Positions 1 to 64,000 of a stretch of DNA of 64,000 nucleotides are shown piece by piece. The notes under the pieces are model-generated. The model saw only the letters and a program-made list of their open reading frames with translations, was not told the origin of the DNA and searched no databases. This DNA comes from a virus: IMG/VR virus record IMGVR_UViG_3300025892_000009; one strand, written 5' to 3'. A program made the position numbers and the translations under genes. The stretch's first letter is position 1, and each line of letters begins with the position of its first letter.

Positions 1-142
1 ATGAGTATGCAGATGCATTCTTACCACGATCAGGACGACTCTTGTAAAAGTTATCAATCAAAGAAAGTGTACGTAAACATTTTCTACATCTCCTGTCAAC
101 AAACAGAAAATGCTCTAACTCAAACTCATTCTGAAAGTCCAT
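1..142 (-). CDS. Partial (runs off window edge) small Zn-finger-like protein immediately downstream of g17
   Basis: Hand translation from ATG at 142 (TAATG overlap with the g17 stop): MDFQNEFELEHFLFVDRRCRKCLRTLSLIDNFYKSRPDRGKNASAYS. It has a CxxC motif. Not in the ORF track. Confidence 0.75.
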   Translation of the reverse strand, partial: MDFQNEFELEHFLFVDRRCRKCLRTLSLIDNFYKSRPDRGKNASAYS

Positions 143-1803
143 TACTTATAGTCCCACATAAAGGACATGTCTCCATAATCCCCTACAGTTTCATCGGTAT
201 GCCAAACTTGCCCTTCGGGATCAACTATTACTTCATCACCTAAACCATCATCCATAAATCCAAAAGGTGCCATGTCTGCTTCGATTGCTTCTTTCTGCTC
301 GGTATACATTCTGGCACGGACATCACTATCGTGCAATTCTCTAAAGTAATCTGATGTTGCTAACCATGAAAATATAACCAGGCACATAGCAAGGTCATCA
401 TTACACCCCTCTTCTGCTTCCCATGCTTGACCTTTTTGGATGAAAGTAGTTAACTCTGCAATAATATCATAGTCATTAAAAATTAATTTATCATCCTCAA
501 TCAATTGCTTCATGTTTGCACATCCAGTTTTCTTAACTGTAGTGGACATCTTCACACCTAGTTGCACCTTAGACCCAGAAAATCCCTGCCCCACAACCTG
601 ACCAGCACGTCCCCGCATTGAGCACATAAGAAGATTATCATACTCAAGATCAAACTGCATAGTGTCTGCTACTTGACCACCAATATCATTAACCTCAATC
701 ATTACATATGCATGATTGTAATTAGACGCAACCTGATTAATAACATTGGGGAAGAGCAACGGTTTAATAGTATTGTTTCTATATTTGGCAACCATTGTAT
801 ATGGGATAGTTGTTGTATCCATCACAACAAATGCAGAATAGTCTTTTGTCAATCCCCTAGCAACGTCAACTGTCATGCAGTATGTGTGCTCTGGTATTGG
901 TGGTGTGAATACATCTAACCCCCCACTACGAGTTATAGGATCTTCATATACTAATGTCTTAAGTTTAGATGATGTGATCAAAGTATTAACAGATCCTAGG
1001 AATTCACATTCAAACTCTTGATTAAACTGCTCTGCCGATGTATTACGAATGGTCTGCTCTTTCCACGCAGCATCACGTCCTGGTACTTCTGACCAGTGGA
1101 CTTCAGTGGTAGTATATTCATTCTTACCTTTCTCTGCATCATGCCAGAGTTTGTAAAACATATTCATCCCCTTAGGCGTGGAGATGATAATTACCTTTGT
1201 GCTTTTACCAGAAGATATAGTAGGATAGACAGATGAAAAGAACTCATCAGCAATGTGCGTCGGAATAAACGCGAATTCGTCCAGAAAAATGATATTAAAA
1301 GACATGCCCCTGACGGCAGAAGCGGAAGTAGAGGCAGCCATGATCTTACTGCCGTTTTCCAATTCCAGACTGCCCCTGTTCCAGTTGACGACACCTTGCT
1401 GCAGCCAGTTGGGGAGGTTTTCATAACTTAATTGTAATCGTTGTAGCATCTCGCGAGCAGTCGCTGCTTTGTTGGCAAGGATTGCTACATTAACATTGTC
1501 ATTAAAAATGATATACCACAACAGATATGCAGTAACCACTGTTGACTTACCTGACTGTCGTGGTAGTTTTGCTATATTGAATCTATTCGCATGGAATCTT
1601 TCAACCATCGACTCCTGAAAGTCGTACAATGTAAATGGAATCAGACCACGATCCAGTGAGATAATTTGGATGTAGTTTTTAATAAAGTAAACGGGATCCT
1701 TAGAGCACTTGATAAATTCTTTAACGTGTTCTTCAGTAAAATCCTGTGCAACGTTAGCCCGTTTTAGATTCGGATTACCAAGATAGATTTCATTCTGAGC
1801 CAT
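142..1803 (-). CDS. g17: Terminase large subunit (gp17)
   Basis: 553 aa. Walker A-like PRQSGKST, Walker B IIFLDEFAF, ISTPKGMN coupling motif, C-terminal RNase H-like nuclease (DVARG, NDDLAM). T4-like gene context. Confidence 0.98.
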   Translation of the reverse strand: MAQNEIYLGNPNLKRANVAQDFTEEHVKEFIKCSKDPVYFIKNYIQIISLDRGLIPFTLYDFQESMVERFHANRFNIAKLPRQSGKSTVVTAYLLWYIIFNDNVNVAILANKAATAREMLQRLQLSYENLPNWLQQGVVNWNRGSLELENGSKIMAASTSASAVRGMSFNIIFLDEFAFIPTHIADEFFSSVYPTISSGKSTKVIIISTPKGMNMFYKLWHDAEKGKNEYTTTEVHWSEVPGRDAAWKEQTIRNTSAEQFNQEFECEFLGSVNTLITSSKLKTLVYEDPITRSGGLDVFTPPIPEHTYCMTVDVARGLTKDYSAFVVMDTTTIPYTMVAKYRNNTIKPLLFPNVINQVASNYNHAYVMIEVNDIGGQVADTMQFDLEYDNLLMCSMRGRAGQVVGQGFSGSKVQLGVKMSTTVKKTGCANMKQLIEDDKLIFNDYDIIAELTTFIQKGQAWEAEEGCNDDLAMCLVIFSWLATSDYFRELHDSDVRARMYTEQKEAIEADMAPFGFMDDGLGDEVIVDPEGQVWHTDETVGDYGDMSFMWDYK

Positions 1804-2264
1804 TATTCAACCAACGTACCGTGTGCTCTCCTGATTTCTCGTAGTGCCTCAAGATTCATATCCTTGGTGCCACCATCATAGGCATGAGCATAACCTTCTG
1901 CAATCATTTGCTCGTTAAGGGACACACTGTCGTCCCCAATGTAAAGCCAACCCAGAAGACGCCCGTATTTCCCAGTGCCACCAACAAGTTCAGTCCTAAC
2001 AGACAACTCATCATCACCAGCCAACGTGCCTTCGAGTTTTTCTTTGAGCCAGTTGGTTGCGTCGATTCCAAGTGCTTTCTCCTCTAGGTTTCTGGTCCTC
2101 TTCTCTGGCGTATCAACTCCTGCAACTCTAACTCTTTCTTTCTTGTATAGATCAAACCCGAGGTCAATAGTGACATCAATAGTATCACCATCAAGGACAC
2201 GATTGATCTCCGTCACTCGGAAGTTGTAGCAGCTCTTCCTGCTCGGTGGTGTCAATGCTCCCAT
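1803..2264 (-). CDS. Thermonuclease/SNase-family endonuclease
   Basis: RVLDGDTIDV, RVRVAGVDTPE and GKYGRLLG motifs, and LNEQMIAEGYA. TAATG-coupled to g17. Confidence 0.85.
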   Translation of the reverse strand: MGALTPPSRKSCYNFRVTEINRVLDGDTIDVTIDLGFDLYKKERVRVAGVDTPEKRTRNLEEKALGIDATNWLKEKLEGTLAGDDELSVRTELVGGTGKYGRLLGWLYIGDDSVSLNEQMIAEGYAHAYDGGTKDMNLEALREIRRAHGTLVE

Positions 2265-2400
2265 CTTCTAACTCTGCAAACGCTATCCTTAATATGTATA
2301 CGATACAATAGAATGCTCCTGCAACTGCAAGTATCACCATAACGATCACTGACCACACAGGGTCAGCAACATTATCTAGTGGGCGCAAGAATAAATTCAT
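2191..2400 (-). CDS. Small single-TM membrane protein
   Basis: 69 aa with hydrophobic span VWSVIVMVILAVAGAFYCIVYILRIAF. ATGA overlap with the upstream gene. Confidence 0.7.
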   Translation of the reverse strand: MNLFLRPLDNVADPVWSVIVMVILAVAGAFYCIVYILRIAFAELEDGSIDTTEQEELLQLPSDGDQSCP

Positions 2401-2588
2401 AATTCATGAAATTGATAATCTAAGATCATTCGGTAAAGAGAATCTCTCATATACCATAAGTGCTCTTGCTCTTCTGGTGGTCTGGCAGGAGATCCCTCCC
2501 ACATTTCTAGTCTCTTTATTACACATTGATGTAATAAACGTATATCTTCTATGGTCAAATCAACATTGTAATCAGGTTCCTGATTCAT
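2397..2588 (-). CDS. Hypothetical protein
   Basis: 63 aa ORF, translationally coupled on both sides, with normal composition. Confidence 0.75.
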   Translation of the reverse strand: MNQEPDYNVDLTIEDIRLLHQCVIKRLEMWEGSPARPPEEQEHLWYMRDSLYRMILDYQFHEL

Positions 2589-2662
2589 TTCTTAACAGGC
2601 CAAGTTAACTCCATTCCTACTGTAAGTAATAAAACAAATCCAAATACAAATATTCCACTCAT
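2585..2662 (-). CDS. 25-aa hydrophobic micropeptide
   Basis: Hand translation MSGIFVFGFVLLLTVGMELTWPVKK. It exactly fills the gap, with a TGATG overlap at the 5' end and an ATGA overlap at the 3' end. Confidence 0.7.
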   Translation of the reverse strand: MSGIFVFGFVLLLTVGMELTWPVKK

Positions 2663-2838
2663 CATAATCGATTCTTGCTATCAGGACTTGGAATCAATTG
2701 ATATGCTAGTTTATCACGTAACGCATTGACACGATCCTCATTGTATTGTTTAAAGTTTCCTCGCTTCTCAACTTTCTTGTAGTAGTGTAATGCATTAAGA
2801 ATGATTGCATAATCATCCATGTCCAATTCAAAATTCAT
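2662..2838 (-). CDS. Hypothetical protein (track ORF 2662..2865; likely start MNFELDM at 2838)
   Basis: ATG at 2838 overlaps (ATGA) the stop of the upstream 50-aa ORF. Confidence 0.7.
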   Translation of the reverse strand: MNFELDMDDYAIILNALHYYKKVEKRGNFKQYNEDRVNALRDKLAYQLIPSPDSKNRL

Positions 2839-2987
2839 TTGTGGAATGGTTGCCAATGTTTCCATCCGTATTTATGAACTAACTGCATACCTATAGTAGG
2901 TACTACAATTAGTGAGTAAGATAAGACCCCAACACCCAATGGGTTATTGAGGACCCTACCACAAAATCTTGCTACTTCTAAAATCAT
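2835..2987 (-). CDS. 50-aa small membrane protein
   Basis: Hand translation MILEVARFCGRVLNNPLGVGVLSYSLIVVPTIGMQLVHKYGWKHWQPFHK. One TM span and an aromatic/His-rich tail. Fills the gap after the gnd-like gene. Confidence 0.75.
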   Translation of the reverse strand: MILEVARFCGRVLNNPLGVGVLSYSLIVVPTIGMQLVHKYGWKHWQPFHK

Positions 2988-2992
2988 TGATT

Positions 2993-3583
2993 TTACCAGT
3001 CTCTATAGATCCAACCATAATCTTGAGGATACATTACATAATCATTTTTGGTAGAGGAAGGTCTAATTCCCATTGAGATAGCATCGAAGATTGTGCGGCA
3101 TGTATCGACTGCATACTTTCCACCAGTAACCACAAGACCGTATCCATGGTCCAAACCAGAAATACCACCAACAACGCCAACATCAATATATTGCATACCC
3201 ACTTTTGGTAAGTATTCTGACCATTTCCTACTAACGTTAGCATCGCAATTGCAATAATTAATAATAATATCTCCTTCACTACAAAACTGTAGTAACTCAT
3301 CCATCACTCCACTAATTGATTCTTTAGGCATGGCAAGTTGAAAGATACCAGGATTACGTTGCACAACAGTGTCCCCTGATTTTTCACCATAGATCCAAGA
3401 TTCTTTTACTGATCTTACAAGATATTTAATATTGGTATTGACACCAGTATAATATTTCTTGTCGTATGCGTCTGAAGCCTTTTCATAATTTCTACGATAT
3501 CCATGGACTTCAATCTTATTTGAAATCAACCTACGGGAGATACTCTCTCCCAGTTGACCAAGACCAATCATTCCAACTTTCAT
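2993..3583 (-). CDS. 6-phosphogluconate-dehydrogenase-like NAD(P)-binding domain only (truncated, divergent Gnd paralog)
   Basis: MKVGMIGLGQLG Rossmann motif, EVHGYRRNYEKA, ELLQFCSEGDIII and YIDVGVVGG. It ends at YGWIYRDW, before the catalytic GHFVKMVHNGIEY segment. Confidence 0.8.
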   Translation of the reverse strand: MKVGMIGLGQLGESISRRLISNKIEVHGYRRNYEKASDAYDKKYYTGVNTNIKYLVRSVKESWIYGEKSGDTVVQRNPGIFQLAMPKESISGVMDELLQFCSEGDIIINYCNCDANVSRKWSEYLPKVGMQYIDVGVVGGISGLDHGYGLVVTGGKYAVDTCRTIFDAISMGIRPSSTKNDYVMYPQDYGWIYRDW

Positions 3584-3592
3584 AATGTTTAA

Positions 3593-3937
3593 TTAATTTA
3601 CGTGAATTACTCCAGTCATACCTGCGCCCTGATGAGGACCACAGAAGAAATTATAGTCTCCTGGATCAGCAAATACAACATCCTGTGTTTCTCCAGGAGC
3701 AAACAATAGTGCTTCTCTGGAAAGATCTGCACGACCTTCTACAATAATGTTATGTGGAGGTAGTGCTTCATTGATGAAGTGGACCGTATCGCCTGCCGAG
3801 ATTGTAATCTCGTTAGGTTCAAATACTAGGTTGCCACCAGCACCCATTGATACATCCAAAGCGTATGCTGTCTTAGGTAGAAAGAATACCAACGCTGCGA
3901 TCGCTGCTAAAATTGTAAACCGAATAAGACTTTTCAT
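3593..3937 (-). CDS. petE: Plastocyanin (phage auxiliary metabolic gene)
   Basis: N-terminal signal peptide (AYA cleavage-like site), LVFEPNE, PPHNI, and Cu ligands C-G-P-H-Q-G-A-G-M. Confidence 0.96.
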   Translation of the reverse strand: MKSLIRFTILAAIAALVFFLPKTAYALDVSMGAGGNLVFEPNEITISAGDTVHFINEALPPHNIIVEGRADLSREALLFAPGETQDVVFADPGDYNFFCGPHQGAGMTGVIHVN

Positions 3938-3974
3938 ACTAGTTTATGCGTCTATGGTATCTATACTATCACAT

Positions 3975-4268
3975 TTAGATGTTATGATCTGCTAACTCTT
4001 CAAGCATTTTCTTTCGAGTGTCTATAGCACCTTGCACATATCCTGATCTAGATTCCCAGGTTTGTCCACCTTCGATACCTTTTTTAGGATTGATACATTG
4101 CTCATTGCCGAACCTATTACACACCAAACCAGCAAGATCTAATTCACTACTGTCATAAGATGCAGCTGTGCCTCTAAAGATATGCTGCCCATTAATCCAT
4201 GTAGCACCACACTTCTCACATTCTGATCTACTCATAGTCAGATCGGAGACTTCCTTATTACTTTCCAT
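3975..4268 (-). CDS. Cyanophage hypothetical protein with CxxC
   Basis: 97 aa containing CEKCGATWINGQH and LVCN...CINP. Packed between neighbours. Confidence 0.75.
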   Translation of the reverse strand: MESNKEVSDLTMSRSECEKCGATWINGQHIFRGTAASYDSSELDLAGLVCNRFGNEQCINPKKGIEGGQTWESRSGYVQGAIDTRKKMLEELADHNI

Positions 4269-4488
4269 AGGTTTTAAAGTGATGTAAAAAACTTGTTTTG
4301 GGAAATCCCAATTCCTTTTCTAATTTTCTTCTAATGAAAAAAGTGCGGAACAGGATAATATGCCAGCGTATTTCTAAATCTACAAATGCAAATAACTGCA
4401 TAGTAGATTCAACGCCTGCGTATGCAACCATACAGACTAAGATTGCAATTGTTAAGTAGAATGCCAACATAGTATCAAGGGGATACAA
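4258..4488 (-). CDS. Small membrane protein
   Basis: 76 aa with an N-terminal TM span (LAFYLTIAILVCMVAYAGV). First gene after the promoter at 4493-4521. Confidence 0.7.
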   Translation of the reverse strand: MYPLDTMLAFYLTIAILVCMVAYAGVESTMQLFAFVDLEIRWHIILFRTFFIRRKLEKELGFPKTSFLHHFKTYGK

Positions 4489-4492
4489 ATGA

Positions 4493-4521
4493 AGTATAAT
4501 ACTATTTACCCAAATTGTCAG
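4493..4521 (-). promoter_or_regulatory. sigma70-type promoter inside the late module
   Basis: Minus strand CTGACA-17 nt-TATACT in the 4489-4556 intergenic gap. The spacer contains GTAAATA, a late-promoter variant. Confidence 0.6.
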
Positions 4522-4556
4522 TTACAATGTATTACGATGTTAGCAATTCCAAGCTC

Positions 4557-4829
4557 TCAGTTTCTGCACTTCCATTTGCGACGGGCTTTCCGTAAACGAC
4601 TGTCTGGATCTTTAGCAGCTTTCGGCCACATTTTCATTTGTCCTTTACTACGAGCACAGTAAGAGTCTTTTCGTTTACCACCTTCAGGTTGAGGAGGTTT
4701 GATGTCTTGGCCTTGAGCACGTAAGGATGCACGACCTTTGTCATTTAAACCGCCTTCAGGGTTCTGACCTTCTTTTCTTGTCCAGGCTGCTCCTTCTGTT
4801 AGTTGCAAATATTCGCCAAAAGAATACAT
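4557..4829 (-). CDS. Basic small protein (DUF6321-like, GAAWTRKEG family), candidate internal head protein
   Basis: MYSFGEYLQLTE leader followed by GAAWTRKEGQNPEGGLN...RKDSYCAR...RKARRKWKC. Confidence 0.75.
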   Translation of the reverse strand: MYSFGEYLQLTEGAAWTRKEGQNPEGGLNDKGRASLRAQGQDIKPPQPEGGKRKDSYCARSKGQMKMWPKAAKDPDSRLRKARRKWKCRN

Positions 4830-4948
4830 TATTCTCTAACCTCAGGATTTTTAGGGCAATTGGATTCATGCTTTTTGATCCACGCATCAGGTCTATGATG
4901 ACCTTTAGGTGAAGTCAATCCGCAATACTTACAAGTTTTTACTACCAT
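4829..4948 (-). CDS. 39-aa C2HC zinc-finger micro-protein
   Basis: Hand translation MVVKTCKYCGLTSPKGHHRPDAWIKKHESNCPKNPEVRE. GGAGG Shine-Dalgarno upstream and TAATG overlap with the next gene. Confidence 0.8.
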   Translation of the reverse strand: MVVKTCKYCGLTSPKGHHRPDAWIKKHESNCPKNPEVRE

Positions 4949-4949
4949 A

Positions 4950-5906
4950 TCATCCTCCAACAAAGTTGCCAAATGACATCATAGATTCTTTCGCATCCTT
5001 TGCATCCTTTTTGGCATATCCCTTAGGTGCAGGATTATCTTTAGTGTGAAGTTTCATCAATTTCTTGTCACTATCAAGAGCCAACTCAATAGGTGACTTT
5101 TCCTGAAGATTTACTTCTTCTTTTTTAAGACCCAATCTACCCAACAAAGATTTTTTCTTAGGTTTGATGTTGGCACCCATCGCATTCAATCTGCTAGTAG
5201 CAGTGCCAGACTTTTGCTTTGATGCCTTCTGACGCTTGGAGTAATCCATATAGGACTCACCCTTCTTCAGTTTTTTGGGATCTTCTTTGGGTTTTGCTGC
5301 ATCAGCACGATCTTCACGAGCACGAGCATTAGCACCAGGACCACCTAGTTTTTTATCCTTCTCAGGATCAGGATGCCAATAGTCACCACGCTCAGTAATT
5401 ACTTCTTCTTTTGTCAAACGTGCTTTACGTTTTGCTGCTGCCTTGGCAAGGATTCTTGCACGAGCATCATCCTGATCCTTCTTGGGGATAGGAGTTACAG
5501 CACCAACTTTCTGATCAACATCACCAGGGGCATAACCCTCAGTCTTAGTTGCTTTCTTTCTGCGATTCATTTCCTTCGTCACTCTCTTCAACATGAATTG
5601 ATTAGAGGGAAGACTCTGGTCAGCACCACTGACTTGCTTATGCAACGCTGCCAGTTTCTCATCAGACTGCTTACCCATCTTGGCATCTTCTTTGATGGCA
5701 CCTTCACCATGCTTGGCACGGATATCTGCTTTCACTTTTTCAAGTGCAGACATACCATCATATTTTGGTTTTTTCTTACCAAATGTATTCGGTGTGTTAC
5801 TAACTGGTTTGTTGTAACGTTGGTTGCCACCAACACCACCACGCTCCATGCGTCTGTCTTTGAGACCGTCCGATCCCTCTTCGTGCATTTGTGAAAAACT
5901 TTTCAT
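4950..5906 (-). CDS. Lys/Arg-rich modular protein, candidate internal head (poly)protein
   Basis: 318 aa with leader MKSFSQMHEE. Basic modules are separated by acidic linkers ending I-K-E, I-T-E and L-Q-E. Confidence 0.7.
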   Translation of the reverse strand: MKSFSQMHEEGSDGLKDRRMERGGVGGNQRYNKPVSNTPNTFGKKKPKYDGMSALEKVKADIRAKHGEGAIKEDAKMGKQSDEKLAALHKQVSGADQSLPSNQFMLKRVTKEMNRRKKATKTEGYAPGDVDQKVGAVTPIPKKDQDDARARILAKAAAKRKARLTKEEVITERGDYWHPDPEKDKKLGGPGANARAREDRADAAKPKEDPKKLKKGESYMDYSKRQKASKQKSGTATSRLNAMGANIKPKKKSLLGRLGLKKEEVNLQEKSPIELALDSDKKLMKLHTKDNPAPKGYAKKDAKDAKESMMSFGNFVGG

Positions 5907-5910
5907 TGGA

Positions 5911-6453
5911 TCAACCTGATACTTGGACTTCGTTGATATACATGGTCATGCCATTAGTGCTATCACCCTTTGCCTGAATCTTGATGCTGTTAGCAACAGT
6001 AGCGGCACCTGCAAAAGCAGCACTGGCAGACTGGTCGGAAGTGACTGTAATAGTTGTGTTAGTAACAGCAGTTACTTCAACATGAGTTACGTTGTAAGCA
6101 GCAGTATCACCACCTGTGAGAGTAACGTAATCACCAACCACGAAAGGATGAGCGGGAGTGCCACCACCACCAACAGTCAGCACACAGGGACTAGCAGCAG
6201 TTGCATCAATAATGTTTGCTTTCTTAGGTTTGGCAAGTTTGAAGATTTCAGCACCATTGACGGGCATATGGACCACCAGGTCCGTCGTTATATCAGGAGC
6301 ACCACCCCATGAAAAATGATTGCTATGACTATCAGTATTGATAAATCTGTAATATCCAGTTTTCACTGTATATGCAGCAGTTGTTTGAGCAGTATCACTA
6401 TTATCAGTGAGACTACCCAAATCCTGCACGGGTACGGTTACATTTGATGCCAT
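5911..6453 (-). CDS. Probable virion structural protein (Ala/Thr/Val-rich beta protein)
   Basis: 180 aa with structural composition. Late promoter GATAAATA immediately upstream; follows g16. Confidence 0.65.
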   Translation of the reverse strand: MASNVTVPVQDLGSLTDNSDTAQTTAAYTVKTGYYRFINTDSHSNHFSWGGAPDITTDLVVHMPVNGAEIFKLAKPKKANIIDATAASPCVLTVGGGGTPAHPFVVGDYVTLTGGDTAAYNVTHVEVTAVTNTTITVTSDQSASAAFAGAATVANSIKIQAKGDSTNGMTMYINEVQVSG

Positions 6454-6476
6454 GGTGATTGATTACTCCTACGATT

Positions 6477-6932
6477 CTATTTATCTTGTTGTTGTTTTAA
6501 AAACTTGGCGAGATCTGCTGTGCTACCCACAAACATTGTGTTATTAGTAGTATTGACTTCCTTAGTTTTCTTGGGGTTTTCAATCTCAGAAACCTTCTTC
6601 TGAAGATCAATTAGTTTGTCAGCAACATCACCCACATGTTTGATCAGCTGACCAGCAACTTCAAATGCTCTTGGTTGATCTGACTCTTGTGCTAATTCTA
6701 AAATACCATCAACCGCCTCTTGACCTTTTTCGATCAGAGAATAAAGATTGCCACGAGTATACTCGTAGTCTTTCTTCAACTGCTCTTTGGTTGAAGTAAT
6801 AAACACTTCAGGTTTTTCGATTGGTGCTGGGTCAGCAGGAACTATAGAAGTTTCAATATCAAGGGCATCCTCAATACCATCAAATTTCTTCGTCTTGTCC
6901 TGTGACGGGGTTGTATTGTTTTGCATCGACAT
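6477..6932 (-). CDS. g16: Terminase small subunit (gp16)
   Basis: KDYEYTRGNLYSLIEKGQEAVDGILELAQESDQPRAFEVAGQLIK and the C-terminal NNTMFVGSTADL. Follows g15. Confidence 0.92.
   Translation of the reverse strand: MSMQNNTTPSQDKTKKFDGIEDALDIETSIVPADPAPIEKPEVFITSTKEQLKKDYEYTRGNLYSLIEKGQEAVDGILELAQESDQPRAFEVAGQLIKHVGDVADKLIDLQKKVSEIENPKKTKEVNTTNNTMFVGSTADLAKFLKQQQDK
6478..6485 (-). promoter_or_regulatory. T4-type late promoter (NATAAATA)
   Basis: GATAAATA on the minus strand, overlapping the g16 stop, 25 nt upstream of the next ATG. Confidence 0.6.
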
Positions 6933-7689
6933 AGTTGCTAGTCATTTCATTAAAACCGAAGTCATCGCCAGGATCTGAGGATAACGGATCTGGTTGGACC
7001 GTATAACGAACCTCTCTTGGAGCGGATGTATCCACTTTAGTAGAGTAATCTACAATTGCTTTTTTAATAACTTCGTTAGTCGAATCATTAACAGGACCAT
7101 ACAAATAGGTCTTAGCAACAAATTGAAGAGTATAAATCAAAGTGCGACGGGTATCATAATCACCTTCATATTCATCATCATATGAAACAGAAGTAAGAGT
7201 TACAGGATAGTCTTTTTTATCACCCAAATCAGGCACAAGTGTCATAGTGATATTGAAACTTGGTTGGAAATAAGGAAGAATCTGCTCCAGTATTTGCAAA
7301 GAGTCGTCTTGATTTTTTGCAAGAATTGCAAGCTCAAAATTAATATTATATGGGATTGGGGCAAACATTTTAATCTGCTTGCCTTCAGAAGTAGTATTCC
7401 TAATATATTGTGTGGGTGATACTTTTCTAGTAGCATCATACGAGATACCATTGATCTCAAATGAGATCCTAGGTAACGTAATCTGCACTTGATCCTTCTC
7501 CGTCAAATCACCCACTTGGCGAAGACGTGCAAGAAACTTTTGCTTTGGTCCATATGCCAGAGGCACCTTCATCACTTCAACAACTTCTCCTGAAGAATCG
7601 GTGCGTCGTAGCTCAATATTGTTGAATAGGGTACCAAACCCCACAACAGTTTTCTTTATAATCTCGTGATATGAATAATTTCCTAACAT
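6880..7689 (-). CDS. g15: Tail sheath stabiliser/completion protein (gp15)
   Basis: FGTLFNNI, KVPLAYGPKQKFLARL, LPRISFE and QILEQILPYFQP motifs. Confidence 0.95.
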   Translation of the reverse strand: MLGNYSYHEIIKKTVVGFGTLFNNIELRRTDSSGEVVEVMKVPLAYGPKQKFLARLRQVGDLTEKDQVQITLPRISFEINGISYDATRKVSPTQYIRNTTSEGKQIKMFAPIPYNINFELAILAKNQDDSLQILEQILPYFQPSFNITMTLVPDLGDKKDYPVTLTSVSYDDEYEGDYDTRRTLIYTLQFVAKTYLYGPVNDSTNEVIKKAIVDYSTKVDTSAPREVRYTVQPDPLSSDPGDDFGFNEMTSNYVDAKQYNPVTGQDEEI

Positions 7690-8810
7690 TAGTCTGCGTT
7701 ACCAAATTCGCCAAATGGGTTTGTTTCTGTGAAGTCGATAAGATTATCAGACTGTATTTCAATATTGTAGTTTTGATCTACAGTATCGGACAGATTTGTA
7801 TTATTTAGGGTGTTGTATGACTCAGGACTCCAGAGAGCACCAGAAGTTATACCCTTTACGGTTTCACCTGTATTGAAAGTGCCTGTCCTATTAATCACTT
7901 GAAGCTCTCTAGTTGCAGAGTTCCAGGACTTGACTTCTGCTCTATTGTCTTTTGGTGAGTAGTCAAATGTGGCAGTTGGAGCACTAGTGTAACCACTACC
8001 ACCAGCTGTAATAGTGATACCAGTAACAATACCTGAAGCCGAGACTGTTGTTGTTGCTGTGGCACCTGTACCGCCCCCTCCACTAATTGTAACTGATGGT
8101 GGTAAACTGCTATTATAATATTGACCCCCATCCGTGATGGCAATACCACTCACGGCATCTCCAGTCAATGTTGCAGTACCAAATGCTCTATATAGATCTC
8201 CAACAATCTCTTCACCAACAGTGAAATCTCCTGACCCACCAGGATCCATTATTAATTTAATGGACGCTGCAAAATTAGTTTGAATGGCATCAATTTCTAC
8301 GACACCTGTATCAATATCCTCGTCACTATATTCAAACAGCTCACAACGAAGACCCCAAGTATATACCTTACCCAACTGAAAGAAGGGCACTTCATGCTCA
8401 ACAAATTGAATCTCGAATGTCTTACCTACCAGAGGGAAGTGAATTAGATCACCCTCGTTAGGTCTACCTTCTACAATAAGGGTGGTATTATCATCCACTG
8501 CCTGAGTAAATCTAGTGCGAGAGATGATGAATGTAACTTGATCAGAAATTCTTACTCCAAACTTACTAAACATATCTCCATCACCACGGAAACCAGTGGC
8601 ATCTTCTAGATATGCTTCAATTAAAAATGCGTCATTAAATTGAGACAATGTATCTTCAGTAAAGATAGTGTCTTCTTTAACTAGAGTCCTTGGCACATAA
8701 TAGACGTTTTTTCCAAACATCTTAATCTGCTCGATGACCAGTGCCTCAGTAAGGTCCTGCTCACCTGTAGTGCCTTGAGTGAAATAAGGATTAAGTGCCA
8801 TATCAGCCAA
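7689..8810 (-). CDS. g14: Neck protein gp14 with an inserted Gly-rich beta module
   Basis: EQIKMFGKNVYYVPR, GDMFSKFG, RPNEGDLIHFP, VEHEVPFFQLGK and C-terminal DFTETNPFG. Confidence 0.93.
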   Translation of the reverse strand: MADMALNPYFTQGTTGEQDLTEALVIEQIKMFGKNVYYVPRTLVKEDTIFTEDTLSQFNDAFLIEAYLEDATGFRGDGDMFSKFGVRISDQVTFIISRTRFTQAVDDNTTLIVEGRPNEGDLIHFPLVGKTFEIQFVEHEVPFFQLGKVYTWGLRCELFEYSDEDIDTGVVEIDAIQTNFAASIKLIMDPGGSGDFTVGEEIVGDLYRAFGTATLTGDAVSGIAITDGGQYYNSSLPPSVTISGGGGTGATATTTVSASGIVTGITITAGGSGYTSAPTATFDYSPKDNRAEVKSWNSATRELQVINRTGTFNTGETVKGITSGALWSPESYNTLNNTNLSDTVDQNYNIEIQSDNLIDFTETNPFGEFGNAD

Positions 8811-9603
8811 TCATGTCCAGTGGTGGTAATTCCCATTGCGTACGCAATTGCTCATCAAGGATCTTTAATTCCTCAACAGCATCGTTATAAATCATCTCAC
8901 CATTCAATGTGATTCCCCCTGGCATTTGCACACCAGAAAACTTAGTGAGATTCTGTCCCCACTGCTTCTTAACTTTCGCAGTAGTATAATCTTTAATCCA
9001 CAATTGATTATAAATTTCAGTCCATGTATTTGGATCTAAAGCACGCCATGCTTTAATTACAATATACTGATCTACAATCGCATCTTCTGGCCAACTCCAG
9101 TCAATATAAAGACGATCCTGCACAGCATGATACCGAATAGGACTCATGCCCTCAAGCAAGAAATCAATTGTAGATAGATGCGACTGGATCATATAATAAT
9201 GATAAAATTGTGTAGATGTAAAATCATACAAGTCATTCAATCTCATCTGATATCTAATATCAAAGATGTTAGAAGATCCCTTATCACTGTATGAAAACAG
9301 ACCTTCTACCGAAAGAATATGATCTGGGATTTCAATGTATGTATTGTTTTCTATCCAGGCATCATTTCCCGCTGATGAGGTTGATCCTGCAGTAGTTTTC
9401 GATCTATCAATCACATCCTGTGTGATCTGATGTTTCAAATAGACACGCTCGCATCCATCATAATGAAACTGTTGGAATTTTTGCAATGAATAATCCACTG
9501 CATCATCCAATTGATCATCAGAAACATTGATTTCAATCACAGGGTCGCCTAGGCGACGTTTCACATATGATTTTAATTCTGCTTTAGAAGTTAGAGTTGC
9601 CAT
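8803..9603 (-). CDS. g13: Neck protein gp13
   Basis: RRLGDPVIEINVSDDQLDD, QFHYDG and KKQWGQNLTKFSGVQMPGGITLNGE motifs. Confidence 0.96.
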   Translation of the reverse strand: MATLTSKAELKSYVKRRLGDPVIEINVSDDQLDDAVDYSLQKFQQFHYDGCERVYLKHQITQDVIDRSKTTAGSTSSAGNDAWIENNTYIEIPDHILSVEGLFSYSDKGSSNIFDIRYQMRLNDLYDFTSTQFYHYYMIQSHLSTIDFLLEGMSPIRYHAVQDRLYIDWSWPEDAIVDQYIVIKAWRALDPNTWTEIYNQLWIKDYTTAKVKKQWGQNLTKFSGVQMPGGITLNGEMIYNDAVEELKILDEQLRTQWELPPLDMIG

Positions 9604-9609
9604 TGGTTA

Positions 9610-12600
9610 TCAGAGAGCAGCGATACGGGTCTGGAAGTCAGCAAAGTCTGCCGAAGCAGCAACTGTTGCTTTGAGAGTTGCTAATGTAATTGTCTCTGCT
9701 TGAAGTGCAGAGTCAGCAGTTGCACCTTGTGCAGCAGTAGCATAATCAGTAGAAGCAGTTGCAGCGGCAGTACCCAGAGTAGGTAGGTTAGTAAGATCAT
9801 TGTAAGATCCAGTGGTTGCTACGGTTGCCAGATCACCTGGTTGTGTAGCAGTGTCTGCCAAACCACCCTGTGCAGCAGTTGCATATGCAGTTGCATCAGT
9901 GGTGGCAGCAGTGCCGAGACCCAGAGCATTGATACCCGCTGTTACGCGAGCATCGGCACGACCATCGGTGAAGTAGAGGTTAGTGCTTCCCTCAGTAATA
10001 CCATCCGAGTCAGGTGTGGTATAAGAGAAGACGCCAGTGCCAGGAGTGTAAGACAGATCACCAGTGGCACTTACAGCACCACGAGCATCAGCAGTCTTAA
10101 AGGTGGTTACACTAAATGCACCAGTGCTAGCATTATAAGCGAGATCGCCACCAGCACTAAATGCACCCCTAGCGCGAGCGTTGGTAAAGAAGATGTTTGT
10201 GGATCCTTCTGTGACATTATCAGTATTGATATCAGATTGAGTAACAGAAAGAGTGCCTGTATTTAACTCAATACCATTGCCATACGTGAAGTGTGTTCTC
10301 GTGCGAGCAGCAGTGGTGAATAGAGCAGTAGATCCTTCTGTGATGTTGTCAGTGTTGATGTCACCCTGAGTTGCACTCAGTGTCAGGATATTACCTGCAT
10401 CATCATATGTAGCAGTGATACCAGTGCCACCTGTGATCAGAGCAGCAACACGATCATCAACTCTCTCATTAGTGAAGTAGAGGTTGCTGGTGCCTTCTGC
10501 CAGAGCATCAGTATCATGGTTAGCGATACTACCAACTTGTGACTCGAAGAATGTCAACGCACCAGTAACATTCAAGTTACCTTGGACTTCAAAGTTAGTG
10601 GTTGATCGGAAGTTAGCAACCGTCAGTCTATTAGTAGATGGATTATATGTAAGGTTTGTGGAGTCAGTGCGGATCTCAGTGTGTCCATTATTCGTGGAAA
10701 CGAATGTAGGATAGTAAGTAAGGTTAGATGTTGTAGTGTCAGTAATATCAGCAAGGTCTGACTTGTCAGCAGTACCTGTTAGGTCACCAGTTACATTACC
10801 AGTGATCTGTCCAGTAACACCCAGTGTGCCACCCATGGTGGTGTTGTTAGTAACATCAAGACTTGCAAGAGTGCTAAGACCAGTGATCTCAGCGTTACCC
10901 GTTGTGGAGTTAAGTGTAATCTTGTCAGTGCCGCTACCATTCTGCAACTTGAGAGTCTTACTAGCACCACGGAGGACAAGGTTGTCCTTAAACAGTGAGG
11001 TGCTATCGACAGTCAGGGTGCCATCTAGTTGCTGATTGCCATCAACATTAAGATCAGAATCAAAGTCTACATTCTGAGTAACATTCAGAGTGTCATCAAT
11101 GATGACTCTACCTGCAACATCCAGGGTGCCTTCAATATCAGTATTACCAGTAGATCCAGAAACAATAAACTTATTAGTGTTAACGATAATAGATCCACCA
11201 ACGTTGACGTTAGAAGTCGTGTTGATAGTTGAAATATTAGCAGTTGTGCCTGAGAATATTGATGCTGTGATTGTGCCGTCTGCAGTGATGTTACCTGTAG
11301 CACCGAAGAAGGTAATGGTTTCATTCTGGTCAGGACCAACAAAGATGTCTTCACCGAAGAAGGAGTCTTCATAGACTGCCACACCACCGTTAGGCACCAT
11401 GATTGCACAGTTGCCAGTAAGACGAGATGCAGTCTCATTCTTAGTGAATTCAACACGACCACGGAATTCCTGGTTACCTTTCTGGACGACGTTACCATCT
11501 ACCTCAAAGTTACCATAGATCTGCATGTCTCCACCAATTGCCAGATCCTGAGCAACTGATATACCACCTGCAACTTGCAGAGCACCAGAGGCAGAGAAGT
11601 TAGATCCAGTAGATGTATTAGTGGTGTCAGTGATACTAACAATATCACCCAGTGTAGATGTGCCAGAGACATCAGCGTTACCGTTGATGTCAACATTATC
11701 ATTGATAGTTGTCAGACCTTCAATCTGAGTTGTGCCAGCAATAAAGGTATTACCGTTGTCGGTGTCAACAGTAAATCTGTCAACCAGAGAAGATCTAATG
11801 ACAAAGTTTTCGTTAGTGGCATCAACCAGAAGGGTGTCATTGATAGTTGTCTGATCACTAACAACCAATGTGCCACTGACTGTAGCATTATCTGTGATGT
11901 TAACAGTGCCACCAGAAGAGTCAAGGACAAGGTTACCAGCAGTGGTGTCAATCTCGTTGGATGCAGCAACACCAATCCTCACAGAGTCGGCAGTGATGTC
12001 TGTAGAGGTGATTGCAGCGGTAAATGTAGATGTAGCGTTGACCGTTAATGTATCAGCGTTTGAATTACCAAGAGTAGAGTTGCCATCAACTGTCAGGTTA
12101 TTACTAACAGCAAGACTAGCAGTGACAGCGACGTTGTTGGCAGATGAGTCAAGGACTAGCGATCCACCATTTGCAAAAATTGCTCTGCTACCTTGGGTAG
12201 TGCCAAGACGGAGATCGTTAACGTGGATTCCATCGTTGGCAGTAATGCGTTGATTTGCAGTGACAGTGCCTGTAATAGTATGAGCATCGTCAGCAGCATC
12301 ACCGATAGTTGCACTACCGTCAACTGTCAGATTGCCATCGATCTGAGTATTTCCATCAACATTAAGGTTGCCGTCAATGTCAGCATTGTCTGTGATGTTA
12401 ACAGTGCCGCCAGCAGAATCAATAATCAGATTGCCAGAAGTGGTGCCAATTTCATTTGCAGCGTCTGTGCCAATCTTCAAGTTACGGATGTTTGCTCTCT
12501 CAGCAACAGTGAGTGCTTGGTTAAACTGGACTACACCAGTTACTACATGTGAGTCACTAGCAGCATTACCAACCGTCGTATTACCATTTACACCAAAGGT

Positions 12601-15600
12601 GCCAGCAACAAATGTATTACCTGTTTGTGCATCAACAGTGAATGTGGTAGAGACAGCGAAGTCATCGGTTACATCCAGTGTGCCTGTGATGTCAACGTTG
12701 CCACTAATTTCAGCATTTCTAGTCAGATAGAAATCTTGACCGACTCTCAGATCAATACCGATACCAGCACCACCACCAACAATCAGAGTACCTGATGAGG
12801 CATTCGTGGAATTCGTTGTATCGAAGAGTTTTACCGATCCAGCATCAATACCCGATCTAGTCCCTGAGAATGCCTCAGAAGCGTTTGTAGCACCGTTGTA
12901 GAAGGCATAACGACCTGCTGAGTTATCCCAACCATAAAAACCTAGTTTTGCAGATCCATCATAGTATCTAAATTCAACACCACGATCTTTTGCGTCGTCT
13001 GATGTAGGTGCAGTGTCTCCACCCAAAGTGATTACAGGATCATCTAGTGTGACAACAGTAGAGTTGACTGTGGTAGTAACACCATTAACAGTCAAGTTAC
13101 CTTCGATAATAGCATTACCATCAATATCAAAGTTACCGTTGATAGTAACGTTATCAGTAAATGTAGAGACGGAATTAACTGTCAACACATCAGTGTTTGC
13201 ATCACCGATAGTGGTCAGAGGACCATTGATTGTGAATTGCTCGTTAAAAGTTGCATGACCGTGGACAACAATTGCACCATCAGTAGCATTACCCTGACCA
13301 ACACGACCGATAGTTGTAAAACCAGATTCACCTAGAATTGAAAATTCAACCGTATCTAAAGTGTTAACTTTACCAACATAGAAATCATCACCAACGTGAA
13401 GATCTTGGACAATACCGACACCACCAGAAACTCTCAGGTTAGCACCAGGATCATCAGCAAAGGTTGCATTGTGTGCTGTAGTAGCACCAATATATTGACG
13501 ATAAAGAATGTCAACATTATTGAGCAATGATGGACGAGTGCGCTCAATACCAGCATCCTTAACTACTAAACGATCATCAAGATAGATATCTCCACCAATG
13601 CGAAGATCTTTTTCAATGTTAACACCACCTGCATAGGTAGCATTACCATTAGTGGTAAGAGTGATATCCGATTCAGATGTAGTTGCATCAACTGCAATGT
13701 TAGCAGTCCTCTCAAAGGTGTTAAATCCACCAATGTTTAGAGATCCTTCAATATCAGTATTACCATTTGTGGTCAATACATGGAATGTTTGATTGCTACC
13801 ATTAGTAATTGTAAAATTCTTACCAGTGACATCCATCAGGAAGTCATTATGGAAGACCACATCATCATCGACATCCAACTCAGCATTGAATGTTACGTTG
13901 CTATCAACATTAAGAGTTGAATCAAAGTCAACACCTTGGACTACATGTAGTGTCCCTTGGACATCAGTATTACCGTTATCAGAATCAACAGTAAACTTAT
14001 TGACTGATCCAGCAGTGCGGATAATAAATTCTTTGTTATCAGCAGTGATGATGAGATTATCTGTAATCTCAGTCTCAAGTTGAATATCCAGGGTGCCTTC
14101 GATAACAGTGTTACCAGTTGCACTCTCGATAGTAAACTTATCAGTAGTATTGTTTCTAACAGCGAAGTTGGCATCAATGTCAACTGTGCCGTCAATCTCA
14201 ACGTTACCAAGAAGGTGAGTCGTGCCACCGACGTTAAGATTTTCGGAGATACCTGTGCCACCAGTCACCACCAGGGTGCCAGTTGTAGGTGTCTTCCAAG
14301 TAGAAGAAGTATTTGTGGTTAGTCTGAGGTTACCAGCAATGACAGGAGCGTCTGTGCCAGAGTAAACTTCAGTAGCGTTAGTCGCGTTGTAGAGGAACCT
14401 ATACCCGCCAGTGCCAGACCAAATGTTAGAGTCTGCGTAATCTTCGTCCCAACCATAGAATCCGAATCGCTCTTCACTATCATAATACCTAAATTCGATA
14501 CCACGGTCTTTGTTATCATCTGCAACAAGAGTATCCTCACCACCCAAAGTGATGATCGGATCCTGCACTGTCATTGTCACCGAGTTTACGGTGGTTGTAG
14601 TGCCGTCAACTTGGAGATCACCGCGAATGATCATTAGACCAGTTGCAGCATCATCATCGCCTGGATCCAGAATCATCGTAGAGTTTACACTACTCAGAGT
14701 ATTCTGCTGGAAGCGATATCCTTCAACGTTAACAAAGTAAGCAGCATCAGTGCTAGAGATTGTGATCTCATTGTCAGCAGTGATGTTAATATTTGCAGTG
14801 CCACCAGCATTAGCGTTGTTGGCAGTGATATTCATGTTGCGGTTATCCGCCTCATCAACTTCCAAGTGGAAGTCTACATTGCCCGAGGTCCGCTTAATGA
14901 ACTGGTTGGTTTTTGTAACGTCAAGAGTAATATTACCAGAGATGGTAGTATCGAGGTTAATGTCAATAAGACCAGTAAGACTCGATCCCCAGTTTGCGTC
15001 ACCGTTACCGTTAGGGTCATCAGCAGCAACAGCAGGATAGGAATTGCCCTGATCCAGAATCCCAGGCTGGAAAGGATACTCAGTAGTATCGTAACCAGTG
15101 ACACGGAATACGCTACCTCCTGTCCTGTTATTAACATTAACGTGGTTAATGGCGGTAATGCCATGATAAGCATTATCAGTCGTCCTTTCGGGGTCAAGCT
15201 CAAAGGTCTCCGTTGCGTTTTGGTCGGTAAACATGAGACGACCCAACGATTGCAGTTGGGAATTCTCTACCGCATTTTCGGCGATTGTAACGTGACCATT
15301 TGCGTCTACGTCAAAATCTTCCTGGTCGAAACTCGCAATACCCTTTTGCTCGACGCCATCAGTACCCAGGTCTCTCCATCCACCCTGATCGTCGTTATCT
15401 CCGTTTTGGGTGTTATGTGATGGCTCACCAAGTCCTGCTGGGATGTCCCGAATAGCTGCCTGATATGTCCTACCATTGCTAGCAATAATCTTGCTGAATC
15501 TAGGATATACAACAGCATTACCGTAAACGGTGAAAGTCGTGCCATCCTTCGCTCCCTGTGTTGCCGTAGCAATTGGTGAAGTATTAGCATAAATGAGACG

Positions 15601-16407
15601 ACCATATCTGTCAACTTCCAAGTTGACCGTGTTGACCGTTTCGGCACCAGTTGTTGCTGAGATTTTTGGATCTACTAAAGGATCCATTGCTGTGATTGGG
15701 TTGTACTTACCCACCACAACTGTAGTATCTGCTAGGTCAACAAATGGGTTAGATGCCTGAGCATTACCATTCTGGACAATAACACGACCACTACCACCAG
15801 TAATAGTCCTAGAAACAATATTACCTTCCGCTTGGCGAGACAACATACCAAACGTAGTCATCGATGCCAGTGATGTTAAATCACTATCCAATGGTTGTGC
15901 GTCAGCAATACCAAAATCGGTGAGAGTAGATGGACTATCTGCATCAATAATACGACCACGGGAATCCACCGTGATACGAGTATATGTGCCAGTTGCATCT
16001 AGGTCGAGTGGATCGTAGTGGGGAAGTGCCACCACATAATTCAATTCTGCAGTAATAGTGAGGTTTGAGGATCCATCAAACGTGCCACTACCAGACATGT
16101 CGCCACCCAATTGGATCTGGCGAGCATTAGCAAGACGGGTTGCAGTTGCTGAATTACCAACCAATGATCCAGTAATGGCACCTGCTTCAAAGTTACCATC
16201 AGCATCTCTCTTAACAAGAGTATTTGCAGTATTTGATTCAGTTTCAAGTGGTCTCTCATATCGAAGAGAGTTCCATGCAGTGACACCATCACCGATCTTG
16301 ATACGCGAAGTATCAATCTCAATTCCCAATTCTCCTTGAGCAAGAATAGGATTGACGTTTGCCCACTGCTGGGCACCGTCACGTCTTAATTGGATTCTAT
16401 TTGCCAT
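9610..16407 (-). CDS. Long tail-fibre protein (Mtd_N-like N-terminus, beta-helix repeats)
   Basis: 2265 aa. N-terminus MANRIQLRRD...NPILAQGELGIEIDTSRIKIGDGVTAWNSL. Many GG[VT]G[IV]xxDLx[VI]G and GNLxVDG repeats. C-terminal ADFADFQTRIAAL. Confidence 0.85.
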   Translation of the reverse strand: MANRIQLRRDGAQQWANVNPILAQGELGIEIDTSRIKIGDGVTAWNSLRYERPLETESNTANTLVKRDADGNFEAGAITGSLVGNSATATRLANARQIQLGGDMSGSGTFDGSSNLTITAELNYVVALPHYDPLDLDATGTYTRITVDSRGRIIDADSPSTLTDFGIADAQPLDSDLTSLASMTTFGMLSRQAEGNIVSRTITGGSGRVIVQNGNAQASNPFVDLADTTVVVGKYNPITAMDPLVDPKISATTGAETVNTVNLEVDRYGRLIYANTSPIATATQGAKDGTTFTVYGNAVVYPRFSKIIASNGRTYQAAIRDIPAGLGEPSHNTQNGDNDDQGGWRDLGTDGVEQKGIASFDQEDFDVDANGHVTIAENAVENSQLQSLGRLMFTDQNATETFELDPERTTDNAYHGITAINHVNVNNRTGGSVFRVTGYDTTEYPFQPGILDQGNSYPAVAADDPNGNGDANWGSSLTGLIDINLDTTISGNITLDVTKTNQFIKRTSGNVDFHLEVDEADNRNMNITANNANAGGTANINITADNEITISSTDAAYFVNVEGYRFQQNTLSSVNSTMILDPGDDDAATGLMIIRGDLQVDGTTTTVNSVTMTVQDPIITLGGEDTLVADDNKDRGIEFRYYDSEERFGFYGWDEDYADSNIWSGTGGYRFLYNATNATEVYSGTDAPVIAGNLRLTTNTSSTWKTPTTGTLVVTGGTGISENLNVGGTTHLLGNVEIDGTVDIDANFAVRNNTTDKFTIESATGNTVIEGTLDIQLETEITDNLIITADNKEFIIRTAGSVNKFTVDSDNGNTDVQGTLHVVQGVDFDSTLNVDSNVTFNAELDVDDDVVFHNDFLMDVTGKNFTITNGSNQTFHVLTTNGNTDIEGSLNIGGFNTFERTANIAVDATTSESDITLTTNGNATYAGGVNIEKDLRIGGDIYLDDRLVVKDAGIERTRPSLLNNVDILYRQYIGATTAHNATFADDPGANLRVSGGVGIVQDLHVGDDFYVGKVNTLDTVEFSILGESGFTTIGRVGQGNATDGAIVVHGHATFNEQFTINGPLTTIGDANTDVLTVNSVSTFTDNVTINGNFDIDGNAIIEGNLTVNGVTTTVNSTVVTLDDPVITLGGDTAPTSDDAKDRGVEFRYYDGSAKLGFYGWDNSAGRYAFYNGATNASEAFSGTRSGIDAGSVKLFDTTNSTNASSGTLIVGGGAGIGIDLRVGQDFYLTRNAEISGNVDITGTLDVTDDFAVSTTFTVDAQTGNTFVAGTFGVNGNTTVGNAASDSHVVTGVVQFNQALTVAERANIRNLKIGTDAANEIGTTSGNLIIDSAGGTVNITDNADIDGNLNVDGNTQIDGNLTVDGSATIGDAADDAHTITGTVTANQRITANDGIHVNDLRLGTTQGSRAIFANGGSLVLDSSANNVAVTASLAVSNNLTVDGNSTLGNSNADTLTVNATSTFTAAITSTDITADSVRIGVAASNEIDTTAGNLVLDSSGGTVNITDNATVSGTLVVSDQTTINDTLLVDATNENFVIRSSLVDRFTVDTDNGNTFIAGTTQIEGLTTINDNVDINGNADVSGTSTLGDIVSITDTTNTSTGSNFSASGALQVAGGISVAQDLAIGGDMQIYGNFEVDGNVVQKGNQEFRGRVEFTKNETASRLTGNCAIMVPNGGVAVYEDSFFGEDIFVGPDQNETITFFGATGNITADGTITASIFSGTTANISTINTTSNVNVGGSIIVNTNKFIVSGSTGNTDIEGTLDVAGRVIIDDTLNVTQNVDFDSDLNVDGNQQLDGTLTVDSTSLFKDNLVLRGASKTLKLQNGSGTDKITLNSTTGNAEITGLSTLASLDVTNNTTMGGTLGVTGQITGNVTGDLTGTADKSDLADITDTTTSNLTYYPTFVSTNNGHTEIRTDSTNLTYNPSTNRLTVANFRSTTNFEVQGNLNVTGALTFFESQVGSIANHDTDALAEGTSNLYFTNERVDDRVAALITGGTGITATYDDAGNILTLSATQGDINTDNITEGSTALFTTAARTRTHFTYGNGIELNTGTLSVTQSDINTDNVTEGSTNIFFTNARARGAFSAGGDLAYNASTGAFSVTTFKTADARGAVSATGDLSYTPGTGVFSYTTPDSDGITEGSTNLYFTDGRADARVTAGINALGLGTAATTDATAYATAAQGGLADTATQPGDLATVATTGSYNDLTNLPTLGTAAATASTDYATAAQGATADSALQAETITLATLKATVAASADFADFQTRIAAL

Positions 16408-16450
16408 TTGATTATAAGGATCCTAGCAACCGACAACAGTCTTTCTTGTT

Positions 16451-16458
16451 TATTTATG
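16451..16458 (-). promoter_or_regulatory. T4-type late promoter
   Basis: CATAAATA just 3' of a terminator and 43 nt upstream of the fibre ATG. Confidence 0.7.
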
Positions 16459-16463
16459 CCATT

Positions 16464-16483
16464 AAAAAACCCCCTTACGGGGG
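16464..16483 (-). terminator. Rho-independent terminator
   Basis: Minus strand CCCCC-GTAA-GGGGG hairpin (GNRA loop) followed by TTTTTT, just after the stop at 16492. Confidence 0.88.
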
Positions 16484-16491
16484 ATGCAGAT

Positions 16492-16713
16492 TTATTCTGC
16501 AGCAGGAGTCTCTTCCTCTTCAGTCTCGTCAGATGAAGGGGGGGAAAGATACTCAAGAGTTTCAATCGCTCCAAGCAATTTGAGAGCGGTGGCTTCATTA
16601 TCTTTGATCTTTTTCGAGAGCTCTTGATTCTCACGAATAATATTTTGATACCGTGTTTGGAATTGCTCTAGCAATTCTTCCTGAGAAGCAGTTTCAGTCA
16701 CATCAGCAGTCAT
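16492..16713 (-). CDS. Small coiled-coil hypothetical protein
   Basis: 73 aa with heptad pattern LLEQFQTRYQNIIRENQELSKKIK. GGAG Shine-Dalgarno upstream. Confidence 0.75.
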   Translation of the reverse strand: MTADVTETASQEELLEQFQTRYQNIIRENQELSKKIKDNEATALKLLGAIETLEYLSPPSSDETEEEETPAAE

Positions 16714-16714
16714 G

Positions 16715-16984
16715 TTATTCTCCTTTAATTAATGATTTCAATAACGTTTTAATTTCCGACAAGTCAGATTTTAGTCCATCTACGTCTCCTTGTAAAGCCT
16801 CAAACTTCTCATCTTTCTTTTGCCGCTTACGATAAGCAGACATATATTCCTCATACTGAGTTTTATTACAATTTACAATAGCATTTGAAGATGGATCCCT
16901 ATACCACCCGTCTCTTCCCTTAACTGGGATTAGATCGGGTGAGTAAGGTTTAATATGATCTGTAGAGTCTTGGGGGCTTGACAT
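16715..16984 (-). CDS. Cyanophage hypothetical protein with coiled-coil C-terminus
   Basis: 89 aa: IPVKGRDGWYRDPSSNAIVNCN followed by LQGDVDGLKSDLSEIKTLL. Confidence 0.8.
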   Translation of the reverse strand: MSSPQDSTDHIKPYSPDLIPVKGRDGWYRDPSSNAIVNCNKTQYEEYMSAYRKRQKKDEKFEALQGDVDGLKSDLSEIKTLLKSLIKGE

Positions 16985-17036
16985 AGTAACTAATAATAAT
17001 TATAATCAACCTTGTGAGCGTTGAGAAACAGAGTAC

Positions 17037-20000
17037 TTAAGTAGCTAGAGCAATTGCTCTAAGGTCTGCAATTAATGGTACTCGTGCTTGGTTTTTAGAT
17101 TTCATCACAATCTTTAATTGGAATGCATTGAAGTTTAAACCTTTCTTCTCATAAGCATAATCTTTCCAGAGATATTCATCTGTAGGAGTAGAATCATACT
17201 GTTGATTTTGTGTAGATAAAGGTTCTCCAACCAATTCCCAACCAAGAGTATTGGGATCTGCAGTATCACCTGCTTTGAATGCTCTAAAGTAAACTCTTAC
17301 CTCAGTAGCAGGATGACGAGTGATTTGGAAATCAACTTTTAGAGATCTTGCTTCACTGCCCAAACGTGCTAGACGTGTGATATATACTGCATCATTCTGA
17401 TCACCTGTAGGTAGAGTAGAAACATCTTGTGTCCTATCAATGAGTCCCTGTTGACCATAAGCAGCTGGACCACCTGGCCAATAGTTGATTCTATTAGTTG
17501 TAGTAATCAATGACAATCTGTCAAGGTCAATACAAGGGGACAAAGAAGATTTTTCGGTTGTTAATTGAATTGCCATAGTCAAAGACTTATTGCCACCCAA
17601 CTTATTCTCTTCATTAATCTTAGAAGCTACCATTTGCGGAGATGCAAAAGCATTTTCTTCATTAAGGACAACATCTAAGAATTGACCATTATTGATAAAG
17701 GAGCTCTGATCGCGAGGAGCAGATCCACCTTCACCACCACCCTCACCAACTGACGTTGCCGTAGTAGTATTTACACGAGCAGTAATCTCAGTTTCTGGTA
17801 AAACCATGGTTGAAACTGTTGGTGTTAAAGTTTCAAATTGGACATTTTGAGATCCAAATACTGCTCCACCACCACCACGAATACCATTAGTTGCAACATG
17901 ATCGACTGCTAGCATATAAGTATCAATCCATGGGCACTCAATTCTTTCGTGGACTTTATTAATTTCCACTAGTGGAATGCCATCTAAGTTATAGCATTCA
18001 ACAATAGCGCCAGATGCATGAGTAGTATCTACAGTAGCATTTGAACCTCTACCACTTGTAGCAACAGTAATTACTTGACCGTTAGTAGAAATTGCAGAGT
18101 ATTGAATGATCTCATCGTCAATTTTCAAATAACCAGGATTCAAGTTTCCAGTGGCGGATCCACCAATAATTGTATGGAATTGTGATGCATCTTGGACTTG
18201 AATTGAAGTTACCCCTGCAGATAAGGATGAAGTCAATTGGGTGTTGGGCACTTCGGAGATAACTCCTTCAACCTCAACATTATTGGTCCGTTGATGCATG
18301 CCATGATTTCTATGGAAGACTGCAACTTCCTTATCATCCGCAGAATAAGAAGGTGATTGTGTTGGGAATGCAGTGTAAGAGTCTCCTGAATATGTGATAC
18401 TGGTAATTGTTGCAGACGTGCCGCCTGGATTTGTCAATGTATCTGATGCATCAAAAGAATATGTCAGATAGTTGAGGGTCAATGTATTGCTGCTTGCATC
18501 ATAAGCAGTTACAGTGCCTTGAGATCCAGAAGTAGATCCACTTACAACATCACCAACTTCAAACACTCCATTGAAGATAGCAGACAATACGAATACGCCT
18601 ACTGATTGTGAGGATGCCAAACCTTGGAAAGGCACTGAGTTAGCATCAAGGAAACCTGAAGTGAAGGTGCCTGTGATGTCCGTAATTGTAAGTTTTTGGG
18701 GATCGGAAACTGCATCAAACTCAGTGATTGTGCCCGTTGCTCCAGATGGACTCTGGACAACTCTTGCACCAATAGTAAAGTTATAAGTTTCACCAACAGA
18801 AAGTAGTAACTGTTGCTTTGGTTTAATTGTGAGAATAGGATTCTCAATCATATTGTGGATACCACCATTACCTTTACCAAGATCTGCATTATTGACAATT
18901 GCAGTACCAAGAGTAGAAGTAAACTCTGCACGATACACATTAAACTTCATATCTTCATACTGGTCAGCAGTCCAGGTAGAAGCGTTTTGTGACTTGAAGA
19001 GCACACCAGCATAGGGTTGCTCAGAGATCGTCCTTGTGCCAGATACATCGATGTCACCCATTCTGGAGATCCAGCAGTTGTATTCGTTGGAGTCAGACAG
19101 AAGCACGAAGCAGTATTCCGTTGACTGCTTGATATAAACAGGCGATCTAAATGTAAACCTAGTTGGGACTGCTGCGTTATCTGACAACTCAACCTGACTT
19201 GGATCGATGGTAATATCAGAGAAAGGTAGAATATCCTTAGTTGGATATCCATTTTCCATAGTCCTAATCTGCATAGAGATAGGAATATTTGCATCTTTTG
19301 TCTTAAAGAAGCAATCAATACCTGTTAGGAATACACCGCCTTCTTCATCAATAATGAAAGATTGTGCAAGAGGGTCATACCAACCAATCTGACGTGTTTC
19401 AGTCCTGGTTGTGATAACCGTGCGAGCATCATTAACAGTATCTCTAACCAACTCAGCATTACGGACTGCAAGAATATTTTCTCTAACAGTGCGAAGTGTG
19501 CCTACAGCACTATATGTAGTGTCCGCAGATGAAGTCACTTCATCATTTGCTCTACTATTGGTGGGCGATGTAGTGAATCTAAAGGTCCTTGTGCCTGTTG
19601 CCCAACGGGGATTTGAATCATTACCAGGATTAGGAATGAAGAATGATCCACGGAAGTTGCCGATATTATCGGTCAGCAAACGACGGTCTTTGATTACAGC
19701 ACGAGCACCTGAAGTTTCTCCAACTAGCACTTCACCCGTTTGCATATTGCCAAAGTAGTTTGGATTGACAGTTTCTGCCAATACTCCAGTATCAATATTT
19801 ACAAATGGTGTTGTAGATGCATAAGATTCTGCAAGGACTGCTGCTCCAGTGCCGTAGGGGTCGGTCTTATATGCATCATTTGCAGCTGCTACTTTAAATC
19901 TACATCCTGAATTTTGACCAACAACAGTTTCACCCACAACAAATGGAGTCTCGTTCGCACGAGGATCTGCAGTTGAGGACTTAGTTAACTCAATAACTTT

Positions 20001-23000
20001 AGGTGTAATGTAATTAGTAACATTTACGCCATCGAAGAATGCATAAATTCTTGTGCGAGGCTTCATACGATCTGTATTGAAAGATACGTTTCTGGATCTG
20101 ATCCAGGGGATTGCTGTTTGTGACAGCTCGGTATCTCCCAGTGATTTACGCTCAACCTTGGGCACAACTCTAGTCCTTACACCCTGACGTGCTTGGTTAT
20201 TAACAACCCTCCAGGTACGTCTATCATGGACGAAGAGTGGTTGACGACCCTGACCATGACCCAAACGACCTAATCTACGACCACCAGCGGCAAAACTACC
20301 AGATCTATTTCTTGTCTGAGTCCGTGAGATAAGAGACTGTCCAGTCCAGTTTGTCCTCCAAGATCCCCATTGAATAGGAGCAAAACCATTCTGGTCAATC
20401 TGCAGGTCTCTAGCAACGGCAGAGAAGTCACCTTCAACGTTTTCTACACGAGCAGGAAGACGCTTGATATCAATCCAGTCATCAGATGCAGGTGATAGAT
20501 CAATACGACCAATGAAAGTAAAGACATTAAATGGGTTAACATTTTCAGTCCTAGATGCATATGGTTGAGTAATAATTTGAAGATCGGTATATGGTAGCAA
20601 CACCATATTGCCAATAGTCTTCACAACATTAGAAGAAGAAGCTAGATTGAGTTGTAGTGGGACGTTAGTTGTATAGTGTGATGGACGTAAGAAACCTTCT
20701 TTAAAGTCCATTGAGCACTTATAGTCAACGTTGAGGACATCACCGATAGTGTGATCAGTAAAATCATCTACAACGTAACCATTCTTCAAACGGTCAAATC
20801 CATTATCATCGTAGGTCTTAGTATTTTCTGCTTGAGATTCAAGCAATGATAGGGAGGTATAATATTCAACGTGAGAAAGACGAGTCTCAAGATCCCCAAT
20901 ATCTTTCATCGTATAACGACGAATAATTTCGGGATAAATGATGATATCACGATCAACATCATAAGTATATGCTCTACATTCTAGTTGTGCCAAGAGCATT
21001 GCACTTTGAATGTTATCTGGAGGTGGCATATCTTCTGAAGATACACCTTTACTAATCTTCAATTCATTTTCATGTGTTAGATAAATTTTATCAGCACGAG
21101 GAAGATAGTAGGTATAATCCATACGGATTTCAGTTGCTACCTTAGGAATATCGAAGATGGTAGATCCACCAGCACCACCAGAGGTATCGAATTGACGAGC
21201 ACCAAAGTCCAGAGAAGCACAATTCACATAGTAAGGTGCTGTGATAGTACCCGATCCAGATGCCAATTCACCAACACCAGGACGGAAATCGACTTGATCT
21301 CTCAAGTAGTTAATAGATCCATCTAACTTATATTTTGGAATATCTTTGAATGCAATGCCAGTATAAGATTGGTTTGAGAAATAATCACCCGAAGATTCAT
21401 GCACAAAGTAGTCAAAGATAACTAGCAGTTTACGAATTGGAGGTGTATACTGAGGCAGTCTCAGCATTTTACATACATCATAGAAGTGTGCTTTCTGTCC
21501 CGATTCCAATTCGTACTGAGTAGTTACAACTTTACTTCCCTTAGATACGGATCCCTCAGCATCATCTACAATTGCAACTAGTGGGACGCCATCATCATCC
21601 ACACCATCAATAGTCTCGCCAGGTAAGAATGGAATTTCATTCAACTGCACAACATATAATTTAAGAGTGCTGTTGATGAATTGAATAACACGCCCACGAG
21701 CACCAGATGTTTTACCTACAACTACACTACCATTATCGAAGAAGGTGGACTCAGTAAGTGTTAGGAAAGGTGGCTCTGCATCAGAATCATTCTCAGATTC
21801 ATATACTGCTTGAATATTGTAAACATCATTCAGTGCAAATGAGATCTCGTCATCTTCAATACGAGTGCCATACAAGTTACCATATGCCAAACCATACTTT
21901 TGTTGGTCATTATTGATACTTGTGCGAATGACCTTCATTGCACGCATCTTAGATGCAGTTTTAATTTTCTTAGAAACAATATTCTTAGAAACTAGAGCAG
22001 TCAATTTAACAGTATTAACATTTGCCAAACCATCAATAGTGATGGACTGTCTATCGGCACCAAAACTAACTGTTAGTGACCCTGCATCATTCATCGCATC
22101 GATGTCTAGGTTTTGTCCTACACTATATGCAGATCCAGATTGACCAAGAATAGTTAAAATATAGTTTTCATTGTCTAATGATGCAAACTGCTCAGATTCT
22201 GGCAGGGATACAGTAACACCACCAGACACAACCGTTTTATTAGTGAATGTGCGATATACAAAGAATGATTCGTCAGAGATAGATCTCATCGAAACGCGAG
22301 GTGCGTCAATAGTGAGCTCACCATTCTGGTAGTCCTTCTGGAATACAAAAGGACGCATTCTGACTAGAGTGCCATATTCGCCATCAGCAACAGTACCTTT
22401 ACTCAAGGTAGTATCAATTTCTGCAGTCTGTAATAGGGAATCAAAAATAGTATCAGCAGCACCTGTTGCAGAGTTTCCTGTAATAGTTGAGATTGATGTT
22501 GGATCAACTCTTTCGATTCTTAAACTATTTTCACCTTCTGCTGTAGTATTTGTGGCAGTAATGACATCACCAGGACGCAAATCTTGAATAAATTTGGTGC
22601 GGAAACCAGTGATTCTTTGGTCGGTGGCAGAATCAATAGTTACTGTAGATGCTTCAATTTCTTTCTGGTCATTAAGTAACCAGTTAGCACCAAAGATAAC
22701 TACATTACTAGAATTTCTACCATAGCAAGATCTAGTATCTGCCAAGTTATAAGTATGTGCTGCCTCAAGAGTACCGATAACACGACCATCTCTTTCCATC
22801 ACCTCGCCATTGATAAATGTCCCTGACACTTGCTCAAGCTTACAATTAGTACCACTGCCAGCATCTGCAACAAAACCGCGAGCATTTGAGGTGCGACCTT
22901 TCAGCACATCTCCAACTGATACTGAGTTATTTCCTGACGCAAAGTTAATTGCAGTAAACATCTGAGCATCAAAGATCCACAGATCATATGTAGTATCTGT

Positions 23001-24356
23001 GTCAATTTGAATTTGAGCAATTCTAGTTCTACCAATCATTCTACCTGTAGTTGTATTAGTAGAATTCAGAGTCCAATCATCATACAATTCAATTACTTGA
23101 TATGCAGATGTAACTCCCTCTCCAGTTAGATTGGGCCAACCATAAACATCATATACTTTAATGAAGTTTCCTAAACGGAATGAGATAATACCATTTTGGA
23201 CTCCTTCAAAGTCACGGGGTTTGGGGGAATCAATATATTGAGGTGTTAGGAATTCGGTCCTGTATCCTCTTACATATGCCCTACCTGGTGAGATCTCATA
23301 CGTGATCAAATCATCAGATGGGATATTGCCTTGTGAAGTAGTTTCACCTGGACGATATACACCATTATTGAATCCATCATCCAAACACTCTCTTGCCTTA
23401 ATGCTGAATGTATCAATTACATAGTCGCCAGATTCTTCATATGTCCTACGAGCAAGAGATCTCTCTAACTCTGAGTACGCTGTATTAGTAACGAATTGCT
23501 CAACTTTACTATTGTTGATACGAAGCAATTCGATAAAGTTTTTATCAGTCTCATCATTGATTGCTTTTTTAACCAGTGTTGTTCTGATTCTAAATCTGTG
23601 AGATCCTGGAGCAGCATAATTGGATGTGCCTGCTGCATTATCATTAAGTGATGGATCGTCTTCTGGAGTTACAATAGACTCACTAACTTCAAGACCAACT
23701 CTGTATGATGGATTATTTGTATACTGCTCTAGAATCAAATACTGAGATGGGACATCAACAAAGTGTCCTCTCATAAAGTATACACCTGCATTAATATATG
23801 CAGTTGAAGCCACTGAAGTTGCATCAACAGGTAATAGTTGACCGAATGGTGATCCAACTTCAATCAGAGTTGTGCCAAACGTAATTTCATTCTCAGCAAT
23901 GATCTGCTCATTTGGCTGGAATGTTGTAATTGTAGATTCCGAAACAGTATCACCAGACTCAATGTATTTTACATACAGGGTGACATATCCTCTAGAGGAT
24001 TCTGTTGCTGGAATTGAATACAGGACCTTTGCTTTAATGCCTGTAGTCAGACCTTCAATTATTTGACCAGTGAGTTGAGTCCTATATGTCTCAAGATCAA
24101 TACCCAAGAATGATTGTTGCAAGATCACTGCTTGGACATTTAGATCATATCCCACCTGACCAGGAATAACCATCGCACCTTCTTTAAAGAAGTGCTGACC
24201 AATTGACTCTAACTGATTCTGCAGAATCGACTGCATAGTCGTAATTTCGCGAGCCTGAATTGGGTATCCAGGACGGAATAAGACTCTGTAAAAATTCTTA
24301 TCCTTATCGAAATCATCAAAATAAGGAGAGATATTTAGATTAGTATTCTGGGGCAT
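17037..24356 (-). CDS. Large virion structural protein, DUF4815/VrlC-like
   Basis: 2439 aa. N-terminus PYFDDFDKDKNFYRVLFRPGYPIQARE, LARRTYEESGDY, RLKNGYVVDDF, DPLAQSF and TWTADQYEDMKF motifs. Confidence 0.88.
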   Translation of the reverse strand: MPQNTNLNISPYFDDFDKDKNFYRVLFRPGYPIQAREITTMQSILQNQLESIGQHFFKEGAMVIPGQVGYDLNVQAVILQQSFLGIDLETYRTQLTGQIIEGLTTGIKAKVLYSIPATESSRGYVTLYVKYIESGDTVSESTITTFQPNEQIIAENEITFGTTLIEVGSPFGQLLPVDATSVASTAYINAGVYFMRGHFVDVPSQYLILEQYTNNPSYRVGLEVSESIVTPEDDPSLNDNAAGTSNYAAPGSHRFRIRTTLVKKAINDETDKNFIELLRINNSKVEQFVTNTAYSELERSLARRTYEESGDYVIDTFSIKARECLDDGFNNGVYRPGETTSQGNIPSDDLITYEISPGRAYVRGYRTEFLTPQYIDSPKPRDFEGVQNGIISFRLGNFIKVYDVYGWPNLTGEGVTSAYQVIELYDDWTLNSTNTTTGRMIGRTRIAQIQIDTDTTYDLWIFDAQMFTAINFASGNNSVSVGDVLKGRTSNARGFVADAGSGTNCKLEQVSGTFINGEVMERDGRVIGTLEAAHTYNLADTRSCYGRNSSNVVIFGANWLLNDQKEIEASTVTIDSATDQRITGFRTKFIQDLRPGDVITATNTTAEGENSLRIERVDPTSISTITGNSATGAADTIFDSLLQTAEIDTTLSKGTVADGEYGTLVRMRPFVFQKDYQNGELTIDAPRVSMRSISDESFFVYRTFTNKTVVSGGVTVSLPESEQFASLDNENYILTILGQSGSAYSVGQNLDIDAMNDAGSLTVSFGADRQSITIDGLANVNTVKLTALVSKNIVSKKIKTASKMRAMKVIRTSINNDQQKYGLAYGNLYGTRIEDDEISFALNDVYNIQAVYESENDSDAEPPFLTLTESTFFDNGSVVVGKTSGARGRVIQFINSTLKLYVVQLNEIPFLPGETIDGVDDDGVPLVAIVDDAEGSVSKGSKVVTTQYELESGQKAHFYDVCKMLRLPQYTPPIRKLLVIFDYFVHESSGDYFSNQSYTGIAFKDIPKYKLDGSINYLRDQVDFRPGVGELASGSGTITAPYYVNCASLDFGARQFDTSGGAGGSTIFDIPKVATEIRMDYTYYLPRADKIYLTHENELKISKGVSSEDMPPPDNIQSAMLLAQLECRAYTYDVDRDIIIYPEIIRRYTMKDIGDLETRLSHVEYYTSLSLLESQAENTKTYDDNGFDRLKNGYVVDDFTDHTIGDVLNVDYKCSMDFKEGFLRPSHYTTNVPLQLNLASSSNVVKTIGNMVLLPYTDLQIITQPYASRTENVNPFNVFTFIGRIDLSPASDDWIDIKRLPARVENVEGDFSAVARDLQIDQNGFAPIQWGSWRTNWTGQSLISRTQTRNRSGSFAAGGRRLGRLGHGQGRQPLFVHDRRTWRVVNNQARQGVRTRVVPKVERKSLGDTELSQTAIPWIRSRNVSFNTDRMKPRTRIYAFFDGVNVTNYITPKVIELTKSSTADPRANETPFVVGETVVGQNSGCRFKVAAANDAYKTDPYGTGAAVLAESYASTTPFVNIDTGVLAETVNPNYFGNMQTGEVLVGETSGARAVIKDRRLLTDNIGNFRGSFFIPNPGNDSNPRWATGTRTFRFTTSPTNSRANDEVTSSADTTYSAVGTLRTVRENILAVRNAELVRDTVNDARTVITTRTETRQIGWYDPLAQSFIIDEEGGVFLTGIDCFFKTKDANIPISMQIRTMENGYPTKDILPFSDITIDPSQVELSDNAAVPTRFTFRSPVYIKQSTEYCFVLLSDSNEYNCWISRMGDIDVSGTRTISEQPYAGVLFKSQNASTWTADQYEDMKFNVYRAEFTSTLGTAIVNNADLGKGNGGIHNMIENPILTIKPKQQLLLSVGETYNFTIGARVVQSPSGATGTITEFDAVSDPQKLTITDITGTFTSGFLDANSVPFQGLASSQSVGVFVLSAIFNGVFEVGDVVSGSTSGSQGTVTAYDASSNTLTLNYLTYSFDASDTLTNPGGTSATITSITYSGDSYTAFPTQSPSYSADDKEVAVFHRNHGMHQRTNNVEVEGVISEVPNTQLTSSLSAGVTSIQVQDASQFHTIIGGSATGNLNPGYLKIDDEIIQYSAISTNGQVITVATSGRGSNATVDTTHASGAIVECYNLDGIPLVEINKVHERIECPWIDTYMLAVDHVATNGIRGGGGAVFGSQNVQFETLTPTVSTMVLPETEITARVNTTTATSVGEGGGEGGSAPRDQSSFINNGQFLDVVLNEENAFASPQMVASKINEENKLGGNKSLTMAIQLTTEKSSLSPCIDLDRLSLITTTNRINYWPGGPAAYGQQGLIDRTQDVSTLPTGDQNDAVYITRLARLGSEARSLKVDFQITRHPATEVRVYFRAFKAGDTADPNTLGWELVGEPLSTQNQQYDSTPTDEYLWKDYAYEKKGLNFNAFQLKIVMKSKNQARVPLIADLRAIALAT

Positions 24357-24359
24357 CTT

Positions 24360-25895
24360 TTAGAACTCTACTACGATCTTAATGTCTTCGATTTGGTCTC
24401 CAGCACGAGTAATCGCGCCTCTATTATCTATGTAAATAACTTCACCCGAATTTGGATCCACTTCTGGATTTGCATATCCATTGGTAAATGCCATGCCAAG
24501 ATCATACTCAGTATTATTAATAATACGAGTTGATGCTCCAGACACAATTGGGAAGTTGATATCTGGATCGGAAGATGCACCAGATGTTGCACCAACAACA
24601 GGGTTACCACCCTGAAACTCAATTAAACTACCAGTGAATTCTGGGAAAATACCGTCAATTCTATTCTGATAATACTTAAGCACCTTAGTGGTAGCATTCC
24701 AAGAAATTACACGCCCACGAGCAGTTACTTGCTGACCACCAATTGTGCGAGATTGTGTGATAATCTCATCAGTCTGATAGTTACCTGTAAATGAAGGTGA
24801 GAAAATAACGGCTTTAGATGCTGACAGTGTAAGATCTGCAGTTAATTCTACAGTGCCATACTTATTTGGGTTGATCACTAGACCAATACGACGGTAGTCG
24901 TTATCAGTTGGGAAGTCTCCACTACCTTCAGCGTAGGTAAACTTCGTGTTGATCATTATACGGAAACCACCCAATTCCGTTTGGGGCGAAGCACCATGTC
25001 CTGTGACAGGAGGCACAACTACTTCAACGTTACCACCAGTACCTGTGCCAGCACCAATACCATTGACTTCATCAATAACGACTTTACCGAAGGTATATCC
25101 ACTACCACCAGAGGTTACAGTTGCCGATACAATACGACCACCATCGACAACTAATGATACTCTTCCACCAACACCATCTCCTTTAATTGAGACGTTTTCA
25201 TATGTGCCATTGTTATAACCTGCACCAGATGATGCAATAACAACAGTATCAATTTCACCTCCAATAGCATCCGATACCACAGCAGTATCGCTAAGGACAG
25301 GCATGTATTCGTTGGAGAAGAATTTCAATACCTGACCAACAGGGATTGTATACATATACTTCCAACGGTAACCATCAGCAGTCGTGATAACTGAAGTGGA
25401 GGTGCCAGTAGGCTCAACAGTAGAAGGTTTGCCGTTAGGATCAGAAGGACTTGTCCCGTTATAGATGCACTTATATACTTGGTAAGATGAGTTGACAACA
25501 TAGAAATCTGCATCATACAGTTTCGTAGCACCTGACGATGCCGTCTTCGTCGAGGAATAATCATGCCTATACATATCATACACATAACCCAAACCACCAG
25601 TAGTTTGCTCAGGTGGAATCCAATCGGTACGACGAATGACCTGAATAGTATCATTCGCCAACACTCTCTTCATCGAGATCATGTCGGAATAATCATCCGC
25701 AAACTCTTGAAATGAGTCGATAGGATCTGGGGGAGCATTTTCATTATCCCATGGTTGAGGACGACCAATGAAAACATATAGTCGATCTCTAGATGCTCCT
25801 GCTAATAGGTCGGACTGTGCAGGGTCGGGACCCTCCAAAGATTTCCGAAATCTTTCCGCAGTAAAGATTCTAAATTGGTCGGTTAGTAATGCCAT
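24360..25895 (-). CDS. g8: Baseplate wedge subunit gp8
   Basis: LYVFIGRPQPW, YKCIYNG, DGYRWKYMYTIP, DYRRIGL and SGEVIYIDNR...EDIKIVVEF. Confidence 0.92.
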   Translation of the reverse strand: MALLTDQFRIFTAERFRKSLEGPDPAQSDLLAGASRDRLYVFIGRPQPWDNENAPPDPIDSFQEFADDYSDMISMKRVLANDTIQVIRRTDWIPPEQTTGGLGYVYDMYRHDYSSTKTASSGATKLYDADFYVVNSSYQVYKCIYNGTSPSDPNGKPSTVEPTGTSTSVITTADGYRWKYMYTIPVGQVLKFFSNEYMPVLSDTAVVSDAIGGEIDTVVIASSGAGYNNGTYENVSIKGDGVGGRVSLVVDGGRIVSATVTSGGSGYTFGKVVIDEVNGIGAGTGTGGNVEVVVPPVTGHGASPQTELGGFRIMINTKFTYAEGSGDFPTDNDYRRIGLVINPNKYGTVELTADLTLSASKAVIFSPSFTGNYQTDEIITQSRTIGGQQVTARGRVISWNATTKVLKYYQNRIDGIFPEFTGSLIEFQGGNPVVGATSGASSDPDINFPIVSGASTRIINNTEYDLGMAFTNGYANPEVDPNSGEVIYIDNRGAITRAGDQIEDIKIVVEF

Positions 25896-25917
25896 CTTAC
25901 AGCAATTGCCTTCTTTC

Positions 25918-25925
25918 TATTTATA
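25918..25925 (-). promoter_or_regulatory. T4 late promoter, perfect consensus
   Basis: TATAAATA in the intergenic gap, 22 nt upstream of g8. Confidence 0.85.
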
Positions 25926-25930
25926 GGGAA

Positions 25931-27796
25931 TTATTCGTCCTCGTTTCTGACGAAATTAGTGTACTCAACTGATATGATGGTTGCAGTTGCAGAGCTGAGG
26001 TTGCCCTGCAATGTTTCTCCAACATTCCACTTATATGTAGGATCATTATCAACAATATTATTGACATTCAATATGTATTGATTTGCCTTTTGACCGACTA
26101 GTCTCTCAACAACTGTTGCCGTAACACCAGATGTTAGTCCTTGCACAGTCTCAGCAACATTGAATAATGTTGCACTGATATATTCAATAATGATTGTTGC
26201 TGTAGCAACATGGGCATCACCATCGCCTAATAGACCTGCCGATTGTATAGTTGCTACCAATTGAGAGGGACTGCCATCATATATTTGGTCGCCAACCTGG
26301 AAAAGGGTTGTGTTTTGACCACCAACAGTTTCTTCAATACCATAAAGTGATGATGCAAGTCCACCATCCAAGTTAATTTGATTTTCAAATTCAGTAGCAG
26401 TGTTTATGAGATCGGGAATACCGTCACCATACTGCGTTATGCCTTGCTCATCCTCATATGATTCATCATCATCTTCAAATTTTCTATTCAGAATCAAACT
26501 ATATGGTTCTGTAAAAGCAACAATATCATTACCTTCCGATTCAACTAACTCATGAGGTTGCTGTCCAGTGCCTGATGAAGATGACGATCCTGCAACAAAT
26601 GCAATCACAGTCGCCTTTTCACCAGATCTTCCAGCATCAATAAATGCCAATTCATCAATTTCAAATGTTACATAAAGTGCTCTTTCAGATTCAAACCAAT
26701 CATAAACAATAGCAACTCTATTAGTTGAGTTTTCTACTACACGTCTTACTTTATCAGTTACTTGAAAATTATAATTTGTAAGACCAGTAACAGCATCATC
26801 TTGTAGATTATCTAAAATTACTTTTTGGTCAAATCTAAAATTAATACCCCTATCAACACCAGTAAATGATGTGGAAGTTTTACCAGTGTATCTAACAATC
26901 TCTCTACCAATAAGAAGTTTACCTGATCCAGGAAATGGATCGGTTGTTTCTATATAAATTTCCTCAGAATTTGGAGTTAGATTTTTAAGTAGTCCTGATA
27001 AGTTATAAATTGTTGAGTTGAGAGATTGCCTATTTCTAGCCTCTCTAATTAGATCAGTGTCTCTAGTAAAGATAACCTGAGGGGCATTTACATATCCTGA
27101 TCCCGTGGAAAGGAGATCGATGGTCGTGATAGCACCTAAATTGATAAATGCTTCAGCAGTTGCTCCACTACCCCCACCACCAATAATTTGAATTAGGGGT
27201 GGAGTCTCAAAGAATTCACCTGCATTGGTAAGATCGATAGAAGTGACTCTACCAAATCGATTAACTGCAGCAACTCCCCTAGCACCATCTCCACCACCGC
27301 CAGAAATGATGAGGTTAATATCGTCTTCAGTGTAATTTTGTCCTTGCTGCTCAATTGATAGTCCAGTAACAGATCCAGTAACGGGTACTATTTCAGATCC
27401 AGATCCACCACCACCTCTAACTTCAACTGTAGTATTAAAGTATCCATTACCAGGGACAGTGACTTGGATGTAATCAACACCACCATCATCTTTTAGGAAA
27501 ACGTTTCCTTTAGCACTACCATTTGAATTTTCATCTACAATATCTAAACGTAGAGGATCATATCCTTCACCAGGATCTAAAATTTCTACAGCAGTAATTT
27601 CTCCAAGACTACCTTGAATAATTGGTCGCAATACTGCTTCGCGAATAGGTGTGCCGCTATTTAAAACACGAAGTCTTGGTGGGTCATTTGGATCATATCC
27701 AGACCCACTCTCCACCACATAAACATCTCTGACTCCAAAAACACTATTGAAGACAGGAGAAATTACTGCACCACTACCAGGAACTGTACGTGTCAT
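25931..27796 (-). CDS. Baseplate-associated structural protein with GSGY repeats
   Basis: 621 aa with repeated GGGGSGA/GxGY..P modules. Located between the gp9-like gene and g8. Confidence 0.75.
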   Translation of the reverse strand: MTRTVPGSGAVISPVFNSVFGVRDVYVVESGSGYDPNDPPRLRVLNSGTPIREAVLRPIIQGSLGEITAVEILDPGEGYDPLRLDIVDENSNGSAKGNVFLKDDGGVDYIQVTVPGNGYFNTTVEVRGGGGSGSEIVPVTGSVTGLSIEQQGQNYTEDDINLIISGGGGDGARGVAAVNRFGRVTSIDLTNAGEFFETPPLIQIIGGGGSGATAEAFINLGAITTIDLLSTGSGYVNAPQVIFTRDTDLIREARNRQSLNSTIYNLSGLLKNLTPNSEEIYIETTDPFPGSGKLLIGREIVRYTGKTSTSFTGVDRGINFRFDQKVILDNLQDDAVTGLTNYNFQVTDKVRRVVENSTNRVAIVYDWFESERALYVTFEIDELAFIDAGRSGEKATVIAFVAGSSSSSGTGQQPHELVESEGNDIVAFTEPYSLILNRKFEDDDESYEDEQGITQYGDGIPDLINTATEFENQINLDGGLASSLYGIEETVGGQNTTLFQVGDQIYDGSPSQLVATIQSAGLLGDGDAHVATATIIIEYISATLFNVAETVQGLTSGVTATVVERLVGQKANQYILNVNNIVDNDPTYKWNVGETLQGNLSSATATIISVEYTNFVRNEDE

Positions 27797-27799
27797 CTA

Positions 27800-29284
27800 T
27801 CAAACCACCACTAAGTTACCAACCATGCTGGCATGGATTGTGCATTGATAAACATATGTTGTGCCAGCACTGAGAGTTTGGGGCACTGTCCAATATTGGA
27901 CTCCAGTTATAGATCCACTAACTCCAGCAGTTACAGAAGCTCCACCATTAGTTTGTCTCAGAGCAAATGGGTGACTAGCTCCAGTTGTGTTATTGAATTT
28001 ATAAGTGAATCCCCTATAAACATAGATTGTGGGATTATTTCCTGCATCATTAAGACCACCACCTTCAAAAGTATATGCTGAAGATCCGAATGCGCTTACT
28101 GTAATTCCAATAGATGCAGATGCACTTGCTTCCCAAGCTTCACTTTGACCGTTAAAAACTACAGTGTCATTATCTGCAGGGTTTGCAATTACAATGCCAT
28201 TATTGGTAATTGTAAGTGTATTTGAAGTTGCTGCTGTGCTAATTCCTGTCCCACCAGTTATTGCTAAAGTTGAAGTTGATAATGCCGCTGTTGTAGTGCC
28301 AGTATCTCCATTAATTGTCCTATAAACCTCTTGCACCACATTGGGTGAGTCATTAGTTACTGTAAGATTTTCTCCATTAATAGCAGTACTGATTCCAGTA
28401 CCACCAACAATGTTAACTGTAGTTGATGTGGTGCTAGCAGATCTGCTTCCACTATCAGACCCAATGGTAGCAAAAATATTCTGATCAGGATCTCCTAAAG
28501 ATCCACTCATATTGATTGTTACAACATCACCAGTAATTGATGTTGTAATATTAGTGCCACCTGCAATAGTTAAGGTATCTGTTGCAGCACTTGCAGTTGT
28601 AGATCCACTATCTGCATTGAAACTTTCAAATAGGTTTTGTGTAGTGCCACTACCACCTGTACCTTCGTTGAGATCATTTGCTGGCTCAAATGCACTATTT
28701 GTAGAATTCCACTTGAGCACTTGACCTTCAGATGGACCGCCGCCAACAGTCAGATCAACGTCTGCCAACTCACCAATAGATGATCCAACATCTATCAGTT
28801 GAATCCAACTACCATGAGCGAAGTAACCATGACTTTCATCATGCACATGTGCAAACATACCATGATGTGTTGCTACATCGGGGAGGTCAGATAAAGCAGT
28901 ATATGGAGCAGACCACTTAAAGTATCCATCTGCACCATCAACATATGCTAAGGCACTGCCTGCTCCACCTTTCCAAAATTTAATATCACCCGTGCCATCA
29001 GGCATGATATTAACATCTCCGTTGTTTTCGGAAACAATCTTAAACGTCTTGACGTTTAGATCTACACTAAGTGCATCAAAATGAGACTCAGTAAACTGAG
29101 TGCCATTCCATTTCAATACTTGCCCATCAAGAGGACTACCTATACTAAGTTGTAGGTTTGTTTCATTACCAAGATTATTGTAAATTTCATCAATGACATT
29201 ATTGAGTTTGATAGCGCCATCGCGGAGACTATCACCCAACCCGTCGTTAGCTGAACTACCAATACTGAGGTTTTGCTTGGCCAT
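27800..29284 (-). CDS. gp9/gp10-like (baseplate-fibre connector N-terminus) protein with a C-terminal cupredoxin-like domain
   Basis: MAKQNLSIGSSANDGLGDSLRDGAIKLN start, His-rich HHGMFAHVH segment, and C-terminal SHPF...YQCTIHASMVGNLVVV. Confidence 0.75.
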   Translation of the reverse strand: MAKQNLSIGSSANDGLGDSLRDGAIKLNNVIDEIYNNLGNETNLQLSIGSPLDGQVLKWNGTQFTESHFDALSVDLNVKTFKIVSENNGDVNIMPDGTGDIKFWKGGAGSALAYVDGADGYFKWSAPYTALSDLPDVATHHGMFAHVHDESHGYFAHGSWIQLIDVGSSIGELADVDLTVGGGPSEGQVLKWNSTNSAFEPANDLNEGTGGSGTTQNLFESFNADSGSTTASAATDTLTIAGGTNITTSITGDVVTINMSGSLGDPDQNIFATIGSDSGSRSASTTSTTVNIVGGTGISTAINGENLTVTNDSPNVVQEVYRTINGDTGTTTAALSTSTLAITGGTGISTAATSNTLTITNNGIVIANPADNDTVVFNGQSEAWEASASASIGITVSAFGSSAYTFEGGGLNDAGNNPTIYVYRGFTYKFNNTTGASHPFALRQTNGGASVTAGVSGSITGVQYWTVPQTLSAGTTYVYQCTIHASMVGNLVVV

Positions 29285-29307
29285 GGATTGCTATTCTTCT
29301 ACAGTGT

Positions 29308-29314
29308 TATTTAG
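29308..29314 (-). promoter_or_regulatory. Late promoter variant CTAAATA
   Basis: In the intergenic gap, 23 nt upstream of the ATG at 29284. The same heptamer recurs at 30922-30928. Confidence 0.45.
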
Positions 29315-29318
29315 GTGC

Positions 29319-30911
29319 TTAGGTGCCATCAAAAGTTTGACTCGTAGAATCAAATGTAGATGATGTGCTATCGAAACGATTTGCAACATCTCCTCCTCCA
29401 CCAGATCCAGTTACTGTTAACGTAGCAGAATTTGAATCTAAAGGAGTATTTGATGCATTATCTTGAGGAAGTGGTCCTCTAATACGACAACGATACTTAT
29501 ATCCAGTCATGTATGACAAAGCAGTGACTGAGTATGATGCTGAAGTTGCACCTGTCACTGCAGCGAAAGCGAATCCACCATCAGTAGATCTATACCATTG
29601 ATACCCAATGGATCCATCTTCAGGAAGGATCTGTGCATTTACCGTAAACGTAGCACTCTCATTTGCATTAGCGGTAGCATTTGCTGGTTGCAATGTAAAC
29701 TGTAGAGTAGGTGCTACTGGTGCAGGACCACCACCACCTGGATCCACAGGAGGAGCAACTGGATTTGCTCCGTTATTTAATGGTGTATCTATAACTTCAC
29801 GAGAAGTAATACCTACAATGTATGGAAACTCAGGATGATCAATATCTGTAGGATCAACCGATATGAAATACGCATATGTGCCATTTTGAAACTCTGGAGT
29901 TATACAAAATTTACCATTATGGATATCTAAAGTTCCTGTCCCTTCAATATATTCATAGTCCTGAACAAGAGATCCCGCTGGGGGATTATCACTAGTAGTC
30001 CCATAATCAGGTCTACCTGATACTTCAATATCTCTAACGGAATACGAGCTACTCTGGATTGATACTCCACTCAAATTGTCCCATGATGAAGTATATCCAT
30101 ATGGACCATAAATTGGAAATCCATCAAATGCATATCCAACTATTTTTGAATGTCCATCTGGGTGGCGAATATTATTACCATTAAATTGAGTTGATCCATA
30201 ATAATCATTGTATGATGCCATTATGGAATTATCTTTCCAACAATCCAAGAAATGACTATCATGGTAATGATATTGTCCTGTTTGCTCTGGATGTCCACCG
30301 CATTCATCTTCACCAAAACTATTGAAAGGCGTATGTCCAGCAGCATTCCAATTATATCCAACAGGTGGAGATCCTCCATTCCCTGCACTGGGATTGAAAA
30401 TTACTACACCATTTGCACTAATTCCAATAGTGCCTAAGGGGGTAGATGTCCTGCCATTTCTTTGATCGTAGTATTCGTATGTGCCAGAGCCTGATTCTTG
30501 ATCTGACATGATTAAATCGATACGATCGTCTGCTGCTAACCAGCATTCATCTGCAACTGAAGTAAAAGTTGTCCCTTTATAAAGAAACTTCCTTTTAATC
30601 CCATCACTAAAAACAAATAATAGATGATCACCTTCACGAATTTGATTGGTTGCACCAAACAATGAATTATCATTCGCACTTATAATAATGGATCTAATAA
30701 ATCCTGTTTGTGACCATTGGTTACTGTCAAATGTACGACTAATTCCAAATGTCCCACCACGATATTCAAAATTATGATCAAAATCTTGCTCAGTAACCGT
30801 ATTTGGGTTATTTGAATTTGGAAATGTGCCATAACTTACAGGTGCTGGCAGTCCATCTGCAGCAACTGTAAGTACTCTGGTGGCATTATTATAACTGGCG
30901 GTTGCAGTCAT
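29319..30911 (-). CDS. YHYH-domain virion protein with Ig-like domain
   Basis: GGHPEQTGQYHYH, HSKIVGYAFDGFPIYGPYG and LDIHNGKFCITPEFQNGTYAYF. Ig-like segment FTLQPANAT...YQWYRS. Confidence 0.85.
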   Translation of the reverse strand: MTATASYNNATRVLTVAADGLPAPVSYGTFPNSNNPNTVTEQDFDHNFEYRGGTFGISRTFDSNQWSQTGFIRSIIISANDNSLFGATNQIREGDHLLFVFSDGIKRKFLYKGTTFTSVADECWLAADDRIDLIMSDQESGSGTYEYYDQRNGRTSTPLGTIGISANGVVIFNPSAGNGGSPPVGYNWNAAGHTPFNSFGEDECGGHPEQTGQYHYHDSHFLDCWKDNSIMASYNDYYGSTQFNGNNIRHPDGHSKIVGYAFDGFPIYGPYGYTSSWDNLSGVSIQSSSYSVRDIEVSGRPDYGTTSDNPPAGSLVQDYEYIEGTGTLDIHNGKFCITPEFQNGTYAYFISVDPTDIDHPEFPYIVGITSREVIDTPLNNGANPVAPPVDPGGGGPAPVAPTLQFTLQPANATANANESATFTVNAQILPEDGSIGYQWYRSTDGGFAFAAVTGATSASYSVTALSYMTGYKYRCRIRGPLPQDNASNTPLDSNSATLTVTGSGGGGDVANRFDSTSSTFDSTSQTFDGT

Positions 30912-30921
30912 CTTTTTACTT

Positions 30922-30928
30922 TTATTTA
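30922..30928 (-). promoter_or_regulatory. Late promoter variant CTAAATA
   Basis: Overlaps the stop of the 6848-aa gene, 10 nt upstream of the YHYH gene ATG. Confidence 0.4.
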
Positions 30929-33900
30929 GTTGTCATCGAAGATGGTCGCTGGATTGAAGTTACTAATTACAGTAGCTCCAGTCTGGACACTTAGGATAGC
31001 AGATAGCGAATAGACTGGTGTTGCACCCGCTGCAGTAATTGCAACGCGATATTCATCACCATCATCAGATTGCACTGTGTTTCCAGTATCGTATACTGCT
31101 TGGTTAGCACCAATGATGTTACTCCAAGTTTGTATGCCATAATCTTTCTTCTGCCACTGATAATTCAAGGTTTCGCTATTGCTAACCGTAGCAACCACAG
31201 TGAATGAAGCAGTTGTATTTTGATTCACTGTCACGTTGACAGGATCTTGAGTGATAGAAATCGCACCAGGAGTAATCGTCGATCCTCCAGTATACTCACT
31301 ACCTTCGCCTGCGAGGATATCAAAACCACCATTGACAGGAGTGCCTTCGGGATTTACAAAATCATCGGGGACTTCATTATCAATTGCAATACTCGCTTGC
31401 GAATAACCAACACCTGGAGTCTTAACTACCATGTTGGCAATTCCAAGTTGTGCAACAATACGTGCGTCAAATCCTGTAGATGAAATAACGTCAACGTTTG
31501 GTATTGATGTATATCCATCACCAGGAGCAGTCAGACCAGCAGTTGTAACTTCTCCCGATGTCACATTAGCCAATGCGTCAGCATTACGACCCTTAACAGA
31601 TCCTGTATATTCAAATGTGATCAATGAGTTGGAAGACTCAATAAGAGCAACTTCTCTCTGAAACTCCTCACCCTCAATGACCAATTTATCGCCAGTTTCA
31701 ATTGGTGGCACAACAGTTGCTGCAACCACGTCAGCGTCACTACCAATATATGAGAATCCAACGTATGTAGATCCTGCACGAGGCACTTCAGAAAAGATGA
31801 TTCTGGATCCAACAATCTCGTATGCAACTCCAGGTTCTTGAATGATACCGTTGAGTGAGACAATAATGTTGTTTTCTGGGCGGATCACGTTAGAAGAAAC
31901 ACCTTCAGTCAATGTCAATGAATAGAAAAGTCCATCACGCTTGAGGTTGAAAGAAGATCTCAACGAATCAAACTCGAAACTAATATCGTCTAATTGACGT
32001 AGTTTACCAACATAATATCCGATAAACTCAGACCCAATATCAGGTGCTTCGGAGAATGCAATTTTGTCTGAGAATGCAACATAAGAGTTAGTTGCACCAG
32101 GTGGTTGCAGGACTCCATTCACCCATAGGAGTAGATGTCCTGCAGGATCTGGGAAGTATTGCTCACCATTTGCAATTGTAATATCGAAGGTAGTTTGGAC
32201 TCCATCAAATCCACGGAAGTAACGCTCAACGCGACCTTCAAGGACCCTGGCAGAAGAAACTGCTCCACCCCAACCATAATCAGATTTAATAGTCATATTA
32301 TCGACAAATAGACCCACTGCATTTTCAATATGGATTCTTGCAGTAATGCCCTGTTGATCAATATAAACCACACGCCCGTAAGATGTGTATCCAGTATCCA
32401 CAACTGATGTTACATTTGCGTAGATTGTTGGGAAGTTAGATCCAATATCAATCTTACCGATGTTATTGGAAGAATTTGTCAATTCGGATACTGGAGCACC
32501 AGTACCTACATCTACAGGATTAGCAATCCATAGTTTGTGGATTCCATAATTTGGATCAGAAGGATCTAGATTAGTGCCATTAATATACTGAGTAACAGTT
32601 GCACGGAAACCTGGATTTTTTTCTGTAGTGCCTTGAAGCAGGGAAACTTCATCTCCAACACGGAATGTATCACTTACACCCGTGTCGATAATTGCAATAC
32701 CAAGATTCAATTCATAGACGTTAGTGCCATGTAGGTACTGATTCAATTGGATCGCAGTGCCAGAGATACCCTTAACATCTAAGATGTAATCGGTAACGCT
32801 ACCATAAACAATATCACCAGGATTCCAAGAATTTTGGATAGTCTCAACGTCCATCGATATGCGACCACCCTGGTTACTAATAAGAGCACCAGATTTATTT
32901 ACATAACTTTCGGCATATGCTTCTGCAGAAGATTCAGAAGCAAACAACCAATCTCCTGCGGCAAAATCTCCAATCTCCAAATCCATCAAGAATCTATCAT
33001 CCGATGTGCCTGCAGTAGCAGTTGTGCCACTATCAACACCTTCAATTATATCACCATCATTAATAGTGCCAGCAACTGTCATAAGTTTTACAAATGAATT
33101 GCCATCATTGTCAGGATCTACTGTTTGTAGTACGTATCCGTTATTAGCAGTCGCACCTTGGACAACAACTTGCTCTCCATTAGTAAATCTATCATAAGTG
33201 CCTAATGTCTGAGATACGTTTGTCACTGGGAAGTTCTTGTAGATCTTGAAGATATTTGCAGAATTCAGTTGAATTCTAGAAACTTCGCTAGATGCTTCAG
33301 ATGTAGATCCATAAAGCACATCTGCAGGATTAAACCCACCTTGGATAGGAGTATCTGAGGGATCTGAAGGATAAACAGTTACATCACGAGTGATTCCACT
33401 ACGTCTCACAACTGAGAAGAGTTGTGATCCCACATTGGTAGTGTCTACTTCCAATAATCTAAAACGTCCATCGTGGATGTAATGAGCACCAATCTCAAAC
33501 CAAGTGCCTGTTGCAGACAAGACATAGAAATATGATTGTCCTGACAAACCTGTTAATGAATTTTCAGATGCAGGGATATATGAGAGGACATCACCACGAC
33601 GGAAGTAATTTCCACGGTTAATTCTAATTCTATATTCAGCACGATCAAATCCAACATCCACCAAAGGAGTCAAAGAAACCAGAGAAGGATCGGTATTATA
33701 GTCTTCACCCATCTCATATGTTGTGCTCAGATTCTGAGCATCAGTAGATGCTACAAATGTTACACTTGCTTCTGTTGGGAATGCAGATCTTTCCAATGCA
33801 AATTCTAGAGGATTCATTGAAGAATCCATAATAAATTCAGTTGCTTCTTGGAAGTAATCTATTCTTTCCTCGGGACTATATGTGATATATGAATCCCAAC

Positions 33901-36900
33901 CAGGATCAGTCTCAAGTTGATAAAGAGCACTCTTGGAAAATTCTCTAATTCTTGTTAATGCATAAATGAGATGTGATCTAATGACATCTGTAAATGCAAT
34001 GAAGTTTCCTTCACCATCAAACCAAGTCTGGGCAAGACGGAATGCTCCTGCATTACCACCTGTAATCATGTCATATCGCAATGCCTTAAGCACGGCATCT
34101 GGGAAATCGCTCGTGAGGTTAGTTGTTGCGTATGTTGCAGTAACATCATCTACAACCCTTGCCACAATTGCAGCATGGTTGAAGAGAAGTATATCTGCAA
34201 TACCCTTATCAGTATTTGCACCAGCACCAAGTGTATTTGACATAATATCAAACAACGTATCTACAGCAGATACTTCATTGTGACATGTGCCTGCCTGGTA
34301 ATTGGTATTGCCAGTAGATGCTGTGGTCTTAGTAACACTACCTGTTAGGTAGTTTACATTATTAACTGCAGCTTCTGTAATTGTGCTTATAACCATTCCA
34401 AACAAGGTATCAATCGAAGATGCCACTTGGGGACATACTTGATTCCAAGTGCTGTCGGCTTCAGATCCACCATTGGAAGTATCGTAAGTAATTGTCAGAT
34501 CTCTAATGACATTTTCAGGACTATACTTAACGGGCCAGATATATGGCAGAGAATAAGAATTTGTTGCAACTCCGCTAGGATTAGTGATGCCTCCAGTGAC
34601 AATTGCCATCAAAGTATCAATTCTTGCTTCAATCTCAGAAGTCTCAGTGCCAGTATAGTCTGGATCAACTACACGACCTCTATAGTATTCCAAGTTGCCT
34701 GTAATAGCATATTGCCAAGAAGCTGTGGGTTCTCCCGATGGCACATTACCTGCTGTGGCACCAAAACCGCCATCATTACCATCTGACCAAACACCACCGC
34801 CACTGCCAAGACCAATAACACTACCAACTCCACCACCATCACCACCACCAGGGGTATATGCAGTCCCCTGAATTTCATTGTCAATCCATAGTCTCACTCT
34901 ACCAGCACCAGTTGCCTGATTGCCACCAATACGGACTTCCCAAGTGATAGTATGTGCATTGCCATCCATAACACCTGCAGTTACCAGATCTGCAACTGGA
35001 ATATCCAACATTGCCAATCCAGTATCACTGGTGTATGAAGCACCACCAGCGTAGGTATTTCCTCCTGCACCAGCACGTAGTCTTAAGTATGTGCCACTAT
35101 CTCTAAATCCAAGGAAGGTTCCTATTGTAGATCCACCACCTTCAAAGAGGACACCATCAACTGGATTCGATGGAAGCACCGTGGTGCATTCGCAAACAAA
35201 ATCCTCATTACTGGTCATTCCAGTTGCAGAATTTGCAGAGTTATTGATATTAACTGTGCCTGATGCAAACGATCTGGTTAAAACATTATTAAAGACTGAG
35301 TTGTCAAGTCCATCAGTAATATCGTGAGGGCGAAGTTGATTGGATGGTTTTGCTGTAGCATCGAAGAAACGCTGACCAACTCCATATGCAGCAGTATTCG
35401 CAATCAGTTGATCCTTCATTGCACGTTTGACAAGATCTCTTGCCTTTTCCAAAATCCATATAGACTCAGTTGCTTGTGCAGTAATATGATCAAGTGTGCC
35501 TGCACTATTCACATAGAATTCTGTAGCATATTGCATCCAGTTTTCACCACCATATTGGAGGTTGAATACTAGAGATCTCAAGATGTCAGTAACATCATGG
35601 ACACAATCAATAACACCATTGGATACAACTGCACCTTTCTTAGCATCTACAAACGTATGCACATAACCTTGTGCCCATGCAGGAGATGCAGCAACAGACA
35701 CGGTAATTGTATCTGCAGTTACTGATGTAATTGCAATTGACTTATTGTAGTTATCATCACCAGGACGAGGATAATATTTGGTAGTTGCATTCTGATCTTG
35801 TGTGCAGGAGAATCCAATAGATTCGGGTTGAATCGTAACTCTATTTCCAGCAACCAAGGTGTGAGTGCCAATTGTTAATACTGATACTCCAGTAGCAGGA
35901 TCGTGAGTTGCAGCAGTTACATCAAATATATCTCCACCACGAATTCCACCATTGATTGACAATGAAGGATACTGTGCTTCACCCAAAGCAACTGCTTGCT
36001 CGGCAATATATCGAATATTGCCATCAATAGATTCTGCAGTGTCTCTATAATCTGTGGTAAAGGGATTCTGCTCATATGACTGGACAGGAGTGGACTCTGG
36101 AGTATTTCCTTCAATGTAATCTCTACCAAATGCATTACGCATTGTAGATAAGCAGAGATCTCTTACAATTTTATAAACGGTAACAGATGCTTCCCACTCT
36201 TTTTCAATATGCTTTAGTGAATTGTTTTCGGTCTCAATATAAAGTGCTGCTGCATCATAAGTTTTTTCATTACAATCGTGGAGGAGGTCATGGATGACAG
36301 CATTAATTGTATCTTTGACATCATCTTCGCAATTTACATGCCCACCAGGGACTTGCATAGTCCCATACTTAGACAAATCATTCATAATTGCAACTGCTTC
36401 CATTGCAATTACATTTTGATTTTCCTTAATTCTATTGACAGCATCTATGAAGCGATCATTAGAATTTCTAGTTGCTTGAGGCCATGCTTGCGGATCAATA
36501 GTGATTGTATTATCACGATATGCTGCTCTAGTGGTGTAGAGAGGTGAATAATAATCATCTTGTGCCCAAGCAGGGACACCCAATTCTGCAACTGCACTGC
36601 CAGGAGACATTAGAAGATTATTCAGTGCCTTAATACACAAATACTTGGCATACTCAAACGCATCCAACATGGGATTGAGCTCATGCTCAACATGGAGAAT
36701 ATTATCTTGAGAATCAAGGTAGTTATCAATCACATTCTTAATATTGTACGTGCCACCTGTTACGAGGTCAGCAATAACTCCAGGGAGGATATGGGTTTTA
36801 ATATCATCTTCACATGCACTTTGACCACCGCCAGGATAGACTAAGAATTGCTGTGGATTTCCATCAAGGGTCCTGGTATACTTTGCATTAATATATCCTG

Positions 36901-39900
36901 CAGTTTCTTCTGCAATGTAGTCACGATTTTTCCAAATCATTACACCAGAATCCTTGAATCCCTGATCTGTAGGTGCGATAACCTGTAAAAGATTATCAAT
37001 CAATACGCGAATTTCAGTTTGAATTGCATTAGATGCAGGAGAAGAGAAATTATTAGGAATTCTCAATCTTTGACTATAAACACCTGAAAGATCTGTGCTA
37101 GTTGTTGTGATAACATCATTAATGATATCTCCAACAGAGTCCCAAGTGAATAGTGTTTGTAGGACTTCCTTACCAATATAATTTAACTCACCACCCTTTG
37201 TTAGGTATGTGCGAGCAGTATATAAGGTGTGGTATGTGCCACCTTCTCTCAAGTCTTTAACAATCGCACCAATAATATAGTCCTTCGTATCGCGAAGGCA
37301 ATATGTAGTACCTCCATAAGAATTATTTGCAGGATCATCACCTGGCATAATGAAATCTGGGAATTGTGCCTTCATTCTTCCGACGGCTTCATCGGCAATC
37401 CAAGCATCATTCAATTCAATGATTCTTGCAGCATCCCTTTGATCTTTCCTTCCGAGGTCAACATCTTTAATGACAATAGTCTTGTCTACATAATTAATTT
37501 CCTTGGCAGTAGCACTGGATGTAAGAATTCCAGTAAATGTTGCATAAGTTTCAGTTGTAGACAGAATAAATGGATCTTCGCCATCCAGTCCTAATACAAT
37601 ATTGAGATTATTGTAATCAACTTGAGTTGGAGCAACAAATGGTGCAGAATATTTTGCTACTTTGTTATCAATGTAGAAATTATCCAGATACCCATCAAAT
37701 CCATTAGCAGCGTTGAAGTCGGCACCAATAGTTACTTTGGTATAGATATAATCATTTGTATCGGTGTAGTTGCTTCCTACCTGTGCTCCATTAACATAGA
37801 GTTGTAAGGTATTGGAAGTCCTAACCAATGCAATGTGATACCACCCATCGACAATAATAGTGCCACCAGAAATTAACTGAGTGGTGCCATTATAAACTCT
37901 CAGAGTACTACCATCCATGACCATTCGTAGTCCAAAGGTGGCAGACAAACGACGCATGTCGATCAGTGTCTGAGTGCCTGTTACTCCATTTGCTCTCCAC
38001 CAACCTTCGATTGTAAAATCATCAGTTGCTCCGAATGCATATTCAAAGGAGTCAGTTGCTGTCAAATATCCAGCAGCAGGAATCACAATACATTTAGTGC
38101 CACTCAATCTAGGACTCTTCTTGACAACACTTAAGGTGCAATTATTTTGATTGGCAAGAGTTGAGTTTGTAAGATACTCACCATCAACCATAGTCCCTGA
38201 TAACTCATCAGCAAAGATCACTTTCAGACCAGAATTAGATCCAATTGCTTGGAAAGTAGTACCCGATGTAACTCCACGGATTTGATCATTGATTGTGAAT
38301 AGACCTGAAGACTTATCCTTATATCCTAATTTAATGGTGCGGATTGTTTCTCCAGACTGGAAAGTGCCATCAGTTATAGATGCTAAGGCATTTACATTAG
38401 TGAGATTGCCAGCATTAATTGAAACTGTTGCAATATCAGTCAAAGTTGAAATATAAGACTGGACATCAGCACAGTTTGTTGCTAACTGATTACTACCATT
38501 TGCATAGTTAGCATCATAGGTAAATCCAGGAGCGGTGCCACCATAAGAAGCAGGATCGTTGAGGATTTCTAGATCTTTACCATAAAGTAAGTTATTAATT
38601 GCTAGATATGCAAGATCTCTAACTTTTTCAAATGCAGTGATAGACTCTGCAGTCTCTCCAACTAAACCGTTAGCAATAGGAGCACCCGCTGTGTCAAAAT
38701 ATGACCTAGTGAATGTAACTGTATTGAAATTGCCACCAGTAGCAACATCATTTGATATTGCATCAATGAATAGACCAATATCACGACGACACTTGATTTC
38801 ATTGGGTGTATAGGTACCTAATGATTCATCTGGCAACTCAGAAAGAGTGCCGCTGGTCATTGCATCATCTATAATTTCCCAAAGGGTGACAATTGCAGCT
38901 TGGACATCTTCACAGTTTTCGGTGTCTGTATTATCTACATTACTACCTGCAGTGCCATATGGATCATTAGGTGATGGGTCAGCAGTTATTGTTAGATCTT
39001 GATATGCGTCATATGAAGTGCCAGCATCAGGACCATTGACTTGAGAATAACTTCCAGAAAGGTTGTTTGTGATAGACAACAGCATATAATCTTTTGCTTT
39101 CTCATATGCCCACTTAGTTTCTACTGATTCAGTATCAACATAAACTAGAGCACCAGTACTATCGAAGTATTGTTGGATAAATTTGCGAGAGTATACATTA
39201 CCACCACGGAAAGTATCAACCGAAATCGCATCAATAAACTTCTTCAGATCACGCTTACACTTAGCAGCATCAGGCACCACCAAAGAAGGATACTCTGCAA
39301 TCATATCATCGTATGTTTTAGCAGCGATATACTCCTTATTCTTTTGAATGAAACGATGTCCATCTGCAAATCTACTCCAAGAATTGGTGATTGCATCACC
39401 AGGGAAGTAGAAGTCTGGATGATCAACAGCAATTTCTGCTTCAGCAAAATCAATCAATTCTTGCTTATTATCTTTGATTCTATTAGAGGCATCATAGAAT
39501 CTACTACCTGCTGTCCCATGATATGCAGATACTGGATTTCCATAATATATTCTTCTGTTTTGGATGCTATCTCCCTGAGCAAGAGTGCCATTACTCAATT
39601 GAGTATAGACAACTTCTGTAGTTCTTACTTCTTCAAAATCAAGGAAGTCGTCATTAATACGCTTAGAGTCATCATACAACGCAGTCGGTGTAATTGAAGA
39701 TTGTGAAATATTATCAAGAATAACATTTGGATTAGTAATACTGACCAAACGCTCAAACAGCAATCCATAGAAAGTGGATCCAGGGTTGATTTCCAACTCA
39801 GTGACAACATCATCTGTTACAGGATCGCGATATGGACCAATGAATGTAATTTGACCAGCAATTCCAGAAGATGCAGAGTAAATAAACTCATTCAATCTTA

Positions 39901-42900
39901 GATTGAGGATGCCAGTTTCATACTCAGCAGTACCTGAAGTCTTACTAATAACCAAGCGATCACTAATTACACCCTCATCATCGATATTAGTTTCTTCAAT
40001 AATTGCAGTGTCTCCTTCAAGGTTAGTGATTGCTTCACCAAACTCAAAGATAGTATTAGTATTAAGTGCAGTTACAGACTGCACCAGTGCTGAGAATAAT
40101 GTGGTGCGTTGAATTTCTTCATTAATATTGAAAGGACCACCTACAATATTGATGACATCAATATGATTAGTGCCAGAATCAATGACAGTAGCAACGGCAT
40201 CGGAATTTACGCCTTGGATTTGCTGTCCCAACGTTGGGAAGATACCATAGTTTGCAATACCTGCTTGACCAGAATACAAATTAATTCTATAGATTTGGGT
40301 AGGAGTTACCTCAAGGATCCTATAGTTTACTTTAGATGCTGGTTTAGGCGCTTCTGAGAATACTAAATTGCCACCAACAACTTGATATGAGTCTCCAGGT
40401 GCTTGAATAACTCCATTCAGTGTAATCATCAACTGATTTTGGTTAACGATTACCTGCTCACCTTCAACTGTGATTGGGAATGACTTATCAATACCATTAA
40501 ATAGTGGTGAAATAGTATCAAGTTTCTTGACAATAGAAGTAAGGATTTCCTCAGAAGAAGTCAAACGTCTCTTACGGAAGAGCACTTCAGTATTGTTATA
40601 TTCTGTGTAAATTGGTTGTGCTGCACCAAAAGATGTAATCTGATTTACATTACTATAGTTGTTGATGTTTACCTGCTTGGTAAACTCAGTGCCAATCTTA
40701 CGACCAGAAACATCCTTACCGCCAGTTATTTGCAACTGACCAAATAGTGCAAAACCTGCAGCATGGTTATTTTCCAATACCTGAGTTTTCCAATCTGAGA
40801 TTGGAATCTCAGATTTAATAACATATGAGAAATTCTGATAGAAGAAAGAATCTTGAATTTTTTGGACAATTTCTGAAGGTTTGCCCACATCATCAATAAA
40901 CCTACCAGGAGTCCTAGTTAAGGATCCAATATTAAGGACACCACGAGCAATACTGAGGTTATCAATTACACCAGATGCTTTGGAGATGGTACCTGTTACA
41001 GTTTCACCTTCAACCCAATCTCCAGTATAATCAACAATCTTAAGAATCTTAGGACCGATCTGCCAACCTGTATTCGTAGAGACTACACCAGTTGCACTAG
41101 ACTGCTCAAAGTTGATTCCTTGATATACTGTCTCACCTTCTAAGAATCTAGAAGTTTCTACGATTGCAGTGGCAGCACCACCAAAGATTTCAGTCAACAA
41201 TACTTGACGACCATTACCTTGAGTCAAGAATGTAATGTAGTCACCAGCTTGAGCTGACTGTAGTGTTAATCCAAAACGAATCTGATCAGATTCAAGAGAA
41301 TTTGCATTACCTGCAATTGCATAGTAAGTCTGACCAGCAACAAGCGTGGTCAAACCTGCACTACTTGGTTTTGGCAATTCTCCTACTGAAGATCCTACAT
41401 CTTCTGCACGGAATTGAATTGCTGCCCCAGTTGTAATACCATGTGGGAAGTTAAACTGAAGATAGTTGAGGTCAAGGTTAACAACATAGTTAAATTCAGA
41501 CTTCAATTGCACTTTAGGTTCTGAAGAGTATCCAGCACCAGGACTCTTAATGACAATTTCGGATAGGCGATTATTTTTGACAATTGCTGTTGCTTCTGCA
41601 CCAGATCCACCACCACCTTCAATTACAACAGCAGGAGTTGAAGTGTATCCACTACCTGGGTTTGTAATTTGGATCTCAGACAAGATCGAAGTATTGAAGA
41701 GTTGAAGATTTACAGGGAATGTAATCTCAGGTCTCAATGTATAATCATGAGAATACCCAAAACCAAATTCGTTATTTTTTAGTCTCTTAATCTTACCAAT
41801 ATTTTTACCTGTTAAGAAGACAGACGCTCCACTTCCTTCAGATGGAATAATAACAGATGCAGATGCACCAGATCCAGCAAGTGTAGATCCTAGGATCCCT
41901 GGAATTGCATCAATATCGAGAGTTGCTTCAGTATATCCCTTACCAGGATCAGTTACTGTAATATTTGTAATTGTGCCCGATCCAACTTCATCATCTAATT
42001 CAACGGTAACTGTACATTTAGCACCTTCACCATTACCATCAATCTCAACATCATAATATACACCAGTTGCATATTCTGTGCCACCATCATTGATAATAAT
42101 TTTTTCAATTTGTCGGAAAGAAGCAATATCAGAAATGATAGGTAGTTTCTGATAGAATCCACCTGGAGATACCAATTTGATTGTATTAATAGAACCAATT
42201 GCTCTGGTGGAAGTTGTTGAATAGAAAGAATATGGATTATCAAATTCATCAGTAATAACTTCAGCACTGGTATTTTCAGGCTCCCTTAGAAGTGGGAATT
42301 TGAAGTTATAATCATCGACAATTTCACTAATAGTAAATGTGCCTTGATATGGTGTTGTTATAATGTCAACAAAAGATGTTTCTCCAACAGGAGAATCTGC
42401 ACCTATCCTCGATGGATCAAAGTAATAGGAGATATTAGTAACATCGCCAATGACTGAGAATTGCACATAGGGTGCAGTTGATCCAGCCGACTGAATACCT
42501 GGAGTTCCTTCTCTAACAATATTATTGAAAGAATATTCCAATTTATATTGGTTGTCTTGGGAGAATGATAGGTAGTAACCAAAGTTACTAACGTCCGACA
42601 TATCAAACAGATACTTGTGGTCTCTAGTGAAGATTAGAGTTGGATGTTTTGCATAAATGTTGACATTTGCAATTGAATTTGATACAAATGTAGGATCAGA
42701 GACTGCATTTGATCTGATTGCAAAAGTAAATTCTCTAGTGCCTAAAACTTGATCAATGAAGAAAGATCCATTGAATTGATCGCCTTGGAATCCTTCTGTA
42801 TAGATGATCTCAGATTCTTTAAAGAAGTGTGGTGAATTTGATGTGCAATATACAAACTCAGTCCGTGCCTCACCACCCGTACGGATGATATCCATCTCAA

Positions 42901-45900
42901 GTTGTGCTGTAACTCGGATTTTCTTAACAGAAGCAAAACCACTAATTTCAACACTCTTTTCATCTGATGCTAAAGTGATATTATTAGTGTTGAGAGAAAC
43001 AACGTCTCCAGGAATGAAACTAGATCCAGGATGGATCTCCTCAATTCTTACTCGATAATGATCACCTTGATCGTATGGTAACAAACGAGAATAGTTACCA
43101 ATTGCTTCTTTAGTCTCTACAAATGTCCAAGTAACGGTGCCATCGGAAACTGCACCTGTAGTATGTGTAGGTGGAGTTCCTGTAGTAACACCAGCAACGG
43201 TAACTTCATATACATTCAATCTATACCAAACACGTTGTCCAACTGCATAGAGGCGATGAGACAACCACTCTGGCATATCCAAATTTAGATATTGAGGTCT
43301 GGGGAAAGGATGTTGAGTGAGGTCAACAGTAAACTTACCTGCGTCGTCAAGGAACGACCAGTTAATTACACCATCACTTACAACACCATTATTGTGTGTT
43401 GGTGGGATTGTACCTGAAGTGCCAGCACCTTGTGCTTCGTAAATTCGTTTTGCATAGTAAACTCGATCACCTGATGCATATGCAGTATTAGCTTCCCAAG
43501 GAGACTCTTCTTCTTGAGTATCAAAATATTCACCTGCGATCTCATTAACATCATTTGCTGTTGTGCGGAATCTATCAGTATCATTAAATGTACCGAAAAT
43601 CTTACCAACAGAATAAGTAGTGCCAAGACCAGGTTGGGTCAGAGTGCCTTCAGGGACACTGACAATAGTGCCATATGCTGTAGTAATACCAGAGCTATTA
43701 AATTGTTGGAGGATAGATCCTTTAGTGAGGACTACTTTTTGATTGAAAGTAAATGTCTTGACATTATCAACCTTTTGATACAGAGCATCACGGAAGTAGA
43801 ATTTTTTAATTGCCTCTGCTGTGATTGTGAGTTTTTTACCTAAGGGCGAAGGAACTGTTGAAGTTTTAGATGCAAATTGATCTTTTTCTGAAGTGAATGT
43901 GTAAGTGCCAGGATTCAACGTTGCTGCTGTCTGGGACATATCCAGAATCTGCAAACCGCCAGGACCAACAACCCACTCAGACAAAGCAGGCATATTTAAA
44001 TTAGTCCATACTGTAGAAGTCGCAGCATCTGCAAATTCAAATTGACTATGATTTCTAACATTAGTCAAGGCATAGTTGTTACCTTTATTTGTTTGCAATC
44101 TATCAAATTTGATCAGCACAATATCTGAAGTATCTGATGTGACAGCAATTTCTTCAGTTGGGACTGTATATGATACTCCAGTGTGTGGGGCAATATCATC
44201 AATTACAAAATCGTCAATATGACCAAGGAAGCAATTGGCAGTTGTAGGACTGGACTGAGGACCTGCTACAACGACATCATCCAAACTAATATCATCTGTA
44301 GACTGATATGAAATTTGCTGCACACCATTAATGTATACCTCATATCGATAAAGTCCTAAAGACTCTTGACGTTTTTGGAAGGTTACATGAATCCATGCTG
44401 CAGCTGCAAATGTAGTCCAGTTAGTGGTTGTAGTTGAAATTGCTGCTTCAACACCATTGACATATAAGACAACTCTTTCATAATTACCAGAAGTACTATC
44501 ACCATCAACTGTAAATCTGACAGGGACTCCACCTGATAGTGGATTTACATCAAAGAATACGGGCTCATGTGCATTAGCAGAGTGTGATGTAGTATTCATG
44601 GCAAACCATGCTCTTACACTCCATTCTGTTGTAGACTTAGCATAATTTGTATATGCAATAGGAGCAACAGCATCCAATCTTAAAGATCCACTGCCAAACT
44701 TATAAATGGCAGTATCATGGAAAGTTTGGGCGATATCACCGTATACAATTGTACCAAGATCTTGCTTACTGAAGTCTTCACTTAAATTGGTAGTATTAAA
44801 TCGGAATGAAGCAATCTGATCCGACTGCATACGATCAGCAGCAATGATACAATCTCCAGAGTTGTCAACGACATGAGATTTAGCATGGAAACCAATATTG
44901 CCAGAATCCGAAACCTTAGTTTCTGTAATACGAGTGCCGTCATACTTCAGATACTCAATAAGAGCATATCTTGAGTCTTGTGCTTCAACAACATCACATA
45001 CAACTGTATAGTTTCCAAAGATATCTACTGTAATGCCAGCATGCTTAATCGATTGGAAATCTCCACTTACACTTAGAGTCTTAGTCCATTCCCAACCAGT
45101 GTTTGCAGTTGCATATGGGAATTTACTGACTTGAATCCTATCAAACTTAGATGCAGCATTATTAAAGACATTCCAGACGATAACAGCATCACCATACTCA
45201 TCAAATGCCATTTGTGGATCTCTAGCATACCCACCAATAACAGGAATTTGACGAATATAGTCTATTTCAATATTTGCACCATCAAAGAAGAATACGCCGA
45301 AAATGCAGTCATTATTTTCTTCATTTTCACCAATAAACAGAAAACGATCGTCGGAGATCCACTTAATCTGAGTAAGTTTCTCGGATCCATCCAAAGACGC
45401 AATTTTTCTTTTCTCTGATAGGTCACCCTCTGCATTAAGTTGCACAATCCACATATCAAATGGATCTGGAGAGTTACTATCAGTATATCCTGCCAAGTAA
45501 ATTCTCTTTTCTTGGTCTAGAGCAATACTATTAACATAGTCGCGTCTAGTTGATCCTGAGATGCCAGCAATCGATTGCTGCCATTGGAGAATGCCATCAG
45601 CCTCATTTGCATTGTTAAATCCAGACTTATACAGTCCAATCCAGATGTCTGGGTTATAACTATCATTGTCAGGGGTTTTTGTTTGGCCTGTTACATATAT
45701 GAGGTCGTTTTCTTCGGACTCATCAACGTGCATTTTGATGAATTCGGATCTCTTCTGATTTGCATTTAATGGAATCAAAGTACGATCCCAAATCAATGCA
45801 CCAAGATCATCAAACTTAGCAAGGAATGCTGCCTCGTCTGCATCGGATTCAATAATCTTACCGCAGATATAAGTATAGCGATCACTAGTCTGCACAATGT

Positions 45901-48900
45901 CATTGACAGTTAACTGACTAGTTGCTTCTAGATAATCGGCAATCCAATATCTAGTCTTTTTGTATTGCTGTGGATGAGAAACTCTAATCTGAGGGGGATT
46001 TTCAGGATCATATCCATTACCAGAGTTAATGATATCTGCAGATAGAATTTGTCCTGTATTCAGGAGATTTAATCTCAGAGATGCATCTTGTCCATCGGCA
46101 GCGATCAATTCAAAGGTAGGTGGAATATCTACATTATATCCAACACCCTCTTGCTGCACCGCAATACGCTCAATGCCAGCAACAACCTTAACTTTGAATA
46201 GTTTATTAGTATTGTCGATGATTGGACGTGAATTGACGATCAGCTGATCTTGCTGACGAAGCTCATGCTCAACACTAGTAGTGATAACACCATATGGTCT
46301 ATCACCAATCATCTCTTTGGAATATCCAAGGATAGTCTGACCCTTGACCGATTCAATAATTGCAGATGCACCAAATCCACCAGTATCAGTATTATCAAAG
46401 AAGACAGTATCATTGACCTGATAAGAAACACCAGGATTCTCAATAACAAATCCATCAATCTGAGCATTCTCAAATTGAGTGGTTGTCTCAACTTCAATAT
46501 CAACTCTAGACTCTGCCGATACTTGAGGGAAGTAATCATAGATCTGAAGAGTTGCCTCTTCCGACATTTCTAAGATTTCAGTTTGCTCTGTGGCATCAAT
46601 TAGACCATCATTGTTACTATCTTGAATTTCAAAGATAATTGGATATCCTTCAATTTCAGTAGTTAATGTATCTGCTTCCTGGTTTGGTTGACGATCAATA
46701 TCAATATCAACATTTACATATGGGTCTCTATATCTTACAACACCAGTAGGAATATTTTCTTGAGTTGCTTGCTGACTAGAATTCCAAGCATCTGGTGAAG
46801 AGTTAAACTGGGGACCAATGATATATGGGAATTCTGCAATACCAGCATCTGATGCATCAATTGTAATAAAGTATGCATAGGTGCCATCTGGATATTCTGG
46901 TGTCTTACAGAAACGACCATTATATGTGTCTAGATCACCTTGTTGGAATACATATGTGTAATCTTCAACAAAGCTGCCTGCAGGATATGTTGCAATTGCA
47001 GGACCATCTACACGACTAGGATTTGGATTGGTATCAAGATCATAAACAACATTAGTTTTTAAACCATAAGATGTACGTAACCTTCTAATGCCACTATTCT
47101 GATCTGTAGGATCTGAATATGCATAAGGACCATAAATTGGGTTACCGTCAAATGCCCATCCAATAATAGGAGAGTGTAAGAAGTTTGATTCTAATTCTCT
47201 AAACTGTGTTGTGACAGGATCTAAGAAAACATTATCACCAACAACATATCTCAACTCCTTAGGATCGCTAAGGTGAGCATATTCACCACCAAATTGGTTG
47301 TTATATCCAGTAAAGACATAACCTCTAGCAAAATCAAAGTTATCTTCCAAATCATACTGAAGATTTCTACTCCATTGGAAAACCTCAGGACTGAAGGTTG
47401 CCAACTCACCAATAGATCTCAGTCTAACTGTAGTATTACCTTGAGTATATCCAATACCTCTGTTGGTAATAGTGATACTTAATACTCTACCCTTATCTTC
47501 TCCTGTAGTGCCGATTGTTGCCTGTGCAAGGGCACCAAAACCATCTCCATTGATGATTACCTCAGGCGCAGTTGTATATCCACTACCTGAATTAATAATA
47601 GCAATAGAAACAATACGACCATTCAGCACAATTGGTTGTGCCAATGCACCTTCGCCAGAGTTAACTCTGACCTTAGGTAATGAAGTATATCCACTACCGA
47701 AATTAGTAACCGATACGGATGAAATTGGTCCACGGACGTTTGCAGTTGCTTCTGCACCTAAACCACCACCACCAGTAATCGAAACTGACGGTTGGGCGGA
47801 ATATCCAGATCCAGGTTGATCAACCAGAATTCTAGTAACTCTACCGCCCGTAATAACTGCTTGTGCCGTTGCACCAGATCCATTACCACCAACGATTGAA
47901 ACTAGAGGTGATTCTTCATATCCACTACCTTGATTTGTTACTGTAAATGATGTCAGACTACCGTTAACAACAACTTCACCTGTTGCACCCGATCCACCAC
48001 CACCAGTGATTTCAAGGTTGGGTTTAGTGCCAGCATCATAATTGACACCTACATTGGTAACACTAATAGATGTTAATGGTCCAAAAGTAACAGACTCGCT
48101 TGACTTGTATGACCAAATAGACACACCGTTAATCCAAGCACCAATAGGACTATTATTGGGGGTATCTTTACGCTCAGAGATTGTTTGCACACTTCTAGGG
48201 AATCTCAGCAATTTACGCTGGTTTCCAGGAATAAGTGCCGATTCACTAAAAGGACCAATCTTATAATTAGGCAGACCAGATGCTGCAATATAGACATACT
48301 CATCATTGAAGAATGAGTTTTGAATATTTGTTGTAAACTGGTTAATTACACTATTAATTGAATTTTGATTAGACTTACCACGGTTAAGATCCACTGATAG
48401 TAGAATATTACCTTGTGGAATAATCTCCGTAGGTGTTACTAATTGATATGAGAATACTAACGTATCAATACGTGAAGTTACAATAAATGATCCGTTATAA
48501 ACGACAGGGTTTGCACCATAGATGGTTACAGTGTCTCCAACTAGCAGACCATGGGGATTTTCACAATAAACAGTTGCGGTTTGGTTATTAACACCACCAC
48601 TTTCAATTCTTGAAACTTGAATAAGTTTTTTGACATTATATAACCAAGAATCTAATTTTTTATCATCATCAGTAGATCCAAGGTTGGCAACTTTTAATTT
48701 ATCTCCTGCAATATAGTAAGATCCTGTATTATCTAAAACTGTAGTGCCAGCTTCAGCAATACCCAAGATTCTTAGTTTACACTCAGTGCTAGTATTTCTA
48801 TTAACATACACAAAAATGTCAGATTGAACTGTAGTGCCAGGATCCCAATCTTCTACAATGCCATTTTGACTTCTTGTGCATTCAATAAATTGATTAAGTG

Positions 48901-51472
48901 ATTTTTCTTTGTACTGAACTTGCTCTGTATCATTAATACGAATTGTGCCATTTCTGGATGGCCATCCAATCGTAGAGTCAACAGTAATAATTTGCTCTGT
49001 AGTGCTCAAAGGCTCAACTAGAGTAGTCTTGTATGGAATTTTGAAATCTCCCAGTAGAGTCTCTTCGGAGATTGCCAATTCGTAGATAGTATCAGTACCT
49101 TCAATAATAGTAATAACATTTTCAATTAGAGCCGAAGCTCCTTTAATATTTTGGTCAACATCATCAGCATATTGATTCAATTCTGAATCAATTAGATTTT
49201 TGGGATCTCCTTCGATTAATTCGGCACGTAGAATTGTATCAACGGTCCAAGTTGCAGCAGAAGGACTGATAATCTCATCTTTCGGATAGAAAATATCAAT
49301 TTCCTCACCAAACAAGATCTTAAACAGATATTGAGTTGCAAATTTGGTGCCCTTAGAAACATAAAAATCTCTAATTGATTTAATTACTTGTACTGGATTG
49401 ATCTTTGCAAAATCAATATCAATAGTAGGTAAGTATTGGCGTCTAAACTTATCAAACACTTCCCTCAGGAAAAGTGAGTCTAGATTAACAACTAAAGAAT
49501 CACTGGGGTGAGAAGACAATCTCAGTTGTGATTCTTTAGCAAAAATTTCATTATGCAGTTGATCATATCCAACTGGACCCGATACACCTCGGGAAACTCC
49601 CAATAATGCTGAAGGGGAATAATCTTGTCCAGATTCGATAATATCAAAACCTGTTACTTCATCGAAACCAACATCTACAGAAGATCTGGCAGCACGAGGT
49701 TCTGCAATATAAACCTTAGGTGGAAACTCCGCAGAATAACCAGATCCAAAGTTTACAACATTGATGTCTGTAATTCTCCCATTGAAGATAGTAGCAACTG
49801 CTTCAGCACCAGTGCCACCAATTGGTTCACCATAAGCATCTTTACGATCATCGACAATATAAACCGAAGGTGCATCTGTATAACCATTGCCACCTACTAA
49901 CATTTCAATGTTAGTGACAGATCCCGATGCAACGGTCACGTCAAGCACCTGTGCGCCCACAGGTTGAATGATACGCACTCTTGGGGGTGTAGTATACCCT
50001 CTACCCCTATTAGTGATCAGGATCTCATATACCTGACCATCTTGGTTAATTCTTGCAGTTGCTGCAGCGTTAATTCCACCATCTGGTGCATTGTCAATAT
50101 AGACTATGGGTGGATTTGAATATCCAGATCCCATATTTGTGACGGGAATGCTACTGAGATTTAATCTACCCTCAGAGTCAATAGTTGGACTCCCAATCGT
50201 AGCACCTGTTGGGTTGTTAAAAGTGATTGCAGGAATAAAATCATAACCACTACCAGAATTTTCAATAATGATAGAAGATACTTGACCTGTAGTATCATCA
50301 ACTGTAAGTGACAATTTTGCTTGAGTGCCACCAGTATTTGTAGGGGGAGCGATAACGGGGATTGGTGGATTATATGAAGAATATCCTTGACCGCCGTCAA
50401 TAAGACGAATATCCTTAATACCACCAATTAGAGACCTTGCTGTGGCTTCTTGACCATTACTTGCATTGATGGTGACTCTTGGATTGAAATTTAGACGATA
50501 ACCACTGCCACCACTTTTGGAGATAATCCGATTAATGCTTCCATCGGATCTAACTTGACAGACTGTAGTAGCACCCGATCCATAAGCAGGGGCAATATAT
50601 TCTACAGAGCGAATTTCAATAGTATCAGCAGCACCAATTAAAGTATCAAAGATGACACTATCTTCAAATACAGAATAATCTTCATATGGGGTAAGTTTAG
50701 TCCCATTACGATTAATGATTAAACCGATGTCTGAGGTGGGGATATATGGCGCTGTATCGAGTCTTAATGGATACTTATAGGTATTCTGCCATTCGATGAA
50801 AGGAATGGCATCTAGAGTCTCAATAGTTTGGTTTGCATATCCAACCAGATATACGAGTTGAGTAAATTCGGAGTTATCGACACCCAATCTTGCTCTAGGT
50901 GGAGAAGTAAATCGAATGGTATTGCCGTCAACAACATAATCAATACCAGGACGGTTAAAATAATTGTAAGTAATTACAATAAGATGATCTGCACTAGTTG
51001 GTGCTACAGGATTCCCCAGAAATTTTAACGGGAAGACCGTTCGCACACCATCAAACAGTAGAAATGGATTTTCAAGTTGTTGCTTTTTCTTATCAAACTG
51101 ATCGAGAGATACCCCTGGCGTTAAAATGGCATCAGGTCCACGAGTCGTAGACTCATAGTACATGACTTCACTATTGATCAGGACTGATCCATTTGTATCT
51201 AAGAATCCATCAATAGATTCTACTTCTAGTTTATTATCGTCTAATCCAACATCTTGCAACAAATTTGTCTGACTCGACAACATATTCGTGTCGTAAGAGT
51301 CTAGATCAAAATAAGTGAGAAGATTATTTAAAATATCGTAAGGTCTTCCACTTTTCTCTTGAGATTTGTAATACTCAAATAAGAAATTTACAAACTGCTT
51401 ATCTTCCTCCCTAATAAATTCTGGGAGTTGACCTTCGACGCGATCAGATACGTTGATATTTTTGTTTAGCAT
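30926..51472 (-). CDS. g7: Giant multidomain baseplate wedge initiator (gp7-like), 6848 aa
   Basis: Directly follows g6. N-terminal LPEFIREED...FLFEYYKSQE and IKSIRDFYVSKGT. Contains GSGY repeats, a YHYH-like domain, a beta-propeller-like region, LamG-like domains, CBM-like repeats, helical CxRD repeats and a C-terminal Ig-like domain. The g7 assignment rests mainly on position and N-terminal motifs. Confidence 0.75.
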   Translation of the reverse strand: MLNKNINVSDRVEGQLPEFIREEDKQFVNFLFEYYKSQEKSGRPYDILNNLLTYFDLDSYDTNMLSSQTNLLQDVGLDDNKLEVESIDGFLDTNGSVLINSEVMYYESTTRGPDAILTPGVSLDQFDKKKQQLENPFLLFDGVRTVFPLKFLGNPVAPTSADHLIVITYNYFNRPGIDYVVDGNTIRFTSPPRARLGVDNSEFTQLVYLVGYANQTIETLDAIPFIEWQNTYKYPLRLDTAPYIPTSDIGLIINRNGTKLTPYEDYSVFEDSVIFDTLIGAADTIEIRSVEYIAPAYGSGATTVCQVRSDGSINRIISKSGGSGYRLNFNPRVTINASNGQEATARSLIGGIKDIRLIDGGQGYSSYNPPIPVIAPPTNTGGTQAKLSLTVDDTTGQVSSIIIENSGSGYDFIPAITFNNPTGATIGSPTIDSEGRLNLSSIPVTNMGSGYSNPPIVYIDNAPDGGINAAATARINQDGQVYEILITNRGRGYTTPPRVRIIQPVGAQVLDVTVASGSVTNIEMLVGGNGYTDAPSVYIVDDRKDAYGEPIGGTGAEAVATIFNGRITDINVVNFGSGYSAEFPPKVYIAEPRAARSSVDVGFDEVTGFDIIESGQDYSPSALLGVSRGVSGPVGYDQLHNEIFAKESQLRLSSHPSDSLVVNLDSLFLREVFDKFRRQYLPTIDIDFAKINPVQVIKSIRDFYVSKGTKFATQYLFKILFGEEIDIFYPKDEIISPSAATWTVDTILRAELIEGDPKNLIDSELNQYADDVDQNIKGASALIENVITIIEGTDTIYELAISEETLLGDFKIPYKTTLVEPLSTTEQIITVDSTIGWPSRNGTIRINDTEQVQYKEKSLNQFIECTRSQNGIVEDWDPGTTVQSDIFVYVNRNTSTECKLRILGIAEAGTTVLDNTGSYYIAGDKLKVANLGSTDDDKKLDSWLYNVKKLIQVSRIESGGVNNQTATVYCENPHGLLVGDTVTIYGANPVVYNGSFIVTSRIDTLVFSYQLVTPTEIIPQGNILLSVDLNRGKSNQNSINSVINQFTTNIQNSFFNDEYVYIAASGLPNYKIGPFSESALIPGNQRKLLRFPRSVQTISERKDTPNNSPIGAWINGVSIWSYKSSESVTFGPLTSISVTNVGVNYDAGTKPNLEITGGGGSGATGEVVVNGSLTSFTVTNQGSGYEESPLVSIVGGNGSGATAQAVITGGRVTRILVDQPGSGYSAQPSVSITGGGGLGAEATANVRGPISSVSVTNFGSGYTSLPKVRVNSGEGALAQPIVLNGRIVSIAIINSGSGYTTAPEVIINGDGFGALAQATIGTTGEDKGRVLSITITNRGIGYTQGNTTVRLRSIGELATFSPEVFQWSRNLQYDLEDNFDFARGYVFTGYNNQFGGEYAHLSDPKELRYVVGDNVFLDPVTTQFRELESNFLHSPIIGWAFDGNPIYGPYAYSDPTDQNSGIRRLRTSYGLKTNVVYDLDTNPNPSRVDGPAIATYPAGSFVEDYTYVFQQGDLDTYNGRFCKTPEYPDGTYAYFITIDASDAGIAEFPYIIGPQFNSSPDAWNSSQQATQENIPTGVVRYRDPYVNVDIDIDRQPNQEADTLTTEIEGYPIIFEIQDSNNDGLIDATEQTEILEMSEEATLQIYDYFPQVSAESRVDIEVETTTQFENAQIDGFVIENPGVSYQVNDTVFFDNTDTGGFGASAIIESVKGQTILGYSKEMIGDRPYGVITTSVEHELRQQDQLIVNSRPIIDNTNKLFKVKVVAGIERIAVQQEGVGYNVDIPPTFELIAADGQDASLRLNLLNTGQILSADIINSGNGYDPENPPQIRVSHPQQYKKTRYWIADYLEATSQLTVNDIVQTSDRYTYICGKIIESDADEAAFLAKFDDLGALIWDRTLIPLNANQKRSEFIKMHVDESEENDLIYVTGQTKTPDNDSYNPDIWIGLYKSGFNNANEADGILQWQQSIAGISGSTRRDYVNSIALDQEKRIYLAGYTDSNSPDPFDMWIVQLNAEGDLSEKRKIASLDGSEKLTQIKWISDDRFLFIGENEENNDCIFGVFFFDGANIEIDYIRQIPVIGGYARDPQMAFDEYGDAVIVWNVFNNAASKFDRIQVSKFPYATANTGWEWTKTLSVSGDFQSIKHAGITVDIFGNYTVVCDVVEAQDSRYALIEYLKYDGTRITETKVSDSGNIGFHAKSHVVDNSGDCIIAADRMQSDQIASFRFNTTNLSEDFSKQDLGTIVYGDIAQTFHDTAIYKFGSGSLRLDAVAPIAYTNYAKSTTEWSVRAWFAMNTTSHSANAHEPVFFDVNPLSGGVPVRFTVDGDSTSGNYERVVLYVNGVEAAISTTTTNWTTFAAAAWIHVTFQKRQESLGLYRYEVYINGVQQISYQSTDDISLDDVVVAGPQSSPTTANCFLGHIDDFVIDDIAPHTGVSYTVPTEEIAVTSDTSDIVLIKFDRLQTNKGNNYALTNVRNHSQFEFADAATSTVWTNLNMPALSEWVVGPGGLQILDMSQTAATLNPGTYTFTSEKDQFASKTSTVPSPLGKKLTITAEAIKKFYFRDALYQKVDNVKTFTFNQKVVLTKGSILQQFNSSGITTAYGTIVSVPEGTLTQPGLGTTYSVGKIFGTFNDTDRFRTTANDVNEIAGEYFDTQEEESPWEANTAYASGDRVYYAKRIYEAQGAGTSGTIPPTHNNGVVSDGVINWSFLDDAGKFTVDLTQHPFPRPQYLNLDMPEWLSHRLYAVGQRVWYRLNVYEVTVAGVTTGTPPTHTTGAVSDGTVTWTFVETKEAIGNYSRLLPYDQGDHYRVRIEEIHPGSSFIPGDVVSLNTNNITLASDEKSVEISGFASVKKIRVTAQLEMDIIRTGGEARTEFVYCTSNSPHFFKESEIIYTEGFQGDQFNGSFFIDQVLGTREFTFAIRSNAVSDPTFVSNSIANVNIYAKHPTLIFTRDHKYLFDMSDVSNFGYYLSFSQDNQYKLEYSFNNIVREGTPGIQSAGSTAPYVQFSVIGDVTNISYYFDPSRIGADSPVGETSFVDIITTPYQGTFTISEIVDDYNFKFPLLREPENTSAEVITDEFDNPYSFYSTTSTRAIGSINTIKLVSPGGFYQKLPIISDIASFRQIEKIIINDGGTEYATGVYYDVEIDGNGEGAKCTVTVELDDEVGSGTITNITVTDPGKGYTEATLDIDAIPGILGSTLAGSGASASVIIPSEGSGASVFLTGKNIGKIKRLKNNEFGFGYSHDYTLRPEITFPVNLQLFNTSILSEIQITNPGSGYTSTPAVVIEGGGGSGAEATAIVKNNRLSEIVIKSPGAGYSSEPKVQLKSEFNYVVNLDLNYLQFNFPHGITTGAAIQFRAEDVGSSVGELPKPSSAGLTTLVAGQTYYAIAGNANSLESDQIRFGLTLQSAQAGDYITFLTQGNGRQVLLTEIFGGAATAIVETSRFLEGETVYQGINFEQSSATGVVSTNTGWQIGPKILKIVDYTGDWVEGETVTGTISKASGVIDNLSIARGVLNIGSLTRTPGRFIDDVGKPSEIVQKIQDSFFYQNFSYVIKSEIPISDWKTQVLENNHAAGFALFGQLQITGGKDVSGRKIGTEFTKQVNINNYSNVNQITSFGAAQPIYTEYNNTEVLFRKRRLTSSEEILTSIVKKLDTISPLFNGIDKSFPITVEGEQVIVNQNQLMITLNGVIQAPGDSYQVVGGNLVFSEAPKPASKVNYRILEVTPTQIYRINLYSGQAGIANYGIFPTLGQQIQGVNSDAVATVIDSGTNHIDVINIVGGPFNINEEIQRTTLFSALVQSVTALNTNTIFEFGEAITNLEGDTAIIEETNIDDEGVISDRLVISKTSGTAEYETGILNLRLNEFIYSASSGIAGQITFIGPYRDPVTDDVVTELEINPGSTFYGLLFERLVSITNPNVILDNISQSSITPTALYDDSKRINDDFLDFEEVRTTEVVYTQLSNGTLAQGDSIQNRRIYYGNPVSAYHGTAGSRFYDASNRIKDNKQELIDFAEAEIAVDHPDFYFPGDAITNSWSRFADGHRFIQKNKEYIAAKTYDDMIAEYPSLVVPDAAKCKRDLKKFIDAISVDTFRGGNVYSRKFIQQYFDSTGALVYVDTESVETKWAYEKAKDYMLLSITNNLSGSYSQVNGPDAGTSYDAYQDLTITADPSPNDPYGTAGSNVDNTDTENCEDVQAAIVTLWEIIDDAMTSGTLSELPDESLGTYTPNEIKCRRDIGLFIDAISNDVATGGNFNTVTFTRSYFDTAGAPIANGLVGETAESITAFEKVRDLAYLAINNLLYGKDLEILNDPASYGGTAPGFTYDANYANGSNQLATNCADVQSYISTLTDIATVSINAGNLTNVNALASITDGTFQSGETIRTIKLGYKDKSSGLFTINDQIRGVTSGTTFQAIGSNSGLKVIFADELSGTMVDGEYLTNSTLANQNNCTLSVVKKSPRLSGTKCIVIPAAGYLTATDSFEYAFGATDDFTIEGWWRANGVTGTQTLIDMRRLSATFGLRMVMDGSTLRVYNGTTQLISGGTIIVDGWYHIALVRTSNTLQLYVNGAQVGSNYTDTNDYIYTKVTIGADFNAANGFDGYLDNFYIDNKVAKYSAPFVAPTQVDYNNLNIVLGLDGEDPFILSTTETYATFTGILTSSATAKEINYVDKTIVIKDVDLGRKDQRDAARIIELNDAWIADEAVGRMKAQFPDFIMPGDDPANNSYGGTTYCLRDTKDYIIGAIVKDLREGGTYHTLYTARTYLTKGGELNYIGKEVLQTLFTWDSVGDIINDVITTTSTDLSGVYSQRLRIPNNFSSPASNAIQTEIRVLIDNLLQVIAPTDQGFKDSGVMIWKNRDYIAEETAGYINAKYTRTLDGNPQQFLVYPGGGQSACEDDIKTHILPGVIADLVTGGTYNIKNVIDNYLDSQDNILHVEHELNPMLDAFEYAKYLCIKALNNLLMSPGSAVAELGVPAWAQDDYYSPLYTTRAAYRDNTITIDPQAWPQATRNSNDRFIDAVNRIKENQNVIAMEAVAIMNDLSKYGTMQVPGGHVNCEDDVKDTINAVIHDLLHDCNEKTYDAAALYIETENNSLKHIEKEWEASVTVYKIVRDLCLSTMRNAFGRDYIEGNTPESTPVQSYEQNPFTTDYRDTAESIDGNIRYIAEQAVALGEAQYPSLSINGGIRGGDIFDVTAATHDPATGVSVLTIGTHTLVAGNRVTIQPESIGFSCTQDQNATTKYYPRPGDDNYNKSIAITSVTADTITVSVAASPAWAQGYVHTFVDAKKGAVVSNGVIDCVHDVTDILRSLVFNLQYGGENWMQYATEFYVNSAGTLDHITAQATESIWILEKARDLVKRAMKDQLIANTAAYGVGQRFFDATAKPSNQLRPHDITDGLDNSVFNNVLTRSFASGTVNINNSANSATGMTSNEDFVCECTTVLPSNPVDGVLFEGGGSTIGTFLGFRDSGTYLRLRAGAGGNTYAGGASYTSDTGLAMLDIPVADLVTAGVMDGNAHTITWEVRIGGNQATGAGRVRLWIDNEIQGTAYTPGGGDGGGVGSVIGLGSGGGVWSDGNDGGFGATAGNVPSGEPTASWQYAITGNLEYYRGRVVDPDYTGTETSEIEARIDTLMAIVTGGITNPSGVATNSYSLPYIWPVKYSPENVIRDLTITYDTSNGGSEADSTWNQVCPQVASSIDTLFGMVISTITEAAVNNVNYLTGSVTKTTASTGNTNYQAGTCHNEVSAVDTLFDIMSNTLGAGANTDKGIADILLFNHAAIVARVVDDVTATYATTNLTSDFPDAVLKALRYDMITGGNAGAFRLAQTWFDGEGNFIAFTDVIRSHLIYALTRIREFSKSALYQLETDPGWDSYITYSPEERIDYFQEATEFIMDSSMNPLEFALERSAFPTEASVTFVASTDAQNLSTTYEMGEDYNTDPSLVSLTPLVDVGFDRAEYRIRINRGNYFRRGDVLSYIPASENSLTGLSGQSYFYVLSATGTWFEIGAHYIHDGRFRLLEVDTTNVGSQLFSVVRRSGITRDVTVYPSDPSDTPIQGGFNPADVLYGSTSEASSEVSRIQLNSANIFKIYKNFPVTNVSQTLGTYDRFTNGEQVVVQGATANNGYVLQTVDPDNDGNSFVKLMTVAGTINDGDIIEGVDSGTTATAGTSDDRFLMDLEIGDFAAGDWLFASESSAEAYAESYVNKSGALISNQGGRISMDVETIQNSWNPGDIVYGSVTDYILDVKGISGTAIQLNQYLHGTNVYELNLGIAIIDTGVSDTFRVGDEVSLLQGTTEKNPGFRATVTQYINGTNLDPSDPNYGIHKLWIANPVDVGTGAPVSELTNSSNNIGKIDIGSNFPTIYANVTSVVDTGYTSYGRVVYIDQQGITARIHIENAVGLFVDNMTIKSDYGWGGAVSSARVLEGRVERYFRGFDGVQTTFDITIANGEQYFPDPAGHLLLWVNGVLQPPGATNSYVAFSDKIAFSEAPDIGSEFIGYYVGKLRQLDDISFEFDSLRSSFNLKRDGLFYSLTLTEGVSSNVIRPENNIIVSLNGIIQEPGVAYEIVGSRIIFSEVPRAGSTYVGFSYIGSDADVVAATVVPPIETGDKLVIEGEEFQREVALIESSNSLITFEYTGSVKGRNADALANVTSGEVTTAGLTAPGDGYTSIPNVDVISSTGFDARIVAQLGIANMVVKTPGVGYSQASIAIDNEVPDDFVNPEGTPVNGGFDILAGEGSEYTGGSTITPGAISITQDPVNVTVNQNTTASFTVVATVSNSETLNYQWQKKDYGIQTWSNIIGANQAVYDTGNTVQSDDGDEYRVAITAAGATPVYSLSAILSVQTGATVISNFNPATIFDDN

Positions 51473-51476
51473 CTAT

Positions 51477-53687
51477 CTAGAAACAACCGTCTGGCACTGG
51501 ATACGTGAACGAATCCACTGGGTAATCAATGATATTTATACCTCCCACAGCACCGAAATTATAACCACTAAAGTTATTAGGATCGAAGTTTGGAATGGGA
51601 ATACTTTGTGTTGTAAAATCAATTGGATTGACTGTGGGATTGAAAATTGCGGGATCGACTCCAGGTGGAATTACAATAGATCCACCAAATGGCACAACTT
51701 GAATAGGCAGTCTTGTGCTATTATCTGGAGTATCCGAAATTGATAAAGGTCCAACACAAACCTTACCTGTGCCATAATCTACAGTACCCACAGTAGGATT
51801 CAATATAAGTTCAGTTTCATCTCTCTTAGTAATCAACATAAGGTTGCCTTTTCCATCATCTCTAATATTCACAGGAACTAAGACTTCAGTGGATACATTT
51901 GAATTAAGGGCTGGAGTAATAATTTGTGCCCCTGTAGACTCATCTAATGCAAGATTTACTAGATCTTCAGAGTATCCAGTTGCATAGAAAGTACCTGATT
52001 TTACTACTGAGAATGATGGAGAGCATTTGCCGTCTCCTCCATCGCCACCGCCACCGCCGTTTCCGCCGCCGCCATCACCACCGTTTCCGCCGCCGTCACC
52101 GTTTCCGCCGTCACCGTTTCCGCCGCCGCCGTTATTACCTCCGTTATTACCTCCGCCGTTATTGCCGTCAGGTGCTGTCCCTGCAAAGTCGTTTGGATCG
52201 TAAATTGGGTTACCAAAATCAAGACATTGAGTAAATACACCGCCAAATGTAAATTGATCTAAATTTTGACCTAAAGTAAGTTGAGTAACACTACCAGAGA
52301 TAGAACTATCACTATTATCAATCATAGATCCAAATTTAGATCCATCAATACGATTATTGAATCTATTTGTTTGACCAGACTTGTTGTATTGGTCCATAGA
52401 TTGCAAAACTGTCGTGGCTAGAGCCGATCCAGTTTTATTTGTAGAATTTCCATCATAGTAAACATATGATTTTGGAATAATGTAGAAGGAAGTTGGATCA
52501 ACAATGATTGGATCAATAGATGCTACAGAATATTTCTTTAAATTATTTTTAATACGAGCTTTTGTGCTTGCATTTAGTTTATTTCCCGTTTTGGGTCGAA
52601 TTGCAATATAGACTTTTCCGTAAACTGGTGGGGAAAGACTTTCTCCACCATATGCAGTCACAGATGCTGCTTGTGGATAGATTTCTGAGACAATATTCTC
52701 ATAATCATTAACAGTTACTGCACGATTCTGTGTAGCATATGCTCTTGGGGCTCTAAACTTAACAGAAAGACCACTTTCCCGATTTTCACCTTGCTGTGCA
52801 GATTCTTTAACTGTCAATGCAATACTATTACTTGCAACACTGCGCCCATCACTGTCAACAATGTTACCAATGAATGAAAATTCCTTAGCTCCGTTGGCAT
52901 CCTCACCATCAGTTTGGACATATGACAGTTTGATGTACTCTCCATCAATTAATTTACGCCCCAATACACCATCACCAAAGATAATGCGGTATCTGAGATC
53001 ATCAGTTTCTTCCAAATAGTAAATACGGGAAGTTGATGTTATGGCAGTAACATTTTTTACTAAATTATAAGTATCAGTTTCGGAGGATTGTGCATTTGGT
53101 GAGATATCAACCGTAAGAAGATCAGTATCTACGTTTTCTGCAGGAATAACATAATCTGATTTTTTGGTGTAGTCAACAGTGTAATTAAATGTTAGTAGGT
53201 TTCCTTGATATACTTGCACATTATCAAACATTGCCATCCCGCTAGATTTATCTACAGGCACTGTAATGTCTGAAGTGAGTGTAAATGTATATGAATCTAG
53301 CGCATTCTGTGCGACAAATACATCTCCTTTGGATAAAGTCGCAAATTCTGGATATGTAATGCCATTCAAACCTAAAGAAGTCTGCACCATCAGCAATAAA
53401 CACGCTTTAGGTGCTTTAATCGACCTAGGAGTGTAATTTAATTGCTTTGCAATGCGGACAATATTGTCTCGGACAGTTGCAGTTTCTAAAAATGACTCAT
53501 TGAGAGCCATATTTGCGTTAAATGCTGTATAATATGTGTTATATGCAAGGACATCGATCAAATATGATGCGCTACTTCCCTCAAAATCGTAATCTGTAAA
53601 CTCAGAGCGAGTTCTAAGATAAGATTTGATGGATTCTTTAATCTCAAAGAAGTCCAGAGACGTAAGTTGGGAGGGAATTGCTGACAT
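51477..53687 (-). CDS. g6: Baseplate wedge subunit gp6
   Basis: LDFFEIKESIKSYLR, FTDYDFEGS, YNTYYTAFNANM, FGDGVLG and APRAYATQNRAVTVNDYE. Confidence 0.96.
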   Translation of the reverse strand: MSAIPSQLTSLDFFEIKESIKSYLRTRSEFTDYDFEGSSASYLIDVLAYNTYYTAFNANMALNESFLETATVRDNIVRIAKQLNYTPRSIKAPKACLLLMVQTSLGLNGITYPEFATLSKGDVFVAQNALDSYTFTLTSDITVPVDKSSGMAMFDNVQVYQGNLLTFNYTVDYTKKSDYVIPAENVDTDLLTVDISPNAQSSETDTYNLVKNVTAITSTSRIYYLEETDDLRYRIIFGDGVLGRKLIDGEYIKLSYVQTDGEDANGAKEFSFIGNIVDSDGRSVASNSIALTVKESAQQGENRESGLSVKFRAPRAYATQNRAVTVNDYENIVSEIYPQAASVTAYGGESLSPPVYGKVYIAIRPKTGNKLNASTKARIKNNLKKYSVASIDPIIVDPTSFYIIPKSYVYYDGNSTNKTGSALATTVLQSMDQYNKSGQTNRFNNRIDGSKFGSMIDNSDSSISGSVTQLTLGQNLDQFTFGGVFTQCLDFGNPIYDPNDFAGTAPDGNNGGGNNGGNNGGGGNGDGGNGDGGGNGGDGGGGNGGGGGDGGDGKCSPSFSVVKSGTFYATGYSEDLVNLALDESTGAQIITPALNSNVSTEVLVPVNIRDDGKGNLMLITKRDETELILNPTVGTVDYGTGKVCVGPLSISDTPDNSTRLPIQVVPFGGSIVIPPGVDPAIFNPTVNPIDFTTQSIPIPNFDPNNFSGYNFGAVGGINIIDYPVDSFTYPVPDGCF
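51533..51540 (-). promoter_or_regulatory. T4 late promoter (perfect TATAAATA) within the 3' end of g6, serving g7
   Basis: TATAAATA 60 nt upstream of the g7-like ATG. Confidence 0.6.
52030..52170 (-). repeat. GC-rich imperfect tandem repeat encoding a Gly/Asn/Asp linker in gp6
   Basis: Plus-strand units ccgtttccgccg (4x) and ccgttatt (3x). Encodes DGNNGGGNNGGNNGGGGNGDGGNGDGGGNGGDGGGGNGGGGGDGGDG. Confidence 0.9.
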
Positions 53688-53688
53688 T

Positions 53689-54108
53689 TTATGCCTTCTC
53701 TAAGAGAAAATCGATAGTTTGGGTAATTTGCTCGCCTATAATCGTATAATCAATAGAAACTGCTAATGAATTTAAATCTCCATCAGCATCATCGCGCACA
53801 TCCACTTTTGAAACTACAATTCGTGGCTCTAATCGCGACAAACAATTCGTAATTTCATTTTTAATTGCATCTGCACTGAATACATCCCAATTTTCAAATA
53901 AAAGTCCTTTCACTTGAGACCCAATAGTGGGTTGAAAGAACCTTTCCCCAGTGATTGTTAGAAGTAAATTTCTAACAGACTGTTTTATGGCGTTTTCATT
54001 TTTTACGACACCAAAATCGCCAGTAGAGGGATTAGCAATAAATGATACTGCTAAATCTTTAAACCCTCTACTGACGTATTTTTCAGATCTAAATCTGTAA
54101 GATGCCAT
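53689..54108 (-). CDS. g25: Baseplate wedge subunit gp25
   Basis: FKDL...NENAIKQSVRNLLLTITGERFFQPTIGS and RLEPRI motifs. Confidence 0.95.
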   Translation of the reverse strand: MASYRFRSEKYVSRGFKDLAVSFIANPSTGDFGVVKNENAIKQSVRNLLLTITGERFFQPTIGSQVKGLLFENWDVFSADAIKNEITNCLSRLEPRIVVSKVDVRDDADGDLNSLAVSIDYTIIGEQITQTIDFLLEKA

Positions 54109-54240
54109 TTAAGACTTTTTAGTTGTTTTCTTTGCAAGCGGTTTAGCTTGTTTCAGATATTTATCACTCTTAACATCAGTTATGAGCGTCATTCCCGAGT
54201 CTTGAAATTCGGAAGATTGATCTACTGTAGATTTTCCCAT
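54109..54240 (-). CDS. 43-aa hypothetical protein
   Basis: Hand translation MGKSTVDQSSEFQDSGMTLITDVKSDKYLKQAKPLAKKTTKKS. Stop abuts the g25 ATG, and AATAAATA lies upstream. Confidence 0.75.
   Translation of the reverse strand: MGKSTVDQSSEFQDSGMTLITDVKSDKYLKQAKPLAKKTTKKS
54158..54165 (-). promoter_or_regulatory. Late promoter GATAAATA upstream of g25
   Basis: NATAAATA match 49 nt upstream of the g25 ATG. Confidence 0.45.
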
Positions 54241-54259
54241 GTTCTTTACTCGTTACATT

Positions 54260-54784
54260 TTATTTATTCCATTCCCAATGGTTGTTTGGTTGCTCCCACC
54301 AGTAATGTAGATCTTCTTTCTTGTCATCGTAGTACTTACCTACGATATCAGATTGAAATTTACTGTGAATATTTTCACAAAGTGCTACTGTATAGTAGTT
54401 TTCATGCATGAAAGTATTCATTATCCTGGAAATCCAGGTATAAGTACCTCCACGAATCACTCCTGCCTCAATAAGGACAAAGTTTTCCCAGTCTAAAACC
54501 CATTCTGCAAAGTTAAGACTGAAGTCCAATTCATATTTCTTTGAATTTTCGTCTGGAAAGGGCACATTTACTGCTTCAATGTGATAAATTTCTCTATCAA
54601 CAGTTAGACCATGACTCAAATGTTGAGTTACAATACTAGAATAGTCGGGAGAGACACATAAAAAGCAAGTTTTTTGTGGATGTATGTCAAAATCTGACAT
54701 TTTGATCTTATAAATGACCTCTTGGATAAGAGCCATTTCTTGATCTTGACTAATAAACAAGAGATCCTTCATAATTATTCCCAA
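54260..54784 (-). CDS. Phosphoribosyltransferase-fold-like protein
   Basis: FVLIEAGVIRGGTY resembles the PRPP-binding loop (hhhhDDhhxTGxT) with non-canonical residues. Confidence 0.55.
   Translation of the reverse strand: MGIIMKDLLFISQDQEMALIQEVIYKIKMSDFDIHPQKTCFLCVSPDYSSIVTQHLSHGLTVDREIYHIEAVNVPFPDENSKKYELDFSLNFAEWVLDWENFVLIEAGVIRGGTYTWISRIMNTFMHENYYTVALCENIHSKFQSDIVGKYYDDKKEDLHYWWEQPNNHWEWNK
54261..54268 (-). promoter_or_regulatory. Late promoter AATAAATA
   Basis: Overlaps the stop of the PRTase-like gene, 20 nt upstream of the ATG at 54240. Confidence 0.55.
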
Positions 54785-54972
54785 TTTGTTGGTTGATACT
54801 TTAGAAATTCTCTAAAAGTCATTTTCATTTCCCTTTCAGTCATACCACAAAGTTTTGCAGCATTGGGTAAATTTATTTTGGCGTGGTAAAGTCCTACATT
54901 TGCTTCTTTAACCAACTCTGGGGTGGTAATTACCTTAGCGTCCTTGACCACGATACTTTTTTTTCTTGTCAT
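54775..54972 (-). CDS. Small helix-turn-helix-like hypothetical protein
   Basis: 65 aa containing LPNAAKLCGMTEREMKMTFREFL. Start uncertain (overlaps the upstream ORF). Confidence 0.7.
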   Translation of the reverse strand: MTRKKSIVVKDAKVITTPELVKEANVGLYHAKINLPNAAKLCGMTEREMKMTFREFLKYQPTNWE

Positions 54973-55084
54973 TTCGAGAAGTTGCGCTGAGTTTAGTGTT
55001 TTTAGAGTTGCCCTGACGAGTCATTTTGGGATTTCCAGGTACCCAAGTATCCTTCACCAGTCCAGTTTTTGCTCGTGTTGCCAT
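54935..55084 (-). CDS. 49-aa very basic peptide
   Basis: Hand translation MATRAKTGLVKDTWVPGNPKMTRQGNSKNTKLSATSRNDKKKKYRGQGR. GGAG Shine-Dalgarno and AATAAATA upstream. Confidence 0.8.
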   Translation of the reverse strand: MATRAKTGLVKDTWVPGNPKMTRQGNSKNTKLSATSRNDKKKKYRGQGR

Positions 55085-55118
55085 TAGTGCTCCGTTTAGA
55101 CTTACCAATCATAGCAGA

Positions 55119-55126
55119 TATTTATT
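55119..55126 (-). promoter_or_regulatory. Late promoter AATAAATA
   Basis: Overlaps the stop of the PAAR-like gene, 34 nt upstream of the ATG at 55084. Confidence 0.55.
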
Positions 55127-55658
55127 ATGATGACAATACTGTTGGATGTCCCCATGCAACAACAGAAGAGCAGGGAAGTGACCATCCAGGAAATCCAACA
55201 CCAAGTGGATCCAGTATCCTTGCCACTGGCAATTTCAATGCAAACACGGTTAGAGTAGTTGAAACAACAGTTCTTACATGTCCAATACCACCATTGTCCT
55301 CAATAGTTAGTGGACTGCATAGAATTGGTGTTGGAATAGCACAGATCGCATTGCCACATGGGCAAAGATAGATGATAATATTTGTGCAAGTTGAAAAATG
55401 AAGACTAAATGTGTCACCCATCAACATAATGGGAACACTATTCACCAATACAGTCGCTCTGAAAGGATTAACTGCAGTGAGTGGGATTAAAGGATATGGT
55501 GGCCACCAGCAAGTAAAATTCTTAATGATAATACTATATGGAATTGGGGGACTACCACACGATTGGACTGAGTGAATAGTTGAAGGTATGCATAATCCAT
55601 GCCCAGAGCATGGCAGTCCATTGAGAGATGCAACAGGTTTTAAAAATCCGTATGCCAT
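55125..55658 (-). CDS. PAAR-like baseplate spike-tip protein (gp5.4 analogue)
   Basis: CSGHG, TVLVNSVPIMLMGD...H, TVFALKLPVARILDPL and CSSVVAWGHPTVLSS: three degenerate PAAR-like repeats with Cys/His. Confidence 0.75.
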   Translation of the reverse strand: MAYGFLKPVASLNGLPCSGHGLCIPSTIHSVQSCGSPPIPYSIIIKNFTCWWPPYPLIPLTAVNPFRATVLVNSVPIMLMGDTFSLHFSTCTNIIIYLCPCGNAICAIPTPILCSPLTIEDNGGIGHVRTVVSTTLTVFALKLPVARILDPLGVGFPGWSLPCSSVVAWGHPTVLSS

Positions 55659-55660
55659 AA

Positions 55661-58600
55661 TTAAATATCGTCGTTAAGTTCGTTTCCATCATCCCAAAAA
55701 GTGGCACCAGAGCACTCATCAAAGTATGGGTTGCCCATATTCCGAATTGTCCTTGCTAATGCAATAACACCTCCAGTCAACCAATTTCTAACCATCATTG
55801 TGCCATCATAAGATCCCAAGTGCATAACCTTGCCATTACCATCCCCATAGTCATATGTGCGTTGTGGATCAACGGCAATAGAAGCATCATTAACTTGCTC
55901 CAATCCACATGCAGGAGGTCCTCCAGTGCCACCAAGAAGGAATACGAATGGGAATCCAAGGTAACCACCAGCAAATGAATTACATAGGGAACAGAATGGA
56001 TTAACTGGTCCTGAAGGTGTTGTGTGTCCTCCTTCAGTATCTCCAAAGGCAGGTCCTGTAATCTCCCAGAATCGCTCTCCAGGCATCCCGTTTCCATTAG
56101 TATCATATCCACAGTAAACGTCTAAAGGAGCGTCTGAGGGCGATCCTGTGCCCCTTACATACTTATCCCAGCAGTCCTGGTTGGGTGCGTTAGTGTCACC
56201 TGGATCAGGACTACAATCAAAAGTGAATGCAGTATATTGATTGCCATCATTATAATTTGTAGTAGAAGATGATGAGGAGGTTGTAGTCTCTCCAGTCTCG
56301 GGATCTGTAGTGGATGTAGTCGTAGTCGTAGTTTCACCCCATTGCCACGATACTGGATTATTTGATGTTAAACCACCACCTGTCAAATTATCTCCTAACC
56401 ACAATCTAAACTGTTGGTATTCGGAGAATCCACTTCTATTGTAATCGAATGTATTCTCATCCAATCCTACAGGCACAAATACAATGTCATTTTGATCTGA
56501 TGGATCCCTATAACATCTACCATTAATTGCACCACGTCTACAACTCCAAGTCCTATAACCACCTTCAGGTTTTCTACTCATAGTGAGTTTAGGTTTTTGG
56601 AAAGATGAGAAGTAATTCATAAAGTCAGAACCCATAGATCCAGTGACTCTACCTTCAACCTCCAAAGATACTCTAAACATAGCTTCCTTCTCCTCAGAAG
56701 CACAATACTTGTAAGGTAAGTATCCAAATGCTTTTTGATCTCCTTCATCATCAGATGCTAGATATGCACATGGCATATCAAACCATCGTCTTACATTGTA
56801 AATGTTAGGTTGTCCCATTGTAATACAACGATCACCACCGAATGCACCATAGAGACCATTCATGTCATCTAGATACGCATCCGCCCTCTTGAATCCGTCT
56901 TCCACTAAGGATGCTCCATCTTTTTGAAATGCAGCTACTCCAGGATTTATACTAGTGTATTGAAATAATCCATCCCAGTTTTCTGGCACTTGACCCAACT
57001 GTCCTTCTGACGGGATATCAATACAATTTGCAGGAAGGTCAAAACAGAATTTAGTTACGTCATCAGAAATATCAGGAGCACGTAGGTAAGTATCAACAAC
57101 TGAAACCGCTGGTCCTGTAGTGGCAGTCACGAAAGATCCCTGCATGAATCCATTCAGTCGCTCATAGTCTGCTGCTGGTAATGCACTTTGAAATTTACTT
57201 GCAAAACTTGTGCCCATTTCCTCAATGGTTTTTTCACTTTCTTGTTTGTTGCCTTTTGCGATCGGTGGACTTTCATAGTCAAATGTTTCAGGTTCTGCAA
57301 TGAAAATCGTAGGAGGCTCGCTTTGATCATATCCAGATCCACCATCTACTACACGAATACTTTGAATTGATCCGAGATCATCAATATCAGAAATTGACAA
57401 TACTGCTTTCTTTAATCTAATTTTCTCCTGATTCTTATCAAGAGCATATGGCACTTGACCTATTTCTACACCATAACTGTCAATGGTCTCAAAAATGTTA
57501 TCATCAATTGTGAATGATGCATCTGGTGTATTGAAAGATTGTCCAAGGACCTCATCTTCAGATGCAACAACACCATCTTTCATAAACTTAGTTAAGTCAC
57601 CAGCACCAAAGTCTTCCAACACTCGTGGGTTAATTGCTTCTGCAAATGGTTTCTTATATCCTCTACCACCTGCAACCATGATCACTTCTGTGATCTCACC
57701 ATTATTACCTACAACTGCTACTGCCTCTGCCTTATCTAATGTGCGAGATGGTATCAATGCTTTAGGATTGATCGACACTTTCCAATATGCAATGCGCTTA
57801 GGAAATTCATAGGTCCCTGCGAATGCTGCCTTATTTTTGATACCATACCCAGCAAGCACAGTTATCTCCGCGCCATCTGGAGAAGTATAGGTATCTAGAT
57901 AATTAAATGCATTTCCAGATTGTTGAGCAGTCAATTCAATAGTGCCTGCTCTTAACTCATCACCATAATATAAGACATTAGAAATGTCCCATCCGTTAAT
58001 CTTATCACCTCTCTTGAAAGAACCGCTGGTATTACCACCAGTATAGCGGAATAGTAGTGTCCTCGAATCAGTATCAACAATATTAAATCCTTCTCTCACA
58101 CCAAAGGTGCTGACATCATTAAGGGTAATGCGGGTTCTGGTAGTTTCCCATGAGTCGCTTTTGATCTGATAGAAATGTGAATAGTAATGCGTTGCAGGTA
58201 CACAGGCTGGCACCATTATAGTGCTAGTAGTGCTACCATCAGGTCCAACTGCAGTTGTGGTCTCCTTTGGTACAGTGGTATTAGGACAACATGCTGCATC
58301 GTTTAGAGCATACTGAATACCAAAGATGGGACCATTCCATGGATATGTTGTATCGTACAGATAGTAATAAAACTGTGAGTCATAACTATCCTCAAACCCT
58401 AAGAATCTTGGCACTGCTCCTTTGATAGCACCATTCAATCCATACAACCATTCAAAGTTTGCATCGGGATCAATAATCTCTACATTATCAGGATTACCAA
58501 ATCCAACTACACCTGGTGTCCCACCACTACATGATGAGGGTTTCCCCGCAGTGCCACGGTCCCCTCGACCCCATCCGTTAAAACTTTTACAGAAAGGATC

Positions 58601-59515
58601 AAATCCACGGAAGTAATTTCCTAAACTATAATTACTACCATCAGCTTCAAATTGATACCACCCTGTCTTATCAATGCATTGACCAGTAGGACCAATTTTA
58701 CCAATATCTCTTACTTGTACCTTTGCTGCATCTAATGCTGCTGGATCGAAAACATATCCTAAGATACCCTGATAGTCATAACGCTCATTCAAACGCTTCT
58801 TAGGGGCAATAGGACCACCTCTCAGGTCTACTTCAGAGGCAGGATCGATTGTATAAAAATCATCAATGTCCACTCCACTACTAGCACTTCTACTACCGTG
58901 CTGATAATGATATAAAGGTGTTACACCAGAAATACCAGGATTACTTGTATACACATACCCAATGATACCTAGATCTTTATATTGCCCCTTTCCATCTCCT
59001 GTACTTCCAGGAGTATCATTGTTTAATGTGAATACAGTATTGTCAGGCCAATATGAATACCATAGTCTAAGTGGTGCAGTCCCTGGTAAATTCTCATTCA
59101 GAATATAAAAGACAGGTCTACCATTACGAGGCTCCTTTGCATATCCTCCCGCTGCGGATTTCCAATCCTCATTCTCCGCACCCATATCACGCTGTGATAA
59201 CTCAGCGCCGATCGAATACTTATGATCTCTTTTATTGCTCCGATAATAACGATAGACAGGTGATCTATTACCCCATGCACCAACTAATGTTGGATCGTTA
59301 TCTCCAATATAATGTACACTATCTGTACCCATGGGCATAGACCCTGGTCCTGCCCCCTCAAAAGTAATAAAATAGTCAGTCCCCGTGCCTAACTCAGGAG
59401 CACTTGAATGTGACCTATACTTAGACGATGAGGGGCGTTTAAATGGTTTTGTAAATTCACGAGAAGATATAGGGTTTGGAAAACTTCTTGCGGTCTCCTC
59501 AACATACGCTGCCAT
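55661..59515 (-). CDS. Large Cys-containing structural protein with N-terminal DUF5648-like repeats
   Basis: 1284 aa. Repeats PVYRYY..DHKYS, PLRLWY..NTVFT and PLYHY..DDFYT with LGYVF/IGYVY. Two GSGY modules. Immediately upstream of the PAAR-like gene. Confidence 0.7.
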   Translation of the reverse strand: MAAYVEETARSFPNPISSREFTKPFKRPSSSKYRSHSSAPELGTGTDYFITFEGAGPGSMPMGTDSVHYIGDNDPTLVGAWGNRSPVYRYYRSNKRDHKYSIGAELSQRDMGAENEDWKSAAGGYAKEPRNGRPVFYILNENLPGTAPLRLWYSYWPDNTVFTLNNDTPGSTGDGKGQYKDLGIIGYVYTSNPGISGVTPLYHYQHGSRSASSGVDIDDFYTIDPASEVDLRGGPIAPKKRLNERYDYQGILGYVFDPAALDAAKVQVRDIGKIGPTGQCIDKTGWYQFEADGSNYSLGNYFRGFDPFCKSFNGWGRGDRGTAGKPSSCSGGTPGVVGFGNPDNVEIIDPDANFEWLYGLNGAIKGAVPRFLGFEDSYDSQFYYYLYDTTYPWNGPIFGIQYALNDAACCPNTTVPKETTTAVGPDGSTTSTIMVPACVPATHYYSHFYQIKSDSWETTRTRITLNDVSTFGVREGFNIVDTDSRTLLFRYTGGNTSGSFKRGDKINGWDISNVLYYGDELRAGTIELTAQQSGNAFNYLDTYTSPDGAEITVLAGYGIKNKAAFAGTYEFPKRIAYWKVSINPKALIPSRTLDKAEAVAVVGNNGEITEVIMVAGGRGYKKPFAEAINPRVLEDFGAGDLTKFMKDGVVASEDEVLGQSFNTPDASFTIDDNIFETIDSYGVEIGQVPYALDKNQEKIRLKKAVLSISDIDDLGSIQSIRVVDGGSGYDQSEPPTIFIAEPETFDYESPPIAKGNKQESEKTIEEMGTSFASKFQSALPAADYERLNGFMQGSFVTATTGPAVSVVDTYLRAPDISDDVTKFCFDLPANCIDIPSEGQLGQVPENWDGLFQYTSINPGVAAFQKDGASLVEDGFKRADAYLDDMNGLYGAFGGDRCITMGQPNIYNVRRWFDMPCAYLASDDEGDQKAFGYLPYKYCASEEKEAMFRVSLEVEGRVTGSMGSDFMNYFSSFQKPKLTMSRKPEGGYRTWSCRRGAINGRCYRDPSDQNDIVFVPVGLDENTFDYNRSGFSEYQQFRLWLGDNLTGGGLTSNNPVSWQWGETTTTTTSTTDPETGETTTSSSSSTTNYNDGNQYTAFTFDCSPDPGDTNAPNQDCWDKYVRGTGSPSDAPLDVYCGYDTNGNGMPGERFWEITGPAFGDTEGGHTTPSGPVNPFCSLCNSFAGGYLGFPFVFLLGGTGGPPACGLEQVNDASIAVDPQRTYDYGDGNGKVMHLGSYDGTMMVRNWLTGGVIALARTIRNMGNPYFDECSGATFWDDGNELNDDI

Positions 59516-59775
59516 TATATACCAGTTATTGTCTCAATCGTATTTATGCGCTCAAAGATATTATCAAGTAACTCTTTCATGTTACTATAATCTTCATTAC
59601 CTTCAATCTTATACTTGATCATATCAGCACCTGGTGGTGGTAAACGTTGAATCGCTTCCTCCATAATTGCTTGACGCTTTGCTAGATTCTCAATCGCCTT
59701 ACTGATATTCTCAAATGCCCACTTCAAATACTCTGCATCACTCTTGAATTCTGGGATAGAATTTTCTTCAGTCAT
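59515..59775 (-). CDS. Helical hypothetical protein
   Basis: 86 aa; TAATG overlap with the downstream gene. Confidence 0.75.
   Translation of the reverse strand: MTEENSIPEFKSDAEYLKWAFENISKAIENLAKRQAIMEEAIQRLPPPGADMIKYKIEGNEDYSNMKELLDNIFERINTIETITGI
59541..59548 (-). promoter_or_regulatory. Late promoter CATAAATA
   Basis: 25 nt upstream of the 1284-aa gene ATG. Confidence 0.55.
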
Positions 59776-59802
59776 AGTCTCACGCGGTTTTTACGGTTTT
59801 TT

Positions 59803-60003
59803 TCATTCTTCAACGCCTTTCATAATCACAGTGCCGTCAATGTCTTCGCTCCACTCAATCAGAGTCCCCTCTGACCATCCCATCTCGTCGAGTAACTCGT
59901 CGGGTAATGTTAGAAAACATTCACCATGCTCATCAACCTCTACAGGTAATACGTGTCTTTTCATATCTTCAGTGTTGACTTCTGAATTATGTATATTTTT
60001 CAT
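59803..60003 (-). CDS. AbrB/MazE/SpoVT-like DNA-binding protein
   Basis: VEVDEHGECFLTLPDELLDEMGWSEGTLIEW...GTVIMK matches the swapped-hairpin pattern. Confidence 0.75.
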   Translation of the reverse strand: MKNIHNSEVNTEDMKRHVLPVEVDEHGECFLTLPDELLDEMGWSEGTLIEWSEDIDGTVIMKGVEE

Positions 60004-60188
60004 TATTTGATACCTTGCATACTTACTCTCATAATCTTCTCATAACACGCCTTACAGGCGATCCTGAGAGTCTCTGAGAGGGTAATTGCAATATATGTCA
60101 GTTGCTCCCCAATTGTTGTGGTGAAAACCTGGGGAGTACTTTTATACCCTGGGAAATTTTTTTCTGTAGGGGGGACTCGCAATTTCAT
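60003..60188 (-). CDS. Hypothetical protein (start uncertain)
   Basis: 61 aa ORF whose stop overlaps the next ATG (TAATG). The 5' part is doubtful. Confidence 0.45.
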   Translation of the reverse strand: MKLRVPPTEKNFPGYKSTPQVFTTTIGEQLTYIAITLSETLRIACKACYEKIMRVSMQGIK

Positions 60189-60292
60189 TTGATATATCTC
60201 TCGGGCATTGTGATACTTTTGTAGGTTAGGGTAGTATGCGATTTTAATATACCGCCTTCGCTATGTTAACATAACGGCATCAATAACACTGT

Positions 60293-60514
60293 CTATGTAT
60301 CACCTACCACTATGTCGTAACATAATCCCTCCGCTATGTAATAATCACATATTTGTTGATATTGTATGAGGTGATCATCTAGATCTAAGTCAATCAAACG
60401 TTGCATCAATTCGATACACTCATCAGGGGGTAACTGTCCCTCATCATAAAGATCTAGCATGCATTCTAGTTGATGTGGAATAGATGCTAGATCGTTGCTG
60501 CGACTGTTACTCAT
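60293..60514 (-). CDS. Acidic hypothetical protein
   Basis: 73 aa; ATGA overlap with the upstream ORF. Confidence 0.7.
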   Translation of the reverse strand: MSNSRSNDLASIPHQLECMLDLYDEGQLPPDECIELMQRLIDLDLDDHLIQYQQICDYYIAEGLCYDIVVGDT

Positions 60515-60675
60515 GGTTGAGAGAATGACTGTGCGTCAGTGTGTGCTTGTTGTGATGATTTGAATGGTCCATACTTAGGACAACCATCATAATCGTATGC
60601 CCAAAAGTATTTCCTACTCTTCTCCCAGATCTTGATATTTACTGGGGGTTGTGTGGCAAGTTGAATAGTTTTCAT
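60511..60675 (-). CDS. 54-aa hypothetical protein
   Basis: Hand translation MKTIQLATQPPVNIKIWEKSRKYFWAYDYDGCPKYGPFKSSQQAHTDAQSFSQP. ATGA overlaps on both sides. Confidence 0.8.
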   Translation of the reverse strand: MKTIQLATQPPVNIKIWEKSRKYFWAYDYDGCPKYGPFKSSQQAHTDAQSFSQP

Positions 60676-60794
60676 TGAAAATCTCCTTGGTAAGACTCTT
60701 CTAGTGATTCGTTGATGTTATCATCATGGTCGATTGAATCGTCTTCCAACATGTCATCAATCCAATCGGGTAACGTTGGCAAAGTGTCATTCAT
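60672..60794 (-). CDS. 40-aa very acidic peptide (track ORF 60672..60857; likely start MNDTL)
   Basis: MNDTLPTLPDWIDDMLEDDSIDHDDNINESLEESYQGDFQ. Start overlaps the upstream stop. Confidence 0.6.
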   Translation of the reverse strand: MNDTLPTLPDWIDDMLEDDSIDHDDNINESLEESYQGDFQ

Positions 60795-60957
60795 AATCAG
60801 TGTTGTTGTCAACTTTAGGTGTGCGCTGTGTGTAGTCTTCTGAAGAGAAATTGTCATAATCTTTCTGACGCTTACTGCCAGATGTTTGCCTCTTCTCCCT
60901 AATAGATTTGGGGCGTCTGCTGTTATGCAGATCGTTTCGTTTGTAAGTCCGTCCCAT
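60787..60957 (-). CDS. 56-aa basic peptide (track ORF 60787..61050; likely start MGRTYK)
   Basis: The ATG at 60957 lies just downstream of the perfect sigma70 promoter, which falls inside the longer track ORF. Confidence 0.7.
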   Translation of the reverse strand: MGRTYKRNDLHNSRRPKSIREKRQTSGSKRQKDYDNFSSEDYTQRTPKVDNNTDYE

Positions 60958-60979
60958 GGTGTTGTGTGATTGCTTTAGT

Positions 60980-61008
60980 AGTATACAGGGAAAATGAGTT
61001 ACTGTCAA
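60980..61008 (-). promoter_or_regulatory. Strong sigma70-type early promoter
   Basis: TTGACA-17 nt-TATACT, with TG adjacent to the -10 box. Confidence 0.85.
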
Positions 61009-61138
61009 TAATTTGAAAAATCTCGCTTCATGTGTTACAGTCTTAGACAACAGCAGTAGAGACCATTTAGAGACATTTGTGAGACCTATTTAGGGAGGCA
61101 AATAAAACACTAAAGTATATTTAATTAACCATTTAAAG

Positions 61139-61191
61139 TTATCCACAGAAAAGCGCAATCCTGTGGAAAACTATTAGATAGTTGTGGAATA
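61139..61191. promoter_or_regulatory. Cluster of DnaA-box-like 9-mers
   Basis: TTATCCACA (61139-61147, +), TTTTCCACA (61162-61170, -) and TATTCCACA (61183-61191, -, one mismatch), next to an AT-rich tract. Confidence 0.65.
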
Positions 61192-61198
61192 GTAGTGT

Positions 61199-61849
61199 TT
61201 AACCAATGGGGACAATGTTAGCAGTGAGAGAGATACGTTGACCTTCAGAGTTATTATCAAACCCATGAGTGATGTTAGAAGGATAGATGATAATATCACC
61301 TTCTACCATATTGAATGTTGCTTCAGTCATATTGTATGGAGTTGGTTCTGTTGAATCAAATTGCATGACTTGATAGAAATTAGATGCAACGTTACGTCTC
61401 CATTTAATGAATGCATGTTTAGATGGATCGTAGTTAACTAGGTAAGTGATGGAGAATAAACAATTAGAGTGCTCATGAGGTGCATAGATTGCCTGCTCAT
61501 CTGCGAGTTCTAAGTAAGAATCTTGAATACCAAATTTAGTGTTGTATTTGTGAGCGTTATCGTTATGAGATTGAGTTGCTGTGATGAGTTGTTGTGCAAT
61601 ATGTGGAAGGTCTAGGAGTAATTGATTGTTTGGACCTATTTGAGAAATGTTATGGGAGATTGCTTCTCTACCATGTGGATTAACGATTGTGTTAGATGAC
61701 ATCCATTCGAGGATATCTTTCTTGTGTTGAGTATGATTTGGATTAGTGTATTTTGTGACAGGGAGGGGGAATAAACCGTAAGTTTCTACGGTGATTTTAT
61801 CTTCAAGAGAATCGGAAAGTGTACCAGAAAGAGGATCAGTCATAATCAA
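61199..61849 (-). CDS. 2OG-Fe(II) oxygenase (TIGR02466-like)
   Basis: LFPLPV start, HEHSNCLFSITYLVN, EGDIIIYPSNITHG and RISLTAN. Confidence 0.85.
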   Translation of the reverse strand: MIMTDPLSGTLSDSLEDKITVETYGLFPLPVTKYTNPNHTQHKKDILEWMSSNTIVNPHGREAISHNISQIGPNNQLLLDLPHIAQQLITATQSHNDNAHKYNTKFGIQDSYLELADEQAIYAPHEHSNCLFSITYLVNYDPSKHAFIKWRRNVASNFYQVMQFDSTEPTPYNMTEATFNMVEGDIIIYPSNITHGFDNNSEGQRISLTANIVPIG

Positions 61850-62046
61850 GAAATGATTGAATAAGTTACATTAGTTATACACCAACCTGTTGCATCTGAG
61901 ATCGTATTAGAGAGATCATCTTCTGAATCTGTTTTCCAATTGCCGATGCATCTATTGATGATTGATTGTTGATCTTCTGGTGAGATTGCATCATTACCAG
62001 TCTCATCAGTAAAATCAAATTCAATGGCATTGACGTTAACTTGCAT
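61846..62046 (-). CDS. Small acidic hypothetical protein
   Basis: 66 aa: IEFDFTDE...LSNTISDATGWCITNVTY. ATGA overlap downstream. Confidence 0.75.
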   Translation of the reverse strand: MQVNVNAIEFDFTDETGNDAISPEDQQSIINRCIGNWKTDSEDDLSNTISDATGWCITNVTYSIIS

Positions 62047-62057
62047 GATTAATTGTT

Positions 62058-62300
62058 TTAGTGAATGACTTGATGCGTTGCCATATCATAGTGTTTGATA
62101 TGTTTGGTAACTTGATTTCGTGTTACTTGAGAGATAGTAGCACGTTTAATGTTAATACCATTAGATCGATTACCTAGGAGACGATATGCAGTTTGAAAGG
62201 AAGTATTAGATGGAAATGATACAAAGGTCTCGATTGTGTTTTTCCTACGTGTAGAGCGAGAAACTTTAAGGATCATTTCACGATAAACTTTAAGGATCAT
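62058..62300 (-). CDS. Hypothetical protein (track ORF to 62354; start likely 62300 or 62276)
   Basis: Duplicated start MILKVYRE/MILKVSRS. Confidence 0.55.
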   Translation of the reverse strand: MILKVYREMILKVSRSTRRKNTIETFVSFPSNTSFQTAYRLLGNRSNGINIKRATISQVTRNQVTKHIKHYDMATHQVIH

Positions 62301-62370
62301 AATAAGATGAGGATGAAAACAAGAGTATAAAATTGAGAGTAGACTTTTGCCCACTCTCTTTTAGTTTTAA

Positions 62371-62712
62371 TCATGCAAAGACGTAACCGCCTTTGAAATC
62401 TTCTGTTTTGTATACATTTTTGCCATTCATTGCACCGACAAACTTTCTTACATACCAGACGAAATCCTTCTGGAATACTCCCTCGCCAGCGATGCAGAAC
62501 TCATCACAAAGTGCATTGAGTCTGGATTTAGTTGTATTGGACTGCCAACCGCCATCGAAAATGGTCAGGGAGCAATCATCAATCAATGCGATCTTATTGC
62601 CGTGCAGATAGACAGTGGAAACACCCATATTGGTGACGACCTGAGTATTTCCTGATGACCAGTTGGCATTGCTCTTGATTGCCTGATTCATCTGGGTTTC
62701 AATCTTACGCAT
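62371..62712 (-). CDS. Cyanophage early-region hypothetical protein
   Basis: 113 aa: MRKIETQMNQAI...VYLHGNKIA...DGGWQSNTTKSRLNAL. Downstream of a promoter cassette. Confidence 0.85.
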   Translation of the reverse strand: MRKIETQMNQAIKSNANWSSGNTQVVTNMGVSTVYLHGNKIALIDDCSLTIFDGGWQSNTTKSRLNALCDEFCIAGEGVFQKDFVWYVRKFVGAMNGKNVYKTEDFKGGYVFA

Positions 62713-62771
62713 GATTCTGAGTTGAGTTTAGTTTGGTGTGAGAGGCGGTCTTCTGTGCCCCTCTTGTCTGT

Positions 62772-62799
62772 ATTGTAGCAGTTTTGGGAGGGTTGCCAA
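62772..62799 (-). promoter_or_regulatory. Early promoter cassette copy 1
   Basis: TTGGCA-16 nt-TACAAT with TGC before the -10 box. ACTGTACCCAAAAT upstream. Confidence 0.7.
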
Positions 62800-62835
62800 C
62801 GTGTTGACCCAATTTTGGGTACAGTGGCGTGATTG

Positions 62836-62967
62836 TCACATGGCATCGATTTGTCTTTGAATAGTCTCGTTTCTTTCGTTGATTGTATTAACCAAAGATG
62901 AATCTAGTAATCCGATGAGTAGATTAGCACCACAGATGACGATGATAGCAGAAAGAGCGATACGCAT
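62836..62967 (-). CDS. 43-aa membrane-anchored peptide
   Basis: Hand translation MRIALSAIIVICGANLLIGLLDSSLVNTINERNETIQRQIDAM. Confidence 0.7.
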   Translation of the reverse strand: MRIALSAIIVICGANLLIGLLDSSLVNTINERNETIQRQIDAM

Positions 62968-63022
62968 GAGGAAAAGATTTAGTAAAGAATGTGAAGTGAT
63001 TAGTGTTAGATAAACGCTTCAA

Positions 63023-63262
63023 TTACATGCCATTCATATACTCGTGCAACTCTTCTAAGTATTGCTCTTCGGTGTCAAATTGACGACCATGGATAACACA
63101 AGGGAAAGTTTTCTTTTGAAACATAGTGGACGCAACTTGCACGTCTTGTTTGTCATAACCCATTTCGAGCAGGGTGTTTACATAAGGATTGGAAGTAGTC
63201 ATAGGTTTGTATAAAGAAAGATCTGTAAGTTGTTGTAAGGAGTTGTGAAAGATATCAATCAT
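63023..63262 (-). CDS. Hypothetical protein (track ORF to 63304; start 63262 or 63202)
   Basis: NPYVNTLLEMGYDKQDVQ...FPCVIHGRQFDTEEQY. Confidence 0.65.
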   Translation of the reverse strand: MIDIFHNSLQQLTDLSLYKPMTTSNPYVNTLLEMGYDKQDVQVASTMFQKKTFPCVIHGRQFDTEEQYLEELHEYMNGM

Positions 63263-63458
63263 TTGCTGCTTCGCAGTATACATCATAGAAGCAATCAAAG
63301 GCATCTAAATCACCCGCAAAGGAGTTGATTTGTGCTTGGTCACATACCCAATCAAATGCCATATCAATGTCAGCACCTGTTTCCATCACAAAGGATTGTA
63401 ACCCTTGAAGAGCACTAACGAAAGCAGAGTTGTTGAGAAGCATTTTGTTGTTTGTCAT
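63255..63458 (-). CDS. Hypothetical protein
   Basis: 67 aa: ADIDMAFDWVCDQA. Confidence 0.75.
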   Translation of the reverse strand: MTNNKMLLNNSAFVSALQGLQSFVMETGADIDMAFDWVCDQAQINSFAGDLDAFDCFYDVYCEAAND

Positions 63459-63528
63459 GTTTGTATTGTTGCAGATTTTGGGGTGAATTGCTAGGGGTTT
63501 TGTGCCAGTCCCCCAACTGGTTTTCTGC

Positions 63529-63807
63529 TCAAAGGTCTAGCATCATCTCTTCCATCTCAGCGGCGTCGATCGCATCGTGATCCCATGCCACACCGTCGCC
63601 AGTGGCACCTAGGAAGGATCCCACGCATCCATCCATCATGCAGCGTTGAAACTTGCTCCATACGCTCTCGCCTGCCTCTGCATAGGTCACACACGCCTTT
63701 GCAGTGTTGTAAAGGAACTCATCGTTTGCGATCCACAGCGAAGCGTTCCACGTTTCGTAGTTTGCCCAACCGTTAAAGGTCTCGTTTGCGGTGGTGGTGG
63801 CAGTCAT
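63529..63807 (-). CDS. Cyanophage early-region hypothetical protein (NGWANYETWN family)
   Basis: FNGWANYETWNASLWIANDEFLY and TGDGVAW. AAGGA Shine-Dalgarno upstream. Confidence 0.85.
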   Translation of the reverse strand: MTATTTANETFNGWANYETWNASLWIANDEFLYNTAKACVTYAEAGESVWSKFQRCMMDGCVGSFLGATGDGVAWDHDAIDAAEMEEMMLDL

Positions 63808-63834
63808 GTCGTGTCCTTTGTTTGTCTTGAATCA

Positions 63835-63862
63835 ATTGTAGCAGTTCTGATGCCCCTGACAA
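63835..63862 (-). promoter_or_regulatory. Early promoter cassette copy 2
   Basis: TTGTCA-16 nt-TACAAT. Shares AACTGCTACAAT and ACTGTACCCAAAAT exactly with copy 1. Confidence 0.7.
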
Positions 63863-64000
63863 CGGGTTTCCCCGATTTTGGGTACAGTTCTCCCAGTGTC
63901 ACAAGGTTTGTTGATATTCTCGCAGTGCTTCGATAATAATAGATTTCAACTCAACTCTCTCCTCTGCTGTGAAGATAGTGCGCTTCTTTACTGGCATTGG

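Follow-up and report, generated by a model that had tools for sequence, protein, structure and literature searches.

The giant baseplate protein of a T4-like marine cyanomyovirus, encoded in the stretch of DNA analysed here (64,000 nucleotides, IMG/VR record IMGVR_UViG_3300025892_000009; hereafter the window), contains seven helical repeats of about 140 amino acids that are true relatives of phycobiliproteins (PBPs). Their most likely origin is capture from a cyanobacterial host, followed by duplication and incorporation into the baseplate protein at the gp7 position. Because most of them retain the residues for pigment attachment, the virion may be pigmented and light-responsive. The explanation as a whole, in which PBP-superfamily domains of the baseplate protein bear bilins and possibly gate adsorption by light, has in our estimate about an even chance of being correct. 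No description of PBP-like virion domains was found in the literature searched, and the corresponding Pfam matches are already present in databases. Two old cyanophage puzzles thereby become directly testable, namely the adsorption of phages S-PM2, P-HM1 and P-HM2, which depends on light and yet is independent of photosynthesis, and the reason why cyanomyoviruses, including those infecting Prochlorococcus, carry cpeT and bilin reductases. A virus particle with pigment and a response to light would be the first of its kind; if the repeats turned out to be free of pigment, they would still show clearly how an antenna protein of host photosynthesis has been turned into a component of the virion.

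Repeats in a giant baseplate protein

The protein of 6848 amino acids is encoded by a single ORF on the minus strand (30926..51472), located between gp6 and gp8. Pfam searches of the window ORFs identified gp25 (53689-54108), gp6 (51477-53687) and gp8 (24360-25895) among its neighbours, along with a gp9/10-N match on a flanking ORF. The resulting order, gp25-gp6-[ORF]-gp8, is that of the T4 baseplate module, which places the ORF at a gp7-type position and supports the designation "baseplate protein" that had been proposed in the sequence-only reading. Relatives of the ORF, including the nearest isolate homologue, from phage S-WAM1, are annotated as "baseplate wedge initiator". No match to the gp7 family resulted when the entire ORF was scanned with Pfam, which detected YHYH, β-propeller, CBM5/12-like and LamG domains. 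The phage ORF resembles the T4 wedge protein gp7 in gene position and in the annotation of relatives; it is some six times as long, and its PBP-like, LamG and YHYH modules have been added in cyanophages. A megablast search of phage records with the repeat region returned no match, the closest isolate being only about 48% identical at the protein level.

A hidden Markov model (HMM) of the repeat recognizes seven full copies in the window (E-values of 1e-24 to 5e-46) and three N-terminal half copies; a search of all six frames gave no match beyond the copies in the giant ORF, so that the repeats are far beyond what chance would produce. The six Cys-bearing motifs described in the sequence-only reading occur in the translation exactly as quoted and at the correct positions: Cys 4072, 4228 and 4725 correspond to window positions 39257-39259, 38789-38791 and 37298-37300, and Cys 4887, 5048 and 5290 to 36812-36814, 36329-36331 and 35603-35605. 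All repeats lie on the minus strand. The first, R1 (residues 4023-4153; 39014..39406; HMM E 1.8e-39), has the site KC4072KRD with a single Cys and is preceded by an N-terminal half copy (residues 3968-4029; 39386..39571) that contains the helix RFYDASNRIKDN and matches the HMM weakly (E 0.093, profile positions 12-52). R2 (residues 4162-4312; 38537..38989; E 5.5e-46), with the site KC4228RRD and an N-terminal helix of the "NCxDVxxxIxTL" type, is followed by another half copy (residues 4317-4376; 38345..38524; E 0.019, profile positions 4-47), ahead of a concanavalin-like Laminin_G_3 domain (37661..38035; PF13385, E 1e-16) inserted between R2 and R3. R3 (residues 4658-4812; 37037..37501; E 2.5e-28), again with a single Cys, in YC4725LRD, is the repeat that matches PF00502 (profile 33-83) and that was modelled.

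In the remaining repeats, the site departs from CxRD. R4 (residues 4820-4971; 36560..37015; E 2.5e-25) has AC4887EDD, the Arg being replaced here and yet CxRD being present in 52 of 57 orthologues; in R5 (residues 4990-5132; 36077..36505; E 1.1e-33), the site NC5048EDD represents a CxDD state that 52 of the 57 orthologues keep. R5 starts with RFIDAVNRIKEN, the helix motif that had been quoted at about 36421-36453 and that we located at 36419-36454. R6 (35345..36106), with the site DC5290VHD and CxHD in 45 of 57 orthologues, is matched in two parts, residues 5123-5179 (E 0.0022) and 5223-5376 (E 4.3e-26), an insertion of about 100 amino acids, rich in β-structure, parting the B-like helix (residues 5123-5179) from the Cys helix; the putative boundary of this insertion was placed from the sequence. 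R7 (residues 5739-5872; 33857..34258; E 9.5e-24), the copy reported to lack Cys, indeed has LRYD in place of CxRD, within RYDMITGG near residue 5799, and is degenerate in orthologues also, with MxVD, LxID and other states.

Relationship to phycobiliproteins

The sequence-only reading had claimed shared ancestry with PBPs and a globin-like PBP fold, and both claims are borne out by four independent tests: Pfam, comparison of the repeat profile with the PDB, hhalign, and AlphaFold models analyzed with Foldseek and VIA-align. The PF00502 profile search proposed in that reading gave a score of 26.8 bits (cut-off 22.2; E 5.6e-6) for a segment of 1907 amino acids, with the match covering only profile positions 33-83 of 155. 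When searched singly, the repeats score 15.5-17.7 bits (15.5 for R1) or show no match, which is below the cut-off; a precomputed PF00502 match is present on most of 81 giant homologues. A profile of 71 repeat sequences, compared with 177,635 PDB sequences, retrieved PBPs only, the best being CpcA (E 1.2e-6); in this alignment, the phage Cys falls on Cys84 within "KC.RDIGY". When 763 ORFs from cyanobacterial cpc loci were searched with the repeat HMM, 141 of the 142 that encode PBPs were recognized. The α- and β-phycocyanin strings quoted in the sequence-only reading were compared with real cpcBA loci, including CpcA and CpcB of Thermosynechococcus. Alignment of the repeats by hhalign gave probabilities of 92.7-93.8% (E 3-6e-8), the value against CpcA being 92.7%. 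Confident sequence similarity is confined to helices B to E, at profile positions of about 17-76; the C-terminal half of the repeats is aligned to PBPs with low confidence.

The same kinship is apparent from structure prediction, which the sequence-only reading had also suggested. The AlphaFold2 model of R3 has a core pLDDT of 80-94, and all listed Foldseek matches of this model are PBPs. In VIA-align, its best match is an allophycocyanin-like chain (Z 12.6, rmsd 2.6 Å over 115 residues), and the top 10 are all bilin binders of the PBP fold, including ApcE and a photocobilin; beyond this fold, the scores drop to 8.5 for globin sensors and about 6 for haemoglobins. In a two-repeat model of R4 and R5, R4 is likewise a five-helix unit. 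In the models, each repeat unit is predicted as a bundle of five helices with a globin-like arrangement that corresponds to PBP helices A/B-E-F-G. The structural alignments start at about PBP residue 21; no X-helix hairpin, the N-terminal X-Y element through which α and β subunits pair into a monomer, is evident, the N-terminal flanks of both models being of low confidence.

That the resemblance could result from chance, or from convergence on a common helical bundle, is exceedingly improbable and already disfavoured by these data. Single repeats do fall under the Pfam cut-off, the Foldseek E-values are 0.15 or worse, and middling Z-scores are frequent for helical bundles. However, the reciprocal profile searches are specific as well as significant, every top structural match has the PBP fold and stands well apart from other globins, and the two families are identical in register at the level of motifs (KCxRDIG; DAVNRI..N...I).

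In comparison with the α and β subunits of PF00502 (CpcA/B, CpeA/B, ApcA/B), the phage repeats share the globin-like helical fold, have helix B, the loop and helix E in register, contain the equivalents of Cys84, Arg86 and Asp87, and are similar in unit size (about 140-165 amino acids), CpcA being the best sequence match. Unlike these subunits, the phage domains form part of a virion protein, in which they are repeated seven times (as many as 35 times elsewhere) in a tandem or nested arrangement, some with large insertions in the B-E loop, and possess strongly conserved, family-specific motifs absent from PBPs (DA...DL..GGN, YF, GE, N.L), which points to a function of their own. Fixed as they are inside the baseplate protein, the phage domains would be unlikely to assemble into the (αβ)3 discs of phycobilisomes. 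The core-membrane linker ApcE, the bilin-binding domain of which (VIA Z 12.3) likewise belongs to the PBP fold, lies within a large multidomain protein and contains a loop insertion, attaches its own bilin autocatalytically (PMC2327270); it differs in being a cellular antenna protein with a single PBP domain, and no specific sequence affinity of the phage repeats to ApcE was seen. Photocobilins, B12 photoreceptors in which a globin-like domain that binds bilin is combined with a B12 domain, resemble the repeats by structural match (Z 10.0-11.2) and set a precedent for a PBP-fold domain in a photoreceptor instead of an antenna; unlike the repeats, they act as regulators in cells.

Conservation of the putative chromophore site

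The repeat family appears confined to cyanophages among the phage records searched: tblastn with R1-R2 identified 333 of 50,697, all of them cyanophages. A few matches of another tblastn search, in phages of Pseudomonas, Rhizobium and Burkholderia and in PhiJL001, were due to LamG and disappeared when only the repeats were used as query. In a set of 1.84 billion proteins, the family comprises 1461 clusters at 50% identity, with up to 24-35 copies per protein, and related copies are present in further giant proteins of cyanomyovirus tails or fibres.

Across 123 repeats with less than 60% mutual identity, Cys is kept in 104, Asp in 108 and Arg in 73 (85%, 88% and 59%, respectively). In the window, six of the seven repeats retain the Cys aligned with Cys84, the universal bilin site, and the Asp aligned with Asp87, and three also retain Arg86; the site is CxRD in R1-R3, CxDD in R4-R5, CxHD in R6 and absent from R7. 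Across the 57 orthologues, each repeat position keeps a state of its own. An intradomain disulfide cannot account for the conservation of Cys in repeats that have a single Cys, as is the case for R1, R3 and 249 of 625 repeats.

These patterns bear on whether the domains, although derived from PBPs, might be free of pigment, their fold being reused in baseplate and fibres either as a stiff helical spacer or for binding the receptor, with Cys and Asp in a structural role or binding a ligand other than bilin. We consider this a serious contender, with a probability only slightly short of even. Copy numbers of 24-35 per protein are typical of structural fibre repeats, the interleaved LamG, CBM-like and β-propeller modules are typical of adhesins, and the conserved motifs that PBPs lack fit as well. 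The frequent replacement of Arg86, as in R4-R6, and the loss of the site in R7 count against a bilin site. On the other hand, at an overall identity of about 20%, the retention of precisely the Cys84 and Asp87 equivalents would be difficult to account for if the ancestral ligand had been lost, the single-Cys repeats exclude a disulfide as the general reason, and the closest structural matches are all bilin binders. No report of pigmented cyanophage particles was found in the literature searched, which carries little weight, since the naked eye would not perceive an estimated 36 or so bilins per particle (six sites, with six copies assumed as for T4 gp7) at the titres normally used. Furthermore, freedom from pigment leaves unexplained a tight association with the lyase gene cpeT.

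Bilin genes and light-dependent adsorption

Among 16 distinct genomes, nine or ten have cpeT and all of these have repeats (P-HM1, P-HM2, S-PM2, Syn1, P-SSM4, P-RSM4, P-SSM7, S-WAM1 and G003), and six have neither (P-SSM2, P-SSP7, S-SM2, S-SSM7, S-CRM01 and S-TIM5). The uncertain case is ACG-2014f, in which repeats are accompanied by a weak, partial cpeT match (PF06206 E 0.038, below cut-off); it was counted as probably cpeT-positive because sister ACG-2014f records contain a tblastn match to S-PM2 CpeT (E 8e-5 to 9e-5, 44% of the query) that is annotated as CpeT-like. Syn1 has cpeT, though none is listed for it in Table 3 of PMC3037559. No genome of the panel has cpeT without a repeat; S-SKS1 alone has a repeat without cpeT, and a strict rule of repeats only with cpeT was rejected accordingly. 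Moreover, a second giant gene with repeats often follows cpeT closely, cpeT being 0.4-5 kb upstream of a repeat-bearing giant gene in S-PM2, Syn1, G003, S-RIM32, S-RIM44, ACG-2014j, ACG-2014e, S-CAM1, S-H9-2 and S-RSM4. The panel is small and phylogenetically non-independent, and synteny is generally conserved among T4-like phages. The scanned window ORFs include no cpeT, and its closest records (G001 and G002) are fragmentary and gave no match either.

The residue to which T-type lyases link a bilin is β-Cys155 and not Cys84 (PMC2327270; PMC10452541), so that, by the textbook, a site of the Cys84 type would call for another enzyme than CpeT. P-SSM2 and S-SSM7, which encode pebS and ho1 (Table 3, PMC3037559), have no repeats in spite of these genes, a finding that counts against bilin binding. 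Prochlorococcus lacks phycobilisomes, and the presence of cpeT and bilin reductases in cyanomyoviruses, those infecting it included, has been called "a mystery" (Sullivan et al. 2010, PMC3037559).

Adsorption of S-PM2 depends on light independently of photosynthesis, and P-HM1 and P-HM2 fail to adsorb without light, whereas P-SSM2 and P-SSP7 adsorb in the dark (PMC6628666). Repeats are present in the first three phages and absent from the other two, a match that spans five phages and about four lineages. Together with the linkage to cpeT, this match is circumstantial evidence for light sensing by the repeats; alternatively, the light dependence could be located in the host receptor. Under the bilin-binding explanation, a bilin (PEB or PCB) would be put on the repeat Cys during virion assembly in the infected cell, whether by the phage CpeT-type lyase, by host S/U-type lyases, or by autocatalysis as in ApcE, and the baseplate periphery would then bear a few dozen chromophores per particle. 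More speculatively, absorbed light might shift the conformation of the baseplate or fibres such that adsorption occurs in light only. Such a virion photoreceptor would explain both light-dependent adsorption and the cpeT and bilin-synthesis genes of Prochlorococcus phages; in this specific form, with covalent bilins on PBP-derived domains of baseplate and fibres, attached with the aid of CpeT and permitting adsorption only in light, we rate it as rather unlikely. Less probable still, the repeats could bind bilin for photoprotection of the particle or for bilin delivery or sequestration, with no gating of adsorption by light. All evidence for bilin binding applies equally to that possibility, which also gains from the small basis of the correlation with adsorption phenotype, five phages from about four lineages. 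Against photoprotection speaks the location, since DNA in the head could scarcely be screened by a few dozen chromophores at the baseplate.

Phycobiliprotein-like repeats in a giant baseplate protein

The giant open reading frame on the minus strand at positions 30926-51472 is uninterrupted over 6848 codons. Pfam matches identify gp25 (53689-54108) and gp6 (51477-53687) on the flanking ORFs, as well as a gp9/10-like protein (27800-29284) and gp8 (24360-25895), which places the giant ORF at the gp7 position within a T4-like baseplate module. Among cultured phages, its nearest relative (~48% identity) comes from Synechococcus phage S-WAM1, where it is annotated "baseplate wedge initiator". The next gene downstream (29319-30911) encodes a 530-aa protein with a YHYH domain (PF14240), which is also present inside the giant ORF (46853-47296, residues 1393-1540). 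Other modules of the giant ORF are a beta-propeller repeat and a Laminin_G_3 domain that separates the R2-side half copy from R3; CBM5/12 is matched weakly, as is a second LamG-like domain, which stays under the Pfam cut-off.

The sequence-only reading had described six cysteine motifs and one Cys-less copy in this protein, and all were found where it had located them. A hidden Markov model (HMM) made from the copies and run on all frames of the window delineated seven full repeats (E 1e-24 to 5e-46), numbered from the N-terminus as R1 (residues 4023-4153), R2 (4162-4312), R3 (4658-4812), R4 (4820-4971), R5 (4990-5132), R6 (5223-5376) and R7 (5739-5872), and three N-terminal half copies, with no further match in any frame of the window. 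R6 appears, from its sequence, to harbor a ~100-residue beta-rich insertion between its B-like helix (5123-5179) and the Cys helix. A second conserved Cys-bearing helix, NCxDVxxxIxTLxxII (38900-38960, 38430-38480 and 34380-34440; residues ~4187, ~4345 and ~5690-5720), replaces the RFxDAxxxIxxNxxxI helix at the start of alternate repeats, and the consensus derived for tandem pairs in other phages contains it too. Two more giant ORFs lie downstream of gp8 (9610-16407, 2265 aa, and 17037-24356, 2439 aa), one of them with an S-WAM1 counterpart annotated "baseplate wedge tail fiber connector"; the repeat HMM found no copies in either.

Homology and fold

The relationship to phycobiliproteins (PBPs) proposed in that reading is borne out by several lines of evidence. 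The PF00502 profile scores 26.8 bits (cut-off 22.2, E 5.6e-6) on a segment of the protein, where the match falls on R3; repeats searched singly score lower. Of the 81 giant homologues in the protein database, the majority, those of S-WAM1 and S-SZBM1 among them, have a precomputed PF00502 match. When a profile of 71 diverse repeats taken from IMG/VR loci (A2) was compared with all PDB sequences, only PBPs were retrieved, 138 of them at E < 1, the best being C-phycocyanin alpha (E 1.2e-6), on which the phage Cys falls on Cys84 within 'KC.RDIGY...GG'; a smaller profile (A1) behaved in the same way. Conversely, among the 763 ORFs of 80 cyanobacterial cpcBA loci, retrieved with a motif taken from these PDB alignments, the phage repeat HMM detects 141 of the 142 PBP ORFs. 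Profile-profile alignment of A2 using hhalign gave 92.7% probability (E 5.7e-8) against CpcA and 93.8% against the alpha and beta subunits together. The strings given in that reading for phycocyanin are real: CpcA contains [22 protein letters not shown] and CpcB [16 protein letters not shown]...EQPQLIQPG.

An AlphaFold2 model of R3, built with A2, has a five-helix core (pLDDT 80-94), and a two-repeat model of R4-R5 (pLDDT 62) contains this unit twice. The Foldseek matches listed for R3 in the PDB are all PBPs, at E 0.15 or worse, with probability mostly 0.9-1.0 and TM up to 0.57. In a structural search with VIA-align, which is independent of Foldseek, the first ten matches are all bilin binders of the PBP fold, led by an allophycocyanin-like chain (Z 12.6, 2.6 A over 115 residues), with the ApcE bilin domain (Z 12.3), far-red allophycocyanin (Z 12.2), phycoerythrins and photocobilins also among them; globin-coupled sensors follow at ~8.5 and haemoglobins at ~6. 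Matches in a viral structure library are cyanophage proteins labelled "tail", "structural" or unnamed. On computational grounds, shared ancestry with PBPs and the PBP fold can be considered established with very little doubt. Automatic Pfam hits on relatives of the giant ORF are already in public databases; full-text literature searches turned up no account of such domains in proteins of the virion.

The candidate chromophore site

Arg86 and Asp87 contact the bilin in PBP structures. Of 123 repeats with less than 60% mutual identity, 104 have the Cys, 108 the Asp and 73 the Arg, and across 57 orthologues every repeat position retains a characteristic state of the site: R1-R4 are mostly CxRD (CEDD in R4 of the window), R5 is CxDD, R6 is CxHD and R7 lacks the Cys. 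An intradomain disulfide is ruled out as the general reason for Cys conservation, since R1 and R3 have just one Cys each, as do 249 of 625 repeats. Of the bilin sites in PBPs, Cys84 is the only one that all of them share (PMC2327270).

As a working model we consider it likeliest, at about an even chance, that most of the domains still bind bilin, in which case the periphery of the baseplate would bear chromophores. The main alternative, a pigment-free structural or adhesin module, is a serious contender at somewhat under even probability: the Arg is replaced in several repeats, copy numbers are very high, the family has conserved motifs of its own (DA..DL..GGN, YF, GE, N.L), and beyond helix E the alignment with PBPs is of low confidence. 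That coloured phage preparations have not been reported counts for little. If each baseplate holds six copies of the protein, like T4 gp7, there would be ~36 sites per particle, and we estimate that 1e12 particles per ml would then have an absorbance below 0.01.

If the baseplate does carry bilin, adsorption could, as a further step, be gated by light, a role that we consider rather unlikely. In the dark, P-HM1 and P-HM2 fail to adsorb whereas P-SSM2 and P-SSP7 adsorb (Liu et al. 2019, PMC6628666), and adsorption of S-PM2 needs light but not photosynthesis (PMC6628666, citing Jia et al. 2010). The three light-requiring phages possess both the repeats and cpeT, the gene for a T-type bilin lyase, and the two dark-adsorbing phages possess neither; as these are five phages from about four lineages, the match is suggestive only.

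Distribution and linkage to cpeT

A tblastn search with R1-R2 matched 333 of 50,697 phage records, every one a cyanophage. The repeat profile, run over 1.84 billion proteins, matched 1461 clusters, and a single protein can have as many as 35 repeats. The metagenomic proteins P0081 (6611 aa), P0086 (6382 aa) and P0087 consist almost entirely of repeats, with 33-35 matched stretches.

Co-occurrence with cpeT was examined with A2 and Pfam CpeT (PF06206) in 17 phage records, which represent 16 distinct genomes since IMG/VR record G004 is S-PM2 itself. Repeats and cpeT are both present in P-HM1, P-HM2, S-PM2, Syn1, P-SSM4, P-RSM4, P-SSM7, S-WAM1 and the ACG-2014i-like genome G003. ACG-2014f, which has repeats, is probably cpeT-positive as well: its PF06206 match (E 0.038) is below the cut-off, and its sister isolates have a gene annotated as CpeT-like that matches 44% of S-PM2 CpeT (tblastn E 9e-5). 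Neither was detected in P-SSM2, P-SSP7, S-SM2, S-SSM7, S-CRM01 or S-TIM5, and none of the 16 genomes has cpeT without repeats. The co-occurrence thus holds with one exception, the siphovirus S-SKS1, which has a repeat without cpeT; the one-sided exact probability for this distribution, 1.25e-3 with ACG-2014f counted as positive, ignores relatedness among the panel genomes and so overstates the evidence. In ten phages (S-PM2, Syn1, G003, S-RIM32, S-RIM44, ACG-2014j, ACG-2014e, S-CAM1, S-H9-2 and S-RSM4), cpeT is located 0.4-5 kb upstream of a second giant gene with repeats, labelled "short tail fibre" or "tail protein".

A real difficulty for this link is that T-type lyases act on beta-Cys155, whereas attachment at Cys84 sites depends on lyases of the S/U or E/F type or, in the case of ApcE, is autocatalytic (PMC2327270, PMC10452541). 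Moreover, P-SSM2 and S-SSM7 encode pebS and ho1 (PMC3037559) despite having no repeats, which means that genes for bilin synthesis also serve other purposes.

In S-PM2, cpeT is directly upstream of the second giant PBP-repeat gene, S-PM2d218 (3779 aa), separated from it by nothing but tRNAs and a 2OG-Fe(II) oxygenase, and "short tail fiber" follows (locus L316:4409-17724, LN828717 154408-167723; also L170:25-13340 and L091:1110-14309). Syn1, S-RIM32, S-RIM44, ACG-2014e, ACG-2014i, ACG-2014j, S-CAM1, S-H9-2 and S-RSM4 share this organization. Syn1 has a clear cpeT, annotated as such (NC_015288 19938-20462, PF06206 E 1.5e-35); Table 3 of Sullivan et al. 2010 gives it as absent from this phage (PMC3037559). 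In the 208-kb Synechococcus siphovirus S-SKS1, a hypothetical protein of 928 aa (L323:2464-5250, HQ633071 15531-18317) contains a single clear repeat of the PBP-like type (E 5.5e-26), and the domain is therefore not restricted to T4-like myoviruses.
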